This document shows, piece after piece, positions 1-64,000 of a stretch of 64,000 nt of DNA (the first letter of the stretch is position 1; each line of letters begins with the position of its first letter). The translations under genes and the position numbers were made by a program. The notes beneath the pieces are model-generated. The model was not told the origin of the DNA and searched no databases. It saw only the letters and a list, made by a program, of their open reading frames with translations. Source of the stretch: Dehalococcoidia bacterium (GTDB lineage: Bacteria > Chloroflexota > Dehalococcoidia > UBA2979); contig OZ253555.1 in assembly GCA_965262725.1 (NCBI GenBank), forward strand, positions 517,256 to 581,255, given 5' to 3'.

Positions 1-190
1 AGGGCTCGCCGTATAGTGGGCGCCGACGCGTCTGACCCATGCCACGGGCCGCGTCTCGCGGGATCCTCCGGCGCGGGCGCGATATGACGAGTGAGGCAGC
101 GGATGCTGCTCAGCCGGCCGGGGCGATCGTGAGCCGCGCGGGCACGGCCCTGCTGCTGCGCCGATCGCCCCGGCCGCTGTGCCCGCCGGG

Positions 191-628
191 CTACTCTCGA
201 CTCAAGGGTGGGTCGTGTGTGAAGGGGCTGATCACGGAGAGGGTATCGATGCGCTGTCCGTCGGCGAGGTCTTCCGTGAGCAGGAATTCGCAGCCAGCCC
301 GCTGAGCGGCGGCAACGATCAGTGCATCCCAATGGGAGATCTGCGCGGCGCCGCCGATCTCAAGCGCGTTTGAGACGAGACTCGCGTTGATCGGGAGCGG
401 GTTCCACGTGATGAGCCTATCGATGTCGGCTCGGGCATCGTCCGGCGACATCCCGGGCGCGAGCCGACCCGTGACCGTGACGTAGTACTCATTCAGCACC
501 TGGGCACTCACACGCCCCTCGCGGGACGCCCAGAGGTGCTCCATCCACGCACGAGCCTGTTGCTGCTTGTCGGGATCATGAGTGTCCCGCGCGTACACCA
601 GGACGTTGGTGTCAACGAAGATACTCAC
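191..628 (-). CDS. vapC: PIN-domain toxin VapC
   Basis: 145 aa; N-terminus MSIFVDTNVLVYARD is typical of the PIN fold; acidic residues conserved; 4-nt overlap with the upstream small ORF. Confidence 0.8.
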   Translation of the reverse strand: MSIFVDTNVLVYARDTHDPDKQQQARAWMEHLWASREGRVSAQVLNEYYVTVTGRLAPGMSPDDARADIDRLITWNPLPINASLVSNALEIGGAAQISHWDALIVAAAQRAGCEFLLTEDLADGQRIDTLSVISPFTHDPPLSRE

Positions 629-855
629 CGTCCGTGCAACTCGGCGCGGGATGGATAGGCAGTAGATCGGGAGCTGATGTCCGCGGGCTCTTGTGCGAGA
701 TAGGACCGCCGAGCCTGTTCGTAGAGGTCGTCACGAACTCTATGCTCCCGGAGCAGGCCGCCCACCAGTCGTGACACGCTCGTGTCCCGGCGCGCGGCCT
801 CGATCCGCGTCCAGCGAGCGGTCTCGTCGTCGAGGGTGATGGTCACGTTTCTCAC
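625..855 (-). CDS. vapB: VapB-type antitoxin (small DNA-binding protein)
   Basis: 76 aa ORF directly upstream of and overlapping vapC on the same strand; classic TA pair arrangement. Confidence 0.6.
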   Translation of the reverse strand: MRNVTITLDDETARWTRIEAARRDTSVSRLVGGLLREHRVRDDLYEQARRSYLAQEPADISSRSTAYPSRAELHGR

Positions 856-1060
856 GAAGTGAGTGTAGCACGAAGATCGTGGTCCGGCATACGGTCACAC
901 CACACCCGTGCGGCACTCGCTGGTGGTCCCCCGGGGGGCGGTTGGGGGGCGCACTGCGCCATCGCCGGAGCGGTTTCGAGGCTCGCCATGCGTACGAGTG
1001 TGAAGGCGGTCGGCGGCATCCCGGCTCGGCGGGCGTCCCCGTGCGCGAGATCGAGCAGCC

Positions 1061-4000
1061 TCAGCGGTCCCCGCCGCCGTCCGTGCCGGCTTCAGGTGGC
1101 CCATCGCTCTTCGCGAGCAGGGGCGTCGCGGCGGGGAGGCCATCCGGGTAGAGCTCGCGGAAGGATCGGTTCACGAAGTCCGGCGCCCCGAGAATCAGGG
1201 GGACGAAGGCGCCGTCGTCGAGGGCGTAGAGGGCCGCGACGTGCCGGCCCTCCGCGCACACCACCAGCTCCGCGGCGCTCCCTCCCTCGTAGAGGACGAG
1301 GCTGAAGCCCGCGGCGACGACTCCGTGCAGGCACTCCGGCCGGGGTTCGGCTCCGCCCTCATCCCGGGGGCGACCGCCGCCGGTGTCGGGCGAGGACGGC
1401 CCGTCGCTTCGTGCGAGCAGGGGCGTGTCGGCGGGGAGGCCGCCCGCGTAGAGCTCGCGGAAGGATCGGTTCACGAAGTCCGGCGCCCCGAGGATGTAGG
1501 GGACGACGGCGCCGTCGTGCGTGGCGTAGAGGGCGGTGACCTGCCGGCCCGCGGCGCAGGGCACGAGATCCTCGACGCTCCCGCCTGCGTAGGTGAGGAA
1601 GCTGAAGCCCACGGCGACCTCGCCGCGCAGGCACACCGGGGCGGGCCCCGCCGCTTCCTCCTCGCCGAGGATCAGGCGATAGACGCGCGTGCGAGTGCCG
1701 TCCGGCGAGGTCACGGTGATGGTGATCTCGCGCCCCGGGAGCAGCCGCACGTGGTACCCGTTCTCCGGGTCGCCGTCGTGGTCCGGCGGATCGATCCCCA
1801 CAGACGCGCCGGGCTGGGCCGGCGCCGCCGTCAGGGTCGCGATGTTGCCGTCGGGGATTGTGTCGCTCGCATAGTCGTACCGCAGCGGTGAGAACTCCCC
1901 GAAGTCGACGCCGCTCAGACTCAGCGACGCGAGTCGGGCGTCGGCGGCGTCCGGCATGTTGTAGCTATAGACCCTGCCGTCGCTGGCATCGGCGACGTAC
2001 ATGACGTCTCCGTCGGACCAGAGGCCGCGCGGGCTGTTGTTGCTGGCCCGGCTCAGCTTCCTGAACTCCTCGCCCGAGATGCGTTCGAGCGGCGTCGGCT
2101 CGGCGTCCTCCGCCACGGGCGCAGCGGGCCGCGCCGGAAGGCGGTAGGCGTGGAGCCACTTGGTGATGTGGTCCGACACCCAGACGGTGACGCCGTCGGA
2201 CCAGATCCCGTGCGGGGCGTCGTTGGAGGAGTCGAGGGCGTACTCGGCGGTCCGCTCGCCGCTCTCGAGGTCGTGCGCGAAGAGCTTCTCCTGGCCGCTG
2301 TCGGAGATCCAGATGGTGCTGCGGTCGGACCAGACCCCACGCGGCGCGAGGTTGGTCTCGTCGAGCTCGAACTCGCGGTCCTCCACCCGCTCGCCGCTTG
2401 TGACGTCGTATGCGTAGATGGCGTCGTCGGCGCCCTGGCCGTTCTCGGCGATCCAGAGCGTGGCGCCATCGGACCAGGAGCCGGTGGGCTCGTCGTTGTC
2501 CGGGTCGAGCTCCTCGATGTCGCGGGTCACGTTCCACTCGAAGTCCAGGATGCTCGGGCTCGGCCCCGACGGCCCGCCGCCACCACCGCCGCCGATGGCG
2601 ATGCGCGGCGCGGTCGCCTGCTCGCCGGTGGTGATGGTCACGTCAATTCCGTCGGAGTCGCCGGATGGGTCGCGGGCCGTCACGCTCACGGCGTAGGAGG
2701 GCCGGATGGCGGGGTCCAGCACGACCCCCGCGCCCACCACGATCTGACCCGTGCCCGCGTCGATGCCGAACGACGCCGCATCGGTACCGGATAGCGTGTA
2801 GACGAGCGTGTCGCCGGCATCCGGGTCCGTGGCCGCGACCGGCGCGCCGACGTGTGCACCCGGCTCGGCGGTCTTCGGGACGGCGCGGACCCCGCTCTCG
2901 GTGGAGGGGAATTCCGGCGCTTCGTTCACGTCGGTGACGGTGATGGTCACCGCGATGGTGGCGGAGGCGAGGGATGGATCGGTGGCGGTGACCGACACGG
3001 TGTGGTGGTTCCTCGACTCATGGTTGAGCGGGGCACGCGTCCACAACTGGCCGGTCCGCTCGTCGATGCCGAAGGATGCCGCATCTGCGCCGCCCAGACG
3101 GTAGGTGAGCGTGTCGCCGGGGTCCGTGGCCTCGACGCGTGCGCCGATGTCCCGGTCTGGAGGTGTGTTCTCGGGCACGCTGCGCCCCCGGGTCTCCGTG
3201 GGCGGGAACGCGGGTGCGCTGTTGCTCACGGGCACCGCCCGCACACTCTCCGAGACCCGGTCGGCGCTCTTTCCGGAGCCCTCCCGGTCGCCGTAGGAGG
3301 CGGCGACCCGCAGGTAGTGGTGCAGGTCGGTGGCGCCCGGGGTGTAGGTGCGCGACGTGGCTCCGCCGATGGGGGTCCAGCCGCTCGTCCTGTTCAGGGA
3401 ACGCTCCCACGACCAGGTGATCGCCCCGGAGACGCCGTCGGGGTCGGCCAGCGTCGACGTCAGCGCGGTGTCAACCTGGGGCTGCAGCGACGAGAGGAGT
3501 ACCCTCCCGGCTTCGTCGACGTTGGTGACGGTGACGGTCACCGCGAGCGTGTCCTCGCTGGTCCCGTCGGAGGCGCGAACGGTCACCTGGTAGACGTTGT
3601 CGCGGTTGGCGTCTGTCGGGTTCTCGTAGTCCGGCGTCTCGCGGAGTCTGAGCGCGCCCCGCTCGATCGTGAGGTCGCCGCTGTCGGACCCTGCCAGCGA
3701 CCAGCCGATCCTGTCGCTCTCCGGGTCGGTGGCGGTGAAGGAACCGGCGAAGAGGCCGCCTCCTTCCGCGACGGTGATGCCGGGCGCCCCCCCGATGTCC
3801 GGTGCTTCGTTCACCTGGCCGACACGAACCGTGACCGCGATGCTGGCGTCCGTTGCGGGGTCGGGGTGACCGCCGGCGTCCGTGCCGTCACTGACCGACA
3901 CGAAGAAGGAGTAGCTAGTCCTGGTCTCATAGTCCAGGGGGTGCACGGTCCGCAGCTGACCGGTCGTGGAGACGATCTCGAAGGGGTCCGCGCCAGCGCC

Positions 4001-5989
4001 GCTCACCGCGTACGTGAGCGTGTCGCCGCGGTCCGGGTCCGCGGCCGCGACGGGCGCACCGATAGCTGCGCCCGCGGGCGTGTTTTCCGGTACGGCGCGC
4101 TCGCCGCTCTCGCCGGGCGGGAACGTCGGCGCCTCGTTCACGTCGGTCACGGTGATGGTCACGGGCAGCTCGCTGGCCCTGCTCCCGTCGAAGGCGCGCA
4201 CGATGACTCGATAGACGTTGTCTCCGTCGGCGTCCGCCGGGAGCTCATAGTCCAGGATCTCCGCCGTCAGCAGCTGACCGGACGCCGGGACGATGTCGAA
4301 GAGCGCGGCATCGCTCCCCACCAGGCTGTAGGTCAGCGTGTCGTCGTCGGGGTCCGTGGCCGTGACCGGCGCACCGAGGGTCGCACGCGGCCCCGTGTTC
4401 TCCACCACCGAACGCGCCGCGGCGCCACCGAACGCCGGCACGCGGTTCTCGCCGACCCTGAGTATCCGGTCCCCGCCGCCGCCGTTCGACGTGGTGACAT
4501 AGAGCGCTCCGTCGGGGCCCATCATCGGGGTCCGGAGCCGGCCGTATGTCCCGTCGAGTTGCGGTACGACGACCTGGCTCACGAGGGCCCCCTCCGGGGT
4601 GAATTCGAAGAGGCGCAGCTTCTGATCCCGCAGCGTGGCCACCGCCAGACGCCCCTCCCAGATCCCCCAGTGGGCGCCCTCAAGGAAGATGCCGCCGCTG
4701 GTGGCAACGGTGGAATTCCCGGACGACCATCTGGCCTGGGCGGCGCCGGGGAACTTCACGAGGTCGGTCATGGGGACGCTCTGGTTGTAGCCGGGCACCG
4801 GATCCCATCCGTAGTTGCCGCCGGCGGCGAGCAGGTTGATCTCGTCGTCAACCGTCGGTCCGTGCTCCACCGACCACATCTGGCTGGTACCGGGACGGAG
4901 CGCCAGGCCCTGCACGTTGCGGTGGCCGTAGGTGTAGATGAGGGGTGAGGCGGGGAACGGATTCCCCGGTGCCCCGGCGCCCGTCATGGCGTCGACGCGG
5001 AGGATCTTCCCGCCGAGCGAGTTCAGGTTCTGGGGAACCGTCCCGGTTCGCGCGTCGCCGGTCGCGATCCAGAGGTAGCCCCGCGGACCGAAGCGCAGCC
5101 GGCAGCCGCCGTGGGTGCTGGCCGTGGGGATGTCTCCAACGAGGGGGTCGGCCACCCGCGTCGCCACGGCGTAGGCGGCGTCGATGGTCCAGGCGACGAC
5201 CTGCACTTCCGGACCGGTATGGCTCTGGCAGGTGTAGAAGCGCCGGTTGGTGGAGAAGCGGGGATCGACGACGATCGCCATCAGCCCGACCTCGCCCCCG
5301 ACGAACAGGTCGCTGACATCGGCGGAGATGGTCTGGACGGTGCCGTCGGGGAGGCGGCTGCTCAGCACGCCTGAGCGCTGGGTGAACAACATCGTCCCGT
5401 CGGGCGTGAAGGCGATGTCCCACGGGATGGACAGGCCCGAGACGAGCGTGGTGACGCGGATGTCGGGCGGGGAAGCCTCGAGCGTGGAGGCGCCCTGCGC
5501 GCTCTCGCCGGAAGCACTCTCGTCGCGGTAGCCGGTCCGCGTGACGCCGTGGTCGGAAGTGGCGCCGGCCTCGGGGTCTCCTCCGGTGATGCCGGCGCCA
5601 CCGCCGGGCTCTTCCCCGGGCTGTCCCGTCGTCCCCCGCAGCAGTGGGCTGACCCTGGAGTCGTCCGTGCCGGTCGACGGGCCGGGCGTGTCCGGGGCAC
5701 CGTCGGCGAGCGCCGGAGCGGCGACCGCGGTGAGCGCGGCGACGAGCAGCAGCAGGGCGACGCCGACACCCGCACGGCGCCGGGAATGCGAGAGTCGCTC
5801 TGTCGCGATCACCCCGGCTGCTCCAGCTCCGATACTCGCCCGATACAGAGAAGCGCCCCCGTCGCCCGGTCCCGCACCAGGAAGATGAAGCGCGGGCCAA
5901 CGGTCAGCGTATCCCCACCGCGCCCCCGCAGCGGGTCGCGAACGAGTCAGGCGCCGATAGAGCCGGTGCCGCCGGTCATGAAGTGACAC
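1061..5989 (-). CDS. Giant secreted multidomain protein: signal peptide, PQQ/sorbosone-dehydrogenase-like beta-propeller, multiple cadherin-like repeats, Gly-rich linker, WSDG beta-propeller-like repeats, tandem C-terminal Cys-containing domain
   Basis: 1642 aa ORF; hydrophobic signal (RRRAGVGVALLLLVAALTAVAAPALA), so the real start is probably an internal GTG near 5810. SGDH-like block (GLSIPWDIAFTPDG...YTYGHRNVQGLA). Repeated VNEAP / DPD.DTLTY cadherin-type modules. Four W(S/I)WSDG..W(I/V).D blades. C-terminal ~85-aa domain present twice. Confidence 0.85.
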   Translation of the reverse strand: MSLHDRRHRLYRRLTRSRPAAGARWGYADRWPALHLPGAGPGDGGASLYRASIGAGAAGVIATERLSHSRRRAGVGVALLLLVAALTAVAAPALADGAPDTPGPSTGTDDSRVSPLLRGTTGQPGEEPGGGAGITGGDPEAGATSDHGVTRTGYRDESASGESAQGASTLEASPPDIRVTTLVSGLSIPWDIAFTPDGTMLFTQRSGVLSSRLPDGTVQTISADVSDLFVGGEVGLMAIVVDPRFSTNRRFYTCQSHTGPEVQVVAWTIDAAYAVATRVADPLVGDIPTASTHGGCRLRFGPRGYLWIATGDARTGTVPQNLNSLGGKILRVDAMTGAGAPGNPFPASPLIYTYGHRNVQGLALRPGTSQMWSVEHGPTVDDEINLLAAGGNYGWDPVPGYNQSVPMTDLVKFPGAAQARWSSGNSTVATSGGIFLEGAHWGIWEGRLAVATLRDQKLRLFEFTPEGALVSQVVVPQLDGTYGRLRTPMMGPDGALYVTTSNGGGGDRILRVGENRVPAFGGAAARSVVENTGPRATLGAPVTATDPDDDTLTYSLVGSDAALFDIVPASGQLLTAEILDYELPADADGDNVYRVIVRAFDGSRASELPVTITVTDVNEAPTFPPGESGERAVPENTPAGAAIGAPVAAADPDRGDTLTYAVSGAGADPFEIVSTTGQLRTVHPLDYETRTSYSFFVSVSDGTDAGGHPDPATDASIAVTVRVGQVNEAPDIGGAPGITVAEGGGLFAGSFTATDPESDRIGWSLAGSDSGDLTIERGALRLRETPDYENPTDANRDNVYQVTVRASDGTSEDTLAVTVTVTNVDEAGRVLLSSLQPQVDTALTSTLADPDGVSGAITWSWERSLNRTSGWTPIGGATSRTYTPGATDLHHYLRVAASYGDREGSGKSADRVSESVRAVPVSNSAPAFPPTETRGRSVPENTPPDRDIGARVEATDPGDTLTYRLGGADAASFGIDERTGQLWTRAPLNHESRNHHTVSVTATDPSLASATIAVTITVTDVNEAPEFPSTESGVRAVPKTAEPGAHVGAPVAATDPDAGDTLVYTLSGTDAASFGIDAGTGQIVVGAGVVLDPAIRPSYAVSVTARDPSGDSDGIDVTITTGEQATAPRIAIGGGGGGGPSGPSPSILDFEWNVTRDIEELDPDNDEPTGSWSDGATLWIAENGQGADDAIYAYDVTSGERVEDREFELDETNLAPRGVWSDRSTIWISDSGQEKLFAHDLESGERTAEYALDSSNDAPHGIWSDGVTVWVSDHITKWLHAYRLPARPAAPVAEDAEPTPLERISGEEFRKLSRASNNSPRGLWSDGDVMYVADASDGRVYSYNMPDAADARLASLSLSGVDFGEFSPLRYDYASDTIPDGNIATLTAAPAQPGASVGIDPPDHDGDPENGYHVRLLPGREITITVTSPDGTRTRVYRLILGEEEAAGPAPVCLRGEVAVGFSFLTYAGGSVEDLVPCAAGRQVTALYATHDGAVVPYILGAPDFVNRSFRELYAGGLPADTPLLARSDGPSSPDTGGGRPRDEGGAEPRPECLHGVVAAGFSLVLYEGGSAAELVVCAEGRHVAALYALDDGAFVPLILGAPDFVNRSFRELYPDGLPAATPLLAKSDGPPEAGTDGGGDR
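1120..1640. repeat. Tandem direct repeat (~255 bp x2) encoding the duplicated C-terminal domain of the minus-strand giant protein
   Basis: Near-identical nucleotide blocks (gtagagctcgcggaaggatcggttcacgaagtccggcgccccgag...) occur twice in tandem; protein repeats are PVCLRGEVAVGFSFLTYAGG...FVNRSFRELY and PECLHGVVAAGFSLVLYEGG...FVNRSFRELY. Confidence 0.8.
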
Positions 5990-5990
5990 A

Positions 5991-7174
5991 TCACATCTGC
6001 GGACGCAGTTCCGGGTGCTTGAGACCCGTACCTGTGTTGAACAGCACGATCCGCTCCTCGGGCTGGATCGTTCCTCCCGCTATCAGCAGTTCGAGCCCGA
6101 CGAGCGTCGATGCGCCCTCGGGGCAGGCGTCGATCCCCTCGGTGCGGCCGAAGCGGCGCATCGCGGGCACGATCGACTCGTCGGGGATGGCGACTGCTGC
6201 GCCACCGCTCTCGCGCAGGGTGCGCAGGATCAGGTCGTCGGCGAAGGGGCGGGCACACGAATGCCGGGCGCCACCGTCGCCGCGTTGTCCCACGGCTCGG
6301 CGCGCTCGTCGCCCCTGTCCCAGGCGCGCACGATCGGTGCGCAGCCGTCGGACTGCACAACGCACATGCGAGGCCGGTCGGTGCCGATCAGCCCCATCGT
6401 CTCCAGTTCCTCGAACGCCTTCCACATCCCGATCAGCCCGGTCCCACCGCCGGTCGGATAGAGCACCACGTCCGGCAGCTCGCCATCGAGTTGCTCCCAG
6501 AGCTCGTAACCCATCGTCTTCTTGCCCTCGGTGCGGTACGGCTCCCTGAGCGTCGACATCTCGAACCAGCCGTGCTCGCGGCAGCCCTCGGCGATGAGTC
6601 GCCCGGCGTCGTTGATCAGCCCGTCGACAAGCTGGAGATCGGCGCCAAGGTTCAGCACCTCCCGGATGATCGCCGCCGGGGTGTCGACAGGCATCGCGAC
6701 GTGGGCGGTCATGCCGCTATGGGCCGCGTAGGCAGCGGCGGCGGCGCCGGCGTTGCCCGCGGTCGGTATGCCGATGTCGGTCACGCCGAGGCGCCTCGCC
6801 ATCGCCATCGCGGCGGCGAGGCCGCGCGCCTTGAACGATCCGGTCGGGTTACCGCCCTCGTCCTTTACCAGCAGATCGCTGCAACCGAGTTCCGCACCGA
6901 GCCGCGGCGCGGCAAGGAGCGGAGTCATGCCCTCGCCGAGGGACACCAAGCCCACCAGCTCGCTGGCAGGCAGTACCTCGGCGTAGCGCCACATCGAGGC
7001 CTCGCGCCCGCCCAGGGCCTCGCGTGTGAGCGTCTCCCTCGCGCCGTCGAGGTCGTAGCGCGCGAACAGAGCGCGGCCACACTGGCGACAGATCGTCTGC
7101 AGCTCGTCGCACTCGCAACGCGCGCCGCAGATGTCGATCGCCAGGGTCATTGATCCACGCGTCGCCACGGTCAT
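5991..7174 (-). pseudogene. thrC: Threonine synthase (thrC), 5'-truncated by IS21 and carrying an internal frameshift near 6260-6280
   Basis: ORF 6230..7174 carries the PLP motif GSFKARG and an N-terminal CxxCG...CxxCG zinc ribbon. The C-terminal part (FADDLILRTLRESGG...FNTGTGLK) continues in another frame (ORF 5991..6425). The first annotated Met codons lie inside the IS21 terminal repeat. Confidence 0.75.
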
Positions 7175-7227
7175 TAGACCACCCGGGACGCCGGTAGGCG
7201 GCTTGATATCAGTGAGCGTCTAGCGCG

Positions 7228-8001
7228 TCAATCACCTCCCGTCTGCGCCTCGAGCAGGGCGCGGTGCGGCGAGAGCCGCTGGCGGTAGCTATCGCCCTCG
7301 ATCACGATCTGGTAGCTGGCGTTGGCGAGCCGGTCGAGGGCGCTGTTGCCGAGGATCGGGTCGTCGAAGAGACCCAGCCATTCCTCCACGGCGCGGTTCG
7401 AGGTGATGACGAAGCTGGAGCTGCGGTGGCGCCCGATGACCAGCTCGTAGAGGTCGATGGACTGCTGCGCGCTGAGGCGATGGAGCCCGAGGTCGTCGAG
7501 GATGAGCAGGTCGGGCGCGAGGAAGCTTCGGAAGACCTTCTCGGCCGAGTGGTCGACGCGGGCCTGCGCCATCTCGCGGAAGTAGTGGTCGGCCGGGGCG
7601 AAGCGCACGGTGCGTCCGGAGCGGACGGCTGAGTAGCCGAGCGCCTGGGCCAGGAAGCTCTTGCCGACGCCGACGGGGCCGACGAGCAGGACGTGCTCGC
7701 GGCGATCGAGGAAGTGCAGCGAGAAGGCGGCGTCGAGCAGGCGGCGGTCGAGCCGGATGGCGGCCGCCCAGTCGAAGTCCTCGAGGCGGCAGAGCTGCTC
7801 GAAGCCGGCCTGGCGCAGGCGCAGCTCCAACCGCCCGTGGTCGCGGCGGCTCACCTCGTCGACGAGCAGGATCTGCAGGAAGTCCGCGTAGTCGAGGTGG
7901 TCGCGCCGCGCGAGGGCGATGCGCTCGGGCAGGGTGTCGAGCATACGGCCGAGCTTGAGGCGCTTGAGCAGCGGACGGAGGTCTGAGGTGGTGGCGGTCA
8001 T
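7228..8001 (-). CDS. istB: IS21 helper ATPase IstB
   Basis: Starts MTATTSDLRPLLKRLKLGRMLD; Walker A GPVGVGKSFLAQALG, Walker B LLILDDLG; ATGA overlap with the istA stop. The ORF-track 491-aa extension upstream is a read-through artefact. Confidence 0.9.
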   Translation of the reverse strand: MTATTSDLRPLLKRLKLGRMLDTLPERIALARRDHLDYADFLQILLVDEVSRRDHGRLELRLRQAGFEQLCRLEDFDWAAAIRLDRRLLDAAFSLHFLDRREHVLLVGPVGVGKSFLAQALGYSAVRSGRTVRFAPADHYFREMAQARVDHSAEKVFRSFLAPDLLILDDLGLHRLSAQQSIDLYELVIGRHRSSSFVITSNRAVEEWLGLFDDPILGNSALDRLANASYQIVIEGDSYRQRLSPHRALLEAQTGGD

Positions 8002-9578
8002 CGTGGTGCTCCTGTCGGGGTCTGCGTGCGGGACTGTGCGAAGACGGAGCCCGAGTGGGCGAAGCGCCCCGGAGGTGGCGGCAGCTCGGGCTGGTCTGGG
8101 GTGCTCTCCTGGTCGAGGGCCTCGACGAGGATGCGCTCGAGGCGGCGCACGTCGATGAGGTCGACCTCGAGCGCGCGGCGGCAGGCGGCGTCGAGGCGGT
8201 CGGGGGAGTAGCGCTCGGCGAGCCGGAGGAGCTTGTGGCCCTGCCGCAGCTTCGCCCAGGGCAGGGAGCCCTCGAAGAGACGCTCGGCGTAGGCGCCCAC
8301 GGCCTCCCCCAGCTCGGCGGCGCGGCGCTGTATCCAGTCGGGCGCCCGCCTGGTGTAGGGGGTGAGCTCGGCCGGGTAGTCGTTCGGGTCGGTGGCCCGG
8401 CCGCCCCGGCGCTGGCGCGGGTGGACCTTGATGAGCTGACCGCGGTGGTAGATGCGCACCAGCTTCGAGCCGAGCTGCACCTCGACCTTCTGGCGGGGCG
8501 GGCAGGCCGTGGACGGCACCGAGTACAGCGCGTACTGGCAGGCGATGTGGTGGTCGGGATGGACCGTGGCGGTCCGCCAGTCGGGGACCTCGTAGGGCTC
8601 GCCGTCCCACGGAGCGAGCAGAGGGAGCTCCTCCTCCCGGAAGACCTCGAGCGGCCGGCGGCGGGTCGTGCCGTGGATGCGCTGCCCCGCCACCTCGAGG
8701 CACCAGCTGCGGGCGGCGGAGCGCAGGTCGACGATGTCCCGGAAGTCGCCGCCCTTGAAGAGGCGCTCGCGCACGTAGGGGATGCTGCGCTCGACGCGCG
8801 GCTTGTCGCGGGGATGACGTACGCGCGCCGGGTCGGTGATGAAGCCTCTGTGGCGGGCGTACTCGAGGAAGCCCCGGGTGAGGCGCGGGTGGAGCGCGTC
8901 GGCCCCGGCCACGGCGGCCGGGAAGTTATCGATGACGAGGTAGCGGGGCACGCCCCCGAAGAAGGACCAGGCCTCCTCCAGGCCCTCGATCACGGCGTCC
9001 AGCGTCTGGCTGGTGGTGGGCCACACAAAGCAGTGGCGTGAGTAGCGCCAGACGACGACCAGCGCCCACACCGCGCGCCGGCGGCCGCTCTCGGGGTCCC
9101 GGATGAAGCCGAGGCGGCCGAAGTCCATCTCCGCCACCTCGCCCGGCGGCCCGTCGTCCATGCGCACGGTCGACGGCAGCCGGTGGCGCCAGCCGCGGCG
9201 CCGGATGAAACGCCGCAGCGTGGTGTAGGAGACCTCGCAGCCTCGTCCGGCGAGGAGCTCCTGGATGCGCGTCAGTTGCAGGCGGTCGGTCTCAAGCCAG
9301 CGCTCGATCTGCTCCGCCCAGGGCGAGAGCAGCTCCTCGCTCGGCGCCTCGACCTGCCGCGGGCCGGAGAGGCTCAGCGTCGCCAGCGCGGCGAGCTGCT
9401 CCTCACTCGGCTCGGGACCGCCCGGCGTGAGGCCGGCCGCCTCGGCCGCCTCGACGTAGCGGCGCACCGTCACGCGCGATAGCCCCGTGCCGCTGGCGAT
9501 GCGGCGCTGGCTGAGCCCCGCCTGCCAGCGTCGAATGATCTCCTGGATCTCCACCCCGTGTACCTCCCGGTAGGCCAT
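7998..9578 (-). CDS. istA: IS21 transposase IstA
   Basis: Starts MAYREVHGVEIQEIIRRWQAG (HTH) followed by a DDE integrase-like core; typical IstA size (~527 aa). Confidence 0.9.
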   Translation of the reverse strand: MAYREVHGVEIQEIIRRWQAGLSQRRIASGTGLSRVTVRRYVEAAEAAGLTPGGPEPSEEQLAALATLSLSGPRQVEAPSEELLSPWAEQIERWLETDRLQLTRIQELLAGRGCEVSYTTLRRFIRRRGWRHRLPSTVRMDDGPPGEVAEMDFGRLGFIRDPESGRRRAVWALVVVWRYSRHCFVWPTTSQTLDAVIEGLEEAWSFFGGVPRYLVIDNFPAAVAGADALHPRLTRGFLEYARHRGFITDPARVRHPRDKPRVERSIPYVRERLFKGGDFRDIVDLRSAARSWCLEVAGQRIHGTTRRRPLEVFREEELPLLAPWDGEPYEVPDWRTATVHPDHHIACQYALYSVPSTACPPRQKVEVQLGSKLVRIYHRGQLIKVHPRQRRGGRATDPNDYPAELTPYTRRAPDWIQRRAAELGEAVGAYAERLFEGSLPWAKLRQGHKLLRLAERYSPDRLDAACRRALEVDLIDVRRLERILVEALDQESTPDQPELPPPPGRFAHSGSVFAQSRTQTPTGAPR

Positions 9579-9649
9579 CGCTGCTCCCTCCGCTGGGGAT
9601 GCAGGCGATGGTGGCCGTACCGGCGACCCGGGCGGGCAGGAGTCCCTGA

Positions 9650-9735
9650 CGGGGTGGATCAATGACCCTGGCGAAGTGGATCAATGACCCTGGCGATCTG
9701 GCGATTTCGTGGTCTATAGACCTTGGCGATTCACA
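9650..9735. repeat. IS21 right-end multiple terminal repeats (putative transposase binding sites)
   Basis: Two tandem copies of GTGGATCAATGACCCTGGCGA plus GGTCTATAGACCTTGGCGA; related copies in inverted orientation at the left end (7132-7180). Confidence 0.7.
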
Positions 9736-9742
9736 CCGCAGA

Positions 9743-9881
9743 TCGAGCACTCGAGGTGCGTGAGCGTGGATGCTGGCAGCTTTGTCAGCGTCTCAACCTC
9801 CAGGCGGCGGCGGTGCTCGGGCGCGCGCGAGGTGAGGCCCCCACGTCGGTTGTTGAACGCGAGCGGCTCCGCGGTCCGCAT
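9743..9881 (-). pseudogene. thrC: Displaced 5' fragment of thrC (N-terminal leader up to the first zinc-ribbon cysteines)
   Basis: The minus-strand frame ...EVETLTKLPASTLTHLECSICG joins exactly onto ...ARCECDELQTICRQCG of the 3' part once IS21 and one TSD copy are removed. Confidence 0.55.
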
Positions 9882-10221
9882 CTCCACATCGGCGCATAGA
9901 ATCGCAGCACGGCCGACTTCCGCCTGCACAGGACGGTTGGGCGAGTATGGTGCCACGAATCCGCCCGGCTCTGCGCCTGCGGCTCCCGGTCCTCCTCGGC
10001 GCCGGTGCACTCCTGAGGGTCGGCCTGTCACGCGGAGTCGGGACGTCGGGGGCGTCATCATCACGCACCCGTTCGACCCAGCTGCGACTCAGCAGGGTGG
10101 GCTCGGCTGCGGTTCCGGCGACGCAGGGCTGGCGCGGCGAGTTGCGGCGACATCGGTCGCTTCGCGCCCGCCGCGCCAGCCGTCGCCCTCGGCGGTTGCC
10201 ATTGGCGAGGTGGGCCGCAGG

Positions 10222-11175
10222 ATGCACAGATGGACCGGTACACTGACCGGACGACCCGGCGTCGACTGCGACAGCCCGGTCGAGGCCGGCTCCCCCGATG
10301 CGAGTGAGGATCGGAGCGTGACCCTGCCGTTCGGCACAGCCAGCGAGCGAGGCCCGGCGACGCGATGGGCCGCCGGAGCAGTGCCCGGGCTCCTGGGCGC
10401 GGTGTTGTTCCTCGCAAGCTGCAGCTCGACCGAGCCGGCCGGCGCGCCGGCACCGGCCCCTCCACGAGCCGCCACCACCACTGCGAGCGCTCAGCCGGCG
10501 ATCGTGCCCGCTCGCGCGCCGTCTGGCGCCGCCCCCCTCGCGAGCCCGCCACCCACCACCGCTGCGCCTGCCCTGTCGCCGACGCCGCAGCCCGGGGCAG
10601 GTTCAGCACCCGGGGGATCGCAGTCGCTCGGGCGGGATGATGGTTCGGCCGTCGAGCCGGGGGCCGGAGGCACCAAGTCCGGCGACGCCCGGCAGGTGAA
10701 GGGCGACTCGGCCTCCACGCCCGCCACGGGGACCGTCTACACCTGGCAGGACGGCGACCGCACCGAGCGGGTGCTGCTGCAGGCCGACCTCGTCCTGCAG
10801 AGCAATGAGGAGAACCGGAACGATGATGAGGTCGTCACCCGCGGCGACACCGCGAGCGTCGTTCGCGCGCAGCCCCGGCATGATGAGGCCGACACCGATC
10901 CCGTCTTCCGCTCGCCGGCCGGCGACCTGATGACGCTGCCCGGCGGGGTGCTGCTCGCCCTCGACGCCGGCTGGGACCAGGCGAGGGTGGACCGCTTCTT
11001 CTCGGACAACGACATCGACCGGAGCCGCGTGGAGGGGCGGGACTTCGCCGTCAACGCCTTCTTCGTGACGACTCAGCCCGGATTCCCCTCGCTCACCCTG
11101 GCCAACGAACTCGCCGCACAGGACGGCGTGTTGATCTCCAGCCCGAACTGGCGAACGGAAGCCGTTCTCCGGTGA
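10222..11175 (+). CDS. Secreted lipoprotein, hypothetical (possible partner of the downstream giant protease)
   Basis: ATG at 10222; lipobox LFLASCSS; Pro/Ala-rich linker; C-terminal globular part; stop overlaps the GTG start of the giant ORF (translational coupling). Confidence 0.55.
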   Translation: MHRWTGTLTGRPGVDCDSPVEAGSPDASEDRSVTLPFGTASERGPATRWAAGAVPGLLGAVLFLASCSSTEPAGAPAPAPPRAATTTASAQPAIVPARAPSGAAPLASPPPTTAAPALSPTPQPGAGSAPGGSQSLGRDDGSAVEPGAGGTKSGDARQVKGDSASTPATGTVYTWQDGDRTERVLLQADLVLQSNEENRNDDEVVTRGDTASVVRAQPRHDEADTDPVFRSPAGDLMTLPGGVLLALDAGWDQARVDRFFSDNDIDRSRVEGRDFAVNAFFVTTQPGFPSLTLANELAAQDGVLISSPNWRTEAVLR

Positions 11176-14100
11176 GCCGTCGGTCGCTGCTCGCGGCCCT
11201 CGCCGCGCTGTGTCTCATGGTCGGGGCGGGGCATGTGGAGGCGAGCACGCCCGGCGCGCCCACGGTCGGCACCATCACCGCCACCACCAACTCGCTCACC
11301 GTGCCGTGGACCGCGCCCTCGGACAATGGTGGTTCGGTGATCGTCGCCTACGACCTGCGCTACATCCGCACCGACGCGACGCCTGCGCGCAAGGCGGACG
11401 ACGCCAACTGGACCGTCGAGGAGGTCTGGACGACGGGCGGCGGCAGCCTCGAGACCGAGGTGAAGGATCTCTCCGACGGCGTGGAGTTCGACGTGCAGGT
11501 GCGCGCCGACAACCAGAACGGCGACATCGGCGAGTGGTCGCAGACCGCCACCGGCACCACCACCGACCACGGCGACAGCACCTCCTCGGCGACATCACTC
11601 ACGCTGGGCGGCTCGGTGATCGGGCGGATCGAGCCCGCAAACGACGCGGACGTGTTCCAGATCGTCCTCACGAGCGCCGCCGACCTCTGGGTCTACGCCG
11701 ACGGCGAGCTCGACTCGGTGGGCGAGCTGCTGGACTCGAGAGGCTCGCTCATCACGCGGGACCCCCGGAACGACCGGCTCGGTCCGCGAGACGGGTTCAG
11801 CCTCCGGCGGGAGGTCGAGTCGGGAACCTACTACGTTCGCGTCATCAGCTACCGGGGCTTCGCCTCAGGCTCGTACACCATCCACGCCCGCGCCGCGATC
11901 GACCCCGGCGACAGCGCGGCCACGGCGACGACCGTCACGCTCGACTCGGTGACGCCCGGACGCATCGACGCCCGGTCGGACGAGGACTACTTCAAGCTGG
12001 TCCTCGGCAGCGCCGCCGAGATCTGGGTCATGGCCGCCGGCGACCTGGACACCTACGGCGAGCTGCTCCGCGAGAACGAGACTGTCCTGGCCGAGAACGA
12101 TGACGGTGGGCTGTCGGGCAACAGCCTGGGATTCGTGCTGAGTCGGGAGCTGGCGGCGGGAACCTACTACATCCGCGTCAGCGGCGTCGGCTTCGAGCCG
12201 ACCGGAACCTACGCGCTGCATGTGCGGACGGTCGTCGATCCCGGCGGCGACGCGGCTACCGCGGCGCCGCTCACCCTCGGCGCGCCCGAAAGCGGCCGAA
12301 TCTCCTCGTCGAGTGACGAGGACTTCTTCAGCCTCACGCTGGCAGAGGACACCTACGTCTTTGTCTACGCCCTGACCCTCGGTAGCGCGCTGCCGCTCAC
12401 GGCGACGGTCCTCGACGGGACGGATACTCCCGTGTCCCTGACGCAGGTCATTCCCCACTCGACCTGGGCCGCCAACGGCAAAGAGGAGGTGAGCGTCTCG
12501 CTCTGGGGGAAGCTGGACGCCGGGACGTACCACATTCAGGTGCGGCGCTCCGGCAGCAGGAACGGGGCCTACCTCCTCCACGCCCTCGCCTCGCCCTACA
12601 ACCAGGCGCTTGCGCGGTGCACCGCTCTGACCACGCCGGAGAGCGACCCCTGGTACGGATGCCAGTGGCACCTCGGCAACACCGGCCAGTTCCCCGGCGG
12701 CGCCGGGCACGACATCAACGTCGAGAGCGTCTGGGCGGGAGGAAACAAGGGCTCGGGCGTGAACATCGCCCTCGTCGACGACGGCCTCCAGAGCGACCAC
12801 GTCGACCTGAGCGCGAACGTCATCGCCGCACGCAACCGCGACTATCAGGGCAACAACAACGTCTTCGATCCGCTCGACACCCACGGCACGGCCGTCGCCG
12901 GCCTCATCGCCGCGCCGGAGAATGACATCGGCGTGCGGGGCGTGGCCCCCGAGGCACGCATCTACGCCTACAACCTGATCACCCACGAGACGTCCACCTC
13001 TGACCATTTGCAAGACGCCATGACGCGCCATCTGCAGGACACGGCCGTCTCCAACAACAGCTGGGGCTTTGTCACGACCGGCCTCCCTCGGGGCTCAGGT
13101 ACGGTCTGGGAGAGTGCGGTCGAGCGGGGAGTGACGGAGGGGTTCGGAGGCAAGGGCATCGTCTACGTCTGGGCAGCCGGCAACGGGCACCCGGAGAACG
13201 GCAACTCCAACTTCGACGGCCTCGCGAACTTCTACGCGGTCACAGCCGCCTGCGCGGTCGGCTACGACGACCGCCGGAGCGCGTACTCCGAGATGGGCGC
13301 CAACCTCTGGATCTGCGCGCCCTCCAACAGCGGTCGCTACGGCCTGCCGCGGATTGCGACGACCCACCAGGTCGACCGCTACCGCGAGGACTTCGGCGGC
13401 ACCTCGGCAGCCACGCCCATCGTCTCGGGCGTGGTTGCCCTCATGCGCGCCGCCAACGCGGACCTCACGTGGCGCGACGTCAAGCTCATCCTCGCCGCGT
13501 CCGCGCGCCAGAACGACTCCGGGAACGGCGGGTGGGAGCAGGGCGCGCTCCGGTACGGCTCGACGACCGACCGCTACTCGTTCAATCACGAGTACGGCTT
13601 CGGCATGGTCGACGCCGCAGCCGCCGTCGCCCTCGCCGACGGCTGGACGATCGTCCCGAAGCTACGGGAATCCGGGGCCGAGTCGGGAGACATCGGACTC
13701 GCGATTCCCGACGCACCCGACGTGGGCGCACCCACCGCCCTGACCGACAGCCTGACGCTCGACTCCCATGTCGCATTCGTCGAGTTCATGGAGATCGAGA
13801 TCACCCTGGAACACAACTGGTTCCGCGATCTCCAGATCGAGCTCGTGTCGCCGGCCGGCGCCGTCTCCGTGCTCTCCGTGCCCGCCCTCTCCGTCCTCCT
13901 GAGGGGGTCGTTCGACGGCAGCCATCGCTTCGGGTCGGCCAGGCACCTGGGCGAGAAGGCCGAGGGAACCTGGACGCTGCGCGTCACGGACACCCTCCAC
14001 GACGATACGGGCACGCTCACGTCGTGGAAGCTCACGGCCTACGGCCACGGGTACGTCCCGATCTCCCCCGACATCGATGAGGTGGTCGAGGGCCCCGGTT

Positions 14101-17100
14101 CCCTCACCATCACCTGGAAGGAGCCCGAGGATGTCGGCGCGTCCGACGTCACCTCCTACGACCTTCGCCACATCCGCGACGACGCGACCGACTTCGCCGA
14201 CGGCCGCTGGCGGGAGCTTCCCGGCGTCGGGAGCCTCACGGATCGGCAGCACACCGTGAGCGGGCTGGACGGGGACACGAAGTACCGGGTCGCCCTCCGG
14301 GCCCGGAACGCCGACGGCATCGGGCCCTGGTCTGACTTCGCCGCCGAGCAGACGGAGCAGGCAGTCCCGGGCAGCCCCCGCTCCGTATCGGTCGCCCCGC
14401 GCGACGCCGGCCTCGCGGTCTCGTGGCGCGTTCCGGGCTACGCCGGCGCCGGCACCCCGACGTCCTACGACGTCCGCTACATCCGGAGCGATGCCACCGA
14501 CAAGGCCGACGCCTTCTGGAGCGTCGTGACCTTCGCCTGGAGGACCGGCGACGGAGACCTCCGCTATGTGATCGGCGGCCTCGACCACACTCTCAGCTAC
14601 GACGTGCAGGTGCTGGCACGCAACGACGCCGACGAGGGAGCGTGGTCCACAACCGCGACGGGGACGCCGGCCCGCCCCAACACCAACAGCCCCGCCGAGT
14701 TCCCGAACAGCGAGAGCGGCCAGCGCAGCGTGATCGAGAACACCCCGACCGGGCGGGACATCGGCGATCCCGTCGCCGCCCGCGACGACGACGGCGACAC
14801 GCTGACGTACTCGCTGACCGCAGGCGCCGCCAACTTCGACATCGACGAGCAGACCGGGCAGCTGCTGACGAAGGTCGCGCTCGACCGCGAGCGGACCGCG
14901 AGCTACCAGGCGACCGTCGCCGTCCACGACGGCAAGGCCGCAGACGGCACGGCGAGCACCGCCACGGACGACACGATCCGCGTGACCATCACCATCGACG
15001 ACGAGGACGAGCCGCCTGTGGTCATGGGCGGCACGACCCCCGTGGTCCGGGAGAACACCACCACCGTCGGCACCTACCGCGCGCGGGATCCCGAGCGTCG
15101 GGCGAACACCTTCACGTGGTCGCTGGGCGGCGACGACGCGAGCGCCTTCGCCCTCAGCGAGAACGGCGTGCTCACCTTCGACCCCGCCCCCGACTTCGAG
15201 GCGAGGGCGGACGCAGACCGCGACAACGCCTACGAGGTCACCATCGAAGCGAACGACGGCAGCCTGACCGGCGACCTGGACGTGCGGGTCAGAGTCGAGG
15301 GCGTCGACGAGCCGCCCGAGATCAGCGGCGACTCGAGTGTCGAGTTCGCGGAGAACGGCTCGACGCGCGTCGGCCGCTACACGGCCAGCGACCCGGAGGG
15401 AGCCGCCGTCTCCTGGCAGACGCTGGCCGGGCCGGAGGCGCGCTACTTCACGTTCGACGCAGGCACCGGCAATCTGAGCTTCGCCGCCACGCCGGACTTT
15501 GAGGCCCGCAGCAGCGCGGTCTACCGGGTCACCGTGCGGGCCGCCGACGAGGGCAATCGGGTCGGCGGCCTGCCCGTGACCGTCACCCTGACCCCCGTCG
15601 ATGAGCCGCCCGAGATCAGCGGGCCGGACGAGGTCACCCTCAACGAGGTCATCAACCCGACCCCGGGGCAGGTGGTGGCCGTCGGGAGTTACACCCGGCG
15701 CGATCCCGAGGGCTCCTCCACCAACTGGGGGTCGGTCGGGAGCGCCACGGTGCTCACCGGCGCCGACGCACGCGAGTTCGACTTCGACCAGCGCAGCGGC
15801 AGGCTCACCTTCCGGGCGCCGCCCGACTCCGAGAGCGGGAGCGCGTCGTACCAGGTCACGCTGAACGCCAACGACGGCGTGCTGAACGGCAGGCTCGAGG
15901 TGACCGTCCACGTCGCCAACCTCGACGAGCCCGGCGCGGTGACCCTCGACCGGAGAACCCCCGTCATCAACCGCACGGTCACGGCCACGCTTGAGGATGC
16001 CGACGGCGTGGTCAGCAAGAACTGGCAGTGGCAGCGCTCGCCGGGCCGCACGGGCCCCTGGTCGGATATCGACAGCGCCACCTCGCGCAGCTACACGCCC
16101 GCCCCCGACGACCGCGGCGCCTACCTGCGCGCGAGCGCCGAGTACGAGGACGGCCACGGCGCGGGCAAGACGGCGCCGCCGGGCGTCTCGGAGTTCCCGG
16201 CCGCCAACGTCCGCACCTCGAACACGCCGCCGGTCCTCCCGGACGCGGTCGACGACATCTCCCTCCTGGAGAACACCCCGCGGGGGCGCACCGTCGGCAC
16301 CGTGCGCGCCACCGACGCGGAGAACGACCCGCTGACCTACTCGCTCACCGGGGCAAGCGAGTTCGTGATCGGCCGCACGACCGGCCAGATCCGGGTCGCC
16401 CCCGGCGCGGTCTTCGACTTCGACTCCGGCCGGATCAGCTACTCTCTCATGGTCACCGCCAGGGACATCTTCGACGCCGCCGACTACGTCGACGTCACCA
16501 TCACCCTCACCGGCGTGGACGAGCCGCCGGTGGCGGAGCCCGACGCCTCTTCGACGAACGAGGACGAGCCGGTCGTCATCGACGTGCTCTCGAACGACAG
16601 CGATCCGGAGGCCGCCGACCTGGCCGTCACGGCGGTGAGCCGGCCCGGCAGCGGCACGGCGACCGCAGGTCCCGGCAGCGGGGAGATCACCTACACCCCC
16701 CGCGCCGACTACCACGGCGCCGACGGCTTCCGCTACACGGTCTCCGACGGCGCCCTGCGGGACGAGGGCACGGTCTCCGTCACCATCCGGCCGGTGAACG
16801 ACCCCCCGGAGTTCCCGCCGTCCGCGGCCGAGCGCTCCGTCGCCGAGTCCGCCGGCGCCGGCGAGCCGGTCGGCGCGCCCGTCGCGGCGACGGACCGCGA
16901 CGGCGACGACCCGACCTACCGCCTCTCGGGCTCGGCGGACTTCGAGATCGCGGAGGACTCCGGCCAGATCACCGTGGGGGCCGGCACGGCCTTCGACGTG
17001 TCGATTCAGGAGACCTACACGGTGACCGTCGACGCGAGCGATGGGAACGGCGGCCGGGCGAGCGTCGAGGTCACCATCACCGTGACGACGCAGCCGGTCG

Positions 17101-18780
17101 GGCCGACGATCGTGTTCGGGGGTGGTGGGGGCGGCGGCCCCTCGGGCCCGACGCCCAGCGAGATCGAGTTCGAGTGGAACGTCACCCGCGACATCGAGGA
17201 GCTCGACGGCGGCCACGATGTCCCCACCGGCTCCTGGTCCGACGGCGCGACGCTCTGGCTCGCCGAGAACGGCGACGGCGCCGACGACGCGGTCTACGCC
17301 TACGACCTCGCCACGGGCGAACGCGTCGAGGAGCTCGAGTTCGAGCTCGACGACGCCAACCTCGCGCCCCGTGGGGTCTGGTCCGACCTCCGCACCATCT
17401 GGATCTCCGACAGCGGCAAGGACAAGCTCTTCGCACACGACCTCGCAAGCGGCGAGCGCCTCCCCGACTCCGATCTCGCACTGCACCCCGACAACGACGA
17501 CCCGCGCGGCATCTGGTCGAACGGCCCGACGCTGTGGGTGCTCGATGGCCGCGACAACGCCCTCTACGGCTACGACCTGGAGAGCGGCGAGCTGCTCGCG
17601 GGGTACGCCCTGGACGACGCCAACGACGACCCGCACGGCATCTGGTCCGACGGCACCTCCGTCTGGGTCTCCGATGACGTCGCCAAGCGCCTCTTCGCCT
17701 ACCGCCTGCCCTCGCTCGAGGAGGAGGACACGAGCGCGGACGAGGAAGAGGACCTCGAGCTCGCGCGCGTGCGCGATGAGGAGTTCTGGAGGCTGAGCCG
17801 GGCCAGCAACAACAGCCCGCGCGGTCTCTGGTCCGACGGCGACGTGATGTACGTCGCCGACTCCAGCGACGGCAGGGTCTACAGCTACAACATGCCGGAC
17901 GGGATCGACGCCCGGCTGGTATCGCTTGCGCTCAGCGATGTCGAGATCGGCGAGTTCTCACCCGGCCAGACGGAATACGAGGGCGTCGCGAGTGAGGGCG
18001 CTACCGAGACGACGGTCGAGGCGGCCGCGGCGCGCCGCACGGCGGTCGCCATCGACCCCCCCGACGCGGACGAGGTCGCCGACGGCCACCAGGTGGCGCT
18101 GGACGGACTCGATGAGATCACGGTGACCGTGACCTCTCCCGACGAGAGCCGCAGGGGGGTCTACCTCGTGCGCATCGGCGCTGCGGCCGAGGCGGAGCGG
18201 TCGGCGGCGCCCTGCCTGAGCGGCGCCGTGGCGGTGAGCTTCAGCATCCTCATCTACGAGGGGGGCGGCATCGGCGACCTGGTCGGCTGCGCGGAGAGCC
18301 GCCACGTCACGGCGCTCTACGCGCTCGAGGGCGGCGCCTACGTGCCCTACATCCTCGGGGCGCCCCAGTTCGTGAACAGGCCCTTCATCGAGCTGTACGC
18401 GGAGGGCGTCCCGGCCGTGACGCTCTTCATCGCCGGAAGCGACGGACCGGCCACGGCCGACCCGGCGAGCGACGGCGGCGCGGCGCAGTCCTGGCCGGAG
18501 TGCCTGCGCGGCGAGATCGCCACGGGCTTCAGCCTCGTGCTCTACGAGGGCGGGAGCGTCGAGGAGGTCGGCGCCGTGCGTGCAGGGCCGCGGCGTTACG
18601 GCGCTCTACGCGCTCGAGGGCGGCGTCTACGCGGCGTACATCCTCGGGGCGCCCGAGTTCGTGAATCGGCCGTTCTTCGAGCTGTTCGCGGACGGCCTGG
18701 CCCCGATGACACCGCTGATCGCCAAGAGCGAGGGGCCGCCGGCCGCGGTCGCGGATCGCGGGGACGTGCCCGACAACTGA
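11172..18780 (+). CDS. Giant secreted subtilisin-like (S8) protease with FN3, 4x PPC, P-domain, many cadherin-like / VCBS-like repeats, WSDG propeller-like repeats and tandem C-terminal Cys domain; apparent frameshift near 18570-18590
   Basis: Signal peptide MSRRSLLAALAALCLMVGAGHVEA. S8 triad motifs DDGLQSDH, HGTAVAGLIAA, GTSAATPIVSGVVALM; P-domain DLQIELVSPAGAVSVL. The ORF-track 2839-aa frame becomes Arg-rich junk after ~18580, while ORF 18580..18780 (+1 frame) continues the homologous domain (VTALYALEGGVYAAYILGAPEFVNRPFFELF) and stops at 18780. Confidence 0.8.
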
Positions 18781-18791
18781 GAAGGAGCGAC

Positions 18792-18828
18792 CGGCTGCCG
18801 ACGCCGGACGCCGGACGGTTCGGCAGCA
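18792..18828 (+). terminator. GC-rich hairpin just after the giant-protein stop (putative intrinsic terminator, no clear T-tract)
   Basis: GGCTGCCGA...TCGGCAGC inverted repeat about 12 nt after the stop at 18780. Confidence 0.3.
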
Positions 18829-19174
18829 GGCGGGACTCTCAGAGGCGCTCGCGAAGAGGGTCCGGTCAGGTTGTGCCGGGGAGCCGCTGCCCCGCTGACT
18901 CCGGGCTCCAGGCAACCGGGAATCGTGTGTCGTGGCGTCGCTCCGCGCCGTGCGCCGTCACAGCTGGGGCGATCACTGGGTGCACATCGGGCGCGAGCAA
19001 ATCCGCCATCATCACCTCTTCGCGCTTGACACGCATGCGCGGAGGCTGGCGATGCGGGGAGATGTGCGCGCGGCCCGGTGACCTCGCCCGGCGGCACGAC
19101 GACAGGAGGATCGATCGTAGACTCGACACCTTGCTCTGGTGGATTGAGCCGCCGCGCCGGGGAAGGAACGACTG

Positions 19175-20191
19175 GTGTCCGCGTCCGCGCCGCCGTCTCC
19201 CTCGCCGACGCCGTCGGCATCTGCCCCCGCTCCGCTCTGGCGGCGGGCGCCCGTGCTGGCGCTCGTCGTGGCGCGGCGCGCGACCGCGAACTTCATCAGT
19301 GTCGGCGCCGCGCAGATCGCGGCGGGCATCTCCTACTACGCTCTCATCTCGCTGTTCCCGCTGGCGTTGCTGGCGTTCTCGGCGTTCGGCCTCGTGCTCC
19401 GCGACGAAGAGCTGCAGCAGCGCGTGCTCGACGGGATCGTCGCGGGGATCCCGGTGGAGGCGCCGATCGTCGAGGAGGCCCTCGCCGCGCTCGCGAGCGG
19501 CGGAGCCACCATCGGGCTGGTGGCGCTGGTCGCCACGATATGGACGGGGAGCGCCCTCGCCGCCGCGCTGCGCAGGGCACTCAACACCATCTTCGAGGTG
19601 GACCGGGCCCGCCCGTTCGTGCAGGGCAAGCTCGTCGACGTCACGATCGCGCCGGTGCTCGGGTTCCTGCTGCTCGTGTCGCTCGTGCTGACGACGGGGT
19701 GGCGTCTCGCGCAGGCCGAGGCGGTGGACTTCGGGATCCTGCGGGAGCAGGGGTTCGTCTGGGAGCTCGGCGCAGTCGGAATCACCGGACTGATCAGCTT
19801 CCTCGCGTTTCTCTTCCTCTACTGGCTGCTCCCGAACTCCTCGCTGAGGCCGCGCTACCTCTGGCCCGGGGCGTTGCTCACCGCGGTGGGGTTCGAGGCG
19901 GTCAAGTTCGGGTTTGCGGCCTACCTGGCGCACTTCGGCAACTACGACGTGATCTACGGCTCGCTCGGAGGCGTCATCGCGATGCTGGTCTGGGTCTTCG
20001 TCAGCGTCAACATCATGCTCCTTGGCGCCGCGGTCTCAGCGGAGATCCCGCGAGCGTTGCGGGGGGAGGATCGTCCCGGAGACGAGAGCGCGCGCGATGT
20101 GCGCTGGCGGGAGTCGGCGCTCCTGCTGCTGCGCGGGCTGTTCTTCGGACCAGACGAGTCGACACCGGAGCCGCGGAGCCGGGGCCGCTGA
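19175..20191 (+). CDS. YihY/BrkB-family inner membrane protein
   Basis: ISYYALISLFPLALL motif with multiple TM helices, typical of the YihY / virulence factor BrkB family. Confidence 0.8.
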   Translation: MSASAPPSPSPTPSASAPAPLWRRAPVLALVVARRATANFISVGAAQIAAGISYYALISLFPLALLAFSAFGLVLRDEELQQRVLDGIVAGIPVEAPIVEEALAALASGGATIGLVALVATIWTGSALAAALRRALNTIFEVDRARPFVQGKLVDVTIAPVLGFLLLVSLVLTTGWRLAQAEAVDFGILREQGFVWELGAVGITGLISFLAFLFLYWLLPNSSLRPRYLWPGALLTAVGFEAVKFGFAAYLAHFGNYDVIYGSLGGVIAMLVWVFVSVNIMLLGAAVSAEIPRALRGEDRPGDESARDVRWRESALLLLRGLFFGPDESTPEPRSRGR

Positions 20192-20245
20192 GCGGGCCGC
20201 GGCGGCTCCGCGGCCGCTCGACGGCGCCGAGGCGGTCGATCGCCT

Positions 20246-22235
20246 CTATGCGAGAGTGAGTACCGTGGCCGGATTGTCCACAGTTATCGCTTGAATCACG
20301 TCTTCCGAGAATCCCTTGCGTCGCATTCTGGGAACGATGTTCTCGAGGATGTGGCCGTGTGCGTCCGGAAGTCGAAGGGGTGGTGACGTGATGACGTGAC
20401 CGGTCCGGAGACATGCTCGTTGCTGCCAGCCGGTGAGAGTCCGGCACGGGTAACTGTCAGGAGGCCCGTTAGCAGGTCGGCGGCGTGGACGGGAAACGGT
20501 CTGCGTCGAAGCCCGACGTCAAGAGCCCTATGAGGGGGAGCAAACGTGCGGTCCGCAGCATGACGCGAAGTCTGCCGCGCCGTGAGACTCGCCTGTCTAT
20601 TGACAGGACCAAGGAGGAGCCGAGCCCGGGTGGTCAGGGCGAAGGCCATGGACGAGGTGAAGATCCTGGAATGCAGCCTCAAGAAACCTCCCGGCGTATG
20701 GGACGTGGAACGTACGGAAGGTAGCGACGGGAACCGGAGAAGCCCTCCCCGGCCCGGCACCCTGTGAGAGGGCGTCGGAGCGAGGCGTCCTATAACCGGT
20801 CAGAGCCGGGAAGTGGACAGCCAGCCGGAAGGGTGGCGGAGGGGGTCGTAGTACCGCTGGAGCCGGACGGACAACATAACCGCCGGTGATGGGAAGGACC
20901 CCTACTTTGTCCGTGCATGTTGCTGGGGGTGTGGACTGGTGAGTGCCCCTCGGGGCTAGCAACCACTTGGTAGGGTTCGAGGCTCTCCGCACATGCTGTA
21001 CCGGCTGGCCAAGGCACGACCCACGTTGTGGGGAGCGCTGCATGCCATCTGGTGAAGGGCATCGGTGAGCCGGATGAGGGAGAACCTCACGTCCGGTTCG
21101 ATGTGGCAGGGGCTGGAGACGGACGCTGCTATGGCCGTGGAGTTGGGCACCACCGGGAAACCGGCTTGGAACTGATGCGCCACCGCCTACGGCTCGCACC
21201 GCGCCAGCCCCTGACCCTACAGCCGTGTCCTCCGTATCTGACAAGTCGGTGCTTCATGCAAATGTCCTGACCGATAACGATTCTATCGGAATAGCCGGCG
21301 TCGGCGATGTACCGAATGAAGCCCAGCCTCTGGGCGTCGCTCGGCATATCGATGTCGGCGAGTGGGTAGTACGATCCTTCATTGCCGAACAGGTCCCATT
21401 CAAGGTAACAGCCTGACGCGGCAATACTCAGAAGCGTGTCGAACTCAAACACGGTTCGATCCAGATGTCCCACGATCACCCGGGACAGATCCGCGCCGCC
21501 GTATTCGAGCACCTCCAGGATCTCCAACGGTGCATCCGGATGCCGCCCTGGATGGATCAATATCGCCGCACCCGTGTCTCTCTGCGCGATTGCCGCCGCC
21601 GACAGGGACTTGCGCTCGTTTGGCGCCAGGGGCCACGTGCAGCCAATCTCCCCGATGATGCCCGCCTTGATGCCGCTGCCTCCAACGCCGTCACAGATAT
21701 CGCCGGTAATCTCCCGCGCCAGATCCTCCGCGGCCCGCTCATCCATATCTTCTGGATGGACGGCTGCGACGTAGAAGCCCGCACCCATGATGATGTGGAC
21801 GCCCGATGCACGCGATATGTGGGCCAGCGCATCCGGCGAGCGTCCCATTCCCATCGAGGTGGCGTCGACAATGGCGCCGCCTCCGGCTTCGCTGAACTTG
21901 CTGACTTCTCCTATCGTTGTGTCCACATCCATCAACTGAAGGTTGGAGCGGTTGCTGTAGTAGTTGCGCCGTATCCATCCGATGTTGTCCAGGGCTATGG
22001 GCGCATCCGCCAGCTCCTGCGACGGCGAGTCCCGGGCGGGGCGATACATGAACGAGAAGTCGATATAGAGGTGTTCATGGGTCGTCGTGGCACCCAGTTC
22101 GGACGGGGGTACAGGGCCCAGCACGGTCTGGACGAGACCCCGATTTCGTTCTGATCCCACGTCCCCACTCCCTGTAGTATCGTCGCCGGAAAGGTAGCAC
22201 GGCCCGTTTGGGGGCGTACAACCGGCGTCCGACAA
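20246..22235 (-). pseudogene. Phosphotriesterase-homology (PTE/PHP, amidohydrolase TIM-barrel) gene interrupted by an antisense group II intron
   Basis: ORF 21129..22235 (HEHL...GQDICMKHRLVRYGGHG) then runs into intron-derived sequence. The missing C-terminus (YGHILENIVPRMRRKGFSEDVIQAITVDNPATVLTLA*) is encoded at 20246-20358 beyond the intron. Confidence 0.7.
20359..21220 (+). mobile_element. ORF-less group II intron, copy A1 (862 bp)
   Basis: 5' GTGCG...3' ...CTAC; the same unit recurs at 32245-33106 and 33107-33968; about 90% identical to domains I-III and V-VI of the ORF-containing intron at 31129-34926. Confidence 0.8.
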
Positions 22236-22328
22236 CGCCCGGACGATGGGGCATTCCGCCCGCGAATGTCCTCACGACAACCATCACCACAGGGGCGCTG
22301 AAGAACCAGGGCGAGGGAGGTCTCAGAT

Positions 22329-23462
22329 ATGAGATTCGCGGCGTTCACGACGGTGGCGGCGTCCGCCGGGGAGGCCACCAACGCCGAGCAGATGATCGAC
22401 AACCTCAGGCAGCAGACGATTCTGGCCGAGGAGCTCGGCTTCGAGACCATGTGGCTCGGAGAACACCACTTTGGACCCTATGGAGTCGGCGACTTGCCGA
22501 ACCCGATTCTGCTCGGCGCAGACCTCGCGGCGCGAACGTCCAGGATTCGGATCGGGCAGATGGCGAACATCGCTCCGTGGTGGCATCCCATACGGCTGGC
22601 CGAAGACCTTGCGATCCTGGACAACATGACCCGAGGGCGCGTGGAGGTTGGCTTCGGCAGGGGAATCTGGCCGTATGAGGGTCCACAGTTCCATCCTCAC
22701 GCGGACCCTCGCAGGGATCAGGAGAGCAGGGAGCTGTTCCGGGAGACGGTGGATATAGTGCGCGAGATATGGAGCAACGAGTACTTCTCGTACGACGGGA
22801 ACAACTACACGTTTCCAGTCGACGGCACCGTCTTCTCCCATCCGCGCTACCCGTCGAATCCCGCCTGGCAGGAGGGTGAGAAGGTCACGAAGCTCCGGGT
22901 GACGCCGGCGCCCTACCAGAAGCCGCACCCGCCGCTGTGGATGACCGTTTCCACGGACCGTTCTGTGACAACAGCGGCCGAACTCGGACTGAAGGCGTGC
23001 TACTGGCAGCCTCCCGCTCTCAGAATCAAGCAGCGAATGGAACTCTACGCGCAGGTCAGGAGCGAGCGCGACGGGAGACCCTTCCGCGTGGGAGAAGACC
23101 AGGCGGTCATGCGCTCCACGTACGTCGCCTCGTCCATGGAGGAGGCGCGCCGGGATGCGGAACAGGGGATCATGTCCTCCTTCATCTTCAATGATCCCTT
23201 TCGCGGCAGGCAGGTCTTCACCAACCCGGGCGAGGTCCTGGACCCCGGCGTGAATCTGGACTGGGATTTCCTGGAGCCGCGCACCCTGCTTGTCGGCTCC
23301 CCCGAGAATGTGGTGGAGAAGGTTCACGAGTTGCAGGAGGTATGCAACCTGGAATATCTGCTCGTCGAGTTCGCGCACATGGGGATTCCGTTACGTAAGA
23401 CCCTGAAGAACCTGGAGACCTTTGCCACCGAGGTGATGCCGCGATTCGTCAGTGACGGCTGA
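22329..23462 (+). CDS. LLM-class (luciferase-like) flavin-dependent oxidoreductase
   Basis: 377 aa with TIM-barrel LLM motifs (MWLGEHHF..., GRVEVGFGRG); lower GC than surroundings. Confidence 0.85.
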   Translation: MRFAAFTTVAASAGEATNAEQMIDNLRQQTILAEELGFETMWLGEHHFGPYGVGDLPNPILLGADLAARTSRIRIGQMANIAPWWHPIRLAEDLAILDNMTRGRVEVGFGRGIWPYEGPQFHPHADPRRDQESRELFRETVDIVREIWSNEYFSYDGNNYTFPVDGTVFSHPRYPSNPAWQEGEKVTKLRVTPAPYQKPHPPLWMTVSTDRSVTTAAELGLKACYWQPPALRIKQRMELYAQVRSERDGRPFRVGEDQAVMRSTYVASSMEEARRDAEQGIMSSFIFNDPFRGRQVFTNPGEVLDPGVNLDWDFLEPRTLLVGSPENVVEKVHELQEVCNLEYLLVEFAHMGIPLRKTLKNLETFATEVMPRFVSDG

Positions 23463-23645
23463 AGCGCGCACGGAGGAGACGCCCCTCCGGCTGGCGCCCC
23501 GGACTCAACCCCTCGCATAGGGACGGCGACGCCGTGGGACAGGCCGTTCGCGCACGCGGCGGACGTGTCGCCGGCGGCTGGCGGCGGTCCGGCATCCCGG
23601 GCGGCTCGTCGTGCGCGGGGCGCTGTCGGCTTGCTCCGCCGACTC

Positions 23646-26498
23646 CTATTCGGCGCTCGTGACGACGAGGATGGCGAGGACGGGGGCGAGGGCGGTGAGC
23701 AGGGCGGGCGCGGGCGCAGCGCTGTATGCGCGCGCGTCGAGGACGGAGCCCTCACGCCACCTGCGCTCGAGGCGGATACGGTTGCGATCCCACCACTCGC
23801 GTTGCAGCAGCACGGTGAGGCCCACGGCGAGCAGCAGGAACCCCGCAACCGCCAGCATCAGCCAGTACGGCACCGCCTCGGACTCGCGGTTGACCCACAG
23901 GAAGCGCAGCGCGATGCCGGAGAGCGTCGCGACCGCCGAGACCGCGAGCCAGCGTGCGTTCAGCACGATCGCAACGCCGAGCAGCGCGAGACCCTCGATG
24001 AGCAGCACGAGCCCCCAGCGTGCTCCGCCCGGTTCGAATCCCTGTTCGGCCTGCGGGAGCACGAGCAGCGCCGCTCCGGCGAGTTGCAGCAACTCGTGCC
24101 AGCCGAGGTTGGGGTGCAACTTCTCGTGGGTGCGCGAGACGAGACCGACGAGGGCGAGGTAGAGCGCGGCGGGCACCGTGTATGCCTGCACGTTCCCGGG
24201 TTCCAGAGTCGCGATCGCGAGTTCGAGCGCGACCATGACCAGAGCCGACGCCGGCAGCATGGCCCAGCGGACGTCGAGTCGACGCCCATCGAACGCCGCG
24301 GCCCCGGCGAGCGGCAGCATCAGGAGCGCCACCGCCCGGAACTCGACGAGGGTCGCCGCGTCGGCATCGAGCCCGTCGAGGCGGATGTCGAGCGCGTGCA
24401 TCGCCGTCAGCGGCCCGAGCACGAGGCCGGCCCACGACAGGACGTGGACGGCCACCGACGAGGACTCCGTGCCGGAGCGTCGCCACGGCGAGAGTGCCCA
24501 GAAGGTGACCGCGCCCGCCGCGGAGTAGGCGACCGCGAGTGTCCACGTCGGCCAGTCACCAACGGGCCAGAGCGCGGCCACGACCCCCAGGGCCACGGCC
24601 ATCGCGGCGACGCCGGGCTCCCACTTCCGCAACCGCCACGCCTCGACGGCGATCAGCGGCGCGAGCAGCAGCACCACCAGGACGAGCGTGCGGTACTCGA
24701 CCGTCGTGACCGCCTCGATCTCCGTACCCGCGACGCGCGAGCCGAGGGCGGCGCCGGCGGTGACGACGGCGGCCGCGAGCGGCAGCCACGAGAGTGCGTG
24801 GGCGGCGGCGAAAGCCTCGGCCCCGGCCGGTTCGGGCGGGTCGTACCGGCGTAGCCTGGTGAGTGCGCCGAAGAGCGGGACGGAGATCGCGGCATAGCCG
24901 ACCGCGAGGCGCCACCACGGCCACGCCTGCGACTCCCACAGCGCCGCGAGCGCGAGCATGCCCAGCGCCACCGACGTGGCGGCGAGGCTCCACCGCCTGA
25001 GCGCGACGAATGCCGCGAGCACGTGCGCGGCCGGCAGCGCGAGCAGCACCGCGTCGTGTCCCCAGGACTCGTCGGCGGCGTAGACGGAGACGGCCGTCGC
25101 CAGGAGCAGCGGAGGCAGCAGGAGCCAGAGCAGCGCGGGTGCGCGCCTCGTGGCGGTGACCAGGGACGCCGACACCAGGGCCCCCACCACCGCGAACGCC
25201 CAGCCGGTGTCGGGCGGGGCGACCTCGAGCCCTCGTTGCGCGAAGCCGATGGCGACGAGCGATGCGCCGAAGGCGATCCATGCAAGCGCCGTGCGTTCGA
25301 GCGGGTGCGTCGGCCACGGATGGTCGGCCGGCGCCCGTCGCGCGAGATCCCACGTGAAGACGCCGCGACTGGCGTTGCGCCACGCGATGGCCGCGAACAG
25401 CGCGCCGGCCGCGAGGGTGGCGAGAGCCGCAATCCAGCTGTCGCCGCCCAGGTGCACGGGCATCCAGACGAAGGGCATCAGGCCGCCCGCAGCAGCGAGC
25501 AGCAGGGAACCGGGCGCGAGCCACGGGCGCCACGCGGTCCAGCGCGACCGCCCCGCGACCAGCGCTGCTCCGACGGCGAGCGGCGGGAAGCAGTACCACT
25601 GCGCGCCGACGTCGGCCGCCCAGAGCGCGGAGGTGGCCGTCGTCGCGACGAGCGCCGCAGCCGGCAGCAGCGCGAACGGCTGCCGCCATGCTCCGCCGAG
25701 CAGCGCGACCACCGCGAGCAGGAGCGCGTGCGTGACGGGCAGATGCCATCGCTCGCCGGAAGCGCCGTCGTAGTAGGAGAGGAGGTGCGCGAAGAGCAGC
25801 GCGAGGGAGGCGATGACCGCGATCGGCGCGACGGCGACGGGTTCGCGCCGGCGCGTGGCCACCAGCGCGACCGCTCCGGCGAGCGCGAAGGCCATCCACC
25901 ACGGCCCACCCCACTGAAGCGGCAGCTCGACCGTGACCGCCAGGGAACCCCACGCGCTGAGCAGCGCGATGCCCGCCGGAATGATGTAGAGGCGTCCGAG
26001 ACCGCGCGCGAAGAGGAAGCCGTAGAACGCCGCGCTGTAGGTCGAGGCGATGAACCACACGAGCTCGCCGGGCACCTCGCGGCCTTCGAGCACCTCGTTG
26101 TGCAGCAGCAGGAAGTTGAGCGGCGTCATGAGCGCGCCGATCGCGAGGAAGACGGGGCCGGCCTCGCGCACCCTCGGCCAGCGGCGGAGCAACCAGCCGG
26201 CGAGCAGGAAGCCGCCGGTGTAGGCGGCGAGGATCACGACGCGCCAGCCGCCGGCGCGCGTCTCGTCCTGGCTCGAGACGAAGATCAGCGCCGAGATCAC
26301 GAGCAGGAACGCTCCGACGTACAGCAGCACGTCGGCCTGCCGACGCGCCGCCCAGTCGCCGATCGTGGCCGCAGGGGGGCGCCGGGCCGCCGGTGGGGGC
26401 GCAGCCATCGCCTGGCCCGTGGCGGCGGTCCCGGGGCGCACGGGCTCGGCGTCGGGGGGCGCGGTGGGTGCGCCCGGTGGGCGTGGGGGCCGGGCCAT
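23646..26498 (-). CDS. Very large polytopic membrane protein (more than 25 predicted TM helices), hypothetical; N-terminal zinc-ribbon coding sequence in frame upstream to ~26738
   Basis: 950 aa dominated by hydrophobic helices. The 80 codons upstream in the same frame encode CPTCGS...CASCGTR but contain no ATG/GTG/TTG. Confidence 0.65.
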   Translation of the reverse strand: MARPPRPPGAPTAPPDAEPVRPGTAATGQAMAAPPPAARRPPAATIGDWAARRQADVLLYVGAFLLVISALIFVSSQDETRAGGWRVVILAAYTGGFLLAGWLLRRWPRVREAGPVFLAIGALMTPLNFLLLHNEVLEGREVPGELVWFIASTYSAAFYGFLFARGLGRLYIIPAGIALLSAWGSLAVTVELPLQWGGPWWMAFALAGAVALVATRRREPVAVAPIAVIASLALLFAHLLSYYDGASGERWHLPVTHALLLAVVALLGGAWRQPFALLPAAALVATTATSALWAADVGAQWYCFPPLAVGAALVAGRSRWTAWRPWLAPGSLLLAAAGGLMPFVWMPVHLGGDSWIAALATLAAGALFAAIAWRNASRGVFTWDLARRAPADHPWPTHPLERTALAWIAFGASLVAIGFAQRGLEVAPPDTGWAFAVVGALVSASLVTATRRAPALLWLLLPPLLLATAVSVYAADESWGHDAVLLALPAAHVLAAFVALRRWSLAATSVALGMLALAALWESQAWPWWRLAVGYAAISVPLFGALTRLRRYDPPEPAGAEAFAAAHALSWLPLAAAVVTAGAALGSRVAGTEIEAVTTVEYRTLVLVVLLLAPLIAVEAWRLRKWEPGVAAMAVALGVVAALWPVGDWPTWTLAVAYSAAGAVTFWALSPWRRSGTESSSVAVHVLSWAGLVLGPLTAMHALDIRLDGLDADAATLVEFRAVALLMLPLAGAAAFDGRRLDVRWAMLPASALVMVALELAIATLEPGNVQAYTVPAALYLALVGLVSRTHEKLHPNLGWHELLQLAGAALLVLPQAEQGFEPGGARWGLVLLIEGLALLGVAIVLNARWLAVSAVATLSGIALRFLWVNRESEAVPYWLMLAVAGFLLLAVGLTVLLQREWWDRNRIRLERRWREGSVLDARAYSAAPAPALLTALAPVLAILVVTSAE

Positions 26499-26947
26499 GT
26501 CCGCGCGGCGGCGGTCGTAGTGGTCGCGCAGTCGCGCGGCCGAGCCGGCGTCTATGAGCTCGGCCGCGCGCCACTCGGCGATGGCTCCGAGCAGGGCGTC
26601 GATCGCGTCGGGGCTATCGGCGAGGCCGGCGGCCTCCCGCCGCGTTCCGCAGCTGGCACAGCGGCCGGCGTCGGGAGGACGGATCGATCCGCAGGTCGGG
26701 CAGGGGGTCGGGGGCCAGTCCCGGGGAGCCGTGATGCATCACCTCTGAGGTTGTCGCCGCCTCGGCGGGGGAACTGTACAACTCCTGAGCCGGTCGGGGC
26801 CCGGTCGTCGGCGACGCGACGATGCCGGGGGCGATGACGCCCGGCTGCGTTCCGGCCCGGCGCCCATCACCCGGCGGACTTGATGCGACGGGGTCGCACG
26901 TCCAGCGGGTGGTGTGTGCCCTCGGCGGCGCGCTCCGCCGACCGCGG

Positions 26948-27511
26948 TCAATCCCGCGGCCAGCGCTCCCCGTCGACCTCGAGGTACGTGATGCGTGCAA
27001 CGCCGTCCCGCGAGACCGCGATATGGACGTCCGGCGGGAGGGGCAGCACCCCCGTGCCCCGGGGCACGAAGTACTCGCCCAGGTCGGGATACTCGACGCG
27101 GAGCGGTGACTCGAGCACGACACGCGCGCGAACAGCGACTCGCCCGTGCTCCCACTCGTCCCGGCTGAGGTTCCGGGTGCCGAGCGCGGTCGGCTCCCAG
27201 TAGCGGCCCCGATCCTCGAACGTCACGTAGAGCTGATCGCCCTCTGCGGCGGCTCGGGCGCCCGGCAGGCCATCCACGTCCTCGGCCTGGTAGCGGAGGA
27301 TCACGTAGTCGCCGCGGAGCGGATCCCGCGGGTCGACCGGCAGGGACTCGAGCACGATCTCGACGCCCGTCTGTCGCCTCTCCTCGACGAAGATGACCCC
27401 GAGCAGCAGCGCCAGCTGGAGCCCCACGATCAGCCCGAACAGTGCGAGCCGGTGCCGCCCGATCAGCGCGCGCATCTCAGCCACCCACCCCAGCGCCGCC
27501 TGCCGCGGCAT
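26948..27511 (-). CDS. GDYXXLXY-domain membrane-anchored protein
   Basis: N-terminal TM helix plus LRGDYVILRY motif. Confidence 0.7.
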   Translation of the reverse strand: MPRQAALGWVAEMRALIGRHRLALFGLIVGLQLALLLGVIFVEERRQTGVEIVLESLPVDPRDPLRGDYVILRYQAEDVDGLPGARAAAEGDQLYVTFEDRGRYWEPTALGTRNLSRDEWEHGRVAVRARVVLESPLRVEYPDLGEYFVPRGTGVLPLPPDVHIAVSRDGVARITYLEVDGERWPRD

Positions 27512-28709
27512 CCATGCGCCGGCTCAGCCGGCGCCGGCCCAGCTCGATCAGGGAGGCAAGCACCAGGAAGAGCGCCCCGGCGCCGGCGAAGAGCGCGCCG
27601 GTCTGGGCGTAGTCGCTGAAGAGATCGAAGTACCTCGACAGGATGAACAGGCCGAGGAAGACGAGCGCGGCGTTGACCCAGGACTCCCGCCGCAGCGCGA
27701 GTCCGAGCCAGGTGATCGAACCGGCCAGCAGGCATGCCCCCAGCCAGTAGCCGAGGGTGGTGAGGATGAGCGCCTCTTCCGCGTCGCCACGGGGGTTGAG
27801 CGCCGCCGCGAGCGTCCAGGCCAGGAGGAGCAGCAGCGTCAGCTGACCCAGCAGCAGCGGCGGGCGCAGCCGGTCACCGACCGGGGGCCAGCCGAGCCGC
27901 GCCTCGGCCCGCGCGCCGGTCGCGAGCAGCGCCGGGAGCACGAGCACGAGCGGTGCGAGCAGGAGCACGGCGGCGGGGACGAGGGGGACGGTGCTCTCGA
28001 TATCGAAGTGGCGGTAGAAGCCGAGCAGATAGACGGTGCCGGCGATCAGGATCCCGCCGACCAGTTCGGCGGGAGGCGAGAGCGACGCGTACGCGCCGCG
28101 CCTCTGGAGCGCGGCGAGGGCGACCAGCCACGCGCCGGCGCCGAGCAGCAGCAGCAGGACCGTCTCGGCCGGGGCTTCGAGCGGGGAGCCGCCCCGCTGG
28201 CTCTCTGCGGTGAGCCACAGCACGAACAGCACGGCCGCGACGAAGGCGTGGCTGCGCGAGGAGAAGAGGCAGGCGAACGCAAGCGCCGAGCAGAGCACCG
28301 GGAGGAGCAGCGGCGCTGGATTCAAGGCGATGTGGTACTGCTGGCTGATGAGCGCGAGGTTGCCGAGGAGGACGCCGGTGCCGAGGAGCAGCAGTGCCTC
28401 CCCGGTGCGCACCAGCCCGAGCGGTCCGTTGCGTACCCAGTAGCCGCCGCCCTGGCAGGCCAGGAGCAGCGCGATCCCCGTGGCCAGCTTCGGCGTTCTC
28501 CCGATCTGGTCCCAGTTCTGCGAGATCACGAGCACGACCCCGAGGGTGACGAGTCCGGCCCCGAGCACCGCGAGGATCGCGACGAGGCGATGACCGCGGC
28601 CGTCCGCCGCCGCTTCGAAGTCGAGGATCTGCCGCCTCTGGTCGGCCGAGAGAATCCCGGCGTCCACCCACCCTGCCGCCCGACGTTCGAGCCCCCCGCT
28701 GTGCGGCAT
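27477..28709 (-). CDS. DUF2157-like integral membrane protein
   Basis: 410 aa, about 10 TM helices; in an operon with the GDYXXLXY protein (a known conserved pairing); 35-nt overlap with the downstream gene. Confidence 0.65.
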   Translation of the reverse strand: MPHSGGLERRAAGWVDAGILSADQRRQILDFEAAADGRGHRLVAILAVLGAGLVTLGVVLVISQNWDQIGRTPKLATGIALLLACQGGGYWVRNGPLGLVRTGEALLLLGTGVLLGNLALISQQYHIALNPAPLLLPVLCSALAFACLFSSRSHAFVAAVLFVLWLTAESQRGGSPLEAPAETVLLLLLGAGAWLVALAALQRRGAYASLSPPAELVGGILIAGTVYLLGFYRHFDIESTVPLVPAAVLLLAPLVLVLPALLATGARAEARLGWPPVGDRLRPPLLLGQLTLLLLLAWTLAAALNPRGDAEEALILTTLGYWLGACLLAGSITWLGLALRRESWVNAALVFLGLFILSRYFDLFSDYAQTGALFAGAGALFLVLASLIELGRRRLSRRMDAAAGGAGVGG

Positions 28710-29194
28710 GTCGCATCTCCCCGCGCCCGGACGGCGGCGCGCCGCGTGGTGACAGCGCCCTCACTATGCACGCCGCGCTCTCGCCGCGCCGCCCGGTGAA
28801 GGCCCACGCCTGAACACCGGCGCCGCACAGCAGCGGGGCGGGCCGCGGTGCGGCTGGAGGGCGTGCCTGAGCCCGGACCGGCCCGGCTCGGCCCGGGCCC
28901 GGATGTCGACCGCCACTGTGTCCCCACCGGATCTCGTGGTACGGTTCCCCTACGCGCCGCCGGTCTGATTCGCGCGGCGTGCCCCTCAGAACACACTCTC
29001 CCGCCACGGCCGCGTCAGGCTCGTGAGCCCGGTAGAGCGCCGCGAATGCTGGCGGGCCCGACCCGTCGGAGCGGTGGACTCTGAGCGGTTCACGAGCAGG
29101 AAGCCTGCAGGCTGGCGTGCTTCCTGCCGATACCCGCCCATCGAGGCGGTGACCATATTCGCGCTCGCGATCGCCGGCCACAGAACGGAAGCCC

Positions 29195-30589
29195 GTGTAT
29201 ATGACTACCTCCACCCCGACCATCCCCCGCGTGCCCCCGCCGGGTCCCTCACTTTCCGAGCACCCCGACGGGGTGTCCGCGTTCCGGGCGCTCGGGATTC
29301 CCGCCGAGCTCGACGCGGTGCTCAAGCGGCAGGGCATCACCGAGCCCTTCCCGATCCAGTCGCTCGCGATTGCCGACGCGCTCGCGGGCCGCGACGTCTC
29401 GGGCAGGGCCGAGACCGGCTCCGGCAAGACGCTGGCGTTCGGCCTGCCGCTGGTCGTTCGCACGCGGCGCGCGAGGCCCCGGAGGCCGCACGCGCTGGTG
29501 CTGGTGCCGACGCGCGAGCTCGCCAACCAGGTCGCGGATGAACTCACACCGTTCGCCGCCCAGCGCGGCCTGTGGCTGACTTCGATCTACGGCGGCGTCT
29601 CGATGCTGCGGCAGGTGAAAGCCCTGCGCTCCGGCGTCGATATCGTGATCGCGACTCCCGGCCGCCTCAACGACCTGCTCGAACAGCGCGAGCTGTCGGT
29701 CGCCGATGTCGGGTTCGTGGTGATCGATGAGGCCGACCAGATGGCCGACATGGGGTTCCTCCCCCAGGTCGAGCGCATCCTGGAGCAGGTCGAGGAGAAG
29801 CCGCAGACGCTGCTCTTCTCCGCGACCCTCGACGGCGCGGTGGGCGAACTCGTCCGCCGCTACCAGCAGGATCCCGTCTATCACGAGGTCCCGCAGACCG
29901 CCGGGTATATCGACGCCCTGGAGCAGCGCTTCGTCGGCGTGCGCCACGAGGATCGCCTGGGCGTCACGGCATCGATCTGCGCCGGCGCGGCGCGGGCGCT
30001 CGTGTTTGTGAGCACGACCAGGGGAGCCGACCGACTCGTGAAGCAGCTGCAGGACGAGGGCCTCGGGGCCGTCGCCATCCACGGCCGCATCTCGCAGAAC
30101 AAGCGGGAGCGGGCGCTGGCTGCCTTCAGCAGGGGCACGACGCCGGTGCTGGTTGCCACGAACGTGGCGGCCCGCGGGATCCACGTCGACTCAGTCGACG
30201 TGGTCGTGCACTACGACCTGCCCGAGGACGCGAAGGTCTACGAGCATCGTTCCGGCAGGACCGCCCGCGCCGGCGACCGCGGGCTCGTCGTGACGCTGGC
30301 CCTTCCCGAGAACGACCGGGACATCACGCGCCTCATCCAGGAGCTGGGGGCCGACCAGGATGTCGTGGCGATGCGCCCCGACGACCCGCGCCTGGCGGAT
30401 CTCGCAGCCTGGGAACCGCCGGCGGCGACCGTCGGGCGCGTCTCCGGAGCGTATGATATGAGGCCGCGACGCGGCCCCGTGGCGCAACGAGGCGGCCGCG
30501 GACGAAGCGCCGGCCCGCGACCGTACGCGGTCGCCGGCCGCAGCCGGCCGCCTCAGCGGCGCCGCCTCGCTCGCCCGAGAGGGGCCTGA
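29195..30589 (+). CDS. DEAD-box ATP-dependent RNA helicase
   Basis: Q-motif, Walker A AETGSGKT, VIDEADQM, SAT, HRSGRTARAG; Arg/Gly-rich C-terminal tail. Confidence 0.9.
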   Translation: MYMTTSTPTIPRVPPPGPSLSEHPDGVSAFRALGIPAELDAVLKRQGITEPFPIQSLAIADALAGRDVSGRAETGSGKTLAFGLPLVVRTRRARPRRPHALVLVPTRELANQVADELTPFAAQRGLWLTSIYGGVSMLRQVKALRSGVDIVIATPGRLNDLLEQRELSVADVGFVVIDEADQMADMGFLPQVERILEQVEEKPQTLLFSATLDGAVGELVRRYQQDPVYHEVPQTAGYIDALEQRFVGVRHEDRLGVTASICAGAARALVFVSTTRGADRLVKQLQDEGLGAVAIHGRISQNKRERALAAFSRGTTPVLVATNVAARGIHVDSVDVVVHYDLPEDAKVYEHRSGRTARAGDRGLVVTLALPENDRDITRLIQELGADQDVVAMRPDDPRLADLAAWEPPAATVGRVSGAYDMRPRRGPVAQRGGRGRSAGPRPYAVAGRSRPPQRRRLARPRGA

Positions 30590-30639
30590 GGCCGCCACCC
30601 GGCGCGGGGGCGCGACCGTCCGCGACGAGGGGACGCGTA

Positions 30640-30867
30640 ATGGCTCGACGACCCAGGTATTCGTTTGAACGCTCCCAGCGGGATCGCGCGAAGGTCGCGA
30701 AGCGCGAGGCGAAGCGAGCCGCACGCGAGGCCCGCAGGGGCGGCGTCGGGACGGATGATGCTGAGGCGGGCGGCGAGCCTTCGGAATCGCCGGCGCCGGA
30801 CGGGATCCCCACACCGGGGCCTGCCGCGAGCGGGCCCCCGGAGGGCGCCGACCGGCTCTCGGACTGA
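30640..30867 (+). CDS. Small basic hypothetical protein
   Basis: 75 aa, Lys/Arg-rich N-terminus, located just after the helicase; weak support. Confidence 0.3.
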   Translation: MARRPRYSFERSQRDRAKVAKREAKRAAREARRGGVGTDDAEAGGEPSESPAPDGIPTPGPAASGPPEGADRLSD

Positions 30868-31679
30868 GGCCGCCCCCGTTGGTGGACCGTTCCGTCGGGC
30901 GTCGGGCTTCGGCCGCGCCCTCGCCCGCCCGGCCTACTGGCTGATCAGCGGCTGCCCGTGGTCGCCGCCTGCCGGATTTCGCCTCGCCTGCCGGCGCTCG
31001 GACTCACATGCCCGCGCGAGAAGGTTGAAGGAGCGTCCGCCCGGGTGTGCTGTGGCGCTCCGCGGGGCGCTCTAGCTACTGCCTAGTGTCCTGAATTGGA
31101 AATGCGATTGAGATATCCGGTGAGGTTGGTGTGTCCCGAAGTCGAAGGGCGGGTGACGTGATGACGTAACCGGTCTGGAGACATGCTCGTCGTTGCCAGC
31201 CGGTGCGAGTCCGGCACGGGTAACTGTCAGGAGGCCCGTTAGCAGGTCGGCGGCGCGGACGGGAAACGGTCCACGTCGAAGCCCGACGTCAAGAGCCCTA
31301 TCAGGGGGAGCAACCAAGCGGTCCGCAGCATCAAGCGAAGCCTGCCGCGTCGTTAACGGATAGTGGAGGAGCCGAGCCCGGCAATTCAGGGCGAAGGCCA
31401 TGGACGAGGTGAAGATCCTGAATGCGCGTTGCGCTGCAGCCTCAAGGAACCTCCCGGCGTAAGGGGCGTGGAACGTTTGGAAGGTAGCGACGGGAACGGG
31501 AGAAGCCCTCCCCGGCCCGGCACCCTGCGAGATGGTGTCGGAGCGAGGTGCCCTATAACCGGTCAAAGCCGGGAAGTGGGCAGCTAGCCGGAAGGGTGAC
31601 GGAGGGGGTCGTAGTACCGCTTGAGCCGGACGGACAACACAACCGCCGGTGATGGGAAGGACCCCTGCTTTGCTCACGC

Positions 31680-34600
31680 GTGGGGAGTAGGGATGAATCG
31701 GTGAGTGCCCAAGCGGCTAACTCCATCCAAGACAAGGTCCGAACACTACAACGCACGCTTTACCGGGCGGCCAAGGCCGACCCCAATAGACGCTTTCATG
31801 CGCTCTACGACAAGGTTTATCGCAGAGACATTCTGGAGCGCGCGTGGGAGCAGGTGCGTCGCAATCGCGGCGCAGCCGGTATCGACGGCGTCACGCTCGC
31901 CGAGGTCGAGCGCTACGGCGTGGAGCGCCTGCTGGATGAACTGGCCACGGAACTGAAGGAGGGAAGCTACCGGGTGCAGCCGAGCCGCCGGGTCTGGATA
32001 CCCAAGCCCGGTCGGTCGGAAGAGCGCCCGCTCTCGATTCCTTCGGTCCGCGACCGCATCGTGCAGGCGTCGCTGAAGCTCGTGACGGAGCCGGTCTTCG
32101 AGGCCGACTTCCTGCCATGCAGCTTCGGCTTCCGCCCGAAGCGTTCGGCCCATGACGCCCTGCAGGTCCTCATTGACGAGGCGTGGCGGGGCAGGCGGTG
32201 GGTAGTGGAGACGGACATCGCCTCGTGTTTCGAGTCGATACCGCGTGCGTCCGGAAGTCGAAGGGGTGGTGACGTGATGACGTGACCGGTCCGGAGACAT
32301 GCTCGTTGCTGCCAGCCGGTGAGAGTCCGGCACGGGTAACTGTCAGGAGGCCCGTTAGCAGGTCGGCGGCGTGGACGGGAAACGGTCTGCGTCGAAGCCC
32401 GACGTCAAGAGCCCTATGAGGGGGAGCAAACGTGCGGTCCGCAGCATGACGCGAAGTCTGCCGCGCCGTGAGACTCGCCTGTCTATTGACAGGACCAAGG
32501 AGGAGCCGAGCCCGGGTGGTCAGGGCGAAGGCCATGGACGAGGTGAAGATCCTGGAATGCAGCCTCAAGAAACCTCCCGGCGTATGGGACGTGGAACGTA
32601 CGGAAGGTAGCGACGGGAACCGGAGAAGCCCTCCCCGGCCCGGCACCCTGTGAGAGGGCGTCGGAGCGAGGCGTCCTATAACCGGTCAGAGCCGGGAAGT
32701 GGACAGCCAGCCGGAAGGGTGGCGGAGGGGGTCGTAGTACCGCTGGAGCCGGACGGACAACATAACCGCCGGTGATGGGAAGGACCCCTACTTTGTCCGT
32801 GCATGTTGCTGGGGGTGTGGACTGGTGAGTGCCCCTCGGGGCTAGCAACCACTTGGTAGGGTTCGAGGCTCTCCGCACATGCTGTACCGGCTGGCCAAGG
32901 CACGACCCACGTTGTGGGGAGCGCTGCATGCCATCTGGTGAAGGGCATCGGTGAGCCGGATGAGGGAGAACCTCACGTCCGGTTCGATGTGGCAGGGGCT
33001 GGAGACGGACGCTGCTATGGCCGTGGAGTTGGGCACCACCGGGAAACCGGCTTGGAACTGATGCGCCACCGCCTACGGCTCGCACCGCGCCAGCCCCTGA
33101 CCCTACGTGCGTCCGGAAGTCGAAGGGGTGGTGACGTGATGACGTGACCGGTCCGGAGACATGCTCGTTGCTGCCAGCCGGTGAGAGTCCGGCACGGGTA
33201 ACTGTCAGGAGGCCCGTTAGCAGGTCGGCGGCGTGGACGGGAAACGGTCTGCGTCGAAGCCCGACGTCAAGAGCCCTATGAGGGGGAGCAAACGTGCGGT
33301 CCGCAGCATGACGCGAAGTCTGCCGCGCCGTGAGACTCGCCTGTCTATTGACAGGACCAAGGAGGAGCCGAGCCCGGGTGGTCAGGGCGAAGGCCATGGA
33401 CGAGGTGAAGATCCTGGAATGCAGCCTCAAGAAACCTCCCGGCGTATGGGACGTGGAACGTACGGAAGGTAGCGACGGGAACCGGAGAAGCCCTCCCCGG
33501 CCCGGCACCCTGTGAGAGGGCGTCGGAGCGAGGCGTCCTATAACCGGTCAGAGCCGGGAAGTGGACAGCCAGCCGGAAGGGTGGCGGAGGGGGTCGTAGT
33601 ACCGCTGGAGCCGGACGGACAACATAACCGCCGGTGATGGGAAGGACCCCTACTTTGTCCGTGCATGTTGCTGGGGGTGTGGACTGGTGAGTGCCCCTCG
33701 GGGCTAGCAACCACTTGGTAGGGTTCGAGGCTCTCCGCACATGCTGTACCGGCTGGCCAAGGCACGACCCACGTTGTGGGGAGCGCTGCATGCCATCTGG
33801 TGAAGGGCATCGGTGAGCCGGATGAGGGAGAACCTCACGTCCGGTTCGATGTGGCAGGGGCTGGAGACGGACGCTGCTATGGCCGTGGAGTTGGGCACCA
33901 CCGGGAAACCGGCTTGGAACTGATGCGCCACCGCCTACGGCTCGCACCGCGCCAGCCCCTGACCCTACACGACCGTCTGATGACGGCCGTCGAGGAACGG
34001 ATATGCGACCGCAATCTCCTGAAGCTGGTACGGGCGATGCTGCGTGCCGGTGTGATGGAGTCGGGGGTCGTGCAGCACAGCGCGACGGGTACGCCGCAGG
34101 GCGGGGTGATGTCCCCGCTGCTGGCCAATGTCTACCTGCACCGGTTGGACCGGGACTGGGAGGCGAAGGGTGATGGCGTGCTGGTGCGCTATGCGGATGA
34201 CCTCGTGGTGCTCTGCCGGAGCCGGGAGGAAGCGGAGCGGGCGTTGGCCCTGCTGCGTGACCTGCTGGGTGAGCTCGGACTGGAGCTCAAGGCGGAGAAG
34301 ACGCGCATCGTGCACCTGCGGGAGGGAGGCGAGGGGCTGGAGTTCCTCGGCTTCGAGCATCGCTGGGTACGTGCGAAGCGCAACAAGAATATCCAGTTCC
34401 TCGCACGCTGGCCCTCACGGCGAGCGATGCAGCGGGCGCGGGACCGCATCCGTGAAATCACGGCGCGGTTGCGTCTGCTGCTGAGTCCCCGGCAGGTCGT
34501 GGAGGAAGTCAATCGCTACCTCCGCGGCTGGATGAGCTACTTCCGCTACGGCAACTCGGCGAGGGCGTTCGACGTCCTGCACTGGTTTGCCATGTGGAGA

Positions 34601-34762
34601 CTCAAACTCTGGCTGGGGAAGCGGTTGCGTTGGCGGCGACGCCATCGCGGGCACCCGTTTCCCGTCGCCGACCGTCTGGGGCTCATCTCGCTAGCTGGAC
34701 AGCGCGTCGTGGCACCACGGCCATATCGACCGTGGCGGGGCACCCCGCATGCCGCCCGGTGA
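31680..34762 (+). CDS. Group II intron-encoded reverse transcriptase/maturase (split: 31680-32244 and 33969-34762)
   Basis: N-terminal part ends ...TDIASCFESIP; C-terminal part resumes HDRLMTAVEE... with YADDLVVL and an X/maturase domain; no HNH endonuclease domain; the junction codon CAC is split (c | ac). Confidence 0.8.
32245..33106 (+). mobile_element. ORF-less group II intron, copy A2
   Basis: GTGCG...CTAC, 862 bp, essentially identical to A1. Confidence 0.85.
33107..33968 (+). mobile_element. ORF-less group II intron, copy A3 (head-to-tail with A2)
   Basis: Begins immediately after the CTAC of A2 and ends before ACGACCGTC of the RT ORF. Confidence 0.85.
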
Positions 34763-34922
34763 AGGGCATCGGTGAGCCGGATGAGGGAAAACCTCACGTC
34801 CGGTTCGAGGCGGCAGGGGCTGGAGACGGACGATGCTACGGCTGTGGAGATGGGCGCCACCGGGAAACCGGCCTGGCAATATGCGCCACCGCCTACGGCT
34901 CGCACCGCGCCAGCCCCTGACC

Positions 34923-36023
34923 CTACTCAAGGATCTGGTCCGCGGACTTGTGCCAGATGAAGGGCCTCGGATTCTCGTTCCAGCTGGCGACCCACATCTC
35001 CACTGAGCGGATCAGATCAGGGACGCTATGGTGCGTGCCGCGCCGGAGCCACTTGCTGGTGAGCTCTGCAAACCAGCGCTCCACGAGGTTCATCCAGGAG
35101 CTGTAGGTCGGCGTGAAATGGAAGGTGAAGCGGGGATGGCGCTGGAGCCAGCGCTGGATGGCGGGCGTGCGGTGCGTGGAGACGTTGTCGAGCACGACAT
35201 GCACCGCCAGCTCATGGGGAACGCTTTGGTCGATGAGGGCGAGGAACTGCTGGAACTCCCGAGCCCGGTGCCGGGGGGTCATCTCCGTGATCACGCATCC
35301 CGAGGCGACATCGAGCGCCGCGTAGAGGTTCGTCGTGCCGTGACGGATGTAGTCGTGCGTCTGGCGGGCGGGGACGCCGGGCATCATCGGCACCGTCGGC
35401 GCGGTGCGGTCGAGTGCCTGGATCTGGGTCTTCTCGTCCACGCACAGCACAACCGCCGCGTCGGGCGGGTTGAGATAGAGCCCGGCCACGTCGCGCACCT
35501 TGTCGATGAACTGCGGGTCGGGCGACAGCTTGAAGCTCTCCACGAGGTGCGGCTTCAGGCCGAAGGCGCGCCAGATCCTGAAGATCGCCGACTGCGACAT
35601 CCCGACCGCGGCTGCCATCGATCGGGTCGACCAGTGCGTCGCGTTGGGAGGCTGCTCCTCCAGCGTCGTGACGATCACCGCTTCCACCTGTGCATCGGCG
35701 ATCGTGCGCGGCGCCCCGGGGCGCGGCTCATCCTGTAGCCCATCGAGCCGCCCCTGCGCAAAGCGCCGGCGCCACTTGCCGACGGTGACCGGATGGCAAT
35801 CGAGCGCCGCGGCGATCGCTTTATTCGATGTCCCCTCGGCCGCTGCCAGGACGATGCGACAGCGCAGCGCCAGCGCCTGGGCCGATGTCGGCCGGCGCGC
35901 CCACCGCTCCAGCGTCTCACGCTCCTCGTCGCTCAGGACGATCGCGACCGTCGGCCGTCCGATTCGGGTGCTCATGACACTCCAGAGTCTGCCCCATGGG
36001 GCAAAACCCCGCTGTGCCACCAT
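34923..36023 (-). CDS. IS630-family DDE transposase
   Basis: HTH N-terminus and DDE core (VLCVDEKTQIQAL...HVVLDNVSTHRT...SSWMNLVERWF); the last codon and stop are supplied by the intron B 3' end, so the native C-terminus is replaced. Confidence 0.9.
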   Translation of the reverse strand: MVAQRGFAPWGRLWSVMSTRIGRPTVAIVLSDEERETLERWARRPTSAQALALRCRIVLAAAEGTSNKAIAAALDCHPVTVGKWRRRFAQGRLDGLQDEPRPGAPRTIADAQVEAVIVTTLEEQPPNATHWSTRSMAAAVGMSQSAIFRIWRAFGLKPHLVESFKLSPDPQFIDKVRDVAGLYLNPPDAAVVLCVDEKTQIQALDRTAPTVPMMPGVPARQTHDYIRHGTTNLYAALDVASGCVITEMTPRHRAREFQQFLALIDQSVPHELAVHVVLDNVSTHRTPAIQRWLQRHPRFTFHFTPTYSSWMNLVERWFAELTSKWLRRGTHHSVPDLIRSVEMWVASWNENPRPFIWHKSADQILE

Positions 36024-36056
36024 ACCCGTTATCTGTCGCTATTACGAATCAGGACA

Positions 36057-36452
36057 CTAGGCGGCCGCGATCTCCTTCGGCCACATCGAGGCGGGAACGA
36101 TGCGTGAGAACAGCCGCACCGCATCCTCGTCGCGGCGGTTCGGAGAGAGCATGTACGTGGCACGCCCCTTACCCGAGCGCGACAGCGCGAACCTGCCGTT
36201 GGCGGTGCGCCCGATGGCGATGAAGCCGCTCGCATACATCCCGCCGATCGCGATGACCCCGTTGGCGTTGCCGCCCCCGATCGCGGTGATGCCGGTCGCG
36301 TTGAGGCCCCCGAATGACACAAGCCCGATCGCGTTGCCGCTGCTGATCGCGATGACACCGATGGCATTCACCGCGCTGATCGCGACAAGCCCGATGGCGT
36401 TGACCGCGCTGATGGCCAGGATTCCGATGGCGTTGACCGTGTCTATCGACAT
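36057..36452 (-). CDS. Hypothetical protein made of 11-residue repeats (NAIGxxAISxx), possible beta-solenoid
   Basis: At least eight consecutive 11-mers (NAIGILAISAV NAIGLVAISAV NAIGVIAISSG ...); the TAG stop coincides with the IS630 TA target. Confidence 0.55.
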   Translation of the reverse strand: MSIDTVNAIGILAISAVNAIGLVAISAVNAIGVIAISSGNAIGLVSFGGLNATGITAIGGGNANGVIAIGGMYASGFIAIGRTANGRFALSRSGKGRATYMLSPNRRDEDAVRLFSRIVPASMWPKEIAAA

Positions 36453-36610
36453 GGCTCCCCCTCCCCGGGTTCTCCCGCGCGACGTGCGAGCCGGGCCGTA
36501 CGACCGCGACCTCTAGCCCCAGCGCAGCCAGGTGCGGCGGTTCTTCTGGCGCCTGAAGCGCTCATGCCGCATCGCCACCCGCGATGCCCTGCAGTCACTG
36601 TGAAGAGGCC

Positions 36611-36886
36611 CTAGTCCCCTTCGCCCGCGTCCGTCTCCGCCGCGTCGTTCCCGGGCTCCGGCGGGTAGTCGGGGGCGTCCGTGAAGCGCGTGGTGGCCAT
36701 CGTGTAGCCGACCCAGAACCCGAGCGCCGAGGCGATCGTGAGCAGGCCGAGCACCGGGAGCGCGAGCGCGGCGTAGGAGCGCCGCCGCATCCCGTACAGG
36801 AAGAGGACCAGCTGCAGCACCGAGGCCGCCATCAGCGACCACCCGAGGAACCGCGCTCGCCCCTCGACGCCCCCGGGCTGCCTCAT
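36611..36886 (-). CDS. Small two-TM membrane protein, hypothetical
   Basis: Internal Met gives a 91-aa product with ATGA overlap to the upstream Trm112-like gene; two hydrophobic helices. Confidence 0.4.
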   Translation of the reverse strand: MRQPGGVEGRARFLGWSLMAASVLQLVLFLYGMRRRSYAALALPVLGLLTIASALGFWVGYTMATTRFTDAPDYPPEPGNDAAETDAGEGD

Positions 36887-37056
36887 GAGGTGGCGCGCAT
36901 CCCGGGCGGGAGCAGGTTGGGGATGCCCTCGGTGACGGGGTAGCGCTCGTCGCACGCGGAGCAGCTCAGCGTCCCCTCGAGGACCTCGTCTTCCTCCTCG
37001 CGCTCGACGAGGAGCTCCAGGCCCCCCTTGCAGAGGGGGCAGGCGAGGATCTCCAT
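36883..37056 (-). CDS. Trm112-family small zinc-finger protein
   Basis: MEILACPLCKGGLEL...LSCSACDERYPVTEGIPNLL, the classic Trm112/UPF0434 signature. Confidence 0.7.
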   Translation of the reverse strand: MEILACPLCKGGLELLVEREEEDEVLEGTLSCSACDERYPVTEGIPNLLPPGMRATS

Positions 37057-37166
37057 CAGGGCGTGTTGCACGCGCGTTCCTCCGGCGCGCCTCCGATCAT
37101 AGGAAGCACGCCCTCTTCGCGGCAAACCGGCTCAGGCGCGGGGCGGAGCGTTGGTAGACTCGGGCC

Positions 37167-37928
37167 ATGGTGGTGGGCTCCGAGAAGACACCGGTCCCGC
37201 ATGACGCCCGGGACGCGTCCGCGCAGGACGCGGGCCCGTCCGTCCGGCCGACCGAGCGCATCGCCCTCGCCGGCTCCGTGGCCGTGCTCCGGGCCGGCTC
37301 GATCGCGATCCGCCCGTCGCGCGCGCGGCTGCTCGGGCCTGCGGTTGAGGGCGCACTCGCCGCCTCGGCCATCCTCGCCATCGTCACGCTGCTTCCCGTG
37401 CTCCCGCTGTGGGCGCTGCTGCTGCTCCTGCTCTCCGCCATGCTGCTCGGCCCCATCGCCGTGCTCGGGTTCGTCTACAACATCGCCGGGAGCGCCGTGC
37501 TCGTCGAGCGCGAGAAGCAGTCCGTCCGCTACCAGCAGGGCCTGCTCGGCCTCGGCCTCGGCACGGCCGAGCTCGTTCCCTTCTGGCGGATCGCGCGCTA
37601 CGAGCTTCAGTGCTCCGACGACGAGCCGCTCACGAGCGGCGAGCAGCAGGATCTCGTCGAGTGGGAGGTGCGACTCGTCAAGGACAACGGGCGCGTCCTC
37701 CCCGTCGCCTCGGTGGTGGCGCCCCGCCCGCTCGCGGACGAGGCGCGGGAGCGCGCCGCCCGCCTCGCCGGGGCGCTCGCGGAGATGACGGGCGCGCCCG
37801 CCAGCGCCCCCGGGGCCGGGGCGCCGGTGAGCCCCGCGGAGCCGCCCGCGAGCCCCGCGGAGACGCCGCCGGCCGCGGGCACGCGCCCGCGCGCGACCCG
37901 CCATCGTCGCCGGCGGCGAGCGGGCTAG
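37167..37928 (+). CDS. Hypothetical membrane protein
   Basis: 253 aa with two strong TM helices and a Pro/Ala-rich C-terminal tail. Confidence 0.45.
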   Translation: MVVGSEKTPVPHDARDASAQDAGPSVRPTERIALAGSVAVLRAGSIAIRPSRARLLGPAVEGALAASAILAIVTLLPVLPLWALLLLLLSAMLLGPIAVLGFVYNIAGSAVLVEREKQSVRYQQGLLGLGLGTAELVPFWRIARYELQCSDDEPLTSGEQQDLVEWEVRLVKDNGRVLPVASVVAPRPLADEARERAARLAGALAEMTGAPASAPGAGAPVSPAEPPASPAETPPAAGTRPRATRHRRRRRAG

Positions 37929-37972
37929 AGCGTCCGGTGGATCCCGCGGAGCTGCCGCCGCCTCTTCGTCTC

Positions 37973-38374
37973 ATGCGCGACGCCCGGCGCATCGCGGTGG
38001 TGGCGCGCTCCCCGCGGCTCGACCGGCCGTGGCACGACATCGCCTCCTACCTCGTGGGTGCCGGCTATGACGTCTCGCTCGTCAACCCCGCGATCGACGA
38101 GGCGCTGGGGCGGCGCTGCTACGACCGGGTGCAGGATCTGCCGGCTTTGGTCGACCTCGTCGATGTCTTCCGTCTCGCGCCGCAGACTCCCGACGTCGCC
38201 ACCGACGCGGTCGCGGCCGGGGCGAGGGCGCTCTGGCTGCAGCTCGGGATCGTGAGCCACCGCGCCGGGGAGATCGCCTCAGCCGGCGGCCTCGAGGTGG
38301 TGATGGATCGCTGCACGATGGTCGAGCACCGGCGGCTGCTCGCCCTTGGCGTGGAAGCGCCGCGCGCCCCCTGA
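37973..38374 (+). CDS. CoA-binding domain protein (YccU-like)
   Basis: RIAVVARSP...DVFRLAPQTPDVATDAVAAGARALWLQLG, a Rossmann-like CoA-binding fold; the ORF-track N-terminal extension is Arg-rich junk. Confidence 0.7.
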   Translation: MRDARRIAVVARSPRLDRPWHDIASYLVGAGYDVSLVNPAIDEALGRRCYDRVQDLPALVDLVDVFRLAPQTPDVATDAVAAGARALWLQLGIVSHRAGEIASAGGLEVVMDRCTMVEHRRLLALGVEAPRAP

Positions 38375-38422
38375 CGCCCGGGCCGCGCCCCCCGCCCCCT
38401 CGCCCGGGCGCTACCGACGCTC

Positions 38423-39916
38423 GTGATACACTGCTATTCCCTGGCAGGGACGGGAGCGCACGTGATCCCGAGCCTCGCCGAGAAGTGTGGCGTCTTCGGT
38501 GTCTACGCGCCGGAGGAAGATGTCGCACGGCTGACCTTCTTCGGTCTCTACTCGCTCCAGCATCGCGGACAGGAATCGGCGGGCATCGCCACCACCGACG
38601 GCGAGCGGCCGCATCTCCACGCGCGCATGGGCCTGGTCTCGCAGGTCTTCGACGAGGACGTGCTCGCCTCGCTGCCGGGAACGGCCGCAGTCGGGCATAC
38701 GCGCTACTCCACGACCGGATCCTCGGTCGAGGAGAACGCGCAGCCGATCGTCGCCGAGGGCGATAACGGCTGGGTCGCCGTCGCCCACAACGGCAACGTC
38801 ATCAACGCTGACCTCCTGCGGGTGGAGCTTGAGGAGGAGGGCGTCAGCTTCCGCACATCGAGCGACACGGAGGTCGTCACGAAGCTCCTGGTCCGCGCCC
38901 CCGGCGCGACCTGGGAGGATCGCATCGCCCACGTCATGCGCCGGCTGAACGGCGCCTACTCGCTCACGATCCTCACGAAGGACGCGGTCTTCGCCGTGCG
39001 CGATCCGCTGGCCGTGCGCCCGCTGGCGATCGGACGCCTGGGCAACGGCTCCGACCGCGGCTGGGTCTTCGCCTCCGAGAGCTGCGCCCTCGATCACCTC
39101 GGCGCCCAGTTCGTGCGCGAGCTCGCTCCCGGCGAGATCGCGCGCGCCGACGCCGACGGGCTCACCTCGACGCAGGCGGTCCCGCCCAAGCGTCAGGCGC
39201 TCTGCATGCTCGAGTACATCTACTTCTCGCGGCCGGACTCGCGGCTGGGTGGTCAGCTGGTGCACCCGGTCCGGATGGAGATGGGCGCACGGCTCGCCAA
39301 GGAATACCCGGTCGATGCCGACCTGGTGATCGGCGTGCCGGACTCGGCGACCGCCGCCGCCGTCGGCTACGCGCGCGCCTCCGGTATCCCCTACGGCGAG
39401 GCGCTGATCAAGAACCGCTACGTCGGCCGCACGTTCATCCAGCCGGACCAGCGGCTGCGCGAGCGGGGGGTGTGGCTGAAGTTCAATCCGCTGCCCGAGC
39501 TGCTCGAGGGGCAGCGTGTGATCGTGGTGGACGACTCGATCGTGCGCGCCACCACGACGCCGCGCGTGGTGGCGATGCTGCGCCGCGCCGGCGCCACCGA
39601 GGTGCATATGCGCATCACCTCGCCCCCGATCACGCATCCCTGCTTCTACGGCGTCGACATGGCCTCGCGCTCGGAGCTCATAGCCGCGCACGAGAGCGTC
39701 GAGGGGATCCGCCGGCACATCGACGCCGACTCGCTCGGCTACCTCTCCGTCGAGAACACGGTCGCGGCGACCCGGCAGGGGCAGGATGGGCTGTGCACCG
39801 CCTGCTTCACCGGCGACTACCCCGGAGCGGTTCCGCTGCAGTTCGACAAGTTCGTGCTCGAGTCGGGCGGCGCGCGTGACCGGCACGCGGTCCCGCTGGC
39901 GCCCGCCACCCCCTGA
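38423..39916 (+). CDS. purF: Amidophosphoribosyltransferase
   Basis: Propeptide then CGVFGVYA (Ntn Cys), PRTase motif VVDDSIVRATT, 4Fe-4S cysteines CFYG...C.AC; the start may be an internal GTG near 38461. Confidence 0.9.
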   Translation: MIHCYSLAGTGAHVIPSLAEKCGVFGVYAPEEDVARLTFFGLYSLQHRGQESAGIATTDGERPHLHARMGLVSQVFDEDVLASLPGTAAVGHTRYSTTGSSVEENAQPIVAEGDNGWVAVAHNGNVINADLLRVELEEEGVSFRTSSDTEVVTKLLVRAPGATWEDRIAHVMRRLNGAYSLTILTKDAVFAVRDPLAVRPLAIGRLGNGSDRGWVFASESCALDHLGAQFVRELAPGEIARADADGLTSTQAVPPKRQALCMLEYIYFSRPDSRLGGQLVHPVRMEMGARLAKEYPVDADLVIGVPDSATAAAVGYARASGIPYGEALIKNRYVGRTFIQPDQRLRERGVWLKFNPLPELLEGQRVIVVDDSIVRATTTPRVVAMLRRAGATEVHMRITSPPITHPCFYGVDMASRSELIAAHESVEGIRRHIDADSLGYLSVENTVAATRQGQDGLCTACFTGDYPGAVPLQFDKFVLESGGARDRHAVPLAPATP

Positions 39917-40079
39917 AGCCGGCTCCGTCCCGCCCGCGGCCGGGGCGCGGGGTGTCGCTTCCCCCTAGCGGGTGCTGGACCGTACGGTTGCCCCGCCGCC
40001 GGCGGTGAGCCGGAGGCTGGCTGGCTTCTCCCCGGGACGGCGGCGGCTGGTGTCCTCCGAGCATGGGCAGAGGGATCGG

Positions 40080-41162
40080 ATGGAGCCGGGCGCCGCCGAG
40101 GCGGCGCTCAGCTACGCCTCGGCCGGCGTCGACATCGAGGCGGCCGACATCACCGTCTCGCGCTACGCCGAGCTCGCCGCCCGCACGCGCCGCCCCGAGG
40201 TGCTCGCCGACGTCGGCCCCTTCGCCGGGCTCTTCCGCCTGCCCGCGGGGCTGCGCGACCCGGTCCTCGTGGCGAGCACCGACTCGGTCGGGACGAAGCT
40301 GCTGGTGGCGGCGGCGCTGGGTCGCTACGACACCGTGGGCAGAGACCTCGTCAACCACTGCGTGAACGACGTGCTCACGGCCGGCGCCGAGCCGCTCTTC
40401 GTCCTCGACTACGTCGCCACGGCCGACCTCTCGCAGGAGCACCGGGTGGAGCTCGTCTCGGGCGTCGCCGCCGCCTGCGAGGAGAACGGCGCCGCGCTGC
40501 TCGGCGGCGAGACGGCGGATCTGCCCGGCATCTACCTCCCGGGCACCTTCGATCTCGTCGGAACCGCCGTCGGCGTCGTGGAGCGCGATGCCCTCGTCGA
40601 CGGCTCGCGCGTTCGGCGGGGCGACGCTCTCGTCGCGCTTCCCTCGAGCGGCCTGCAGACCAACGGCTACTCGCTCGTGCGCCGGCTCTGGAGCATCGGC
40701 GAGGACCCCGACCGCGACCGCGCCTTCCTCGGGGCGCACGACCCCTCGCTCGGCTGCTCGCTCGGCGAGGCGCTGCTCGCCGTCCACGGCTCCTTCCTCG
40801 AGGCGCTCCGGCCGCTGCTCGGCCGCCCCGGAGGGCCGCTCCACGGCATCGCCCACATCACCGGCGGCGGCATCGCGGGCAATCTCTCGCGCATCCTGCC
40901 GGAGGCGCTTCAGGCGCGCGTCGATCGCACGAGCTGGCGCCCGCCAGCGCTCTTTCAGCGCATCCGGCGCGACGGCGAGTTCCCCGACGGGGAGATGTGG
41001 CGCGTCTTCAACATGGGCGTGGGGCTGGTGCTCGCCGTCGACGCCTCCGAGGCGGAGTCGATCCTGGATGAGATCGAGGGGAGCTGGCGTCTCGGCGAGA
41101 TCGTCGAGCGGGCGGAGGGCGCAGGGGCGGTCGCGCTGTCCCTGGCCCCGGGGCGCGGGTAA
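40080..41162 (+). CDS. purM: Phosphoribosylformylglycinamidine cyclo-ligase (AIR synthetase)
   Basis: SYASAGVDIEAAD...DSVGTKL...GGETADLPG; Met at 40080 fits the canonical length. Confidence 0.9.
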   Translation: MEPGAAEAALSYASAGVDIEAADITVSRYAELAARTRRPEVLADVGPFAGLFRLPAGLRDPVLVASTDSVGTKLLVAAALGRYDTVGRDLVNHCVNDVLTAGAEPLFVLDYVATADLSQEHRVELVSGVAAACEENGAALLGGETADLPGIYLPGTFDLVGTAVGVVERDALVDGSRVRRGDALVALPSSGLQTNGYSLVRRLWSIGEDPDRDRAFLGAHDPSLGCSLGEALLAVHGSFLEALRPLLGRPGGPLHGIAHITGGGIAGNLSRILPEALQARVDRTSWRPPALFQRIRRDGEFPDGEMWRVFNMGVGLVLAVDASEAESILDEIEGSWRLGEIVERAEGAGAVALSLAPGRG

Positions 41163-41174
41163 GGAGGAGGGGCG

Positions 41175-42752
41175 ATGCGGGCGCTGCTCGCCGTCTACGA
41201 CAAGCAGGGTGTCGCCGACTTCGCGCGAGGGCTCGCCGAGCTCGGCTGGGAGCTCGTCGCCACCGGGAACACGCGTCGCGTGATCGCGGAGGCGGGCGTG
41301 CCGGTGATGGAGGTCGCCGATCTCACCGGCTCGCCGGAGATGCTCGGCGGACGCGTGAAGACGCTGCACCCGATGGTGCACGGGGGGCTGCTCTACCGCC
41401 GCGGCCACGCGGGCGACGAGGCGGAGGTCGCGCGCTACCAGATCCCGGCCATCGACCTCGTGGCGTCCAACCTCTACCCCTTCGTTGCGACCGTGACCGC
41501 CGGGGAGGGCGTCCCGCTCTCGGAGGCGCTGGAGCAGATCGACATCGGCGGGCCGACGATGATCCGCGCCGCCGCCAAGAACCACCCCGCCGTGATCCCG
41601 ATCACCGACCCCCGCGACTACGACGAGGTGCTCAAGGCGCTGCGCTCGGCGGGCGGCGACCCCTCCGGCGTCGCCGCCTCGCTCCGCTCGCGCCTCGCGG
41701 CGAGCGCCTTCGCGCACACCGCCCACTACGACGCCGCCATCGCCGAGTACCTGCGCCCGGCGGACCAGCCGTTCCCGGAGCAGCTCACCGTGCCGTTCAC
41801 GCTCGCCGAGGAGCTGCGCTACGGGGAGAACCCGCACCAGCGCGGCGCCTTCTACCGGATGGACTCGGTGCGCGTCCCCGCCGAGGGCACGGGCGCGCTT
41901 GAGCAGCTCCACGGCAAGGCGCTCTCCTACGTCAACGTGCTCGACGCGGACGAGGCGTTCCAGCTCGTCTGCGATGCCCCGGGGCCGGCTATAGCCATCA
42001 TCAAGCACACCAACCCGTGCTGCTTCGCGACCGGCGAGGCGCCGCTGGCCGAGCTCTACGAGCGTGCCCTCTCGGAGGGCGACGCCGTCTCCGCCTACGG
42101 CGGTATCGTCGCCGTGAACCGTCCCCTCGACATGGGCCTGGCGAGCGCGCTTCGGGAGTTCCCGAGCCCGGCCACCGGCGGGCGGATGTTCTTCGAGATC
42201 GTGATCGTGCCGGGCTACGAGCCCGAGGCCTTGGAGCACCTGCGGCGGAAGTCACGGGACCTGCGGATCCTCGTCGCCCCCGTCGGCGACCCGGGCCGGC
42301 CCCGCATCGAGGTGCGCGCCGTGCGCGGGGGGGCGCTGCTGCAGGAGTCCGACGTGACCGTCGAGCGGGATTTTGAGGTCGTCTCAGCCCGGCACCCCTC
42401 GGAGCGTGAGCTCGAGGATCTCCGCGTCGGCTGGATGGTCTGCAAGCACGTCAAGTCGAACGCCGTCGTCTTCGTGAGAGACGGCGTCCTGGTCGGGATG
42501 GGCGCCGGCCAGCCCAACCGCGTCGGGAGCGCGAGACTCGCCGGCGAGAGCGCTGGCGAGAGGGCTCAGGGGGCCGTCGCGGCGACCGACGCGCTGATCC
42601 CCTTCCCCGACACGGTGGAGGTCTGCGCGAGCTTCGGTGTGAGCGCGGTGCTCCACACGGGGGGCTCCATCCGCGACCAGGAGTCCGTGGAGACGGCGGA
42701 TCGCCTCGGCGTCTCGCTGCTCACGACGGGGGTTCGCCACTTCCGCCACTGA
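41175..42752 (+). CDS. purH: Bifunctional AICAR transformylase / IMP cyclohydrolase
   Basis: MRALLAVYDKQGV...KTLHPMVHGGLL; full length 525 aa. Confidence 0.95.
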   Translation: MRALLAVYDKQGVADFARGLAELGWELVATGNTRRVIAEAGVPVMEVADLTGSPEMLGGRVKTLHPMVHGGLLYRRGHAGDEAEVARYQIPAIDLVASNLYPFVATVTAGEGVPLSEALEQIDIGGPTMIRAAAKNHPAVIPITDPRDYDEVLKALRSAGGDPSGVAASLRSRLAASAFAHTAHYDAAIAEYLRPADQPFPEQLTVPFTLAEELRYGENPHQRGAFYRMDSVRVPAEGTGALEQLHGKALSYVNVLDADEAFQLVCDAPGPAIAIIKHTNPCCFATGEAPLAELYERALSEGDAVSAYGGIVAVNRPLDMGLASALREFPSPATGGRMFFEIVIVPGYEPEALEHLRRKSRDLRILVAPVGDPGRPRIEVRAVRGGALLQESDVTVERDFEVVSARHPSERELEDLRVGWMVCKHVKSNAVVFVRDGVLVGMGAGQPNRVGSARLAGESAGERAQGAVAATDALIPFPDTVEVCASFGVSAVLHTGGSIRDQESVETADRLGVSLLTTGVRHFRH

Positions 42753-42832
42753 GCCCGGGAGCGATCGCCCCAGGGCGGACGCACCGGCGACCACGCGGGT
42801 ACACCACGACGTGCGGCTGCGGGCGTCCCGGC

Positions 42833-43279
42833 ATGCCTGCGCGGCGAGCCCGCGGACCTTCGCGCCCACGCTCGGCTACCATCGACGGAGGCTCCGCGGA
42901 GGGCGCCATGGTCCCGCGCCGCGCATGGCACTCGCTGCCCCCGGTCGCGGCGGCGCTCGCGCTCTCGGCAGCCCTCGTGGCGTGCGTGCTCGAGCCGGCC
43001 GATGCCCCGCCGCCCGCGGCGCCGCGCTCGCCCGCGCCGACGGCTTCGGCAACGGCAACGCCTGTCTCGGACACTCCGGGAGGCTACTACGGCGCCTGTG
43101 CTTTGACGGAAAGCGGCGAGCTGTTCTGCTGGGACATGGACGACGCCGGGGAGGCGATCGTGCTGCCCGGCCGCTACATCGCGATTGACACGGCCGGGGG
43201 CAAGATCTGCGCGGTCACGGCGGGCGGCGACACCGTTTGTTGGGGCGCCGACGCGTCAGCCGCCGGCGACCCGCCGTGA
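42833..43279 (+). CDS. Lipoprotein with RCC1-like repeats; possibly frameshifted, with a continuation in another frame to ~43460
   Basis: Lipobox ALVAC; repeats GGYYGACALTESGELFCWD and GGKICAVTAGGDTVCWG; the next frame reads RRHTCALTEAGED (another RCC1-like unit) right after the stop. Confidence 0.45.
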   Translation: MPARRARGPSRPRSATIDGGSAEGAMVPRRAWHSLPPVAAALALSAALVACVLEPADAPPPAAPRSPAPTASATATPVSDTPGGYYGACALTESGELFCWDMDDAGEAIVLPGRYIAIDTAGGKICAVTAGGDTVCWGADASAAGDPP

Positions 43280-43387
43280 GCGCCGGACGACGTCACACCT
43301 GCGCGCTGACGGAGGCCGGAGAGGACGCGGACGGCTCGCCCGGACGCGGTCCGCGGGCGCCGCGTGGTCGGTGCTCCTTTGCTCCCG

Positions 43388-44281
43388 CTACTCCGCTCCG
43401 AGGCGGAGCGTCTCGAGAACGTCTGAGAACTCCTCCACGTCCACCACGCCCTCAATCGGGGTGAGCGAGAACTCGCGGGCGCAGCCGCCTGCTGAGACCG
43501 GGAGCACGCGCTGGGTGACGCCGTCCGCCGTCTCAACCTCCAGCATCTGGTAGCCCCGCCCCTCCACCTCGACGATGCGCGTCACGGAGAGCGAGGCGCC
43601 GCCTGAGCGCAGCTCCTGAGCCCAGAGGCGCTGCGCCTCGCCGGGGGAGTCTGCCTCCGCCCGGCAGCCTGCGATCGTGACCGCGGGGTAGGCGAGCGCC
43701 GGCGGGCCCGTCACGCGGCGCCTCCCGCCCGGCCCGGTCGGCTCGGGCGGCGTCGGGACCTCCACGACGAGGTAGTCGAGCGAGCTGCCGCTTACGTGGC
43801 GCCAGTTCGGGGGCAGGGCGCCCGCGTAGCCCTCGGCCGCGAAGGAATGCCAGCCCTCGGGCGCCCCCGCCGGATCCGCGTCTCCGGCGAAGAGGCGGAG
43901 TGCGACGAGGAGCGCCGCGAGCGCGCCGGCGACGGTGACCCAGTGCCAGACGCGCCCCCCGACTCCCTCGAGCGGCGCCCGCGAGAGCTCGCGGTGGAGC
44001 GGCGTCGGGCGGTCGGCGCCGGGCGGGCGGCGGCGGTGGGCCGGGTGCGTGAAGCGGGCTCCGAGCGCCCAGACCGGCTGCCACGGCGCGTCCTCCTCCG
44101 TGAGCGGCCGGTCCCACTCGGAGGGGTCGCCCCCCAAGGGCGGTTCGCCCGGGCGCCCCCCGGGCGTGCGTCGCTCCGGCACCGCTCGCCCCCCATCGCC
44201 GCGAGGTGGTGTCCTCCGACTCGCGCTTCCCGCGACTGTCGCACGCCGGACGCGCCGCTTACCATCGCCGGCGATGGCCAC
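43388..44281 (-). CDS. Hypothetical membrane-anchored protein
   Basis: 297 aa with one TM helix (VWHWVTVAGALAALLVALRLFAG); start uncertain; overlaps neighbours. Confidence 0.35.
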   Translation of the reverse strand: MAIAGDGKRRVRRATVAGSASRRTPPRGDGGRAVPERRTPGGRPGEPPLGGDPSEWDRPLTEEDAPWQPVWALGARFTHPAHRRRPPGADRPTPLHRELSRAPLEGVGGRVWHWVTVAGALAALLVALRLFAGDADPAGAPEGWHSFAAEGYAGALPPNWRHVSGSSLDYLVVEVPTPPEPTGPGGRRRVTGPPALAYPAVTIAGCRAEADSPGEAQRLWAQELRSGGASLSVTRIVEVEGRGYQMLEVETADGVTQRVLPVSAGGCAREFSLTPIEGVVDVEEFSDVLETLRLGAE

Positions 44282-44999
44282 CGTCGACCTCGTCCTCCCC
44301 GCCTACAACGAGGAGCGTCAACTCGAGGAGAGCGCGCGGATGCTGCTCGCCTGGTGCGAGGCGCATCCCGGGCACGCGTGGCGCGTGGTCGTCGCGGACA
44401 ACGGCTCAACGGACGGAACCCTGGCCGTCGCGCGCGCGCTCCAGGCGGAGTACCCGGGCCGCCTGGCGGCGCTGCACGTCCCGGTGGCCGGGCGCGGCTT
44501 GGCGCTGCGCACGGCGTGGCTCACCTCGCCGGCCGACGTGGCCGCCTACATGGATGTCGACCTCTCGACCTCGCTCGACGCGCTGCCCGGGCTCGTCGAC
44601 CCGCTCGCTCAGGGGGAGGCCGATCTCGCGGTCGGGAGCCGGCTGCATCCGCTCGCCCGGCGCCGCCGCGGCGTGCGTCGCGAGGTGCTCTCGCGGGGAT
44701 TCGTGCTGCTGCTCAGACTGGCGCTCGGCTTCCGGCTCACCGACGCACAGTGCGGGTTCAAAGCGATTCGCCGCGAGGCGGCGCGCGCGCTGATTCCGCT
44801 CGTTCACGACAACAGCTGGTTCTTCGACGCCGAGCTCCTGATCCTCGCGCAGCACAACGGCTACCGTATCCGGGAGGTGCCCGTTTTGTGGACGGACGAT
44901 CCCGCAAGCAGCGTGCGCATCGTCTCGACCGTGGTCGAGGATCTGCGCGGCATCTGGCGGCTCCGCCGGGGCGGGATCGCTCGCGTTCCGCGCCCGTGA
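44274..44999 (+). CDS. GT2-family glycosyltransferase (dolichyl-phosphate mannosyltransferase-like)
   Basis: VDLVLPAYNEE...VVADNGSTDGT...DVDLST...CGFKA motifs; in-frame Met at 44274. Confidence 0.8.
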   Translation: MATVDLVLPAYNEERQLEESARMLLAWCEAHPGHAWRVVVADNGSTDGTLAVARALQAEYPGRLAALHVPVAGRGLALRTAWLTSPADVAAYMDVDLSTSLDALPGLVDPLAQGEADLAVGSRLHPLARRRRGVRREVLSRGFVLLLRLALGFRLTDAQCGFKAIRREAARALIPLVHDNSWFFDAELLILAQHNGYRIREVPVLWTDDPASSVRIVSTVVEDLRGIWRLRRGGIARVPRP

Positions 45000-45061
45000 G
45001 AAGGTCCTCCCGGGCGCTCGCCGGCGCCCTCCGCGGGACCCCCGGAAAAGCCGCGCTTTCC

Positions 45062-45091
45062 TTGACGCTATACGGGGGCACGGATAGCATG
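45062..45091 (+). promoter_or_regulatory. Putative sigma70-type promoter upstream of the cytochrome b cluster
   Basis: TTGACG, 17-nt spacer, TAGCAT. Confidence 0.3.
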
Positions 45092-45154
45092 CGGGCCGCT
45101 CTTGTGACGTGAGGCACGGCCGCCTCCGCGGGCGCCCGCGGGCCCCGTCCGCCG

Positions 45155-45271
45155 ATGGGGGGCACGATGCTCGGAGAGGTGGGAGAGACCCTCGAATTGG
45201 TCGGGGTGCTCCTCACGATCCTGGGCTCGCTCGGGATTATGGTCGTGCTCGGCAAGTGGTGGGAGACCTAG
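45155..45271 (+). CDS. 38-aa single-TM peptide upstream of cytochrome b (candidate small bc-complex subunit)
   Basis: MGGTMLGEVGETLELVGVLLTILGSLGIMVVLGKWWET; below the ORF-track cutoff; ends ~55 nt before the cytochrome b start. Confidence 0.35.
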   Translation: MGGTMLGEVGETLELVGVLLTILGSLGIMVVLGKWWET

Positions 45272-45328
45272 CGCAGGGCCGACCGCACGGCGGCGAGAGC
45301 CGCCTGCGAGCGCCGCGGGGGTGAGTGG

Positions 45329-46084
45329 ATGGCGAGCACCGAGCGTCCGGTACGCCGAGGTGTCGGTGACCGTCTCTACGAATTCACCGTCCAGAACCGC
45401 GTCTGGCGCTCGATCGTCCGCTCCGGTTACCCGAATACCCCCCGCAACCAGATGCTCGCGGTCGCGACGAACGTCTTCCTCCACCTCCACCCGACGCGCA
45501 TCCACCGCACCCACGTCAAGATCACCCACACCTTCTGCCTCGGCGGCCTCTCCTTCTTCCTGTTTCTCGGGCTGACCGTCACCGGCGTGCTTCTGATGTT
45601 CTATTACGTGCCGTCCGTCGAGCGTGCCTACGAGGACATGCTGGCGCTCGAAACCGACGTGCGGTTCGGGCTGCTGATGCGCAACCTGCATCGCTGGATG
45701 GCGCACGGGATGGTCCTCACCGTGCTGATGCACATGATGCGCGTCTTCTACACCGGCGCGTACAAGCCCCCGCGGGAGTTCAACTGGGTCGTCGGCGTGG
45801 TCCTGCTCGTGCTGACGCTCCTGCTCTCCTTCACCGGCTACCTGCTGCCCTGGGACGAGCTCGCCTTCTGGGCGATCACCGTCGGCACCGACATGGTCGG
45901 CTCGGCGCCGATCTTCGGGCAGCCGAACCGCTTCGTTCTCATCGGCGGCTACGACGTCGGCGCGAACGCGCTTATCCGCTTCTACACGTTGCACGTGATC
46001 GGGCTGCCGCTCTTGGCCGCCATCTTCATGGCGGTGCATTTCTGGCGAATCCGCCGTGATGGCGGGCTCGCCCGGCCGCTGTAG
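45329..46084 (+). CDS. Cytochrome b6-type subunit (N-terminal four-helix haem-binding half of cytochrome b)
   Basis: Four TM helices with conserved His pairs (...HLHPTRIH..., ...[23 protein letters not shown]...). Confidence 0.9.
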
Positions 46085-46135
46085 CGAGCGGACGCGGGGC
46101 CCCGTCGACGGGCCCGGCACGGGAGGCAGGGACGC

Positions 46136-47023
46136 ATGGCGATGGCCAGAGGCGCACAGGCGGGGGTGGAGCCCGCGTCGCGCGCCGTCCGCGCCCGTCA
46201 GGTGCGACGCCGCGAGGAGGAGCTCCTCGTCTGGCCGGACCTCGTCTTCGTCGAGTTCATCGCCGCGGTCCTCTTCACGCTGACGCTCACGCTGCTCTCG
46301 ATCCTCATCAACGCGCCGCTGCAGGACCGCGCGAACCCGGCGCACACGCCGAACCCGTCGAAGGCGCCGTGGTACTTCCTGAACCTGCAGGAGCTTTTGC
46401 TCCACATGCACCCGGCGCTCGCCGGCGTCGTCGTCCCGACGGTGGCGCTCGTGGTGCTCGGCGCGATCCCCTACTTCGACACCGACAACAGGAGCCAGGG
46501 CGAGTGGCTCACCACTCCCCGCGCATGGCCGAACCTCATCGTCGGCGCCGCCGTTGGCGTCATCGGGACGGCGCTCCTCATAGGCTGGGATTCCCAGCGC
46601 CACGTCCTCGCCTACGAGCGCTGGGTCGGGGAGTGGCCGCAGAGCCTCGAGTGGCTGCGCAGCGCCCGGGCGCTGCAAGGGGAGATCGCGGAGTGGCTGC
46701 CGAGCTCGTGGTCGAGCATCCCCCTGGGCGAGAAGGTGCTGCGCACGGATCTGCTCGGGCTCCCGGCGATCGACCTCAACGTCAACCTCCCCGCTGTCCT
46801 GATCGAGCAGATGCTGCCCACCTCGCTGATGGTCGGGCTTCCGATCCTGCTCTCGCTGGTCGCGTGGCGGATGGGGCTGGCCCACACGAAGCGCGACCAC
46901 ATGATCCTTCAGTTCTCGGGCTTCATCGCGGTCTTCATCGCTCTCACGATCAGTGGGACGGCGCTCCGCGGCGAGGGCATGGAGCTCTTCTGGCCGTGGG
47001 AGGTCCGTCCCGCGGTGAGCTAG
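46136..47023 (+). CDS. Cytochrome b C-terminal half / subunit IV-like protein
   Basis: KAPWYFLNLQELL (the PEWY-region equivalent) plus several TM helices; follows the b6 gene directly. Confidence 0.8.
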   Translation: MAMARGAQAGVEPASRAVRARQVRRREEELLVWPDLVFVEFIAAVLFTLTLTLLSILINAPLQDRANPAHTPNPSKAPWYFLNLQELLLHMHPALAGVVVPTVALVVLGAIPYFDTDNRSQGEWLTTPRAWPNLIVGAAVGVIGTALLIGWDSQRHVLAYERWVGEWPQSLEWLRSARALQGEIAEWLPSSWSSIPLGEKVLRTDLLGLPAIDLNVNLPAVLIEQMLPTSLMVGLPILLSLVAWRMGLAHTKRDHMILQFSGFIAVFIALTISGTALRGEGMELFWPWEVRPAVS

Positions 47024-47088
47024 AGCGGCGGCGCGGGGCCCGTCCGGGTCGGCCCGCGGGGGCCACACAGGGGAAGCGAGCGGGCGTA

Positions 47089-47808
47089 GTGGCGAACGAG
47101 ATCGAGAGCACCGGGTCGGCGCCGCCCTCCATCGGTGCCTCGCCGGCCGCGGGGTCGAGCGCCGACGCGTGGCGCGCGGCGCTCAGCGCACGCCGCACCG
47201 AGGTCGTCACCGACATCGTGGTGCCGACGGCGCAGGCGCACGCGCCGCCCGACGCGGAGGTCTCGAGGCGGCGCTTCATCCTCGGCGCGTTCTGGACGGG
47301 GCTCGGTGTGACCCTCGCCGGCTCGCTCGGCGTCTTCCTCGACTTCTTCTGGCCCCGCGGAATCGTGAAGTTCGGGGGGCCCTTCCCTGTCGGCAACGTG
47401 GCGGACTTCGAGCCGGGCGGCACCCCCGAGCTCATCGCCGCGGCACAGACCTGGATCGTCAACCTCGATCCCGCCGATGCGCGCTACGGCGGATCGGACG
47501 GGGGCCAGGGCTACCTCGCGCTGTGGCGGAAGTGCCCGCACCTCGGCTGCTCGGTGCCGTGGAACCCCTCCTTCAACTTCGAGGGGCAGGTCGGCTGGTT
47601 CCGCTGTCCCTGCCACGGTTCGACCTACACCAAGGCCGGCATCCGCGTCTTCGGTCCGGCGCCGCGCTCGATGGACACCTTCGATCTCACCGTGGATGAC
47701 GCCGGCAACCTCACCGTGCACACGGATCGCGTCATGTCGGGTGGCCCGGACAACGCCGACCGCGCCCGGACCGTCGAGCAGCTGCGCGAGGCAGCGGCCT
47801 CCGGATGA
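47089..47808 (+). CDS. Rieske [2Fe-2S] protein with Tat signal
   Basis: RRRFILGAFW twin-arginine leader; CPHLGC...CPCHGS boxes; GTG start after the subunit IV stop. Confidence 0.85.
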   Translation: MANEIESTGSAPPSIGASPAAGSSADAWRAALSARRTEVVTDIVVPTAQAHAPPDAEVSRRRFILGAFWTGLGVTLAGSLGVFLDFFWPRGIVKFGGPFPVGNVADFEPGGTPELIAAAQTWIVNLDPADARYGGSDGGQGYLALWRKCPHLGCSVPWNPSFNFEGQVGWFRCPCHGSTYTKAGIRVFGPAPRSMDTFDLTVDDAGNLTVHTDRVMSGGPDNADRARTVEQLREAAASG

Positions 47809-48737
47809 ACACCAGCAAGCAAGTCAACGTCATGATCGGCCTCCTCTTCCTGACGGTGGCCGTGCTCTTCCTCTACTTCCTCGACGAGGGAAACCGGCAG
47901 GCGCACGCGCTGGAGGAGCAGACCGAGCGCGTCGCCGAGCGCGGCGCCCGGCTCTTCGCCGACAACTGCCGCAGCTGCCACGGACTGGAGGGCGAGGGCG
48001 GCATCGGCCAGGCGCTCAACCGCCCGGCGTTCCTCATCCTCGGCGAGGACAACGAGTTCGGGGCACCGGCGACTCCGGGTCTCGGGACGCCGGACGACCC
48101 GGGTGCCAACGAGATCGTCGCCTTCCTCGGCGACACGATTAGCTGCGGCCGCGCCGGCACCTTCATGCCGTCGTGGTCGGAAGAGTTCGGCGGCACGCTC
48201 TCCGACACGCAGATCGCCCAACTCGTAACTCTCATCACCACCGGTCGCTGGGATCTGGTGCGGAAGGCGGGCGCGGAGAGCGATGAGCAGACGGGCCTCA
48301 CCCTCGAGGAGATCGTCTTCGTGGGCTCCGACGGCCTTCAGCTCACCGGCGAGAACTGCGGCCAGTACAATGCGATCCAGGCGCTGCGCTACCGCAACCG
48401 CACCGACCCGCGCACCGTGCGGGAGGTGGCGGTTCCCGGCGCGGAGGCGCCCCCGGCGCCCTCGGGTGGGGAGCCCGCCGGGCCGTCGATCCAGGGCGTG
48501 GCGGTGGGCGTCTTCTTCGGGGCGACGTGCGCCACCTGTCACGGCGCCGACCGCGGCGGCCTCCCGGATCTCGGTCTGGCGCTCTTGCCGGACGTGCTGA
48601 CGGAGTCCGACGATTTCTACTTCGATACCATCAAGAATGGTCGCGAGGGCACGGTGATGCCGGCGTGGGGCCAGCAGGGTCTGACCGACGACGACATCCG
48701 GTTGCTGGTGGACTTCATCCGGAGCACACCGCCGTAG
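47805..48737 (+). CDS. Membrane-anchored diheme cytochrome c
   Basis: N-terminal TM anchor; two CxxCH motifs (CRSCH, CATCH). Confidence 0.85.
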   Translation: MNTSKQVNVMIGLLFLTVAVLFLYFLDEGNRQAHALEEQTERVAERGARLFADNCRSCHGLEGEGGIGQALNRPAFLILGEDNEFGAPATPGLGTPDDPGANEIVAFLGDTISCGRAGTFMPSWSEEFGGTLSDTQIAQLVTLITTGRWDLVRKAGAESDEQTGLTLEEIVFVGSDGLQLTGENCGQYNAIQALRYRNRTDPRTVREVAVPGAEAPPAPSGGEPAGPSIQGVAVGVFFGATCATCHGADRGGLPDLGLALLPDVLTESDDFYFDTIKNGREGTVMPAWGQQGLTDDDIRLLVDFIRSTPP

Positions 48738-48809
48738 CGATGGGGACACCACGCGGTGGCGGACGGGCGCTCGCGCTCCTCCGTGCGGCGTGGCGAGGGG
48801 AGAAGGAAG

Positions 48810-48929
48810 ATGGCAGCCGAGACGGGGAAGCGCTACCGCTGCACGACCTGCGGGGCGGAGTTCATCGTCACGCGGGGCTCTGCAGAGGGAGAGCTGCGCT
48901 GCGGCGGGGAGCCGCTGGAGCAGATCTAG
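48810..48929 (+). CDS. Small (39 aa) CxxC protein, zinc-ribbon/desulforedoxin-like
   Basis: Good SD (GAAGGAAG); MAAETGKRYRCTTCGAEFIVTRGSAEGELRCGGEPLEQI. Confidence 0.4.
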   Translation: MAAETGKRYRCTTCGAEFIVTRGSAEGELRCGGEPLEQI

Positions 48930-48947
48930 CGCGGCGGGAGGAACATA

Positions 48948-49091
48948 ATGGCGGTACAGCTGGGGAAGCGTTACCAGGACGAGTCGACCGGTATCGAGGT
49001 GCTCTGCATCAAGCCGGGCGAGTGCAATCTGAACGTCGATGGGCGCGGCATGGAGGAGCTCCAGCCGAAGGTCCTGCCTTCGGCGGACTAG
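48948..49091 (+). CDS. Small (47 aa) paralogous ORF
   Basis: SD GGGAGGAA; MAVQLGKRYQDESTGIEVLCIKPGECNLNVDGRG...; shares the GKRY start with the preceding ORF. Confidence 0.35.
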   Translation: MAVQLGKRYQDESTGIEVLCIKPGECNLNVDGRGMEELQPKVLPSAD

Positions 49092-49178
49092 GACCGCGGG
49101 CCGGCGTCGATTGACGGTCCAAAACGGCCCGGCCTACGCTCGACGCGCGGTGAGGGGCGGCCGAGAGCCGCGCGAAGG

Positions 49179-49403
49179 GTGGCGAAACACGTGGCGGAAG
49201 TGCAGGTTGGCGAGTCCGAGCCGCTGGACATCGCGCTCAAGCGCTTCAACAAGCGCGTGCAGGCGGACGGTATCCTGACCGACGCGAGGCGGCACGAGTA
49301 CTACGAGAAGCCCTCCGAGCGGCGCAAGAAGAAGGAAGCGGCGAGGCGCCGCAAGCTGCGCAAGCTCCTGAGGCGAAAGAGCGACACCGAACTGCGGAAC
49401 TAG
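49179..49403 (+). CDS. rpsU: 30S ribosomal protein S21
   Basis: VAEVQVGESEPLDIALKRFNKRVQADGILTDARRHEYYEKPSERRK; the start may be the GTG at 49191. Confidence 0.9.
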   Translation: MAKHVAEVQVGESEPLDIALKRFNKRVQADGILTDARRHEYYEKPSERRKKKEAARRRKLRKLLRRKSDTELRN

Positions 49404-49448
49404 GCGTCGAGCCCCGGAGCGATCCGGGGCTTCGGTGACCGGGGGCGC

Positions 49449-49898
49449 ATGGCGCTGACCAGCGACGTCCGGCAGGAGATGACCGCCGCGATGCGCGCCG
49501 GCGACGCGACGCGACGCGACGCGCTGCGCCTTCTGATCGCCGCCTTCCAGAACGCGCGCATCGCCGCCGGCCACGAGCTCGCCGACAACGAGGCGACGCG
49601 CGTCCTCCAGCGCGAGGCGAAGCAGCGTCGCGAGTCCATCGCCGAGTACGAGCGGGCCCGGCGCGAGGACCTCGCCCAGCGCGAGCGGGACGAGCTCGCC
49701 ATCATCGAGGGCTTCCTCCCGGCGCCGCTCAGCGAGGAGCAGCTCATCGAGCTGGCGCGCATGGTCGTCGCCGAGGTCGGCGCGTCGGGTTCCGGCGATC
49801 TCGGCCTGGTGATGCGCCCGCTCGTGGAGCGCGTCGCCGGGCGTGCCGACGGCCGGCGCGTGAACGAGATCGTGCGGGAGCTGCTCGGCGGCGCCTGA
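49449..49898 (+). CDS. GatB/YqeY-domain protein
   Basis: 149 aa; conserved rpsU-yqeY linkage. Confidence 0.85.
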   Translation: MALTSDVRQEMTAAMRAGDATRRDALRLLIAAFQNARIAAGHELADNEATRVLQREAKQRRESIAEYERARREDLAQRERDELAIIEGFLPAPLSEEQLIELARMVVAEVGASGSGDLGLVMRPLVERVAGRADGRRVNEIVRELLGGA

Positions 49899-49968
49899 TG
49901 CATCCGGCAAGCCGCCCGGCTCGCCGCCGCTCCCCGGTTCCCTCGGGCGAGCGGCGGGCCCACCTCCG

Positions 49969-52152
49969 GTGAGTTCGCGGCGCGCCTTCACGGGGCGTCG
50001 CGTCGTGGTGCTCGGCGCCGTGCTCGCCGCAGCGCTGGTCGCCGCGCTCTTCCCCTGGTTCCCCGGGAGCGAGGAGTCGGGCGAGGGCAGCGTCGCCCGG
50101 CGCACGATCACCGCGCCGCGGGCGGCCAGCTACGAGTCGGCGGTTCTGACGGAGGCGCTGCGCCAGGAGGCCGCCTCAGCCGTCCCCGAGGTCTACGTGC
50201 TCGACCCCGGCGTGCGCGACACGCAGCTGCGCTCGCTCGATCGCCAGCTCGCGATGATCGACGCGGTGCGGCGCGACCAGTCGGTGTCGGCCTCCGCCCG
50301 CGAATCCGCGATCCGCGCGATCGACGGCGTGGACCTCGCTCCCCTGGCCACCGCGGCGCTCGGCGCGGCCGACGACGCCAACTGGCGGGACCTCGCCGCC
50401 GAGGCGCGCAACGCTCTCGGCCGAGCGCTGACCGGAGCCGTCTCCGCCGACGACCTGCCGAGCGCGCGGGAGCGGAGCGCGGGCTTCCTCTCGCCCCGGC
50501 TCACCCAGGGACAGACGCTCGCCCTCACCCAGCTGCTCGACCCCCTGGTGGTTGCCACGCTCGTGGTCGACCGCGAGCGCACCGACTTCGTCCGCGAGGA
50601 GGCGCGCGCGGCGCAGCTCCCGGTGGAAGTCGTCGTGCAGCCGGGCGACCCCGTGGTGACCCGCGATGAGCCGATCACCGCGTCGCAGGCCGAGGCGCTC
50701 GCGATGCTCGATCTCGTCTCCCCGGACGTGCGTCCCCGGTCGGTCGTCGCGACCGTGCTCGTCGCGCTCCTCGCCTCGGCTGCCCTCGGCGGCTACCTCT
50801 TCGTGGAGCAGCCGGCGAGCGCGGTCGGCGCCCGCCGGCTCATCCTGCTGGGACTCCTCCTGATCGTGCCCGCGATCGTGGTCAAGTTCGGACTCCCGCT
50901 GACCCTCCCCGACGACGAGCGGCGCTTCCTGGTGCATGCGCTGCCGCTTGCGGCGACGCCGATCGCGGCGGCCGTGCTGCTCGACGTCCCGATCGCCGTG
51001 CTGCTCGCGGCGCTGGTGGCCGCGATCGCCTCGTTCGTCGCGCTGGAGGTTCCCGGCACCGTCGGCGTCGGCGTGGAGACCCCGACCGAGGCGGTGCGGC
51101 TCGCGTTCGTCGTGCTCGCCGCCTCGCTCGGCGGCATCCTCCCGGCCGCGCGCGCGGAGCGACAGCAGCGCTACCTGATGGCGGGGATCGGGGCAGCCGC
51201 TGCGGGCGCTGCCGCCGCGCTCGCCACGTGGATGCTGGACGCGGAGCGCTCCGGCATCGATCTCCTCTGGATCGCGGCCACGACGACCGTGGGCGGCTTC
51301 CTGGCCGCGATGATCGCGGTCGGCGCCTTCGTCGTCTTCTCGCGCCCGTTCGGCATCATCACGCGCGTCGAGCTGATGGAGCTGGCGCAGCTCAACCACC
51401 CGCTGCTCCGGCGCCTGCAGGACGAGGCGCCGGGCACCTTCCAGCACGCGGTGCTCGTCGGCAATCTCGCCGAGCGCGCCGCCGATCGTATCGGCGCGAA
51501 CCCGCTCGTCGCCCGTGTCGGCGCCTACTACCACGACGTCGGGAAGCTGGTCGCGCCCTCCTTCTTCGTCGAGAACCAGACCGGGGAGAGCCCGCACGGG
51601 GGACTCGATCCCCTGCAGAGCACCCGCGTCATCCAGCAGCACGTGACGGCCGGGGTGGAGATCGCGCGCAAGAGCGGGCTCCCGGAGGCGATCGTGCAGT
51701 TCATCCCGCAGCACCACGGGACGCTGCTGGTCGCCTTCTTCTACCGCCGCGCCGCCGAGCAGAACCCGAGCATCGACCCCGAGCTCTTCCGCTACCCTGG
51801 CCCGCGCCCCCGCACGCGCGAGGCGGCGCTCGTGATGCTCGCGGACGGCTGCGAGGCCTCGGTCCGGGCGAGCGCCGACCGCTCCCCCGACCGGATCCGC
51901 ACCATCGTCGAGGGGGTGATACGCGAGCGCATCGAGGAGCGGCAGTTCGACGACTGCCCGATCTCGCTGCGGGATCTCCGGGTCACCTCCGACTCGTTCG
52001 TCTCGGCGCTCGCGGCGGTCTTCCACCCGCGCGTCGAGTACCCCGAGCCCACCGAGCGCGAGCGCGCGGAGCGCCGCGGCGCCGCGGAGGCGAACGGGAG
52101 CGACGGCGTACCCGGGAGGGCCGACGGCGCCGCCGGGCCGACGCGTCGCTAG
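49969..52152 (+). CDS. 7TM receptor with intracellular HD hydrolase domain (PgpH/YqfF-like)
   Basis: Extracellular region, 7 TM helices, HD domain HAVLVGNLAE...AYYHDVGK. Confidence 0.85.
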   Translation: MSSRRAFTGRRVVVLGAVLAAALVAALFPWFPGSEESGEGSVARRTITAPRAASYESAVLTEALRQEAASAVPEVYVLDPGVRDTQLRSLDRQLAMIDAVRRDQSVSASARESAIRAIDGVDLAPLATAALGAADDANWRDLAAEARNALGRALTGAVSADDLPSARERSAGFLSPRLTQGQTLALTQLLDPLVVATLVVDRERTDFVREEARAAQLPVEVVVQPGDPVVTRDEPITASQAEALAMLDLVSPDVRPRSVVATVLVALLASAALGGYLFVEQPASAVGARRLILLGLLLIVPAIVVKFGLPLTLPDDERRFLVHALPLAATPIAAAVLLDVPIAVLLAALVAAIASFVALEVPGTVGVGVETPTEAVRLAFVVLAASLGGILPAARAERQQRYLMAGIGAAAAGAAAALATWMLDAERSGIDLLWIAATTTVGGFLAAMIAVGAFVVFSRPFGIITRVELMELAQLNHPLLRRLQDEAPGTFQHAVLVGNLAERAADRIGANPLVARVGAYYHDVGKLVAPSFFVENQTGESPHGGLDPLQSTRVIQQHVTAGVEIARKSGLPEAIVQFIPQHHGTLLVAFFYRRAAEQNPSIDPELFRYPGPRPRTREAALVMLADGCEASVRASADRSPDRIRTIVEGVIRERIEERQFDDCPISLRDLRVTSDSFVSALAAVFHPRVEYPEPTERERAERRGAAEANGSDGVPGRADGAAGPTRR

Positions 52153-52253
52153 GCCCACGGGGGCGGGCTGGTACTGGCGCCCCTCGATATGATCGCTCCC
52201 GGCCCGGGCGGCGGCCGGCGTCGGGCCGGGGCGGGCTGTGGGCAGGAGTCCTC

Positions 52254-52967
52254 GTGCGAGCCGCGGTCGTGGTCTTCCCCGGCACGTGGAGCGACCGCGA
52301 TTGCGTCCACGCCCTCGCAACGGTCGGGATCGAGTCCCGCCGCCTCTGGCACCGGGAGACGGGCATCGACGCAGACGAGCTCGTCGTGCTTCCGGGCGGC
52401 TTCTCCTACGGCGACTACCTGCGCTGCGGGGCGATCGCACGCTTCTCGCCGGTGATGGCGGCCGTGCGACGGCACGCCGATGCGGGCGGCCTCGTCATCG
52501 GCATCTGCAACGGGTTCCAGGTGCTCTGCGAGGCCGGGATGCTGCCCGGCGCGCTGATGCGCAACGATTCGCTCCGCTTCCGCTGCGAGGAGGTCCACCT
52601 GGCGCCCGCGAGCGACCGCTCGCCCTTCACGCGGGTCCTCGACCCGCAGCGGCCGCTGCGCATGCCGATCTCCCACGGCGAGGGCAACTACTACGCCGAC
52701 GCCGCGACTCTCGATCGGCTGGAGGCGGAGGAGCGCGTCGCCTTCCGCTACGTCGACTCAGGGGGGTGCGCGACGCCTCAGGCGAACCCCAACGGCTCGC
52801 TCCGCAACATCGCCGGCGTGCTGAACGAGGGCGGCAACGTGCTCGGGATGATGCCCCACCCGGAGCGCGCCTGCGAGGCGCTGCTCGGCGGGGACGACGG
52901 GAACGCGATCTGGCGCTCGCTGCTCGCCGCGCCGGCTGCCCGCGCGCCCGGGGCGGCCGCGACGTGA
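52254..52967 (+). CDS. purQ: Phosphoribosylformylglycinamidine synthase subunit PurQ (glutaminase)
   Basis: GTG start; GICNGFQ catalytic Cys and HPE motif (MPHPER). Confidence 0.9.
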   Translation: MRAAVVVFPGTWSDRDCVHALATVGIESRRLWHRETGIDADELVVLPGGFSYGDYLRCGAIARFSPVMAAVRRHADAGGLVIGICNGFQVLCEAGMLPGALMRNDSLRFRCEEVHLAPASDRSPFTRVLDPQRPLRMPISHGEGNYYADAATLDRLEAEERVAFRYVDSGGCATPQANPNGSLRNIAGVLNEGGNVLGMMPHPERACEALLGGDDGNAIWRSLLAAPAARAPGAAAT

Positions 52968-53016
52968 GGGCGGGCGGGCGGCGTACCGCGGTCCCGTCCC
53001 CGCGCGGGAACGGCCG

Positions 53017-55326
53017 ATGAGCGAGGACGTCGCGCCCGCCGGGGGCCCTGCCGCCGTCACCGAGGCGACGCTTCAGCGCATCGCGATGTCGCGTTCCGAG
53101 TACGAGCGGCTCCTGCTGCTGCTCGACCGCGACCCCTCGCCCGTCGAGCTCGGGATGGTCGCCGCGCTCTGGTCGGAGCACTGCGGCTACAAGCACTCGC
53201 GCTCGCTCTTCCACCACTTCCCGACGGAGGGGCCGCGGGTGCTCACCCGCGCCGGCGAGGAGAACGCCGGCGCGATCGATCTCGGCGACGGCTGGGTCGC
53301 CGTCTTCAAGATGGAGTCGCACAACCACCCCTCGGCGATCGAGCCCTACCAGGGCGCGGCGACCGGGGTCGGGGGCATCCTGCGCGACATCTTCGCGATG
53401 GGGATGCGCCCGGTCGCCCTGCTCGACTCGCTCCGCTTCGGGGAGCTCGGCGACCCCAGAAACCGCCACCTCTTCCGGGGCGTCGTCGCAGGCGTCGGTG
53501 GATACGGCAACTGCATCGGCGTCCCGACCGTCGGCGGCGAGGTGCAGTTCGATCCCGGCTACGACGGGAACCCCTTGGTCAACGTGATGTGCGTCGGCGT
53601 GGGCCGCAGGGAGCAGCTGCTCTCCGCCTCGGCGAAGGGCGTCGGGAACCCGCTCGTGCTGGTCGGCGCCGACACCGGCCGCGACGGCATCCACGGCGCG
53701 ACCTTCGCCTCGGTCGAGCTGGACGAGGACGCAGGCGCCCAGCGCCCGGCGGTCCAGGTCGGCAACCCCTTCATGGAGAAGCTCTTGATGGAGGCGTGCG
53801 TCGAGCTCGCCGAGCGGCACCCCGAGTGGATCGAGGGACTGCAGGACCTCGGCGCCGCCGGCCTCACCTCGAGCAGCGTCGAAGCGGCCGCGCGCGCCGG
53901 CACCGGGATCACGATCGACGTGGACCGCGTCCCGCGCCGCGAGCGGGGGATGAGCGCCTACGAGGTGATGCTCTCCGAGTCACAGGAGCGGATGCTCGTC
54001 ATCCCGAAACGGGAGCACCTCGACGACGTGCTGGCCCTGATGCGCCGGTGGGAACTGCGCGCCGACGTGATCGGCGAGGTGACCGCCGACGGGAGCGCCA
54101 CGGTCTACGGCGCGGGCGGCACCGAGGCGCGGCTCCCGGTCGGCGTGCTGACCGACGCGCCGCTCTACCCGCCCGAGGCGCGGCGCCCCTCCGATCTCGA
54201 CCGGCTGTGGGACGAGGACCTCGGGGCTCTCCCCGACGTGCCGGCATCCGGTGACGCGGTCGAGACGCTGCTCGCCCTCCTCGCCTCGCCGAACATCGCG
54301 AGCAGGAGCTGGATCTACCGCCAGTACGACCACCAGGTGCTCAACGGCACCGTCGTGCTCCCCGGCGGCGACGCCGCCGTGATCCGCGTCCCGGGCATGC
54401 GCGCCGGGCTCGCCGTGGCGACCGACTGCAACGCGCGCTTCGTGGCGCTCGATCCGCGCACCGGCGCCCAGATGGCCGTCGCCGAGGCCGCGCGCAACGT
54501 CGTCGCCACGGGCGCCGAGCCCGTCGCCCTCACCGATTGCCTGAACTTCGGCAACCCGGAGCGCCCCGAGGTGGCGTATCAGCTCGAGCAGTCGGTGATC
54601 GGGCTCTCGGAGGCGGCGCGCGCGCTCGGGACGCCGGTCGTCTCCGGCAACGCCTCCCTCTACAACGAGACGCCGCAGGGAGGCGTGCCGCCGACGCCGA
54701 CTATAGGGATGCTCGGGCTGCTCCCGGACGTCGAGCGCCACCTCACGATCGCCCCCCGAGTCGGCGACACGCTCGTGCTCGTCGGTGCGCCGCTTCGGCA
54801 GGAGGCGGCGACGCTGGCCGGAAGCGAGTACCTCGTGCGTGTGCACGGACGCCTCTCGGGGCGCCCGCGGATCGACCTCGAGCACGAGCGCTCCGTGCAG
54901 CGCCTGGTGCTCGACGCGCACGAGCGGGGCCTCCTCACGGCGGCGCACGACCTCTCCGAGGGCGGCCTCGCCGTCGCGCTCGCCGAGTGTCTCCTCGCGG
55001 CGGGCTCGGGCCCCGCGGCGCCGGGAGCCGGCCTCGTACGCGCTCCCGGCACCGACCTCGGCGTTCGGCTCGACGCCGCGCTCTTCGGGGAGGCGCCCTC
55101 GCGCCTCCTCGTCGGCGTCGCGGACGGTGAGGCGCTCGCCGCGCTCCTCGATCTCGCCCGGGTGGCCGGCGTTCCCGCCGCTCCCCTCGGTGAGGTCGTG
55201 GCCGAGGAGGAGCCGCGGCTCCGGATCGGCCCGCTCGACGTCTCGTGCGCCTCGCTCCGCGACGCCTACGAGGGCGGCCTGCCGCGTGCGCTCGGCGAGG
55301 AGGGGCCGGGCGGCCCGTCCGGGTAG
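53017..55326 (+). CDS. purL: Phosphoribosylformylglycinamidine synthase subunit PurL
   Basis: 769 aa FGAM synthase II. Confidence 0.95.
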   Translation: MSEDVAPAGGPAAVTEATLQRIAMSRSEYERLLLLLDRDPSPVELGMVAALWSEHCGYKHSRSLFHHFPTEGPRVLTRAGEENAGAIDLGDGWVAVFKMESHNHPSAIEPYQGAATGVGGILRDIFAMGMRPVALLDSLRFGELGDPRNRHLFRGVVAGVGGYGNCIGVPTVGGEVQFDPGYDGNPLVNVMCVGVGRREQLLSASAKGVGNPLVLVGADTGRDGIHGATFASVELDEDAGAQRPAVQVGNPFMEKLLMEACVELAERHPEWIEGLQDLGAAGLTSSSVEAAARAGTGITIDVDRVPRRERGMSAYEVMLSESQERMLVIPKREHLDDVLALMRRWELRADVIGEVTADGSATVYGAGGTEARLPVGVLTDAPLYPPEARRPSDLDRLWDEDLGALPDVPASGDAVETLLALLASPNIASRSWIYRQYDHQVLNGTVVLPGGDAAVIRVPGMRAGLAVATDCNARFVALDPRTGAQMAVAEAARNVVATGAEPVALTDCLNFGNPERPEVAYQLEQSVIGLSEAARALGTPVVSGNASLYNETPQGGVPPTPTIGMLGLLPDVERHLTIAPRVGDTLVLVGAPLRQEAATLAGSEYLVRVHGRLSGRPRIDLEHERSVQRLVLDAHERGLLTAAHDLSEGGLAVALAECLLAAGSGPAAPGAGLVRAPGTDLGVRLDAALFGEAPSRLLVGVADGEALAALLDLARVAGVPAAPLGEVVAEEEPRLRIGPLDVSCASLRDAYEGGLPRALGEEGPGGPSG

Positions 55327-55498
55327 GGGACGCGGCGCTGGGGCGCGCGGGGGCGGGGTCACCGCCGCCGCTGGCCGGGCGCCGGTCATCTGGCGAACGC
55401 GGAGCCGTCCCCGAACATCGGCACGGCGACCCGCGCGGCACCTGGTCCTCGGGGATCGGTCGGTGCGCCTCCCCGTGTCGCGGCGATCGGGCCCCCGG

Positions 55499-55927
55499 CT
55501 ACCCCTCGTGCCGAAGCTGCTCGACCCGCCGCAGCACGGCCGTCAGGAATCCGGACTCGCACGCACGCCCGAGGGTGTTCTCGACGAAGCGGGCCTGGCG
55601 GATCACGACCGTGAGGAGCCGCGCGAGGTCGAGCGCGGTCGCCTCCTCGATCGCCCGGCGGTCACTCCCCAGCCGCCGCGCCTCCGGTGTGTCCTTCCAC
55701 ACGGGCCAGTCAAAGCCGGGGAGCACCCAGCCGTCGCGGTAGGCCACGTCGTGGAACCGCTGAAGCGTGTCCGAGTACGAATACCAGGGCATCGTGAAGA
55801 CGCCGGGCTCCTTCTCCTCTCCCCCCTCCCGGCTCCCGCACGAAAAGTCGGGGGCCTCGAAGGCGGGAAGGAGGGAGGCGAGGCCGTCAAGCTTTGGTTC
55901 GACCCACTCGGCCGGCTGATCGGTCAT
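55499..55927 (-). CDS. Hypothetical protein
   Basis: 142 aa from the internal Met MTDQPAEWVEP...; Trp-rich (WYSYSDTLQRFHDVAYRDGWVLPGFDWPVW). Confidence 0.45.
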   Translation of the reverse strand: MTDQPAEWVEPKLDGLASLLPAFEAPDFSCGSREGGEEKEPGVFTMPWYSYSDTLQRFHDVAYRDGWVLPGFDWPVWKDTPEARRLGSDRRAIEEATALDLARLLTVVIRQARFVENTLGRACESGFLTAVLRRVEQLRHEG

Positions 55928-56016
55928 GGGGACCCCTCTTCCGGTGCCGCCCGTCGCGTCGTGCGACGTTGCGGCGGTTGCCGCTCGGGGCCGCGCCGTC
56001 CGCTCCATCCATCGTA

Positions 56017-56045
56017 GCGGCGGGGCTTGACCGGAACAGAACACC
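56017..56045 (+). promoter_or_regulatory. Putative sigma70-type promoter for the rplI-dnaB operon
   Basis: TTGACC, 17-nt spacer, TACTAT, about 250 nt upstream of rplI. Confidence 0.3.
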
Positions 56046-56301
56046 CGTTCTACTATGCGCACACGTTGCCCCGGGGAGGAGAGGAGGATCGGCGCCGTCG
56101 GCGACCGGTGGATTGCCCGGGCAGTGGCTCGGGGCTACGCTGATCGCCGATCCACAGAGCCATCCACGCCGGTCACGATGCGGGGCATCCGATGCACCCG
56201 CCGAATGTTGACACGGCGGTGGATAAGGGAGCTTTCGGTGCCGGGGCCCCACCTACCGTGGGCTGCGTCCCGGCTCCGATATGCCGAGAGGGTGAGTCGA
56301 G

Positions 56302-56934
56302 GTGAAGGTCGTTTTTCTGGAAACCGTGGAGGGGTCCGGCACCATGGGCGAGGTGAAGACTGTCGCCAATGGATTCGCCCGGAACTTCCTGTTGCCGCGC
56401 GGCCTAGCCGCACCGGCGACCGCCGCCCTCCTCGAGCGGGCTCACGAGCTCGCCCGCGAGGAGGAGAGGCGCCAGCAGGCCCAGGACGAGAGTGCCGAGG
56501 GGCTGGCTAGCCGGCTCAGAGGGCACCCGCTCGTCATGGCCGTTCGCGTCGGCGAACAGGGGAGGCTGTACGGATCGGTTACCAGTGCCGACCTCGCCGA
56601 GAAGGCTGGGGAGATTCTCGGCGAGGAACTGGACCGCCGTCGCGTCCTCTTGCCCGAGGTGATTCGGAGCGTGGGGGTGTACTCCGTGCCGCTCCGGCTG
56701 TCACGTAACGTGATGCCGGAGGTGCAGGTGGTGGTGGTGGACGCCGAGGCGCCGGAAGGCGTTGAGGCCGCCGCCGAGGCGATGCTCCACATCGCCTCTG
56801 TGGCAGCCGATGAGGCCGAGGCCGCCGCCGACCAGGACGAGCCCTCCGTGGAGACGCCGATCGCCGACGGCGTATCGGAGCCGGGGACATCCGACGATGC
56901 CGCGCCCGCGGCGCAGGCGGGCGATTCGAGCTAA
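56302..56934 (+). CDS. rplI: 50S ribosomal protein L9 with acidic C-terminal extension
   Basis: MKVVFLETVEGSGTMGEVKTVANGFARNFLLPRGLA. Confidence 0.95.
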   Translation: MKVVFLETVEGSGTMGEVKTVANGFARNFLLPRGLAAPATAALLERAHELAREEERRQQAQDESAEGLASRLRGHPLVMAVRVGEQGRLYGSVTSADLAEKAGEILGEELDRRRVLLPEVIRSVGVYSVPLRLSRNVMPEVQVVVVDAEAPEGVEAAAEAMLHIASVAADEAEAAADQDEPSVETPIADGVSEPGTSDDAAPAAQAGDSS

Positions 56935-56937
56935 CCC

Positions 56938-58380
56938 GTGGTCACGGAGCGACGTCCGCCAGCGCTGTGGCCGGACGCAGAGACCCGCTCCGCGAGCGGG
57001 TTGCCTCCGCATGACATCGACGCCGAGGAGGCCGTGATCGCGGCGCTCCTGCTCGACGACAGCGCCTACGCCCGCGTGCTCCCGATAGTGCAGCCGGGGG
57101 ACTTCTTCCGCGAGCAGAATCGCTGGTGCTACGAGGCGGCGCAGGCGCTCGCCGGGCGCTCCGAGTCCGTCACCCTGACCACGCTGGCGCACGAGCTCGA
57201 GCGCGACGGCCGCCTCGACTCCGTGGGCGGCGAGCCCTACCTGTCTGAGATCCAGGGGAAGCACTTCACGGCGCTCGGCGTGGAGGCGCACGCGCGCATC
57301 ATCGCCCGCGACGCGCTCTATCGCCGGTTGATCCAGGCCGCGTCGCAGATCGCCCAGAGGGCCTACGACGGCGGCCCCGACGTGGCCCGCGTCCTGGTCG
57401 AGGCGGAGACACTCCTGCTCGCAGTGCGCTCGGCGGAGGCGTCGGGCGACTTCGTGCGCCTCCGCGAGCTGCTCGACCAGTTCCTGGAGGACGCCGGCGA
57501 GCAGGTCGAGGGCCAGCTCGTCGAGGGCGTGCGCTCCGGCTTCATGGATCTCGACGAGCTGCTCGGCGGCTTCAAGCGCGGCGACCTCGTCATCCTCGCG
57601 GCGCGGACCGGGGTGGGGAAGTCGGCGCTGCTCCTCAACTTCGCGCGCAACGCAGCCGTCGGGCAGCACGCGACGGTCGCGCTCTTCTCCCTCGAGATGT
57701 CGGGCGAGCAGCTCGCGGCACGGCTGCTCTCGGCCGAGGCCGGCGTGACCTCGACGCGCCTTCGTCTCGGCACGCACACCGAGCGCGAGGAGGCGTCGAT
57801 CATGCACGCGTTCGGCGTGCTCGGTGAAGCCGCCGTCTACATCGACGACTCGCCGATGCTCTCCGTCCCCGAGATCCGCGCGAAGCTCAGGCGTCTGCAG
57901 GCCGACGGCGGCCTCGACCTCGTCGTCGTCGACTACCTGCAGCTCCTGCATGGCAGCGGCCGCGCCGACACGCGCGCCGGCGAGATCAGCCAGATCTCGC
58001 GGACGCTGAAGGAGATGGCGCGCGAGCTGAAGGTGCCGGTGATCGCGGCCGCGCAGCTCTCGCGCGCGGTCGAGCAGCGCACGCCGCACATCCCGATGCT
58101 CTCCGACCTGCGCGAGTCGGGCTCCATCGAGCAGGACGCCGACGTCGTGATGTTCATTTATCGTGAGGACGTCTACATGAAGCCCGAGGAGTGGCAGCGC
58201 CAGCACCCGGAGGCGCCCGGGAGCCAGCACCCCTCCGGCCTCGCGCAGATCATCGTGGCGAAGCACCGCAACGGCCCGATGGGTTCCGTCTCAGTGCGCT
58301 TCGTCGACCGCACCGCCTCCTTCCAGGATCTGCTGCTCCGGGGGGAGGAGCCGCCTGGAGGCGGCGGTGCCGCGTGGTGA
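56938..58380 (+). CDS. dnaB: Replicative DNA helicase DnaB (no intein)
   Basis: N-terminal domain, Walker A GVGKSALLLNFA, RecA-like fold, 480 aa. Confidence 0.95.
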   Translation: MVTERRPPALWPDAETRSASGLPPHDIDAEEAVIAALLLDDSAYARVLPIVQPGDFFREQNRWCYEAAQALAGRSESVTLTTLAHELERDGRLDSVGGEPYLSEIQGKHFTALGVEAHARIIARDALYRRLIQAASQIAQRAYDGGPDVARVLVEAETLLLAVRSAEASGDFVRLRELLDQFLEDAGEQVEGQLVEGVRSGFMDLDELLGGFKRGDLVILAARTGVGKSALLLNFARNAAVGQHATVALFSLEMSGEQLAARLLSAEAGVTSTRLRLGTHTEREEASIMHAFGVLGEAAVYIDDSPMLSVPEIRAKLRRLQADGGLDLVVVDYLQLLHGSGRADTRAGEISQISRTLKEMARELKVPVIAAAQLSRAVEQRTPHIPMLSDLRESGSIEQDADVVMFIYREDVYMKPEEWQRQHPEAPGSQHPSGLAQIIVAKHRNGPMGSVSVRFVDRTASFQDLLLRGEEPPGGGGAAW

Positions 58381-59195
58381 ACGCTCGCCCCTCCCGTGCC
58401 GCCCCCGGAGGCGGCGGCGCCGCGCGGGAGGCGCGCGAGGTGCGCGGCGGGGCGGCCTCCGTCCCGCGCTTCCCGGGCTTCACGACCGGGGGTGCGACCG
58501 TCGCGCTGCCGCGCGAGCTCTTCGTCGACCTGCTGCCTGCCATTGAGGATGAGGGCGAGCTCCGCGCGACCCTCTACGCGCTGGCGGCGGCCTTGCGGCC
58601 GGGGCCCGTGCGCGGCGTGAGGCGATCGCAGCTGCTCCGGGAGCGCCCGCTCCTGCGCCAGTTCGAGCGCCTGGCGCCGGGTGAGGCTCAGGCCGGGGCC
58701 GCGGCCGCGCTCTCGCGCGCCGCAGAGCGCGGCTCGCTGCTCGCCGTCGAGCTCGGAGACGGCGATCTGCTCTACCTCATGAACTCTCAGGCCGGAGGCA
58801 GGCAGCGGGACCGCCTGCTCGCCGGCGTCCTCGCTCCGCCGCCTGCGCCGAGCGGGTGGCGGCCGGGCGCCGGGGACCGACGAGCGGCGGCCGCCGCGGC
58901 CGCGGCGGTGACGACTCCCGGCGGCGCGGCGGCGCTCTACGAGAACGAGATCGGGCTCATTACGCCCGCCGTGGCGGAGGCGCTCTCCGCGGCCGAGGCC
59001 CGGTACCCGGAGGGCTGGATCGAGGATGCCCTGCGGCTGGCGGCGCTCCACAACGCGCGGTCGTGGGCGTACGCGGAGGCGGTCCTGCGGCGCTGGGAGG
59101 TCGAGGGCCGCGGGAAGGAGGGACTCGATGCGGACTCTGAGCGAGATCCTGGGGACGACCCCTACCGACGAGTCGTCCGCCGCTCCTGGCCCTGA
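58377..59195 (+). CDS. DnaD-domain replication initiation protein
   Basis: GTG start overlapping the dnaB stop; C-terminal DDBH2-like YENEIGLITPAVAEAL...WIEDALRLAALHNARSWAYAEAVLRRWE. Confidence 0.65.
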   Translation: MNARPSRAAPGGGGAAREAREVRGGAASVPRFPGFTTGGATVALPRELFVDLLPAIEDEGELRATLYALAAALRPGPVRGVRRSQLLRERPLLRQFERLAPGEAQAGAAAALSRAAERGSLLAVELGDGDLLYLMNSQAGGRQRDRLLAGVLAPPPAPSGWRPGAGDRRAAAAAAAAVTTPGGAAALYENEIGLITPAVAEALSAAEARYPEGWIEDALRLAALHNARSWAYAEAVLRRWEVEGRGKEGLDADSERDPGDDPYRRVVRRSWP

Positions 59196-60567
59196 CCGCG
59201 CCGCCGCCGCGGAGGCCTCCGGCCCCGCCGACGTCTGCCCGTTCTGCGACGGCGCCCGCTTCGTTCGGGTGACGTCCGATACCGGACACCCCGCCTTCGG
59301 GCGCGCGCAGCCCTGCGCGTGCTCGACGCGCGAGGACGAGCGCGCCCGAAGGGAGCGGCTGCTGCGCTACTCGCGCCTCGGCGCGCTCGCCCGCCTGAGC
59401 TTCGGCACGCTGCTCGAGAGCGGTCGCGCCTCAGACCCGGTGGCGCGGGAGCGCTACCGCGGCGCCGTGGAGGCGGCGAGGCGCTACGCGGAGCGCCCCG
59501 AGGGCTGGCTCGTGCTCACCGGCGCTCCGGGCTGCGGCAAGACGCACCTCGCCGCCGCGATCGCCATGCACGCGATCGAGGCGGGGCGGCCGGCGCTCTT
59601 TCTGACCGTCGCCGACCTGCTCGATCGCCTGCGCGCCGCCTACGCCGACGACGCGGAGGTCGGCTACGACGACCTGCTCGCCGAGGTGCGCGACGCCCCG
59701 CTGCTCGTGCTCGACGATCTCGATTCCTACGCCGGCACGCCCTGGGCGCGCGAGAAGTTCTTCCAGATCGTCTCGCATCGCTTCAACGCGGTCGCGCCGA
59801 CGATCTTCACTTGCGTGAGGCCGCCGACCGAGATCGATCGGCGCCTGGCGGCGCGCCTGACCGATCCGCAGCTCTCCCAGGTCCTCGACCTCGCGCAGTC
59901 GTCTCTCCCGCGCTATGTCGCCGTGGGCGGCATGTCCGAGGAGCGCCTCGCCTCGATGACCTTCGAGAGCTTTCGACCCGCGGGCCACGGGCTCAGGGGC
60001 CAGACACGCAGCAATCTCGAGGGCGCCTTCCGGCTCGCGCACCAGTGGGCCGAGCAGCCTGACGGCTGGCTGGTCTTGCACGGCGGCCCCGGTTGCGGGA
60101 AGACGCACCTCGCCGCGGCGATCGCGAACCACCGCCTCGCCGCCGGCGACACCGTCTGCTTCGCGACCGTCCCGGACCTGCTCGACGAGCTGCGCGCGGG
60201 CTACGCGCCCGAGGCGGACAAGAGCTTCGACGAGCTCTTCCGCCGGCTGCTCGACGTGACGCTGCTCGCGCTCGACGACCTGGGCGCGCACCACTCGAGC
60301 CCCTGGGCTGAGGAGAAGCTCTACCAGCTCCTGAACCACCGCTACCTCGGCCGCATGGCGACGGTCGTAACCCGCAACAGCGATCCCGCCGCCCAGGCCC
60401 CCGCCGAGCCGCGCCGCGGGCGCGGCCGGCGCACCGCCGCCGGCGGCGGTGCCGAGCGCGAGGGCGGGGACCTCGAGCCGCGCATCCGCTCCCGGCTCGC
60501 CGACCTGCAGGTCGCAACGAACTACGAGATCCTGGCTCCCGACTACCGCGTGGGCGGCGTGAGCTGA
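59128..60567 (+). CDS. DnaI/DnaC-like helicase loader with N-terminal zinc-binding region and two tandem AAA+ modules
   Basis: CPFCDGARF...C.C; Walker A GAPGCGKTHLAAAIA and again GGPGCGKTHLAAAIA; Walker B LLVLDDLD and LLALDDLG. Confidence 0.8.
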   Translation: MRTLSEILGTTPTDESSAAPGPDRAAAAEASGPADVCPFCDGARFVRVTSDTGHPAFGRAQPCACSTREDERARRERLLRYSRLGALARLSFGTLLESGRASDPVARERYRGAVEAARRYAERPEGWLVLTGAPGCGKTHLAAAIAMHAIEAGRPALFLTVADLLDRLRAAYADDAEVGYDDLLAEVRDAPLLVLDDLDSYAGTPWAREKFFQIVSHRFNAVAPTIFTCVRPPTEIDRRLAARLTDPQLSQVLDLAQSSLPRYVAVGGMSEERLASMTFESFRPAGHGLRGQTRSNLEGAFRLAHQWAEQPDGWLVLHGGPGCGKTHLAAAIANHRLAAGDTVCFATVPDLLDELRAGYAPEADKSFDELFRRLLDVTLLALDDLGAHHSSPWAEEKLYQLLNHRYLGRMATVVTRNSDPAAQAPAEPRRGRGRRTAAGGGAEREGGDLEPRIRSRLADLQVATNYEILAPDYRVGGVS

Positions 60568-60581
60568 GGGGAGCGCGCCGC

Positions 60582-61283
60582 CTACGGGCGGGCGGGCGTC
60601 CCCTGCTGCCAGAGGGATCCCCCGGGACCCCATTCCCGCTTCCAGATCGGCGCCGTCTCCTTCACGCGGTCGACGAGACGGGCCGCGGCCCGGAACGCCT
60701 CCTCGCGGTGAGCGGCCGACACCGCCGCCACGATCGCCGGCTCGCCGACGGCGAGCGTGCCGATCCGGTGGTGCACCGCGACGCCGTGCAGCGGGCATCC
60801 GGCGGCCTCCGCCTCTGCGCGCACCTCCTCGATCAGGCGCGCGATCTCGCGCTCGGCCATCTCGGAGTATGCCTCGTACTCCAGCCGCTCGACGGCACGC
60901 CCCTCGTGGTGATCACGCACGACGCCCTCGAAGACCACCACCGCGCCCGAGGCGTCGGTGCGGACGAGGTCGCGGAGCGCCCGCGCGTCGAGTGGCTCGG
61001 GGGTCACGAGCACGGCGGGCGGCATTGCGCCCGGAGCGCCGCCCGCGACCGGGGGAATCAGGGCGACGCGATCGCCGTCGTGGAGCACGAGGGCCCCGTC
61101 CCGTGCGTACTCCTCATTGACTGCGATCGCGACCCCATCCAGGTGGGGCCGGAGGGCCGGGTAGCGCTCGGCGAGGCGGGCCCGGAGCTCCTCGAGCGGC
61201 ACCGTCGTCGCGTCGAAGACCTCGACCACCTCGGCGCCGGCGAGCTCGCGCAACGCGGCGAAGAGCCGGATGGTGACGTGCAC
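60582..61283 (-). CDS. moaDE: Molybdopterin synthase MoaD-MoaE fusion protein
   Basis: N-terminal ThiS/MoaD fold ending IPPVAGG followed by a MoaE catalytic domain. Confidence 0.85.
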   Translation of the reverse strand: MHVTIRLFAALRELAGAEVVEVFDATTVPLEELRARLAERYPALRPHLDGVAIAVNEEYARDGALVLHDGDRVALIPPVAGGAPGAMPPAVLVTPEPLDARALRDLVRTDASGAVVVFEGVVRDHHEGRAVERLEYEAYSEMAEREIARLIEEVRAEAEAAGCPLHGVAVHHRIGTLAVGEPAIVAAVSAAHREEAFRAAARLVDRVKETAPIWKREWGPGGSLWQQGTPARP

Positions 61284-61484
61284 GCGCCTCTCCTCGAATC
61301 GCGCCTCTCAGTATAGGAGCGCGGGAGCGGGAATCCGCGGTGGCGCCGACCGCGCGCTCGGGGTGGATGAAAGCCTCCTGCGGCACCGTTCGGCGCGACC
61401 GCGACGCCTCCCTGCGGTACCGTGTGCAGGGCCGCGCCGGAAGGGTGTCGGCGCTGGCATCTGGTACCAGATGAAGGTGATCCG

Positions 61485-62780
61485 ATGACAGCCACATCGC
61501 GCTCCGTGGCCAGGGAGGAAGCTGTCCGGCGCGATCCGGCGCTTCAGGAGGCCGACCCCGCCGTCGCGGCGGCGATCGGACGCGAGGAGGAGCGACAGCG
61601 GACGACCCTCGAGATGATTGCCTCGGAGAATTTCACCTCCCGGGCGGTGCTCGAGGCGGTCGGGAGCGTCCTCACCAACAAGTACGCCGAGGGGTACCCG
61701 GGTCGGCGCTACTACGGCGGCTGCGAGTTCATCGACGAGGTGGAGACGCTCGCGCTCGACCGCGCCCGGGCGCTCTTCGGCATGGAGCACGCCAACGTGC
61801 AGCCGCACTCCGGCGCGCAGGCCAACCTCGCCGTCTACCAGGGCCTGCTCGACCCCGGCGATCCGGTGCTCGGGATGGCGCTCGATCAGGGCGGCCACCT
61901 CACGCACGGCCACGGCGTCAACGCCTCGGGCAAGCTCTACCGCTTCGGCTCCTATGGCGTCGACCGCGAGAGCGAGACCATCGACTACGAGGCGATGCGC
62001 CGCGCGGCGCAGGAGCTGCGCCCGAAGATCCTGGTGGTGGGGGCGACGGCGTACCCCCGCACCATCGACTTCGCCCGCGCGCGTGAGATCGCCGACGAGG
62101 TCGGCGCGCTGCTCATGGTCGACATGGCGCACATCGCCGGCCTCATCGCCGCGGGAGCGCACCCCTCGCCGGCGGGGATCGCCCAGGTGCTCACGAGCTC
62201 CACGCACAAGACGCTCCGCGGCCCCCGGGGCGGCCTGATCCTCTGCGATCGGGATCTCGCCCGGCGCATCGATCGCGGCGTTTTTCCGGGCCACCAGGGC
62301 GGTCCGTTAATGCACGTCGTGGCCGGGAAGGCGGTTGCGCTCGGCGAGGCGGCGACACCGCAGTTCGCCGCCTATCAGCACCAGACCGTGGAGAACGCGC
62401 GGGCGCTCGCGGAGACGCTGTCGGAGGCGGGGCTGCGCCTCGTCTCGGGCGGCACCGACAACCACCTGATCCTCGTCGACGTGCGGCCGAAGGAGCTGAC
62501 CGGGCAGGAGGCGGAGAGCGCGCTCGATCGCTGCGGCATCATCGTCAACAAGAACGCGATCCCCTACGACCCGCTTCCCCCCGCGGTCACCTCGGGCCTG
62601 CGCATCGGCACGCCGGCGCTCACCTCGCGCGGCATCGGCCCCCGGGAGATGCGCCGGGTCGGCGAGCTGATCGCGGCGGTGCTGGAGGCGCCCGGGGACG
62701 AGTCCCTCGCCGCGCGCGTCCGCGACGAGGTCTCCGCGATCTGCGCGGAGCACCCGGCGCCGGGGCTCCCCCCGGCCTAG
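61485..62780 (+). CDS. glyA: Serine hydroxymethyltransferase
   Basis: SENFTS..., [15 protein letters not shown]-Lys motif; Met at 61485 preceded by SD GAAGGTGA. Confidence 0.95.
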
Positions 62781-62942
62781 GACCGCCCCCCGCCCGCGGC
62801 CCCCGTGGCGGCCGGCGCGTTGCGGCGCGGCGCCACGGCGCGGCATGATGCGTGGCACCCGCCACACGGCGGAGCGTCGCAGCGTCTTCATGTGCATGCG
62901 GCAGAGGCCGGGCGCGCCCGGGCCGCGTCAACGGAGGATCCC

Positions 62943-64000
62943 ATGGACTGGCACGACAACGAGGTGCAGGCGGCGTTTCGCAGCGAGGTGCGGACGCTGA
63001 TCGAGGAGAAGGTGCCGACTCGCTACAGCGAGATGGCGAAGCGCAACCACCGCGAGATGGGGTACCCGTGGCCGCAGGACCGCGCCTCCGGCGAGCCGGA
63101 GCGCGAGCAGGCCGCCGCGGAGTGGTTCGAGGCGGTCTCCGAGAAGGGCTGGATCGCGCCGCACTGGCCGAAGGAGTACGGCGGGGGCGGCTTCACGCCG
63201 ATGGAGCAGTACATCTACAACGCGGAGCTCGCGACGGCGAACGTCCCCGCGCCCGGCTCTAACGTCGGCATCGGAATGCTCGGGCCGGCGCTGATCGTGC
63301 ACGGCACGGATGAGCAGAAGCAGCGCTTCCTGCCCCCGATCCTGAAGGGCGAGGTCGTCTGGTCGCAGGGCTTCTCGGAGCCCGCGGCCGGCTCCGACCT
63401 CGCATCGCTGCAGACGCGGGCGGTACGCGACGGCGACGAGTACGTGGTGAACGGCCAGAAGATCTGGACCAGCCACGCGCACTACGCGGACTGGGTGCTG
63501 CTGCTCACCCGGACGGATCCGCAGGCTCCGAAGCACCGGGGCATCTCGTTCCTGCTTCTGGACATCCGCTCGCCGGGCGTCTCGGTCCGTCCGATCATCG
63601 ACATGGCCTGGGGCCACGAGGTGAACGAGACGTTCTACGAGGACGTGCGCGTCCCGGCCGACCAGATGGTGGGGGAGGAGAACCGCGGCTGGTACGTCGC
63701 GATGACCCTGCTCGACAACGAGCGCTCCAACGTGACCGGCGCGATCATGATGGGGCGGCAGATCCGGCGCCTCCTCGCCGATGTTCACGGCGCGGGCGCC
63801 GCCCGCTCGCGGGTTGACCGCTACGACGCGGTCCGCCAGGAGATCGCCGAGCGCTACGTCGAGACCGGCGTGATGATGAACTTCTCGCTTCGGATTATCA
63901 CCATCCAGGCCGCGAACCAGGTGCCGAACTACGAGGCCTCGGTCGCGAAGATGTTCGGGTCGGAGGCGTCGCAGCGCATCTTCCGCACCGGGATGAAGGC
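62943..64000 (+). CDS. Acyl-CoA dehydrogenase (partial; runs off the window end)
   Basis: MDWHDNEVQAAFRSEVRTLIEE...GFSEPAAGSD...QKIWTS; no stop before 64000. Confidence 0.85.
   Translation, partial: MDWHDNEVQAAFRSEVRTLIEEKVPTRYSEMAKRNHREMGYPWPQDRASGEPEREQAAAEWFEAVSEKGWIAPHWPKEYGGGGFTPMEQYIYNAELATANVPAPGSNVGIGMLGPALIVHGTDEQKQRFLPPILKGEVVWSQGFSEPAAGSDLASLQTRAVRDGDEYVVNGQKIWTSHAHYADWVLLLTRTDPQAPKHRGISFLLLDIRSPGVSVRPIIDMAWGHEVNETFYEDVRVPADQMVGEENRGWYVAMTLLDNERSNVTGAIMMGRQIRRLLADVHGAGAARSRVDRYDAVRQEIAERYVETGVMMNFSLRIITIQAANQVPNYEASVAKMFGSEASQRIFRTGMK

Follow-up and report, generated by a model that had tools for sequence, protein, structure and literature searches.

In the wall-anchored adhesins of monoderm bacteria, a head, a stalk, a hinge and a constant C-terminus follow one another in that order, and many classical wall-binding domains are basic. 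Adhesins of the MSCRAMM type (LPXTG/sortase) combine a Sec signal, an N-terminal head and a repetitive Ig-like stalk with a short sorting signal that is constant on many paralogues. The SLH, CWB2 and GW modules are tandem small folded terminal domains, carried by diverse secreted enzymes and adhesins of S-layer organisms, and the T9SS C-terminal domain (CTD) of Bacteroidota, which marks a “surface proteome”, is one conserved domain on dozens of unrelated heads per genome. As to how sponge symbionts attach to their host and are distinguished from food bacteria, the evidence so far consists mostly of counts of cadherin, FN3 and eukaryote-like domains; sponge MAGs, for example, are enriched in cadherin and FN3 genes (PMC8163846). 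Here, we compare with these systems two giant genes, A and B, in a 64,000-nt window of a Dehalococcoidia bacterium (contig OZ253555.1; all positions refer to this window).

Gene A (1061..5812, minus strand) encodes a giant secreted protein comprising a signal peptide, a GSDH propeller, a cadherin stalk and a constant C-terminal module. Its reading frame is open as far as a GTG at 5989 (1061..5989, 1642 aa); the start is likely the GTG at 5812, which gives a product of about 1583 aa. A Sec-type signal peptide (…RRRAGVGVALLLLVAALTAVAAPALA/DG) is seen in the translation at 5702..5812. The head (residues 186–505; 4475..5434) matches PF07995 above its cut-off (E 1.6e-66, 225 bits, profile positions 1–328 of 332), and on this profile membership it is assigned as a putative soluble PQQ-dependent glucose/sorbosone dehydrogenase beta-propeller (GSDH). 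C-terminal to it, Pfam finds four cadherin domains, and the stalk of cadherin and Big_9-type Ig repeats, including a W.WERS domain at about 3200–3500, occupies 2594..4447. Next come a Gly7 hinge with PSGPSPS and a conserved FEWNVTRDIEELD motif (2495..2593), four WSDG blades, the third of the five in the consensus being absent (1940..2494), a Cadherin-like beta-sandwich (1667..1939; PF12733 at residues 1353–1439, scoring 30.6 bits where the cut-off is 24.2), and two two-Cys domains. The first of these (1394..1639; Cys1453/Cys1478) has the order beta-alpha-beta-beta-alpha-beta, and from the second (1094..1339; Cys1553/Cys1578) a short acidic tail with no hydrophobic segment leads to the stop.

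An IS21-family element lies between the two giant genes on the minus strand (7228..9662), as the sequence-only reading had reported. It is assigned by an IstA rve transposase followed by an IstB AAA+ helper, and its extent here is that of the genes alone: IstA at 7998..9662, containing PF00665 (rve) and PF22483 (Mu-transpos_C_2), and IstB at about 7228..8000, with PF01695 (177.7 bits) found in 7228..8703. Beyond it, a small lipoprotein-like gene (10318..11175, plus strand) encodes a lipobox (LFLASC), a Pro/Ala spacer and a domain of ~150 aa without a counterpart in Pfam; the stop of this gene and the start of B overlap as GTGA.

Gene B (11172..18780, plus strand) encodes a giant secreted subtilase/adhesin that also ends in the constant module. 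In translation it begins with a signal peptide (MSRRSLLAALAALCLMVGAGHVEA/S; 11172..11243), and Pfam places an FN3 domain and then PPC-type pre-peptidase repeats at 11244..12671. The head (12750..14036) comprises Peptidase_S8 (PF00082, residues 527–797; E 7e-38, 131 bits) and a proprotein-convertase P-domain (PF01483, residues 873–955; 69 bits), both above their cut-offs, and the translation keeps the triad motifs VDDG, DTHGT, NNSWG and GGTSAATP, so that the head is predicted to belong to the S8 subtilases with a kexin-like P-domain. Its stalk (14064..17117) runs through two FN3 domains, a cadherin, a W.WQRS domain (about 15930–16220), a cadherin, a Big_9 and a further cadherin domain. The hinge region (Gly7, PSGPTPS and the FEWNVTRDIEELD motif; 17118..17216) is predicted to be disordered in isolation, and is followed by five WSDG blades (17217..17909), the PF12733 sandwich (27.2 bits; 17910..18179) and two two-Cys domains (18210..18455 and 18495..18741).

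The reading frame of B is continuous only once a single base is removed. Compared with an orthologous contig of 91–96% nucleotide identity, B has an extra C at about 18575, a 1-nt, +1 frameshift that breaks the second two-Cys domain. The previously proposed end at 18780 is correct when this frameshift is spliced out, giving a protein of 2535 aa, whereas the uncorrected ORF continues across a BrkB gene to 19691. It is possible, if somewhat unlikely, that B is a decaying pseudogene and that what we describe is partly gene debris: besides the lesion itself, several relatives carry frameshifts, and IS21 and group II introns are close by. Yet the lesion is the only one in 7.6 kb, the remaining frame is whole and retains its catalytic motifs, the ortholog (on L077) is undamaged at the site, and the extra C may be a single-base assembly error.

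The tails of A and B resemble each other far beyond chance. By blastp, residues 1014–1639 of A and 1868–2530 of B align at 602 bits with 54.5% identity over the block, a collinear match and not merely generic cadherin-repeat similarity. Different heads, GSDH in A and subtilase in B, sit on one common C-terminal module of ~540 residues in which a poly-Gly hinge, a FEW motif, WSDG blades, a PF12733 sandwich and two 82-aa two-Cys domains follow in the same order; the four blades of A and five of B reflect a one-blade indel of 45 aa. At the DNA level, the genes form inverted repeats of 389, 288 and 204 nt (72–83% identity). Identity over the shared C-terminal block is 55–63%, with well-conserved segments in the hinge and FEW motif (79%), the propeller (73% of aligned positions) and the two-Cys domains (63–65%), and weaker ones in the sandwich (46%), the last cadherin (47%) and the W.W(E/Q)RS domain (42%). 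The earlier observation is partly confirmed, being real but with figures set too high: the claimed identity of about 80% is reached by the hinge and first blades alone, and, of the shared architecture, the hinge, blades and two-Cys domains are collinear but the W.WxRS domain falls outside the well-conserved block, an extra Big_9 domain intervening in B.

An AF2 model of the B blades is a five-bladed propeller (pLDDT 77.5; blades 80–93), and its closest PDB folds by Foldseek are 3nol, 3mbr and 2iwa (E 1.5e-9; TM 0.64–0.71, the value of 0.71 being normalised to the target; about 240 aligned residues). The WSDG blades are therefore predicted to adopt a fold like that of glutaminyl cyclase, at 12–14% identity to those structures and with no Pfam match of the module to the glutaminyl-cyclase family at E ≤ 10. 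The NCH3 and PQQ_2 matches on the blades appear spurious. Searches of the module pieces with Pfam (E ≤ 10) and NCBIfam (E ≤ 1) returned nothing except PF12733, whose cut-off both proteins exceed. The two-Cys domain has no relative in Pfam, NCBIfam or the PDB, and its cysteines are invariant; cysteines are otherwise rare and strictly paired, as would suit a disulfide-bonded domain outside the cytoplasm. Neither of these two domain types, WSDG blade and two-Cys domain, has a Pfam or NCBIfam entry or a solved relative. The module is strongly acidic throughout, its parts having a pI of about 4.1–4.2.

We found no resemblance between any part of the module and domains known to bind the cell wall or the S-layer. 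LPXTG with a hydrophobic helix and basic tail is absent, A ending in …KSDGPPEAGTDGGGDR, B in …KSEGPPAAVADRGDVPDN and relatives in …AKRD or …ARSE before the stop. With Pfam, SLH was found neither in the whole of A or B at E ≤ 0.01 nor in the module pieces at E ≤ 10. In the C-terminal 503 aa, NCBIfam gave no PEP-CTERM, GlyGly-CTERM, PGF-CTERM or other exosortase, archaeosortase or rhombosortase signal and no T9SS CTD, its two matches being at chance level (E 0.067 and 0.13). The RTX/T1SS giant adhesins were rejected as an identity for A and B, which have Sec signal peptides and no RTX/HemolysinCabind repeats by Pfam; the sole T1SS-related match was the chance-level one at E 0.13. The sequence-only reading was to be abandoned if the module mapped to SLH, LPXTG or PEP-CTERM; it maps to none of these, nor to any other curated sorting signal, and the reading therefore survives on this point.

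A and B are not the private pair of paralogues they were taken for but two ordinary members of a large undescribed family with 20 or more copies per genome. Homologues of the module number more than 813 proteins at 60–70% identity, and tblastn confirmed 450 genomic stretches bearing it in species-representative genomes, nearly all in Dehalococcoidia/Tepidiformaceae MAGs. We fetched 76 loci from 18 assemblies, 17 of which are labelled Dehalococcoidia, Tepidiformaceae or Dehalococcoidaceae. A single 3.3-Mb chromosome (OZ244720.1) supplied 20 loci, and hence holds at least that many copies; judged by ORF lengths, the family takes up at least about 137 kb, roughly 4%, of it. Judged by sequence, the family is defined by a collinear C-terminal module placed after a poly-Gly hinge on a protein with a Sec signal, and A and B conform. 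Many relatives, like A and B, show signal peptides, the hinge was found in 70 or more of the 76 loci with a poly-glycine stretch of varying length, and A and B align end to end with family alignments of 25 and 48 sequences. PF12733 is also listed for most of 120 homologues shown. A profile of the two-Cys domain matched 889 cluster representatives among 1.84 billion, nearly all with the domain twice in tandem at the very C-terminal end of proteins as long as 5146 aa.

Among the fetched loci, module-ended ORFs mostly run for more than 2000 aa upstream in frame, and the survey across the family extends the finding on A and B to other genomes: the module stands at the extreme C-terminus of giant ORFs, under many different heads. 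In 27 of these, the commoner head and stalk domains were cadherin (18), fn3 (11), Calx-beta (8) and S8 with P-domain (4), and the rarer ones GSDH (3), Spondin_N (3), RCC1 (2), arylsulfotransferase (2), sulfatase (1) and FG-GAP (1). Short genes that look like stand-alone modules are mostly giant genes broken by frameshifts. True short members do exist, e.g., L070, which has a signal peptide, one FN3 and the module; its source is a metagenome bin of the sponge Ircinia ramosa, most MAG records giving no habitat. Many copies, B among them, are frameshifted, and some members may therefore be decaying. The lipoprotein-like gene also stands directly upstream of S8-head members in other genomes, a recurrent cassette of a lipoprotein gene followed by a giant subtilase gene. 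Because it was found only directly upstream of S8-head members, we rejected the idea that the lipoprotein serves the module in general as its membrane receptor.

The layout of a member (Sec signal, variable head, a stalk of cadherin, FN3, Big_9 or Calx-beta domains, poly-glycine hinge and constant ~540-aa module) suggests that these are Sec-exported, stalked surface proteins tethered to the monoderm envelope by the module, a reading on which our confidence is evenly balanced. After export, the module would bind a component of the cell's own envelope, such as peptidoglycan or the S-layer, and so would tether the giant protein at its base, and the hinge and stalk would project the variable head outward, where it could adhere to or modify the host matrix. 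The tail would then probably keep a range of enzymatic and adhesive heads at the cell surface. Of the shared anchoring or display scaffold first proposed, the constant module under many heads is observed directly, while we infer the anchoring role and the binding target.

Alternatively, the module may itself be the business end, in which a lectin-like propeller, the sandwich and an alpha/beta unit bind sponge glycans, matrix or other cells, with the proteins released or otherwise held. The five-bladed propeller and the PF12733 sandwich are generic, typically ligand- or carbohydrate-binding scaffolds that could equally target host glycans, its acidity sets the module apart from many wall-binding domains, no anchoring motif was detected, and essentially all recovered members belong to a single lineage, which is known to be prevalent in sponges. 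We nevertheless regard this as unlikely, given that the heads and stalks already hold an adhesive repertoire (cadherin, FN3, Calx-beta, spondin), that a stalk between head and module is easier to understand with the module as the base, and that conservation across paralogues and genomes is of the ordinary purifying type, without a hypervariable region. Less probable still is a role of the module in assembly or oligomerisation, in which propeller–propeller or two-Cys contacts bundle the giant proteins into a surface lattice, fibre or S-layer-associated complex. The tens of paralogues per genome with near-identical tails, and the tandem two-Cys domains, would suit such a role. The S-layer of Tepidiforma carries unexplained regular complexes (PMC10284905), and a link to these is speculative.

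The likeness of the two tails had also been ascribed to recent gene conversion, and we examined this by sliding nucleotide identity against 73 other copies, nearest-neighbour analysis and Nei–Gojobori rates. The inverted-repeat arms reach 82–83% nucleotide identity, and from the hinge to blade 2 (A–B roughly 85–91%; family median 78–79%) B ranks first to third among A's 74 partners; yet loci from other genomes equal this best window (0.91 for L001), and over the rest of the module A–B identity is equal to or under the family median. Over the whole module, A and B are 62% identical (all-pairs median 65%), and pS/pN is 0.40/0.22 (medians for random family pairs 0.39/0.21). Their nearest relatives all lie in other assemblies (L064, at 68%, for A; L004/L001, at 69%, and P0001, at 88%, for B, besides its orthologous contig). 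Since A and B are no closer than random family pairs, conversion is unsupported and, for the module as a whole, effectively refuted.

The family offers a concrete handle on the question of sponge-symbiont attachment. Because dozens of giant secreted proteins in each genome carry one recognisable C-terminal module, a single profile could list the whole candidate surface proteome of these uncultured Chloroflexota; one recombinant module would allow its binding target to be tested. The cadherin- and FN3-rich heads and stalks are of exactly the kind reported as enriched in sponge symbionts, the lineage itself being prevalent in marine sponges, and that literature counts domains (PMC8163846); in the literature searched, we found no common C-terminal module described, nor any description of this module or family architecture.

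Compared with the systems outlined at the outset, the family has the full layout of the MSCRAMM-type adhesins, but its tail is a folded, acidic three-domain module of ~540 aa instead of a short sorting signal. It lacks LPXTG, a hydrophobic segment and a basic tail, so attachment would be non-covalent. With the SLH, CWB2 and GW modules it shares tandem small folded terminal domains on diverse secreted enzymes and adhesins of S-layer-bearing organisms, and with T9SS cargo one conserved C-terminal domain that marks dozens of unrelated heads, but T9SS belongs to diderm bacteria and the module is six times larger and multi-domain. The propeller has the five-bladed fold of the bacterial and plant glutaminyl cyclases and of NHL propellers, but, unlike these, the WSDG family includes four-blade variants (gene A and P0091). 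More tentatively than the tethering itself, we suggest that the module could be a previously unrecognised envelope targeting or anchoring system of monoderm Chloroflexota, with the two-Cys domain as a new fold family, and that it may define a surface adhesome and exo-enzyme set, at least 4% of the genome, by which sponge-associated Tepidiformaceae attach to and remodel the matrix of their host. If so, it would be a functional analogue of SLH, LPXTG or the T9SS CTD.

Gene A, which encodes the giant secreted protein with a dehydrogenase head, is an open reading frame (ORF) of 1642 codons on the minus strand (1061..5989) of the window, where G+C content is ~71%. The sole internal start codon ahead of its signal peptide is GTG 5812, from which the protein comprises ~1583 aa (N-terminal …RRRAGVGVALLLLVAALTAVAAPALA/DG). 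Its head is a complete glucose/sorbosone dehydrogenase (GSDH) propeller (residues 186-505; Pfam PF07995, E 1.6e-66), and Pfam also identified four cadherin domains, plus a Cadherin-like beta sandwich (PF12733) close to the C-terminus. Gene B, on the plus strand, has its start at 11172; its product begins with an evident signal peptide, followed, in order, by FN3, PPC repeats, Peptidase_S8 (E 7e-38, with the triad motifs present, based on Pfam and the translation), a proprotein-convertase P-domain, two FN3, and cadherin and Big_9 repeats. Past …YEGGSVEEVGA, its frame turns to Arg-rich nonsense, and the uncorrected ORF runs to 19691, over the BrkB/YihY gene at 19175-20191. The true continuation, CVQGRGVTALYALEGG…DN*, is read in the +1 frame as far as 18780. 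A metagenome contig (L077; ENA ERZ25766727), which is 91-96% identical and has the same BrkB gene downstream, shows GGCGC-GTGCGCG in place of the window's GGCGCCGTGCGTG. By this comparison there is a single surplus C in the window at ~18575 (plus strand), which puts the last two-Cys domain of gene B out of frame. It may be a genuine lesion or an error of assembly. Once corrected, gene B encodes 2535 aa, and its ortholog, the database protein P0001, is 88% identical.

Both proteins end in a constant block (the module), and the shared C-terminal architecture described in the sequence-only reading was borne out: in the global alignment, A and B are collinear all the way from the Gly7 hinge through to the stop, in the order GGGGGGGPSGP(S/T)PS, FEWNVTRDIEELD, WSDG blades, sandwich, and two two-Cys domains, with gene A lacking one 45-aa blade relative to B. 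By blastp, A1014-1639 and B1868-2530 are 54.5% identical (602 bits), and at the DNA level inverted repeats of 389, 288, and 204 nt (72-83% identity) are found at the expected places. The ~80% identity proposed for this region applies to the hinge and first blades only; the hinge plus FEW motif is 79% identical, the propeller 73% (aligned positions), the two-Cys domains 63-65%, and the sandwich 46%; for the module overall the figure is 63%. Similarly, the W.WxRS domain that had been placed in the shared block does occur in both stalks, but outside the conserved block and at 42% identity; the last cadherin is 47% identical. This W.W(E/Q)RS…SYTP…YLR…Y.D..G domain (3200-3500, minus strand; 15930-16220, plus strand) has no Pfam match at E<=0.01 and looks like another uncatalogued Ig-like repeat.

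Genes A and B are members of a family, not a special pair. When the module of B was used as query, with 8000 candidates scored, >813 proteins matched. For the best 120 of these, all unnamed, identity is 54-88% and query coverage 76-99%. A genomic scan, in which each species was represented by one genome, yielded 450 confirmed stretches. Seventy-six loci were retrieved, from 18 assemblies, of which 17 are labelled Dehalococcoidia, Tepidiformaceae, or Dehalococcoidaceae; the other is a "Gammaproteobacteria" bin obtained from the sponge Ircinia ramosa, in which the locus lies on a 10-kb contig. Twenty of the 76 loci are on one 3.3-Mb chromosome (OZ244720.1), where the family occupies at least ~137 kb, or at least 4% of the genome, as a lower bound from summed ORF lengths. 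At every locus (76/76), a long ORF lies upstream of the module in the same frame; at 42 of them that ORF is still open 2000 aa upstream, and a stop codon comes after the second two-Cys domain in all but a few. Among 27 members, the head and stalk domains comprise cadherin (18), fn3 (11), Big_9 (10), Calx-beta (8), S8 plus P-domain (4), GSDH (3), Spondin_N (3), RCC1 (2), arylsulfotransferase (2), sulfatase (1), and FG-GAP (1), so that heads of the A and B types are found elsewhere too. Many members have a visible signal peptide, and member sizes range from ~700 aa (L070, with a signal peptide, one FN3, and the module) to >4000 aa. The hinge varies from 3 to >30 glycines, in mixed GGC/GGT/GGG codons, and there is usually a hydrophobic PP(I/V)III(T) stretch before it. 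A profile of the single two-Cys domain matched 889 cluster representatives among 1.84 billion (E<=1e-3), nearly all of which carry the domain twice in tandem at the very C-terminal end, in proteins as long as 5146 aa; five copies, with the GAPxFVNxxF motif retained, occur in a few diverged proteins.

Many members in other assemblies are broken by frameshifts (loci L005, L029, L042, L059, and L063; proteins P0272 and P0273), with the upstream part going on in another frame and several breaks located at the poly-Gly hinge or in the second two-Cys domain, which suggests frequent pseudogenisation, or systematic sequencing errors in GC-rich repeats. At locus L037 (OZ244720.1, 1-12153), the frame continues without a stop for ~1500 codons after the module (at least 4050 aa), perhaps through read-through fusion to the gene that follows in a tandem array.

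Recent gene conversion between A and B, which had been raised as a possibility, was rejected. Module protein identity is 62% between A and B, below the family all-pairs median of 65%, and the nearest copies of each are in other assemblies (L064 for A, 68%; L004 and L001 for B, 69%). Nei-Gojobori pS/pN is 0.40/0.22 for A and B; across 150 family pairs drawn at random, the medians are 0.39/0.21. In 50-codon windows between the hinge and blade 2, A and B reach 83-91% nucleotide identity, versus a family median of 78-79%, but loci of other genomes match these values, and over most of the remaining module A-B identity is at or below the family median. The tract at blades 1-2 is common to A, B, L001, and P0008/P0013. 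Some other genomes have paralogue pairs that are 94-98% identical; recent duplication or conversion therefore happens in the family, but not here.

An AlphaFold2 model of the blades and sandwich of B, built from a 48-sequence alignment, has five blades followed by a beta-sandwich (mean pLDDT 77.5, blades mostly 80-93), while the conserved FEW segment (residues 1-26) has pLDDT <50. Foldseek against the PDB gave five-bladed glutaminyl cyclases of bacteria and plants as the top matches (3nol, 3mbr, and 2iwa; E about 1e-9, TM to target 0.64-0.71, 12-14% identity), followed by NHL and other propellers; the likeness to glutaminyl cyclases is one of fold only. The two-Cys tandem is predicted to form two independent beta-alpha-beta-beta-alpha-beta units (pLDDT 82.9, cores >90), for which Foldseek returned no convincing solved relative (best E 0.83) and a profile search of PDB sequences nothing meaningful. 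Both cysteines of each unit are invariant in the family alignment, and they account for four of the six cysteines of mature A and four of the eight of mature B.

Where monoderm bacteria have many paralogous surface proteins with one end in common, that constant end is normally the anchor next to the cell, as established for the LPXTG, SLH, CWB2, and GW systems. The family has a layout of Sec signal peptide, variable head, Ig-repeat stalk, flexible hinge, and constant folded C-terminal module with paired cysteines, and because of the analogy with those monoderm families we infer that the module is a non-covalent anchor to the symbiont envelope. After Sec export, the module would tether the protein, non-covalently, to the symbiont's own envelope, and the stalk would then hold proteases, oxidoreductases, sulfatases, and adhesion domains out towards the sponge matrix. 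The family proteins have neither a transmembrane nor a sorting motif. Enrichment of cadherin and FN3 genes is known from sponge MAGs (PMC8163846). Against anchoring, the module is very acidic (pI about 4.1-4.2), no likeness to a known wall-binding domain was found, and its folds are generic ligand-binding ones. The same properties favor the main rival explanation, that the module itself binds host glycans, to which we give substantial weight. A role as an assembly unit is possible.

Immediately upstream of gene B is a small lipoprotein-like gene (10318..11175, plus strand), with a lipobox (LFLASC), a Pro/Ala-rich spacer, and a ~150-aa C-terminal domain without a Pfam match even at E<=10; its stop codon overlaps the gene B start codon (GTGA). 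The domain occurs at 14 of the 76 related loci, and at all 11 with visible downstream sequence the next gene is a family member whose head is of the FN3-PPC-S8 type. As a candidate role, the lipoprotein-like product could be a propeptide acting in trans, an inhibitor, or a partner of the giant subtilase. Between genes A and B is an IS21 element (IstA and IstB), and a PALP (pyridoxal-phosphate-dependent enzyme) ORF (6230-7174, minus strand) is located between gene A and this element; its Pfam match covers profile positions 1-228 of 295, ending at the ORF C-terminus, and the ORF may be truncated. Close downstream of the gene A 3′ end, a PIN-domain ORF (191-628, minus strand; PF01850, E 7.5e-11) may be a toxin-antitoxin remnant. 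Downstream of gene B there are four group II intron 5′ ends, in four plus-strand copies of a ~550-nt repeat (20355-20909, 31125-31672, 32241-32795, and 33103-33657; three are 99-100% identical), each holding a D1-D4 5′ region (RF02003, 95-103 bits). These repeats are in lower-GC stretches (64-67% G+C), and there is one domain V/VI match (RF00029) at 34772-34839.

The S8 and GSDH heads, like the PF12733 domain, are unremarkable members of established families. Pfam and NCBIfam contain neither the WSDG blade nor the two-Cys domain, the family proteins are named by no source, and we found no description of the module in the literature searched. The family lacks the defining features of each of the LPXTG, SLH, CTERM-sorting, and RTX systems, whereas in its proposed way of working it resembles both wall-anchored adhesins and exo-enzymes and the T9SS-CTD cargo families.

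Follow-up and report, generated by a model that had tools for sequence, protein, structure and literature searches.

The locus analysed here lies in a 64-kb stretch of DNA (the window) from an uncultured Dehalococcoidia lineage and contains a 314-aa open reading frame with similarity to PLP enzymes. It raises the question of whether this reading frame represents an enzyme gene in its own right, or whether it is a remnant of a threonine synthase gene (thrC) that was split by an insertion sequence (IS). We favour the second reading, i.e. transposition of an IS21-family element into codon 18 of thrC after the split from strains of the same species, leaving a fresh pseudogene, and assign it a probability of about 90%.

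Two pieces of thrC lie on the minus strand on either side of the element. The 5′ stub (9736-9788) consists of codons 1-17 and two bases of codon 18 (LTKLPASTLTHLECSICG); it runs on into the IS and reaches a stop at 9714. The start position was fixed by alignment with 14 relatives, and a GGAGG ribosome-binding site (9797-9801, minus strand), which is conserved in the aligned relatives, is found 8 nt upstream of it. The 3′ part (5991-7131) extends from codon 18 to the stop and contains the entire PLP catalytic domain, with the frame broken at 6246-6249. When the element was removed in silico, a check proposed in the preliminary description of the locus, thrC was rejoined in one frame (...LTHLECSICGARCECDELQTICRQCG...). 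The insertion point is codon 18 of a threonine synthase gene of 395 codons, in the first CxxC knuckle of an N-terminal Cys4 motif. In the window, no uninterrupted thrC frame exists, due to the IS at codon 18 and the 1-bp frameshift at 6246-6249.

The excised and frame-repaired protein reaches 554.7 bits with the NF006050 model, whose cut-off is 303, and the PLP domain matches Pfam PALP with 239 bits. The Schiff-base lysine motif (S-F-K-x-R-G) is present as GSFKARG, aligned with GSFKDRG of the ThrC structures 6CGQ and 2ZSJ, as expected for fold-type II PLP enzymes. The motif CxxC-x12-CxxC was detected in 118 of 120 homologues, and the earlier designation of the host gene as a threonine synthase with such an N-terminus is upheld by these values. 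By homology, the thrC product is predicted to be threonine synthase, which would convert O-phosphohomoserine to threonine. Threonine synthases that carry a zinc ribbon at the N-terminus have reportedly been treated by Kaur and Subramanian 2017 (Cell Cycle 16:1918; cited in PMC5906684). The gene resembles the zinc-ribbon threonine synthases of NF006050 / PRK08197 in the position of CxxC-x12-CxxC ahead of a fold-type II PLP domain and in a score far over the cut-off, but it differs from them in being split by the IS and frameshifted and, in the source species, in a CTG at the conserved TTG/GTG start position. The CTG start was considered as a third lesion and rejected, because CTG is shared by two intact thrC genes of the same species (contigs L090 and L091), i.e. 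it is a species trait. A His-to-Cys change (ARHECDEL to ARCECDEL) was likewise rejected as a sign of decay, being a species-level difference.

In the AlphaFold model of an orthologue (L012), the N-terminus forms a beta-rich module with pLDDT values of 93-97. With the solved ThrC structures, the alignment begins at residue 62, and this module is absent from them; in one homologue (P0099) three of the four Cys of the Cys4 motif are gone. Because of this homologue and these structures, the importance of the putative zinc ribbon is uncertain, and the loss of one Cys alone need not abolish catalysis.

The interrupting element is 2604 bp long (7132-9735, minus strand) and has the same orientation as thrC. 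Its tips (TGTCGATCGCCAGGGTC at the beginning and GACCTTGGCGATTCACA at the end) have the form TG...CA, and 14 of the 17 terminal nucleotides match as inverted repeats. It is flanked by exact copies of CCGCAGA at 7125-7131 (istB side) and 9736-9742 (istA side). The 64-kb window contains just 11 occurrences of CCGCAGA, counting both strands, and the chance that a 7-mer match abuts both tips is therefore ~1e-4. The span had been given as 7132-9742; the start is correct, whereas the end includes one duplication copy, because the element stops at 9735. The terminal inverted repeats end with CA and have several units, 22-33 nt apart. At the istA end (9654-9735, minus strand) there are three, i.e. the terminal repeat (9708-9735) and exact 21-nt copies at 9676-9696 and 9654-9674, with a spacing of 33 and 22 nt, and TCGCCAGGGTCATTGATCCAC is found three times in the window, compared with zero expected occurrences. 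At the istB end (7132-7185, minus strand) there are two, i.e. the terminal repeat (7132-7159) and a degenerate copy (7162-7185), with a spacing of 24 nt.

Both genes of the element are intact and are encoded on the minus strand. The first, istA (7998-9578), encodes a transposase of 526 aa that comprises HTH, DDE (rve) core and beta-barrel domains (NCBIfam transpos_IS21 216 bits, cut-off 160; Pfam rve and Mu-transpos_C_2). Directly downstream, istB (7228-8001) encodes an AAA+ helper ATPase of 257 aa (Pfam IstB_IS21 180 bits; NCBIfam IS21_help_AAA 211 bits, cut-off 200), and in the sequence the istA stop is overlapped by the istB ATG as ATGA. IstA has the same length as in eight other copies and one private substitution, V282I; an exact-protein search did not retrieve the IstA of the thrC-borne copy. 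The profile matches for both proteins, together with a match of IstA to the IS5376 IstA structure 8Q4D, place the element in the IS21 family. Hence, the family, the TG...CA termini, the exact 7-bp duplication and the intact transposase genes had all been recognised correctly at the outset. Evidence contradicting the insertion itself was not encountered.

Target-site duplications of the IS21 family are 4-8 bp long, and the 7 bp at thrC are within this range. The ends of IS21-family elements have terminal inverted repeats ending with CA and multiple direct repeats (L1/L2..., R1/R2) (PMC10122671). The element is similar to IS21 (plasmid R68.45) and IS5376 (Geobacillus stearothermophilus; IstA structures 8Q4D and 8B4H) in its coupled istA (HTH, DDE, beta-barrel) and istB (AAA+) genes, TG...CA tips, ends of repeated units of ~21-23 nt, and short duplications (4-8 bp for the copies of the element), and its length of ~2.6 kb is typical of the family. 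In contrast to both, it has three repeat units at the istA end, with 33-/22-nt spacing, and its host belongs to an uncultured Dehalococcoidia lineage. The match to the IstA of IS5376 is distant (E 1.5e-20, residues 118-384 only), and IS5376 makes a duplication of 5 bp in vitro (PMC10122671), compared with 7 bp for the thrC copy. Among annotated proteins, IstA (over 98% of its length) is matched best by the istA products of actinobacterial IS21-family elements from plasmids of Rhodococcus and Mycobacterium, but the identity is only 44-46%, so that the element is a separate, probably unnamed member of the IS21 family. The element is thus new within a known IS family, and the event is of an ordinary kind.

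Other copies of the element were found as well. At least nine other contigs on record encode exactly the same IstB protein, and seven other full-length copies are 96.4-97.8% identical and have identical tips. Five of them are flanked by duplications (4, 5, 7, 7 and 8 bp), and two are not. Copies with 96-98% identity, the same tips and duplications of 4-8 bp are located at eight or more other sites. The near-identical copies at nine or more different sites, together with the empty site in contigs of the same species, indicate indirectly that the element has been mobile.

In sixteen related contigs the site is uninterrupted (GAGTGCTCGATCTGCGGCGCGCG) and the 7-mer is present as a single copy (TCTGCGG on the gene strand), which verifies the element boundaries, as do the identical tips of the seven other full-length copies. 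A comparison with relatives lacking the IS had been suggested. Fourteen are from other species (Dehalococcoidia/Chloroflexi genome bins, 87-91% nt identity), and two, L090 and L091, are metagenome contigs of the same species. The latter have a gene neighbourhood in common with the window at 97-99% nt identity and an intact thrC; their alignments to the window (19979-9736 and 7132-5604) overlap by 8 nt at the 7-mer. Because these same-species contigs lack the element, the insertion is younger than the divergence of the strains, i.e. it occurred after the split from strains with a whole gene, in agreement with the recent insertion originally proposed. For comparison, dN/dS values of the window thrC versus relatives are 0.16-0.23, and among relatives 0.09-0.25. 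There are nine private substitutions in the window thrC versus 0-5 in relatives, a modest excess. Long relaxed selection on the window thrC was considered and rejected, because both measures are just marginally elevated.

The downstream piece of thrC is part of a hybrid open reading frame (6230-7174, minus strand), which begins with MTVATRGSMTLAIDICG... and is composed of 14 codons from the IS end (MTVATRGSMTLAID), thrC codons 16-311 and four out-of-frame codons. The I of thrC codon 16 straddles the junction between the IS and the duplication, and LECSICG is changed to LAIDICG, so that the first zinc-knuckle Cys is absent from this piece, as had been noted. An in-frame Met supplied by the IS had been thought to create an apparently intact thrC. 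The hybrid reading frame does exist, but it is not intact: a 1-bp deletion at 6246-6249 (minus strand), specific to the window, ends it at 314 aa and leaves the last 85 codons in another frame. The window has CCCC, compared with CCCCC in L090 and L091, and relatives from other species have the C5 run or GCCC. The 85 missing C-terminal residues include many invariant columns (E347, G348, P353-G355, G383, G385 and K387). It had further been anticipated that ORF callers report an intact thrC, but an exact-protein search found no called gene with the hybrid product on record. It is about equally likely that the deletion is a genuine second lesion and that it is an error in the consensus. A sequencing error is conceivable because a second isolated 1-bp indel versus L090 and L091 is present at ~18574, in the neighbouring giant gene, and because the related assemblies include contigs with 2x-4x name labels, which probably denote coverage.

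The course of events can be summarised as follows. An IS21-family element, with its IstA DDE transposase and IstB AAA+ helper, jumped into codon 18 of a chromosomal threonine synthase gene, and a staggered cut generated the 7-bp duplication typical of the family. As a result, 2.6 kb, the distance to the native 5′ end that had been estimated before, lie between the remainder of thrC and its ribosome-binding site, start position and codons 1-17, which include the first CxxC knuckle, and therefore normal protein can presumably no longer be made. The site had been described as lying after a leader; however, no Rfam family matched within several kb on either side (no leader or riboswitch with E up to 1 within 5500-11500), and the break is at codon 18. 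The downstream piece is left with an in-frame ATG in the IS-end repeats, without the first Cys and, by the 1-bp frameshift, without the last 85 residues. Given the lost 5′ end, the lost Cys and the C-terminal truncation, this thrC copy is best read as a fresh pseudogene.

It could be argued that the IS entered a thrC that was no longer needed or no longer functional, either because the frameshift came first, or because the gene is a PRK08197-type paralogue beside another, housekeeping threonine synthase, so that the insertion was neutral. The frameshift is specific to the window like the IS, and the order of events might be either way. In the source species, thrC is isolated between two giant surface-protein genes and is followed by a truncated epimerase-like stub of a former downstream neighbour, pointing to a rearranged region, and neither hom nor thrB is present among its neighbours. 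Nevertheless, thrC is intact in many related genomes, including those of the same species, with dN/dS values of ~0.1-0.25, and no second thrC was found in the 64-kb window, and we regard an earlier loss of function as rather unlikely. The epimerase-like stub was also considered as part of the insertion event and rejected, because L090 and L091 carry it as well.

It is far less probable that the gene still works, i.e. that read-through from istAB and an ATG in the IS end (7174 or 7153) yield an active enzyme with an altered N-terminus, the frameshift being a sequencing error. The codirectional IS could allow transcription of the 3′ part: the istB stop is located 54 nt upstream of the in-frame ATG at 7174, another in-frame ATG is at 7153, and no terminator-like site lies between the istB stop and the ATG. 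A scan around the junctions revealed two terminator-like matches only, both inside istA, and no promoter-like sites at either side of the element. In addition, the downstream piece encompasses the full PLP domain (residue 62 on), the frameshift is in a homopolymer with a second isolated indel nearby hinting at consensus errors, and the homologue P0099 exists without most of the Cys4 motif. In contrast, nearly all homologues (see above) retain this motif, neither of the two ATGs is preceded by a good ribosome-binding site in the sequence, and the reading frame as sequenced lacks the C-terminal residues with their invariant columns. A misplacement of the repeated IS inside thrC by the assembler is the least credible explanation. 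Repeats often lead to misjoins, and these metagenomes contain several copies of the IS; yet the thrC halves flank the element in the right order and orientation, apart from the element the flanking DNA is colinear with the uninterrupted site, and a misjoin would not produce an exact 7-bp target-site duplication.

For annotation, the insertion into thrC means that the locus should be described as an IS21-family element together with a thrC pseudogene broken into three pieces, and not as a 314-aa PLP enzyme. No new mechanistic question is opened by it. It is a clean, dated case of a multi-copy, mobile IS disrupting a gene at the strain level in an uncultured lineage of the Dehalococcoidia, for which the filled site, the empty site of the same species and further copies of the element are known. 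It would have a bearing on symbiont auxotrophy only if the genome has no other threonine synthase. In that case, and if the frameshift is a true second hit, the strain may have been caught in the process of losing threonine biosynthesis, with an actively spreading IS21-family element driving strain-level gene loss and amino acid dependence in a probably sponge-associated member of the Dehalococcoidia, a scenario that we put forward only tentatively and consider doubtful.

The heptamer CCGCAGA can be read in the window at both 7125-7131 and 9736-9742, and the two copies enclose an element of 2604 bp (7132-9735; minus strand) that starts with TGTCGATCGCCAGGGTC and ends with GACCTTGGCGATTCACA. 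The tips are TG...CA and match as an inverted repeat at 14 of the first 17 nt. CCGCAGA occurs only 11 times in the window, counting both strands, so that chance alone would place the same 7-mer directly against both tips in only about 1/10,000 cases. A repeat unit of about 21 nt, TCGCCAGGGTCATTGATCCAC, is arrayed at each end. The istB end has one copy inside the terminal repeat (7138-7158) and a degenerate copy (7162-7182), while the istA end has a diverged terminal copy (9709-9729) and two exact copies (9676-9696 and 9654-9674). Three exact copies of the unit are observed in the window, compared with none expected.

Both genes of the element are on the minus strand. The istA product (9578-7998; 526 aa) matches the NCBIfam profile transpos_IS21 with 216 bits (cut-off 160) as well as Pfam rve and Mu-transpos_C_2, and it is similar to the solved IstA of IS5376 (8Q4D; E 1.5e-20). 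The istB product (8001-7228; 257 aa) matches IstB_IS21 with 180 bits and IS21_help_AAA with 211 bits (cut-off 200), and the istB ATG overlaps the istA stop codon (ATGA). The hallmarks of the IS21 family are a pair of genes, ends that consist of repeated L and R units and terminate in CA, and a short duplication of the target (PMC10122671). All defining features are present, i.e. the element belongs to this family, and the exact 7-bp duplication claimed in the preliminary description is real. Identity to actinobacterial IstA, the best annotated relatives in the plasmid collection, is 44-46%, which makes the element a distinct family member.

In silico removal of 7132-9742 rejoins the interrupted gene in a single minus-strand frame (...LTKLPASTLTHLECSICGARCECDELQTICRQCGRALFARYDL...), as had been proposed. 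After frame repair, the product of 395 aa scores 554.7 bits against the threonine synthase profile NF006050 (cut-off 303). The ThrC structures 6CGQ, 2ZSJ, 1UIM, and 2D1F align only from residue 62 on, showing that the first ~60 residues are an add-on module. This module contains a CxxC-x12-CxxC motif in 118 of the 120 best homologues, and in the AlphaFold model of the orthologue at locus L012 it is beta-rich and confidently predicted (mean pLDDT 92.9; 93-97 over residues 11-40). An N-terminal zinc ribbon of threonine synthases has been described (Kaur & Subramanian 2017, cited in PMC5906684). Profile score, structure alignment, motif, and model together identify the host gene as a threonine synthase that carries an N-terminal Cys4 module. 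The insertion lies within codon 18, and the element and thrC are co-directional. The upstream stub retains LECSICG and continues into the element as VNRQGL-stop; the downstream piece reads MTVATRGSMTLAID-ICG, so that, as anticipated, the first Cys is gone from it. No second thrC was found in the 64-kb window.

The boundaries were compared with loci that lack the element. Scanning a single genome of each species yielded 80 loci, and the 14 closest, all from Dehalococcoidia or Chloroflexi genome bins with 87-91% nucleotide identity, contain GAGTGCTCGATCTGCGGCGCGCG without interruption. A protein search retrieved intact ThrC proteins that are 98-99% identical to the repaired protein, and two of their contigs were analyzed: L090 (ERZ25068966 ctg565569; 2.65 Mb) and L091 (ERZ25071132 ctg820293). 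In both, the neighbourhood is that of the window, and thrC lies between a giant S8-peptidase/cadherin gene and a giant GSDH/cadherin gene. They align to 19979-9736 and 7132-5604 with 97-99% identity, and the two blocks overlap by 8 nt at a single TCTGCGG. Here the same species has an empty site; therefore, the element boundaries are right and the insertion is younger than the divergence of the strains. The dN/dS values (0.16-0.23 for the window thrC versus relatives, 0.09-0.25 among relatives) and the private substitutions at otherwise invariant positions (9 versus 0-5, a modest and mostly conservative excess) are compatible with the recent event that had been suggested. One of the closest genomes is part of the SB066x series, in which sponge-associated Poribacteria also occur (PMC7883664), and Poribacteria are among the more distant ThrC matches. 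The host is likely a sponge-associated member of the Dehalococcoidia.

The preliminary description expected that ORF callers would report an apparently intact thrC. The hybrid ORF (7174-6230), however, ends after 314 aa, and no gene on record has its product. At 6246-6249 the window has CCCC, versus CCCCC in L090 and L091 and C5 or GCCC in other species. The last 85 codons (FADDLILRTLRESGG...HPELRPQM), which hold many invariant columns, follow in another frame, to 5991. Split by the element and by this 1-bp deletion, thrC is in three pieces as the sequence stands. ORF callers would not present it as a seemingly whole gene. The deletion may be a consensus error: it is a homopolymer-length change, contigs of related assemblies have 2x-4x labels (probably coverage) in their names, and another isolated 1-bp indel, at about 18574, frameshifts the neighbouring giant gene when compared with L090 and L091. 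There, an extra G at 18570-18587 (CACGCACG-G-CGCC), present in neither same-species contig, changes the reading of the S8-peptidase/cadherin gene (start 11172) from frame 3 to frame 1 with about 70 codons left to the native stop near 18780. The 2839-aa ORF to 19691 is the product of this shift, which, like the deletion in thrC, could be genuine or an error of the consensus. The chances that the thrC deletion is a real second lesion are about even.

Other candidate lesions were discarded. The 14 relatives use TTG or GTG as the thrC start codon, 8 nt downstream of GGAGG. The window has CTG at this position (9786-9788; minus strand), but the intact genes of L090 and L091 share it. The start in this species may be CTG or a GTG 56 codons upstream. 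An in-frame ATG upstream of the start position is not conserved and is missing from L090. H21C is also species-wide, and no leader RNA was found for the postulated thrC leader. A stub of 14 codons, MCHFMTGGTGSIGA plus stop (5925-5989; minus strand), overlaps the thrC stop (TGATG); it is what is left of an NAD-epimerase-like gene located downstream of thrC in other species. The region homologous to these species stops at 5925, beyond which lies a GSDH/cadherin gene of 1642 aa. The same-species contigs have the stub as well, so this rearrangement is older than the insertion and not part of it. The two giant surface-protein genes on either side of thrC have a C-terminal module of ~480 aa in common, with ~55% identity (1088-2512 and 17277-18777).

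At least nine other contigs, from several ENA assemblies, encode exactly this IstB protein. Seven copies are full-length, 96.4-97.8% identical, and have identical tips (TGTGAATCGCCA...TGGCGATCGACA). Target duplications flank five of these copies (4, 5, 7, 7, and 8 bp); the lack of duplications in the other two (L084 and L086, around 2268 and 4870) suggests recombination between copies. An eighth copy aligns only from element position 16, with the tips outside the comparison, and a ninth is truncated and adjoins another IS21-like element, as a nested or adjacent insertion (L087, 900-4774). The window IstA has the same length as that of the eight other copies with a complete istA and one private change, V282I. 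Near-identical copies at other sites, with duplications, show that the element family has been mobile in this lineage. Sample ERZ25071132 contains the intact thrC allele (L091) together with several copies (L081, L083, and L084). On the gene strand, the istB-side tip (7132-7137) ends with TCGACA, a 5/6 match to TTGACA, and the istA-side end has TATAGA (9714-9719) 17 nt in from the tip. In a tandem or circular form that brings two ends together, these motifs would pair as -35 and -10 elements, an arrangement reported for IS21.

We estimate a probability of about 0.9 for an IS21-family insertion into thrC. IstA, aided by IstB, would have cut with a 7-bp stagger and joined the CA ends. Codons 1-17, together with the start position (9788) and the GGAGG ribosome-binding site (9801-9797), would thereby have been cut off from the remaining gene, and read-through from istAB would be the only way to transcribe the downstream piece. 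A scan of the element/thrC junctions found no terminator-like or promoter-like sites. The in-frame ATGs of the downstream piece sit inside the IstA-binding repeats and lack a good ribosome-binding site. Taken with transcription by read-through only, this makes it very likely that the thrC copy is a fresh pseudogene that has lost its function. The preliminary description is borne out in what it observed and in its main reading, with one of its sub-claims, on ORF callers, being wrong. The event itself is an ordinary one, i.e. a new IS21-family member disrupting a biosynthetic gene at the strain level.

Follow-up and report, generated by a model that had tools for sequence, protein, structure and literature searches.

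How does a stretch of about 5 kb come to hold an insertion sequence, a group II intron within that insertion sequence, and two further introns placed head to tail within the reverse transcriptase gene of the first? This locus lies in a 64,000-nucleotide stretch of a Dehalococcoidia bacterium (OZ253555.1:517256-581255; hereafter the window, to which all coordinates refer), and it raises the question whether the nesting is a regulatory device or the product of repeated insertion. The layout is real and every layer of it, the tandem included, matches known group II intron behaviour, with no new mechanism. The answer that we favour, and consider very probable, is that three layers of selfish DNA accumulated by successive insertions, and that the tandem was generated by wobble-enabled re-insertion directly upstream of a resident copy.

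The outermost layer is an insertion sequence on the minus strand, for which the following features were mapped:

31086-36057, minus strand: IS630-family insertion sequence, from TIRs and transposase match; 4972 bp with its passengers, 1174 bp without intron B
31084-31085, no strand: left TA target-site duplication, read from the sequence and matching the TA at 36058-36059
31086-31107 and 36036-36057: IS630 TIRs, imperfect inverted repeats GTGTCCTGAATTGGAAATGCGA and GTGTCCTGATTCGTAATAGCGA
34927-36023, minus strand: main part of the IS630 transposase ORF, from the ORF and profile matches
31086-31128, minus strand: final 14 transposase codons (NLTGYLNRISNSGH), which intron B divides from the main part

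The TIRs share all nine outermost bases and approximately 18 of 22 in total, and a TA is found on either flank. In a profile search, the transposase matched NF033545 with 271.7 bits (cut-off 100) and PF13358 (DDE_3) with 84 bits; the IS630 identity originally proposed from TIRs, TA flanks, and a DDE transposase is therefore borne out at these coordinates. Translation of the transposase may begin with the ATG at either 36023 or 35975, and its main ORF is truncated by a TAG at 34923-34925, which straddles the 3’ boundary of intron B. Joining position 31128 to 34927 extends this ORF as ...ADQILDNLTGYLNRISNSGH up to a stop codon, in agreement with tblastn, and the rejoined ORF confirms that intron B was inserted antisense near the 3’ end of the transposase gene. 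A promoter and terminator scan of 30500-36300, which is uninformative at this GC content, found neither.

The middle layer is intron B, which carries an RT/maturase ORF (IEP):

31129-34926, plus strand: intron B, GTGTG...CCCTAC; antisense to the transposase, 15 codons ahead of its stop
31129-32244, plus strand: 5’ part of intron B, with domains I-III, the start of domain IV, and the N-terminal half of the IEP
33969-34926, plus strand: 3’ part of intron B, with the C-terminal half of the IEP, D5, and a long D6
31357-31362, 31382-31386 and 31462: EBS2, EBS1 and EBS3 of intron B
34774-34806 and 34920: D5 and branch-point A of intron B

Intron B matches RF02003 at 31197-31333 (95.3 bits; gathering score 49) and RF00029 with 41.5 bits (gathering score 40). 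By homology to P0001 (see below), its IEP starts at the GTG at 31701, with an alternative GTG at 31680, and the stop codon is 34760-34762. Between positions 32244 and 33969 the ORF is interrupted by 1724 bp, the flanks being ...TTCGAGTCGATACCGC and ACGACCGT...; excision of this segment yields ...DIASCFESIPHDRLM... and a continuous IEP ORF of 445-452 aa. The restored protein matches TIGR04416 with 408.6 bits (cut-off 300) across model positions 2-352 of 353 and has RVT_1 and GIIM matches as well as YADD, while no endonuclease domain was detected in it. The original prediction had the IEP ORF split between FESIP and HDRLM by two ORF-less introns in sense orientation, whose precise removal would restore it, and both the split and the restoration, nearly end to end on TIGR04416, are found here.

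On a public contig (L029), intron B recurs at 99.86% identity over 2074 nt (98.7-99.9% for the 5’ part and 99.7% for the 3’ part) with the insertion site of the inner introns empty, and it encodes there an uninterrupted IEP of 445 aa (P0001). Its carrier there is a second IS630 copy, distinct in end sequence from the window’s element, and B occupies the same site in both, which suggests that B targets conserved IS630 sequence. Within the 64-kb window, no intact B-type IEP was found.

The innermost layer consists of two copies of intron A, and a third copy is located elsewhere in the window:

32245-33106, plus strand: intron A1, ORF-less group II intron of 862 bp, GTGCG...CCCTAC
32472-32477, 32516-32520 and 32585: EBS2, EBS1 and EBS3 (U) of intron A1
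32953-32985 and 33100: D5 and branch-point A of intron A1
33107-33968, plus strand: intron A2, 862 bp
33815-33847 and 33962: D5 and branch-point A of intron A2
20359-21220, plus strand: intron A3, third identical copy, antisense within the 3’ end of a phosphotriesterase-family gene
21221-22235 and 20247-20358, minus strand: phosphotriesterase-family gene, disrupted by A3

A1 and A2 are 100% identical, and at their head-to-tail junction ...CCCTAC is followed exactly by GTGCG.... Removal of A3 from the phosphotriesterase-family gene restores a PF02126 match of 272 bits over model positions 3-297 of 298. The earlier reading of the window had overlooked this third copy. Another identical copy is present on contig L031, and the four 100% identical copies (A1, A2, A3, and that on L031) occupy three unrelated target sites. 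Together with the empty-site allele, these several identical copies show that the mobility of A is recent.

Both introns bear the signatures of group II ribozymes. Their ends, GTGCG...CTAC in A and GTGTG...CTAC in B, fit GUGYG / AY, and RF02003 (group II D1-D4) matches all four intron copies in the window with 95-103 bits, A1, A2, and A3 scoring 102.8 bits each. D5/D6 of A (z = -4.9) and of B (z = -4.3) fold into a 33-nt D5 hairpin, which has a 2-nt bulge, and into a long D6 in which one A bulges out 7 nt from the 3’ end. The D5 sequences of A and B are 1 nt apart, and D5 of A reaches 37.5 bits against RF00029, slightly below the gathering score of 40. The fold of domains V and VI and the intron ends, whose absence had been named as grounds for abandoning the intron assignment, are thus both present. 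A minimum free energy fold of the whole of domain I was dropped as a basis for EBS loops, given that the structure was untrustworthy.

The relationship between the two introns requires some refinement. The original estimate of about 90% identity was close, the corrected value being 86-92% depending on the segment, and the ribozyme differs by ~9-14%. The description of B as the parent of A is approximate only, and is correct for relatedness but not for direct descent from this copy: a D1 hairpin is present in A and in a third lineage, and absent from B. Because this hairpin is common to the third lineage, A is a relative, and no direct deletion derivative, of the window’s B. A scan of genome contigs for D5 sequences returned 28 loci (Chloroflexota, Acidimicrobiia, archaea, and others), none of them close to A or B (~70% identity at best).

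Target recognition links the inner introns to their position in the RT ORF:

32231-32244, plus strand: homing site of intron A in the RT ORF, with IBS2 CGAGTC at 32231-32236, linker GAT, and IBS1 ACCGC at 32240-32244; IBS3 is the A at 33969

Four related intron copies (L029, L030, L032, and L033) retain the 32-nt site in conserved form and without an insert. EBS1, EBS2, and EBS3 were located by covariation across related introns. EBS1-IBS1 pairing is complete (5/5) for A at its three sites, for B, for the C-type intron in L033, and for the introns in L013, L020, and L023, and reaches 4/5 in L030, L032, and L016; EBS1 covaries over at least eight specificities. EBS2-IBS2 pairing extends over 6 bp in both A and B and over 5 bp in the C-type intron. 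EBS3 of A is the U at intron position 341 (window position 32585), in a column that covaries with +1 across seven introns and shows three states, U/A (A), A/U (B and C-type), and G/C (L013, L016, and L023), the 3’ ends of three comparison introns, L016 and L023 among them, having been set by D6 analogy. All three target sites of A (the RT ORF of B, the phosphotriesterase gene, and L031) have IBS1-like sequence and an A at +1. As an alternative candidate for EBS1 plus delta, we considered an 11-nt loop at A positions 183-195, with eight contiguous complementary bases across the insertion site. It was rejected because it is identical in the window’s B and in the B-type intron of L030 despite their different 5’ exons, and because, in the C-type intron, the loop base proposed to pair with +1 is a C while +1 itself is a U.

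From these features we infer a history in four steps. An IS630-family element would have inserted at a TA dinucleotide, and intron B would subsequently have retrohomed into the strand antisense to the transposase, close to its 3’ end, using IIB-like recognition by EBS1, EBS2, and EBS3 and no endonuclease domain. Introns without such a domain prefer the lagging-strand template. Intron A, a non-autonomous relative of 862 bp from which ~1.2 kb of domain IV has been lost, would then have retrohomed into the RT ORF of B, at a site made up of IBS2 CGAGUC, a 3-nt linker, IBS1 ACCGC, and +1 A within the FESIPH codons. In the last step, a second copy of A would have entered the occupied site directly upstream of the first, producing an exact head-to-tail dimer; perfect IBS2 and IBS1 pairing would be kept, and +1 would now be the G of GUGCG, which could wobble with the EBS3 U. 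A would have to be mobilised, and probably spliced as well, by a related IEP acting in trans, at least one intact IEP gene being required to account for its recent mobility, and this copy of B could provide IEP only after both inner introns have left the transcript. A1 would most likely be spliced first, recreating the normal 5’ junction for A2.

Wobble-enabled tandem integration has been shown experimentally for RmInt2 (PMC4615759) and EcKTE56.groEL (PMC12584367), and the sequence features needed for this published mechanism all occur at the locus. With respect to natural genomes, the original prediction that such tandems of identical group II introns are uncommon is fair, but the generating mechanism is already covered by these two reports.

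A one-step or otherwise different origin of the dimer is unlikely. Possible routes would be a second insertion downstream of the first, a template switch in which the RT, having reached the 5’ end of one intron RNA, continues at the 3’ end of a second, and microhomology-mediated tandem duplication. A downstream event could draw on the 3’ end of A, since CCUAC forms 4/5 pairs with EBS1, and the junction would keep the canonical +1 A; the order of the two insertions is moreover unreadable from the sequence, because A1 and A2 are identical. However, this downstream site offers only 1/6 IBS2 pairs, whereas upstream insertion next to a resident A finds CGAGTC-GAT-ACCGC directly in front of A1, with 6/6 IBS2 and 5/5 IBS1 pairs, and needs no more than a U-G wobble at +1. 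Template switching is known from group II RTs, but it usually leaves non-templated nucleotides, none of which are seen at the A1-A2 junction. As for duplication, the 5’ flank and the intron 3’ end have just one C in common as microhomology, and landing exactly on both intron ends would be a coincidence.

Wobble-enabled re-insertion also has to be weighed against an assembly or polishing artefact, in which a truly single A copy in the RT ORF of B has been doubled, and which we judge quite improbable. The pair is seen in one public assembly only (the proteins P0121 and P0154 both trace to one contig of 3,674,403 bp), and several perfectly identical 862-bp repeats per genome are a known assembler hazard. 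In JGI metagenomes, the tandem junction CTGACCCTACGTGYGTCC had five matches, all of them chance hits to unrelated AT-rich sequence, and no other tandem of the family was recovered. Yet the junction runs exactly from 3’ end to 5’ end with no base added or lost, just as documented EBS3(U)-G wobble re-insertion yields it, and there would be no reason for an artefact to coincide with the intron ends. In addition, the 3.67-Mb source contig suggests long reads, which would easily span 1.7 kb.

In a regulatory twintron, the inner introns would gate translation of B’s IEP and make its production dependent on IEP already present, which would subject the intron family to positive feedback or copy-number control. 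Gating of the parental maturase by A, as originally proposed, finds no support in the measurements made here. The inner introns interrupt the RT domain midway, where no downstream start codon rescues an active IEP without splicing, and they are sense-oriented, their exact excision restoring the frame. Nevertheless, we regard this device as very unlikely: the arrangement shows no sign of conservation, the site being empty in four related copies and the interrupted form confined to one assembly; A also sits antisense in a host gene, where it can only harm, which is the behaviour of a parasite; and B lies antisense in the insertion sequence with no evident promoter, by a scan that is uninformative at this GC content. 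There is just as slim a chance that the ORF-less pair, through its position in the RT catalytic region, serves as a hyper-parasite brake, with IEP made only after two successive IEP-dependent splicing events, which, if true, would form a threshold or bistable switch that makes the activities of the autonomous intron and of IS630 as its carrier depend on how much IEP other copies supply, and would constitute a LINE/SINE-like regulatory relationship among bacterial retroelements. The simpler reading would be hyper-parasitism, that is, a non-autonomous intron homing into a conserved site of related IEP genes.

Under the history of successive insertions that we favour, the locus would be a clean natural example in which four group II intron behaviours come together within 5 kb: homing into an insertion sequence, ORF loss giving rise to a non-autonomous derivative, homing by the latter at a site conserved among related RT genes, and wobble-enabled tandem re-insertion. 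Tandem integration, known from laboratory assays, would here be fixed in nature. The A ribozyme, a B-type IEP, and a 15-nt target provide a defined system to test the splicing order of tandem introns and their trans-mobilisation. The locus also draws attention to the abundance in these high-GC environmental genomes of nested introns, from which gene callers make spurious or truncated RT proteins.

The closest known counterparts are the twintrons of Thermosynechococcus elongatus, in which the ORF-less TeI3 is found inside the ORF-containing TeI4 (Mohr et al. 2010, PMC2882425). In both systems, the IEP ORF of an intron holds an ORF-less relative in sense orientation; the inner copies are mutually identical while the outer ones have diverged, and introns of the same genome also home into insertion sequences (PMC2882425). 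The ORF-less intron of T. elongatus is mobilised in trans by a related IEP (PMC2882425), and A would be expected to behave likewise. In contrast to the locus described here, the inner intron of T. elongatus lies between the first two ATGs, and IEP can still be made from the second, whereas insertion between FESIP and HDRLM in the RT domain would make splicing obligatory. Our inner intron is also a tandem pair, and its host is a high-GC organism (71% GC) rather than a cyanobacterium.

Nested introns of Methanosarcina acetivorans (Dai and Zimmerly 2003, as summarised in PMC4424553; ORF-less introns in related ORFs are also covered by PMC2882425) provide a second parallel. According to the summary in PMC4424553, ORF-less and RT-encoding introns home there repeatedly and site-specifically into related introns, without host coding exons, and nesting serves as a perpetual homing site. 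The same summary describes arrays of up to five intron-within-intron levels and does not describe head-to-tail dimers at one site.

The relationship between B and its carrier resembles that of RmInt1 in Sinorhizobium meliloti, for which PMC4615759 gives a natural homing site in an IS630-family element (ISRm2011-2, IS630-Tc1 family), an IEP without endonuclease domain, and IIB-type EBS1/2/3 recognition. B belongs to a different intron lineage, and its site precedes the transposase stop by 15 codons, on the antisense strand. Finally, the A1-A2 dimer shares with the tandems of RmInt2 and EcKTE56.groEL both an EBS3 U and an exact junction between the intron 3’ end and GUGCG (PMC4615759, PMC12584367), and tandem integration was more common for ORF-deleted introns, at 22% vs 4% (PMC4615759 / PMC12584367). 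Most of those events were recorded in mobility assays on plasmids or chromosomes, where the target was an IS inverted repeat or the groEL stop codon, whereas the dimer reported here is found in a natural assembly, inside the RT gene of another intron.

The nested arrangement set out in the original prediction, an IS630 element holding the RT/maturase-encoding group II intron B, which in turn holds two tandem copies of the ORF-less group II intron A, proved right in its coordinates, its exact junctions and the restored ORFs of the transposase and of the intron-encoded RT/maturase (IEP). Its parts, together with a third A copy, are the following.

31086-36057: IS630 element, TA on either flank (31084-85 and 36058-59), from direct sequence reading
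34927-36023, remainder in 31086-31128, minus strand: IS630 transposase ORF, joined after excising the intervening DNA
31129-34926, plus strand: intron B, a group II intron (GTGTG...CCCTAC), antisense to the transposase, 15 codons ahead of its stop
32245-33106: intron A1, 862 bp, within B between 32244 and 33969
33107-33968: intron A2, 862 bp, within B, directly after A1
20359-21220: intron A3, matching A1 and A2 at 100% identity, antisense to a phosphotriesterase-family gene (20247-22235, minus strand) and lying within its 3' end

The IS630 ends are imperfect inverted repeats (left GTGTCCTGAATTGGAAATGCGA; right, reverse-complemented, GTGTCCTGATTCGTAATAGCGA). With the intervening DNA taken out, the rejoined transposase reads to the C-terminus ...ADQILDNLTGYLNRISNSGH and its stop, and matches the NCBIfam IS630 model (271.7 bits) as well as the Pfam DDE_3 and HTH domains. 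GC content of the mobile elements lies below that of their surroundings (A 65%, B 66%, IS630 67%, window 71%). An ORF of 131 aa (36057-36452, minus strand) encoding a repetitive NAIG(I/L/V)xAIS-type peptide adjoins the right end of the IS, with its stop codon at the boundary.

A1 and A2 are identical in sequence and meet at an exact junction (...CCCTAC/GTGCG...). Deleting the 1724 bp of both copies fuses ...TCG ATA CCG C/AC GAC CGT... to give the protein ...DIASCFESIPHDRLM..., and the restored IEP ORF of 445-452 aa matches TIGR04416 (group II intron RT/maturase; 408.6 bits, model positions 2-352 of 353), with RVT_1, GIIM and a YADD motif; the domain-model search found no endonuclease domain in it. 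As the insertion splits the RT domain midway, this copy of B would yield no active IEP unless both inner introns were removed. The Rfam model RF02003 (group II D1-D4) has four matches in the window, namely B, A1, A2 and one at 20427-20563 that the original prediction lacked. Both introns carry the predicted GUGYG-type 5' and AY 3' ends (A, GTGCG...CCCTAC; B, GTGTG...CCCTAC), and the proposed folding check on domains V and VI (D5, D6) gave ribozyme features in both: from D5 onward to the intron's 3' end, the RNA folds into a bulged D5 hairpin of canonical form and then a D6 that is unusually long, at ~112 nt (z = -4.9 for A, -4.3 for B). A and B are one base apart in D5 (GAGCCGGAUGAGGGAGAACCUCACGUCCGGUUC), for which RF00029 scores 41.5 bits in B and 37.5 bits in A at a gathering score of 40. 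Beyond the D6 basal helix (CAGGGGCUGG/CCAGCCCCUG) come one bulged A, two further pairs and CUAC, so that the predicted branch-point A would lie 7 nt before the 3' splice site.

Relatives of B with an empty A site occur in public data. A protein search returned an uninterrupted 445-aa protein (P0001) 99% identical to the restored IEP. It is encoded on L029, a contig from an ENA metagenome assembly in which B recurs at 99.86% identity across all 2074 nt and the A site is empty, independently confirming that A1 and A2 were inserted into B. The L029 B likewise sits within an IS630 at the same position, so that B either homes to a conserved IS630 sequence or is carried along with the IS. The L029 IS has a ~507-bp internal deletion and is 96-99% identical to that of the window over most of its length. 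The terminal 43 nt past B differ at ~15 of 43 positions (window 31086-31128, L029 5385-5428), as do the transposase C-termini (window ...DNLTGYLNRISNSGH, L029 ...DNLAG), and the cause could be recombination, or B homing separately into two subtypes of the IS. Another B-type copy, in L030, is truncated at the 3' end, shows 96-97% identity and lies at an unrelated site.

Intron A appears from its distribution to be a mobile, non-autonomous element. A3 severs the last 38 codons of its host gene, and its excision restores a PF02126 match (272 bits, model positions 3-297 of 298); a fourth identical copy stands alone on another contig (L031). No intact IEP able to move A was found within the 64-kb window. 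The original prediction took A for an ORF-less derivative of B. In A ~1.2 kb of the IEP ORF is indeed missing, and domain IV persists for about its initial 120 nt, IEP start region included; A is 86-92% identical to B by segment in domains I-III and about 89-92% in D5-D6. However, a D1 hairpin absent from B is common to A and to a third lineage, the C-type introns (L032 and L033, ~79% identical to A and B), and A is therefore better described as a relative of B than as a product of recent deletion from this copy. Elsewhere in the window, a single 2839-aa ORF (11172-19691, plus strand) has internal direct DNA repeats (e.g. 17198-17708, 18288-18754); its C-terminal third resembles low-complexity read-through and overlaps ORF 19175-20191. 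Upstream of it lie direct repeats (1074-1670 and 2744-4358), of repeat families with a period of ~300 bp.

Exon-binding sites (EBS) and their exon partners (IBS) were located by covariation among A, two B-types, the C-type and more distant relatives retrieved via a D5 pattern. EBS1 is the pentamer directly 5' of the conserved CAGGGCGAAGGCC.

EBS1 and IBS1 by intron or locus
A: EBS1 GUGGU; IBS1 ACCGC, GCCGU, GCCAC
B: EBS1 CAAUU; IBS1 GGUUG
L030 B-type: EBS1 GCGAU; IBS1 (C)UCGC
C-type: EBS1 AUCCU; IBS1 GGGAU
L013: EBS1 CGUGU; IBS1 GCACG
L020: EBS1 CGAGA; IBS1 UCUCG
L023: EBS1 AUCGG; IBS1 CCGAU

EBS2 lies ~40 nt upstream of EBS1 (A, GACUCG with CGAGUC at -14..-9; B, CGGAUA with UAUCCG; C-type, GAGUC with GACUC), and 3-4 nt link IBS2 to IBS1. 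EBS3 is the variable base of CCGGCGUA[N]GGG: U in A, whose three independent sites all have A as the first 3' exon base (+1); A in B and C-type, with +1 U; and G in L013, with +1 C, as in L016 and L023 if their 3' ends are placed by D6 analogy. An 8-nt complementarity of another A loop to the target showed no covariation and was rejected.

The 32 nt around the A homing site (window 32220-32244 with 33969-33976) are DNA-identical between B-type and C-type IEP genes (L032 5511-5549, L033 2811-2849), which are otherwise only ~78% identical; strong constraint or gene conversion could account for this. An intact C-type IEP (P0020) is 78% identical to that of B. With this site shared, every related autonomous intron holds a target for A, and the parsimonious reading makes A a non-autonomous intron that parasitises RT genes within its own family, entering them at a conserved site. 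That the A1/A2 pair serves as a regulatory device for B is speculative and finds no support in the measurements: L029, L030, L032 and L033 all have the same 32-nt site unoccupied, a single assembly accounts for the interrupted form, and A3 lies antisense in its host gene, where splicing out is impossible.

How a parasitic A came to be doubled can be proposed from its target rules. A first insertion would leave IBS2, linker and IBS1 intact at the 5' junction of the resident copy, the sole change being that +1 becomes the G of GUGCG, able to wobble-pair with the EBS3 U; a second retrohoming there would give exactly the dimer seen. The 3' junction of the resident A, by contrast, offers only 1 of 6 IBS2 pairs and 4 of 5 IBS1 pairs. 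Slippage or unequal exchange is an unlikely source of the duplicated A, since microhomology amounts to a single C and the breakpoints fall at both intron ends. Wobble-enabled tandem re-insertion is an already documented mechanism. Head-to-tail copies of RmInt2 were obtained in a homing assay (PMC4615759), and for EcKTE56.groEL tandem copies arose in 22% of integrants when the ORF was deleted, against 4% for the full-length intron, with two full-length tandem copies in ~3% of intron-containing sequencing reads. The authors explain these tandems by wobble pairing of EBS3(U) with IBS3(G) (PMC12584367).

Nested introns were frequent in the related loci retrieved, making nesting as such less surprising. 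L032 (4418-8415; ENA ERZ26694896 ctg118011) is a second twintron, in which a C-type intron with an intact 442-aa IEP holds, in its domain V, a 1.9-kb intron of a different class (RF02005) that encodes a 499-aa RT; L033 has this C-type intron without the interruption. In L013 (~1452) and L020 (~5076), from the Acidimicrobiia MAG CAWJCQ010000005.1, a same-family intron lies within the domain V of another (between ...GCGGGAGAACCGCACG and CACGGTTCG...), and the EBS1 CGUGU of the inserted intron pairs 5/5 with the target D5 sequence, which suggests a lineage homing into D5 of other group II introns. In L023 (2274-3500) and L005 (Acidimicrobiales MAG MFD09222.bin.3.40), two RF02003 matches only ~346 nt apart are followed by one D5; domain I of one intron here seems to have received a second (GTGTGTCC...).

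The window thus holds a natural instance of already known intron behaviours, its anatomy confirmed and its functional reading speculative. RmInt1 homes into ISRm2011-2, an IS630-family element (as cited within PMC4615759), and in Methanosarcina acetivorans, as summarised in PMC4424553, ORF-less and RT-encoding introns repeatedly home into related introns. The bacterial twintron of Trichodesmium is sequentially spliced (PMC4649490). In Thermosynechococcus elongatus, ORF-less introns interrupt the reading frame carried by a related one; the inner copies are identical, the outer ones diverged, mobilisation is in trans, and insertion sequences are targeted too (PMC2882425). Unlike in that system, the insertion studied here falls within the RT domain itself, where an active IEP calls for removal of both inner introns.

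Follow-up and report, generated by a model that had tools for sequence, protein, structure and literature searches.

How loaders of the DnaC/DnaI type use their six ATP sites is still debated, as is the reason why DnaI is seen on the helicase as three non-equivalent dimers. In the 64,000-nucleotide stretch of Dehalococcoidia DNA analysed here (contig OZ253555.1; referred to as the window), one open reading frame next to dnaB encodes two successive ATPase modules of this type in a single chain. This raises the question of whether the encoded protein is the loader of the adjacent helicase and whether its two modules do the same work. The reading frame and its presumed ribosome-binding site are located as follows.

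59128-60567, forward strand: ORF of the putative tandem-AAA+ helicase loader, 479 aa plus stop, with Pfam, NCBIfam and PHROG matches
59115-59121, forward strand: Shine-Dalgarno sequence AAGGAGG, 6 nt 5' of the loader ATG, read from the sequence

The ORF has no interruption in its reading frame. It is a single ORF, as had been proposed, with 479 residues; the length of 480 aa given in the original prediction includes the stop codon. The frame begins with an in-frame ATG at 59026 and closes with the stop codon ending at 60567, and ATG 59128 is the likely start because it is preceded by the Shine-Dalgarno sequence and because the N-terminus that it specifies is conserved in homologues covering the whole query. 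The public gene call (P0001, 432 aa, start GTG 59269) begins too late and loses C37 and C40, and the protein is publicly named merely 'ATP-binding protein'. Translation from the internal M269, which is nearly invariant, was considered and rejected, as no Shine-Dalgarno sequence is present upstream of it ('gccgtgggcggcATG').

Family searches place the protein among DnaC-like ATPases. Pfam PF01695 (IstB_IS21; 116.2 bits, cutoff 24.1) and PHROG 50 ('DnaC-like helicase loader'; 258 bits) both match in two stretches. Membership in NCBIfam PRK08116 (uncharacterised DnaC-like; 192.9 bits, cutoff 189) is marginal, since the score sums the matches of two modules. The equivalog models for DnaI (NF006505, 86.9 bits, cutoff 228) and DnaC (NF005931, 111.1 bits, cutoff 357) and the IS21 helper model NF038214 (IS21_help_AAA, 144.2 bits, cutoff 200) all stay below their cutoffs. 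The top sequence matches in the PDB are DnaC from E. coli and Aquifex, DnaI from G. kaustophilus, and IstB. A role in anti-phage defence was rejected on context; the PADLOC matches are generic P-loop matches, with DrmD at the top (61 bits).

The loader gene is preceded by the following genes on the same strand.

56302-56934, forward strand: rplI, 210 aa, for ribosomal protein L9 with an acidic extension at its C-terminus; Pfam Ribosomal_L9_N and Ribosomal_L9_C
56938-58380, forward strand: dnaB, 480 aa, for the replicative DNA helicase; matches to TIGR00665 (470 bits, cutoff 385) and to Pfam DnaB and DnaB_C
58440-59195, forward strand: DnaD-domain gene, 251 aa from GTG 58440, with an N-terminal winged-helix-like and a C-terminal DnaD/DnaB_2 domain

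A sigma70-like promoter match (56027-56056) lies upstream of rplI, which is the first gene of the apparent operon and is syntenic in related loci. The presumed client of the loader is the DnaB encoded here. The DnaD-domain gene is a borderline match to its families, with TIGR01446 just above (25.3 against 24.95) and PF07261 just below the cutoff (21.9 against 22), and it matches PHROG 186 ('DnaD-like helicase loader') with E=5e-7. A precomputed PF07261 match exists for 20 of 22 DnaD-like orthologues (45-80% identity) and for the near-identical public call P0408. The AlphaFold2 (AF2) model of this protein has a pLDDT of 79.9, and Foldseek returns weak generic winged-helix matches from the PDB (E>0.06). 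Its public call has 273 aa, corresponding to GTG 58374. The 3' end of the gene overlaps the start of the loader by 68 nt. According to the best explanation of this layout, the loader is read as co-transcribed with rplI, dnaB, and the dnaD-like gene, and it is probably also translationally coupled with them.

The predicted order rplI-dnaB-dnaD-like-loader is borne out by profile matches, and it is kept in 38 related genome loci, as far as the contigs reach and down to 54% identity. The dnaB-dnaD-loader linkage is also found in distant members (L040, L041, L123, and L126). The arrangement had been called unusual for a 70% GC genome, a view that does not hold, as it is normal for this Chloroflexota/Dehalococcoidia lineage and a resident dna[CI] gene has been reported there before (PMC5109545). 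In the table of that study (Brezellec et al. 2016), nearly every complete Chloroflexi proteome listed has one PF01695 protein and no DciA, Herpetosiphon is listed with three PF01695 proteins, and dna[CI] of Chloroflexi is treated as one domestication event. The tandem loader presumably belongs to this same gene lineage; the text of the study never mentions a tandem, duplicated or two-AAA architecture. Full-text literature searches likewise gave no account of a DnaC/DnaI loader with tandem modules, and although absence from such searches is not proof, the tandem asymmetric architecture of this already known resident gene is apparently undescribed.

Full-length homologues with the same architecture number in the hundreds (30-85% identity), and 510 clusters at 50% identity match with E<=1e-30. 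All homologues named at phylum or class level are assigned to Chloroflexota/Dehalococcoidia, except for one MAG labelled Acidimicrobiia. With a module HMM, two modules were detected in 244 of 289 sampled relatives. This distribution and the synteny bear on two readings in which the protein would not be a chromosomal loader of this form at all. An assembly or annotation artefact, in which a sequencing error has joined two adjacent genes, is an a priori possibility, and one viral contig does carry two separate DnaC-like ORFs. The continuous frame, the conserved junction sequence, and the occurrence of the same fused protein in hundreds of independent assemblies from different sources make such an artefact practically negligible, and the check for a missed stop between two genes that had been recommended found none. 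A derivation from a mobile element or phage, i.e., an IS21 helper ATPase or a prophage replication gene, is suggested by the top Pfam name IstB_IS21, the NF038214 score, and the matches of phage DnaC-like families to the loader. However, NF038214 falls short of its cutoff, and the neighbourhood consists of purL, rplI, dnaB, moaDE, and glyA, with no IstA transposase or phage genes among the ORFs near the loader. In addition, the linkage to dnaB is held across the 38 genomes, and none of the 80 viral-contig matches kept has the fused tandem; these are single-module DnaC-like proteins apart from the one contig on which two genes lie side by side without being fused. A mobile origin is therefore considered very improbable.

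The protein consists of an N-terminal cysteine element and two AAA+ modules with the following parts.

59236-59322, forward strand: zinc-ribbon-like element with four Cys, CPFC-x22-CAC, aa 37-65; presumed helicase-interaction domain
59341-59895, forward strand: module 1, aa 72-256, linker and AAA+ core, sensor-degenerate copy; module HMM 275 bits
59521-59544, forward strand: module 1 Walker A GAPGCGKT, aa 132-139 (K138); Lys in 230/230 module-1 sequences
59701-59718, forward strand: module 1 Walker B motif LLVLDD, aa 192-197 (D196, D197)
59809-59817, forward strand: module 1 sensor I position T-C-V, with V230 in place of the Asn aligned with N203 of E. coli DnaC
59842-59856, forward strand: module 1 R-x3-R (R239, R243), assigned to Arg-coupler R216 and Arg-finger R220 of DnaC
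59896-60564, forward strand: module 2, aa 257-479, linker, AAA+ core and APDYR tail, canonical copy; module HMM 291 bits
60082-60105, forward strand: module 2 Walker A GGPGCGKT, aa 319-326 (K325); Lys in 229/230 relatives
60262-60279, forward strand: module 2 Walker B motif LLALDD, aa 379-384 (D383, D384)
60370-60378, forward strand: module 2 sensor I T-R-N (N417), aligned with the Asn of 'TSN' in DnaI 2w58
60382-60459, forward strand: 26-aa low-complexity insert DPAAQAPAEPRRGRGRRTAAGGGAER, lineage-specific, located in module 2 between sensor I and the helix of the Arg finger
60481-60495, forward strand: module 2 R-x3-R (R452, R456), both invariant in alignment A1; R456-equivalent in 225/230 sequences
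60535-60549, forward strand: module 2 sensor II APDYR (R474), assigned to R237 of E. coli DnaC ('DSYR')

The two modules share 43% identity over 159 aa (BLASTP, E=5e-43) within one gene, and the proposed internal tandem duplication of the loader domain is genuine. Module 1 aligns to DnaC of E. coli and Aquifex, and module 2 to G. kaustophilus DnaI (2w58). Each core has a Walker A and a Walker B motif of its own, as had been predicted, and both copies retain these and the Arg finger throughout the family. In 111 diverse proteins, the retention in modules 1 and 2 is 100% and 99% for the Walker A Lys, 100% and 97% for the first Walker B Asp, and 93% and 95% for the Arg finger. R239 and R243 of module 1 are invariant in alignment A1, and an R243-equivalent is present in 222 of 230 sequences; the equation of R-x3-R with R216/R220 of DnaC, whose roles are described in PMC8213410, rests on the motif and its spacing to sensor II, the ungapped phmmer alignment being four residues off. 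The residues of the DnaC tetrad for ssDNA binding (K143/F146/S177/Y179) correspond to R169, Y172, T204, and W206 in module 1 and to R356, Y359, S391, and W393 in module 2, and among 93 diverse cluster representatives the individual positions are 84-98% conserved in either module.

The difference between the modules lies in the cis-acting sensors. In module 1, the sensor I position, as placed by phmmer alignment to 6qel and 3ec2, is occupied by V230, and essentially no Asn is found there within the clade of the loader; in module 2, it is N417, the equivalent of which in homologue P0010 aligns with DnaC N203. A sensor II equivalent is absent past the last strand of module 1. In module 2, P471, D472, and R474 are invariant in the aligned homologues, and sensor II follows the Arg finger with a spacing of 18 residues, compared to 17 in DnaC. 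Exactly one module carries a D[YFH]R sensor II motif in 215 of 230 proteins (both modules in 3, neither in 12). Family-wide, the sensor I position varies, many members having Ser, Asp or Thr, which may still work there. The idea that the modules complement each other, with the sensor I Asn kept in exactly one of them, was dropped, since both modules have Asn in 3 of 111 proteins against about 6 expected under independence, which is not significant alone; the corresponding signal is clear for the sensor II motif. Judged by these motifs, the modules are non-equivalent, module 1 being degenerate in its cis-acting sensors and module 2 canonical. The original prediction of two complete modules consequently fails for module 1, in which neither the Asn of sensor I nor the Arg motif of sensor II is present. 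Its alternative of a degenerate regulatory copy is right in that one copy is degenerate, yet this is module 1 and not the second one, and the P-loop, Walker B, Arg finger, and DNA-binding residues are retained. The loss of sensor or Arg-finger elements that was to be checked for in the second module has not occurred.

The module bearing sensor II is the second in the subfamily of the loader and the first in another subfamily. The junction anatomy differs between these two tandem subfamilies, and the mean identities are uninformative on whether there were one or two duplications. In a neighbour-joining (NJ) tree, which is based on about 144 columns, has long branches, and is not decisive, the canonical modules of both subfamilies group with single-module proteins, and the degenerate modules form separate long branches. 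The tree and the junction anatomy hint that the duplications behind the tandem forms were independent or rearranged. One-module and four-module variants (the latter represented by P0006) also adjoin dnaB and dnaD.

The N-terminal element has the pattern C37-x2-C40-x22-C63-x-C65, and its four cysteines are invariant in 78 aligned homologues as well as in a diverse alignment of 21 sequences. A beta-hairpin is predicted within it at 45-47 and 60-62 in the AF2 model. The earlier description as a zinc ribbon as in DnaI is supported with respect to the Cys cluster; the kinship to DnaI_N is not, as PF07319 had no match at E<=0.01 in the Pfam search, and neither a DnaI chain in the PDB nor any Pfam family was hit by a profile built from the N-terminus. 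The element would thus be at most an analogue of DnaI_N, and a docking role on DnaB is proposed for it by analogy only. The AF2 model of the whole loader has a pLDDT of 86.6 and a pTM of 0.65. Single modules of it match IstB 8q3w, which is the top structural match (Foldseek TMt 0.59), and DnaI 2w58. The pLDDT is 55-65 across the 26-aa insert in module 2, the columns of which are gaps in at least 90% of 118 aligned sequences.

The motif asymmetry could be without functional consequence, with both modules binding and hydrolysing ATP equivalently and the fusion just fixing stoichiometry or raising the local concentration. The Walker A Lys, the Walker B Asp-Asp, the Arg finger, and the DNA contacts are indeed kept in both modules at over 85%, and the Ser, Asp or Thr that is frequent at the sensor I position can serve as sensor I in other AAA+ proteins. 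However, the sensor I position of module 1 in the loader itself is a non-polar Val, sensor II is confined to exactly one module in nearly all tandem proteins, and the sensor-less modules are set apart on longer branches of the NJ tree. Furthermore, the single exchanges N203A and R237D each abolish ATPase activity in DnaC (PMC8213410). Equivalent modules are therefore unlikely. Less likely still is an auto-inhibited loader. In such a protein, pairing of the two modules within one chain would prevent oligomerisation or DNA binding until it is undone by DnaB or the DnaD-like protein, and module 1 would be a regulatory pseudo-protomer instead of a member of the spiral. The asymmetric degeneration of one module and the tight operon coupling to the dnaD-like gene, including the overlap of the two genes, would fit such a switch, and for DnaI of S. 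aureus, the question of how the AAA+ activity of a loader is regulated is under active study (PMC4887207). For a purely inhibitory decoy, in contrast, it would be unexpected that the ssDNA tetrad and the Arg finger of the degenerate module are kept at over 90%.

The reading preferred here, to which we assign a probability of about 0.6, is that the protein is the resident DnaB loader of Dehalococcoidia-type Chloroflexota and represents a hard-wired asymmetric loader dimer, three copies of which act per DnaB hexamer. One chain would provide two adjacent non-equivalent protomers of a DnaC/DnaI-type loader spiral and dock on DnaB with its single Cys4 zinc-ribbon domain. Three chains on one hexamer would then supply six AAA+ modules and three docking domains. 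All six modules would bind ATP and ssDNA, and Arg-finger contacts would run head-to-tail within and between chains; Arg fingers and P-loops are conserved in both modules, which points to such a continuing oligomer rather than to an isolated dimer. E. coli DnaC needs all five of its motifs, namely Walker A, Walker B, sensor I, the Arg finger, and sensor II, for ATPase activity, which disappears when a single one is lost (PMC8213410). Module 2 keeps all five canonical motifs, and module 1 keeps the P-loop, Walker B, the Arg-coupler/Arg-finger pair, and the ssDNA contacts without sensor I and sensor II. We infer that full hydrolysis competence would be found at every second ATP site alone, namely that of module 2, and that the site of module 1 would serve ATP-dependent assembly. 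The four modules of P0006 do not divide evenly into six, an observation that speaks against a six-module spiral.

A further-reaching proposal, which we hold only tentatively and consider somewhat doubtful, is that in Chloroflexota an obligate asymmetric covalent dimer has replaced the loader of six identical subunits, forming a three-chain pseudo-hexameric spiral with alternating complete and sensor-less sites and with only three zinc ribbons on DnaB. This design perhaps arose more than once, since the degenerate module is the first in one subfamily and the second in another, and since one- and four-module relatives occur in the same dnaB-dnaD operon. With two fused protomers and one ATP site stripped of its cis sensors, the protein represents an evolutionary experiment on the six-site question. 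The prediction from it is that a loader can do with three hydrolytic sites and three docking domains, and site-specific mutants of it can be obtained with no need to mix subunits. Rules of stoichiometry could be tested on the series of forms with one, two (in both orders), and four modules that occur in the same operon.

Among known loaders, DnaI of Bacillus and Geobacillus (2W58, 4M4W) also has an N-terminal zinc-binding region for interaction with the helicase, followed by an AAA+ domain of the DnaC/IstB clade with a 'DD' Walker B, and it acts alongside a DnaD-family protein, just as the tandem loader gene adjoins a dnaD-like gene. The binding of DnaI to DnaB as three non-equivalent dimers (PMC3791466) is the arrangement that a tandem loader would hard-wire. 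In contrast to the tandem loader, DnaI has a single AAA+ module per chain, and its DnaI_N fold (3 Cys and 1 His) has no detectable kinship to CxxC-x22-CxC. DnaC from E. coli and Aquifex (6QEL, 6QEM, 3ECC) is matched with E about 1e-11 to 1e-14 and has equivalents of Walker A/B, sensor I, the R-x3-R pair, the sensor II 'xYR', and the ssDNA tetrad. Unlike the tandem loader, in which sensors I and II are missing from one module in two, it is a single-module protein without a zinc ribbon, of which six identical copies contact the DnaB hexamer with six N-terminal docking helices. IstB of IS21 (5BQ5, 8Q3W) shares the Pfam family PF01695. It is, however, a single-module protein encoded beside the IstA transposase that forms decamers on duplex DNA, and it lacks the Arg-coupler Arg (PMC8213410) that is present in the loader with its dnaB context.

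Two AAA+ modules per chain are also found in type II AAA+ proteins with tandem D1-D2 modules, such as p97/Cdc48, NSF, and NVL. The two rings of NSF and p97 are unequal in hydrolytic competence. These proteins belong to another AAA+ clade and stack their modules as two rings, whereas the sequence families of the loader place it in the initiator/loader clade. The stacked D1-D2 arrangement does not appear to be shared by the loader, since its whole-chain model gives poor superpositions in Foldseek, with TM values of 0.24-0.42 and an rmsd of 9-20 Å.

The ORF at 59128-60567 encodes a double-AAA+ protein of the DnaC/DnaI clade. One of its modules is complete and the other lacks cis sensors, and the gene is conserved across a bacterial lineage in operon linkage with dnaB and a gene of the DnaD family. 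The protein most probably is a replicative helicase loader (probability about 0.85). It belongs to the same Pfam family as DnaI and DnaC and presumably works in a similar mode. Its scores do not reach the equivalog cutoffs of DnaI, DnaC, or IstB, and DnaI_N is absent. Helicase loading is an ordinary function; what is uncommon, and informative on mechanism, is the design. The genes and elements concerned are the following.

56027-56056, + strand: sigma70-like promoter match
56302-56934, + strand: rplI
56938-58380, + strand: dnaB
58440-59195, + strand: dnaD-like gene
59128-60567, + strand: loader gene, module 1 at aa 72-256 and module 2 at aa 257-479
60582-61283, - strand: fused moaD (ThiS-like) and moaE, one 233-aa ORF converging on the loader gene with a 14-nt gap

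By ORF reading, the loader gene is uninterrupted up to the end of its stop codon at 60567. An AAGGAGG motif lies 6 nt upstream of the ATG at 59128, translation from which gives 479 aa, and the N-terminal residues of this product are kept in homologs with 100% query coverage. An in-frame ATG at 59026, which would give a longer form, has no ribosome-binding site. The public call of the same protein (P0001, 432 aa, NCBI and ENA sources, 100% identical) starts at GTG 59269 and lacks 47 residues, among them two invariant cysteines of the zinc ribbon, C37 and C40. Because many relatives are likewise listed with 404-416 aa and coverages of 90-92%, the late start looks like a systematic start-site error across the clade. 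In public annotation, the architecture appears only under the name 'ATP-binding protein'.

The internal duplication of the loader beside dnaB and dnaD, as proposed in the original prediction, is real. Pfam IstB_IS21 matches two stretches (116 bits, cutoff 24.1), and the halves align with 43% identity over 159 aa (E=5e-43); the score for NCBIfam PRK08116 barely exceeds the cutoff. A fusion artefact is excluded by the continuous ORF and by the conservation of the architecture in hundreds of relatives. The motifs of the protein are as follows.

Cys cluster: C37-x2-C40-x22-C63-x-C65
Walker A, module 1: GAPGCGKT at aa 132, P-loop lysine K138
Walker A, module 2: GGPGCGKT at aa 319, P-loop lysine K325
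Walker B, module 1: LLVLDD at aa 192, Asp-Asp kept
Walker B, module 2: LLALDD at aa 379, Asp-Asp kept
R-x3-R pair, invariant: R239/R243 in module 1, R452/R456 in module 2
Equivalents of the ssDNA tetrad: R169, Y172, T204, W206 in module 1; R356, Y359, S391, W393 in module 2
Sensor I position: V230 (Val) in module 1, N417 in module 2
Sensor II: none in module 1; C-terminal APDYR with invariant R474 in module 2

The reference for these assignments is DnaC of Escherichia coli with Walker A K112, Walker B E170, sensor I N203, Arg-coupler R216, Arg-finger R220, sensor II R237, and the ssDNA tetrad K143, F146, S177, and Y179; loss of any one of its five catalytic motifs abolishes its ATPase activity (PMC8213410). 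Of the two modules predicted to be complete, module 2 is so, but in module 1 both sensor I and sensor II are missing, and its last strand passes directly into the linker of module 2. From motif spacing, the R-x3-R pairs are favored as counterparts of R216/R220. This assignment is based on the spacing within the pair and on the distance to sensor II, R474 being 18 residues from the putative Arg finger of module 2 compared to 17 in DnaC up to DSYR, despite an ungapped phmmer alignment that sets the second Arg on R216 instead of R220. Module 2 also contains a low-complexity, Arg/Gly/Ala-rich insert of 26 aa (aa 419-444, 60382-60459) between sensor I and the Arg-finger helix. It is lineage-specific, missing in at least 90% of the aligned relatives, has low pLDDT, and may be due to GC-rich slippage or expansion.

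In an AF2 model built on a 78-sequence alignment (mean pLDDT 86.6, pTM 0.65), two AAA+ cores of alpha/beta type are predicted. Both have two helices inserted between strands 2 and 3, as is typical for the initiator/loader clade. In Foldseek searches of the PDB, single modules match IstB (8q3w) and DnaI (2w58). A stacked D1-D2 arrangement is ruled out, because whole-chain matches to p97, NVL, and NSF only reach TM values of 0.24-0.42 with rmsd values of 9-20 A. The Cys cluster is predicted to fold into a small beta-hairpin. It had been likened to the zinc ribbon of DnaI, of which it is an analogue at most, as searches with this region gave no significant hit to DnaI_N or other Pfam and PDB families. 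Its CxxCxGxG knuckle recalls DnaJ and UvrA at motif level only.

The loader represents a conserved family that is not an artefact and not unique to its source genome. Among 5.8 billion proteins, hundreds of full-length relatives (404-485 aa, 56-85% identity) were found, the named ones being 'Dehalococcoidia bacterium' or 'Chloroflexi bacterium' with the products ATP-binding protein or DnaC. When cluster representatives at 50% identity were searched exhaustively, 510 clusters had E<=1e-30, with two-module proteins at identities as low as about 30%; a profile built from distant members, too, retrieved only Chloroflexota or Dehalococcoidales names. Scored with an HMM of one module, 244 of the 289 proteins collected contain two modules, and the one-module matches are mostly fragments. 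In 111 diverse two-module relatives, conservation in modules 1 and 2, respectively, amounts to 100% and 99% for the Walker A Lys, 100% and 97% for the first Walker B Asp, and 93% and 95% for the Arg finger. Each position of the ssDNA tetrad is kept at 84-98% in both modules of 93 cluster representatives.

The asymmetry of the modules is a rule of the family and comes in two flavors. The sensor II motif D[Y/F/H]R is found in exactly one module of 215 out of 230 two-module proteins, in both modules of 3, and in neither of 12. Among the 93 representatives at 50% identity, about 40 carry it in module 2 only, as does the loader described here (type A), and about 38 in module 1 only (type B). The type B proteins have a canonical TTN sensor I in module 1 as well, and their module 2 terminates in a decayed sensor II such as APMYKG or APSYPG; for the type B protein P0164, too, the gene is part of a dnaB-DnaD-loader operon whose genes overlap. 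In an NJ tree, canonical modules of either type group with single-module relatives, and the sensor-less modules form separate, longer branches. Taken together with the differing junction anatomy, this hints, no more than tentatively, at duplications that were independent or rearranged.

The number of modules varies as well. In another lineage with the same operon, next to genes for a DnaD-domain protein and a 1304-aa DnaB with two inteins, P0264 (536 aa; contigs L122, 3947-5557, and L123, 5001-6611) has a low-complexity Pro/Ala/Gln-rich N-terminal extension of about 300 aa, followed by the zinc ribbon of the loader described here and only one canonical module. P0006 (827 aa; L041, 6001-8484), encoded directly downstream of an intein-containing dnaB and a DnaD-domain gene, has one zinc ribbon and four DnaC-type modules that are 38-65% mutually identical, each with intact Walker A, Walker B, and R-x3-R pair. 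At least three modules are present in P0121 (792 aa, encoded on a short contig). Among the 80 matches listed for viral contigs, there was no fused tandem loader; IMG/VR contig 3300044658_000141 (L042) encodes two separate adjacent DnaC-like ORFs (4644-5603 and 5631-6191; 319 and 186 aa), an unfused counterpart of the tandem arrangement.

As P-loop and Arg finger are conserved in each of the two modules, the expected assembly would be an oligomer that continues head to tail and not an isolated dimer. With six modules around DnaB6, there would be three loader chains and only three docking domains. Such an assembly would mirror DnaI on DnaB, which has been seen as a 'trimer of non-equivalent dimers' (PMC3791466). 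With its four modules, P0006 implies that more is involved than a simple 'six divided by n' rule. Tentatively, and at slightly less than even odds, the sensor-less site might bind ATP for assembly and the complete site might carry hydrolysis and release.

In Brezellec et al. 2016 (PMC5109545), one PF01695 protein and no DciA are reported for nearly every complete Chloroflexi proteome tabulated, this case is counted as one 'domestication' of dna[CI], and a tandem architecture is not mentioned. In the literature searched as full text, no DnaC/DnaI-type loader with a tandem or asymmetric build is described.

Among one-genome-per-species contigs, 39 loader loci were recovered, all from labeled Chloroflexota lineages except for one MAG, labeled Acidimicrobiia. 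One of them (L039) contains only the 3' end of the loader gene, and synteny was counted in the other 38. In these, the order (purL)-rplI-dnaB-dnaD-like-loader, with the convergent moaD-moaE fusion after it, is maintained over the full reach of each contig. The arrangement, previously considered unusual for a high-GC genome, is normal for the Chloroflexota/Dehalococcoidia lineage. The end of the dnaD-like gene and the start of the loader gene share 68 nt in different frames (59128-59195), compared to about 65 nt in the nearest loci (L001, L003, L004), which suggests translational coupling; the distant operons L126 and L123 have similar overlaps. The promoter match about 250 nt upstream of rplI is the only one in 55300-61400 (0.1 expected by chance), and its position would agree with transcription of rplI, dnaB, dnaD, and the loader gene as one unit. 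Downstream of the loader gene, no pattern of an intrinsic terminator was detected. The 210-aa product of rplI has an acidic, low-complexity C-terminal extension.

Elsewhere in the window, Rfam matches to group II introns lie on one strand within about 14 kb.

20427-20563, + strand: RF02003 (domains D1-D4), full-length
31197-31333, + strand: RF02003, full-length
32313-32449, + strand: RF02003, full-length
33175-33311, + strand: RF02003, full-length
34772-34839, + strand: RF00029 (domain V/VI), one match

Three of the four RF02003 matches score identically (102.8 bits), and the pattern suggests repeated or nested 5' segments of group II introns.
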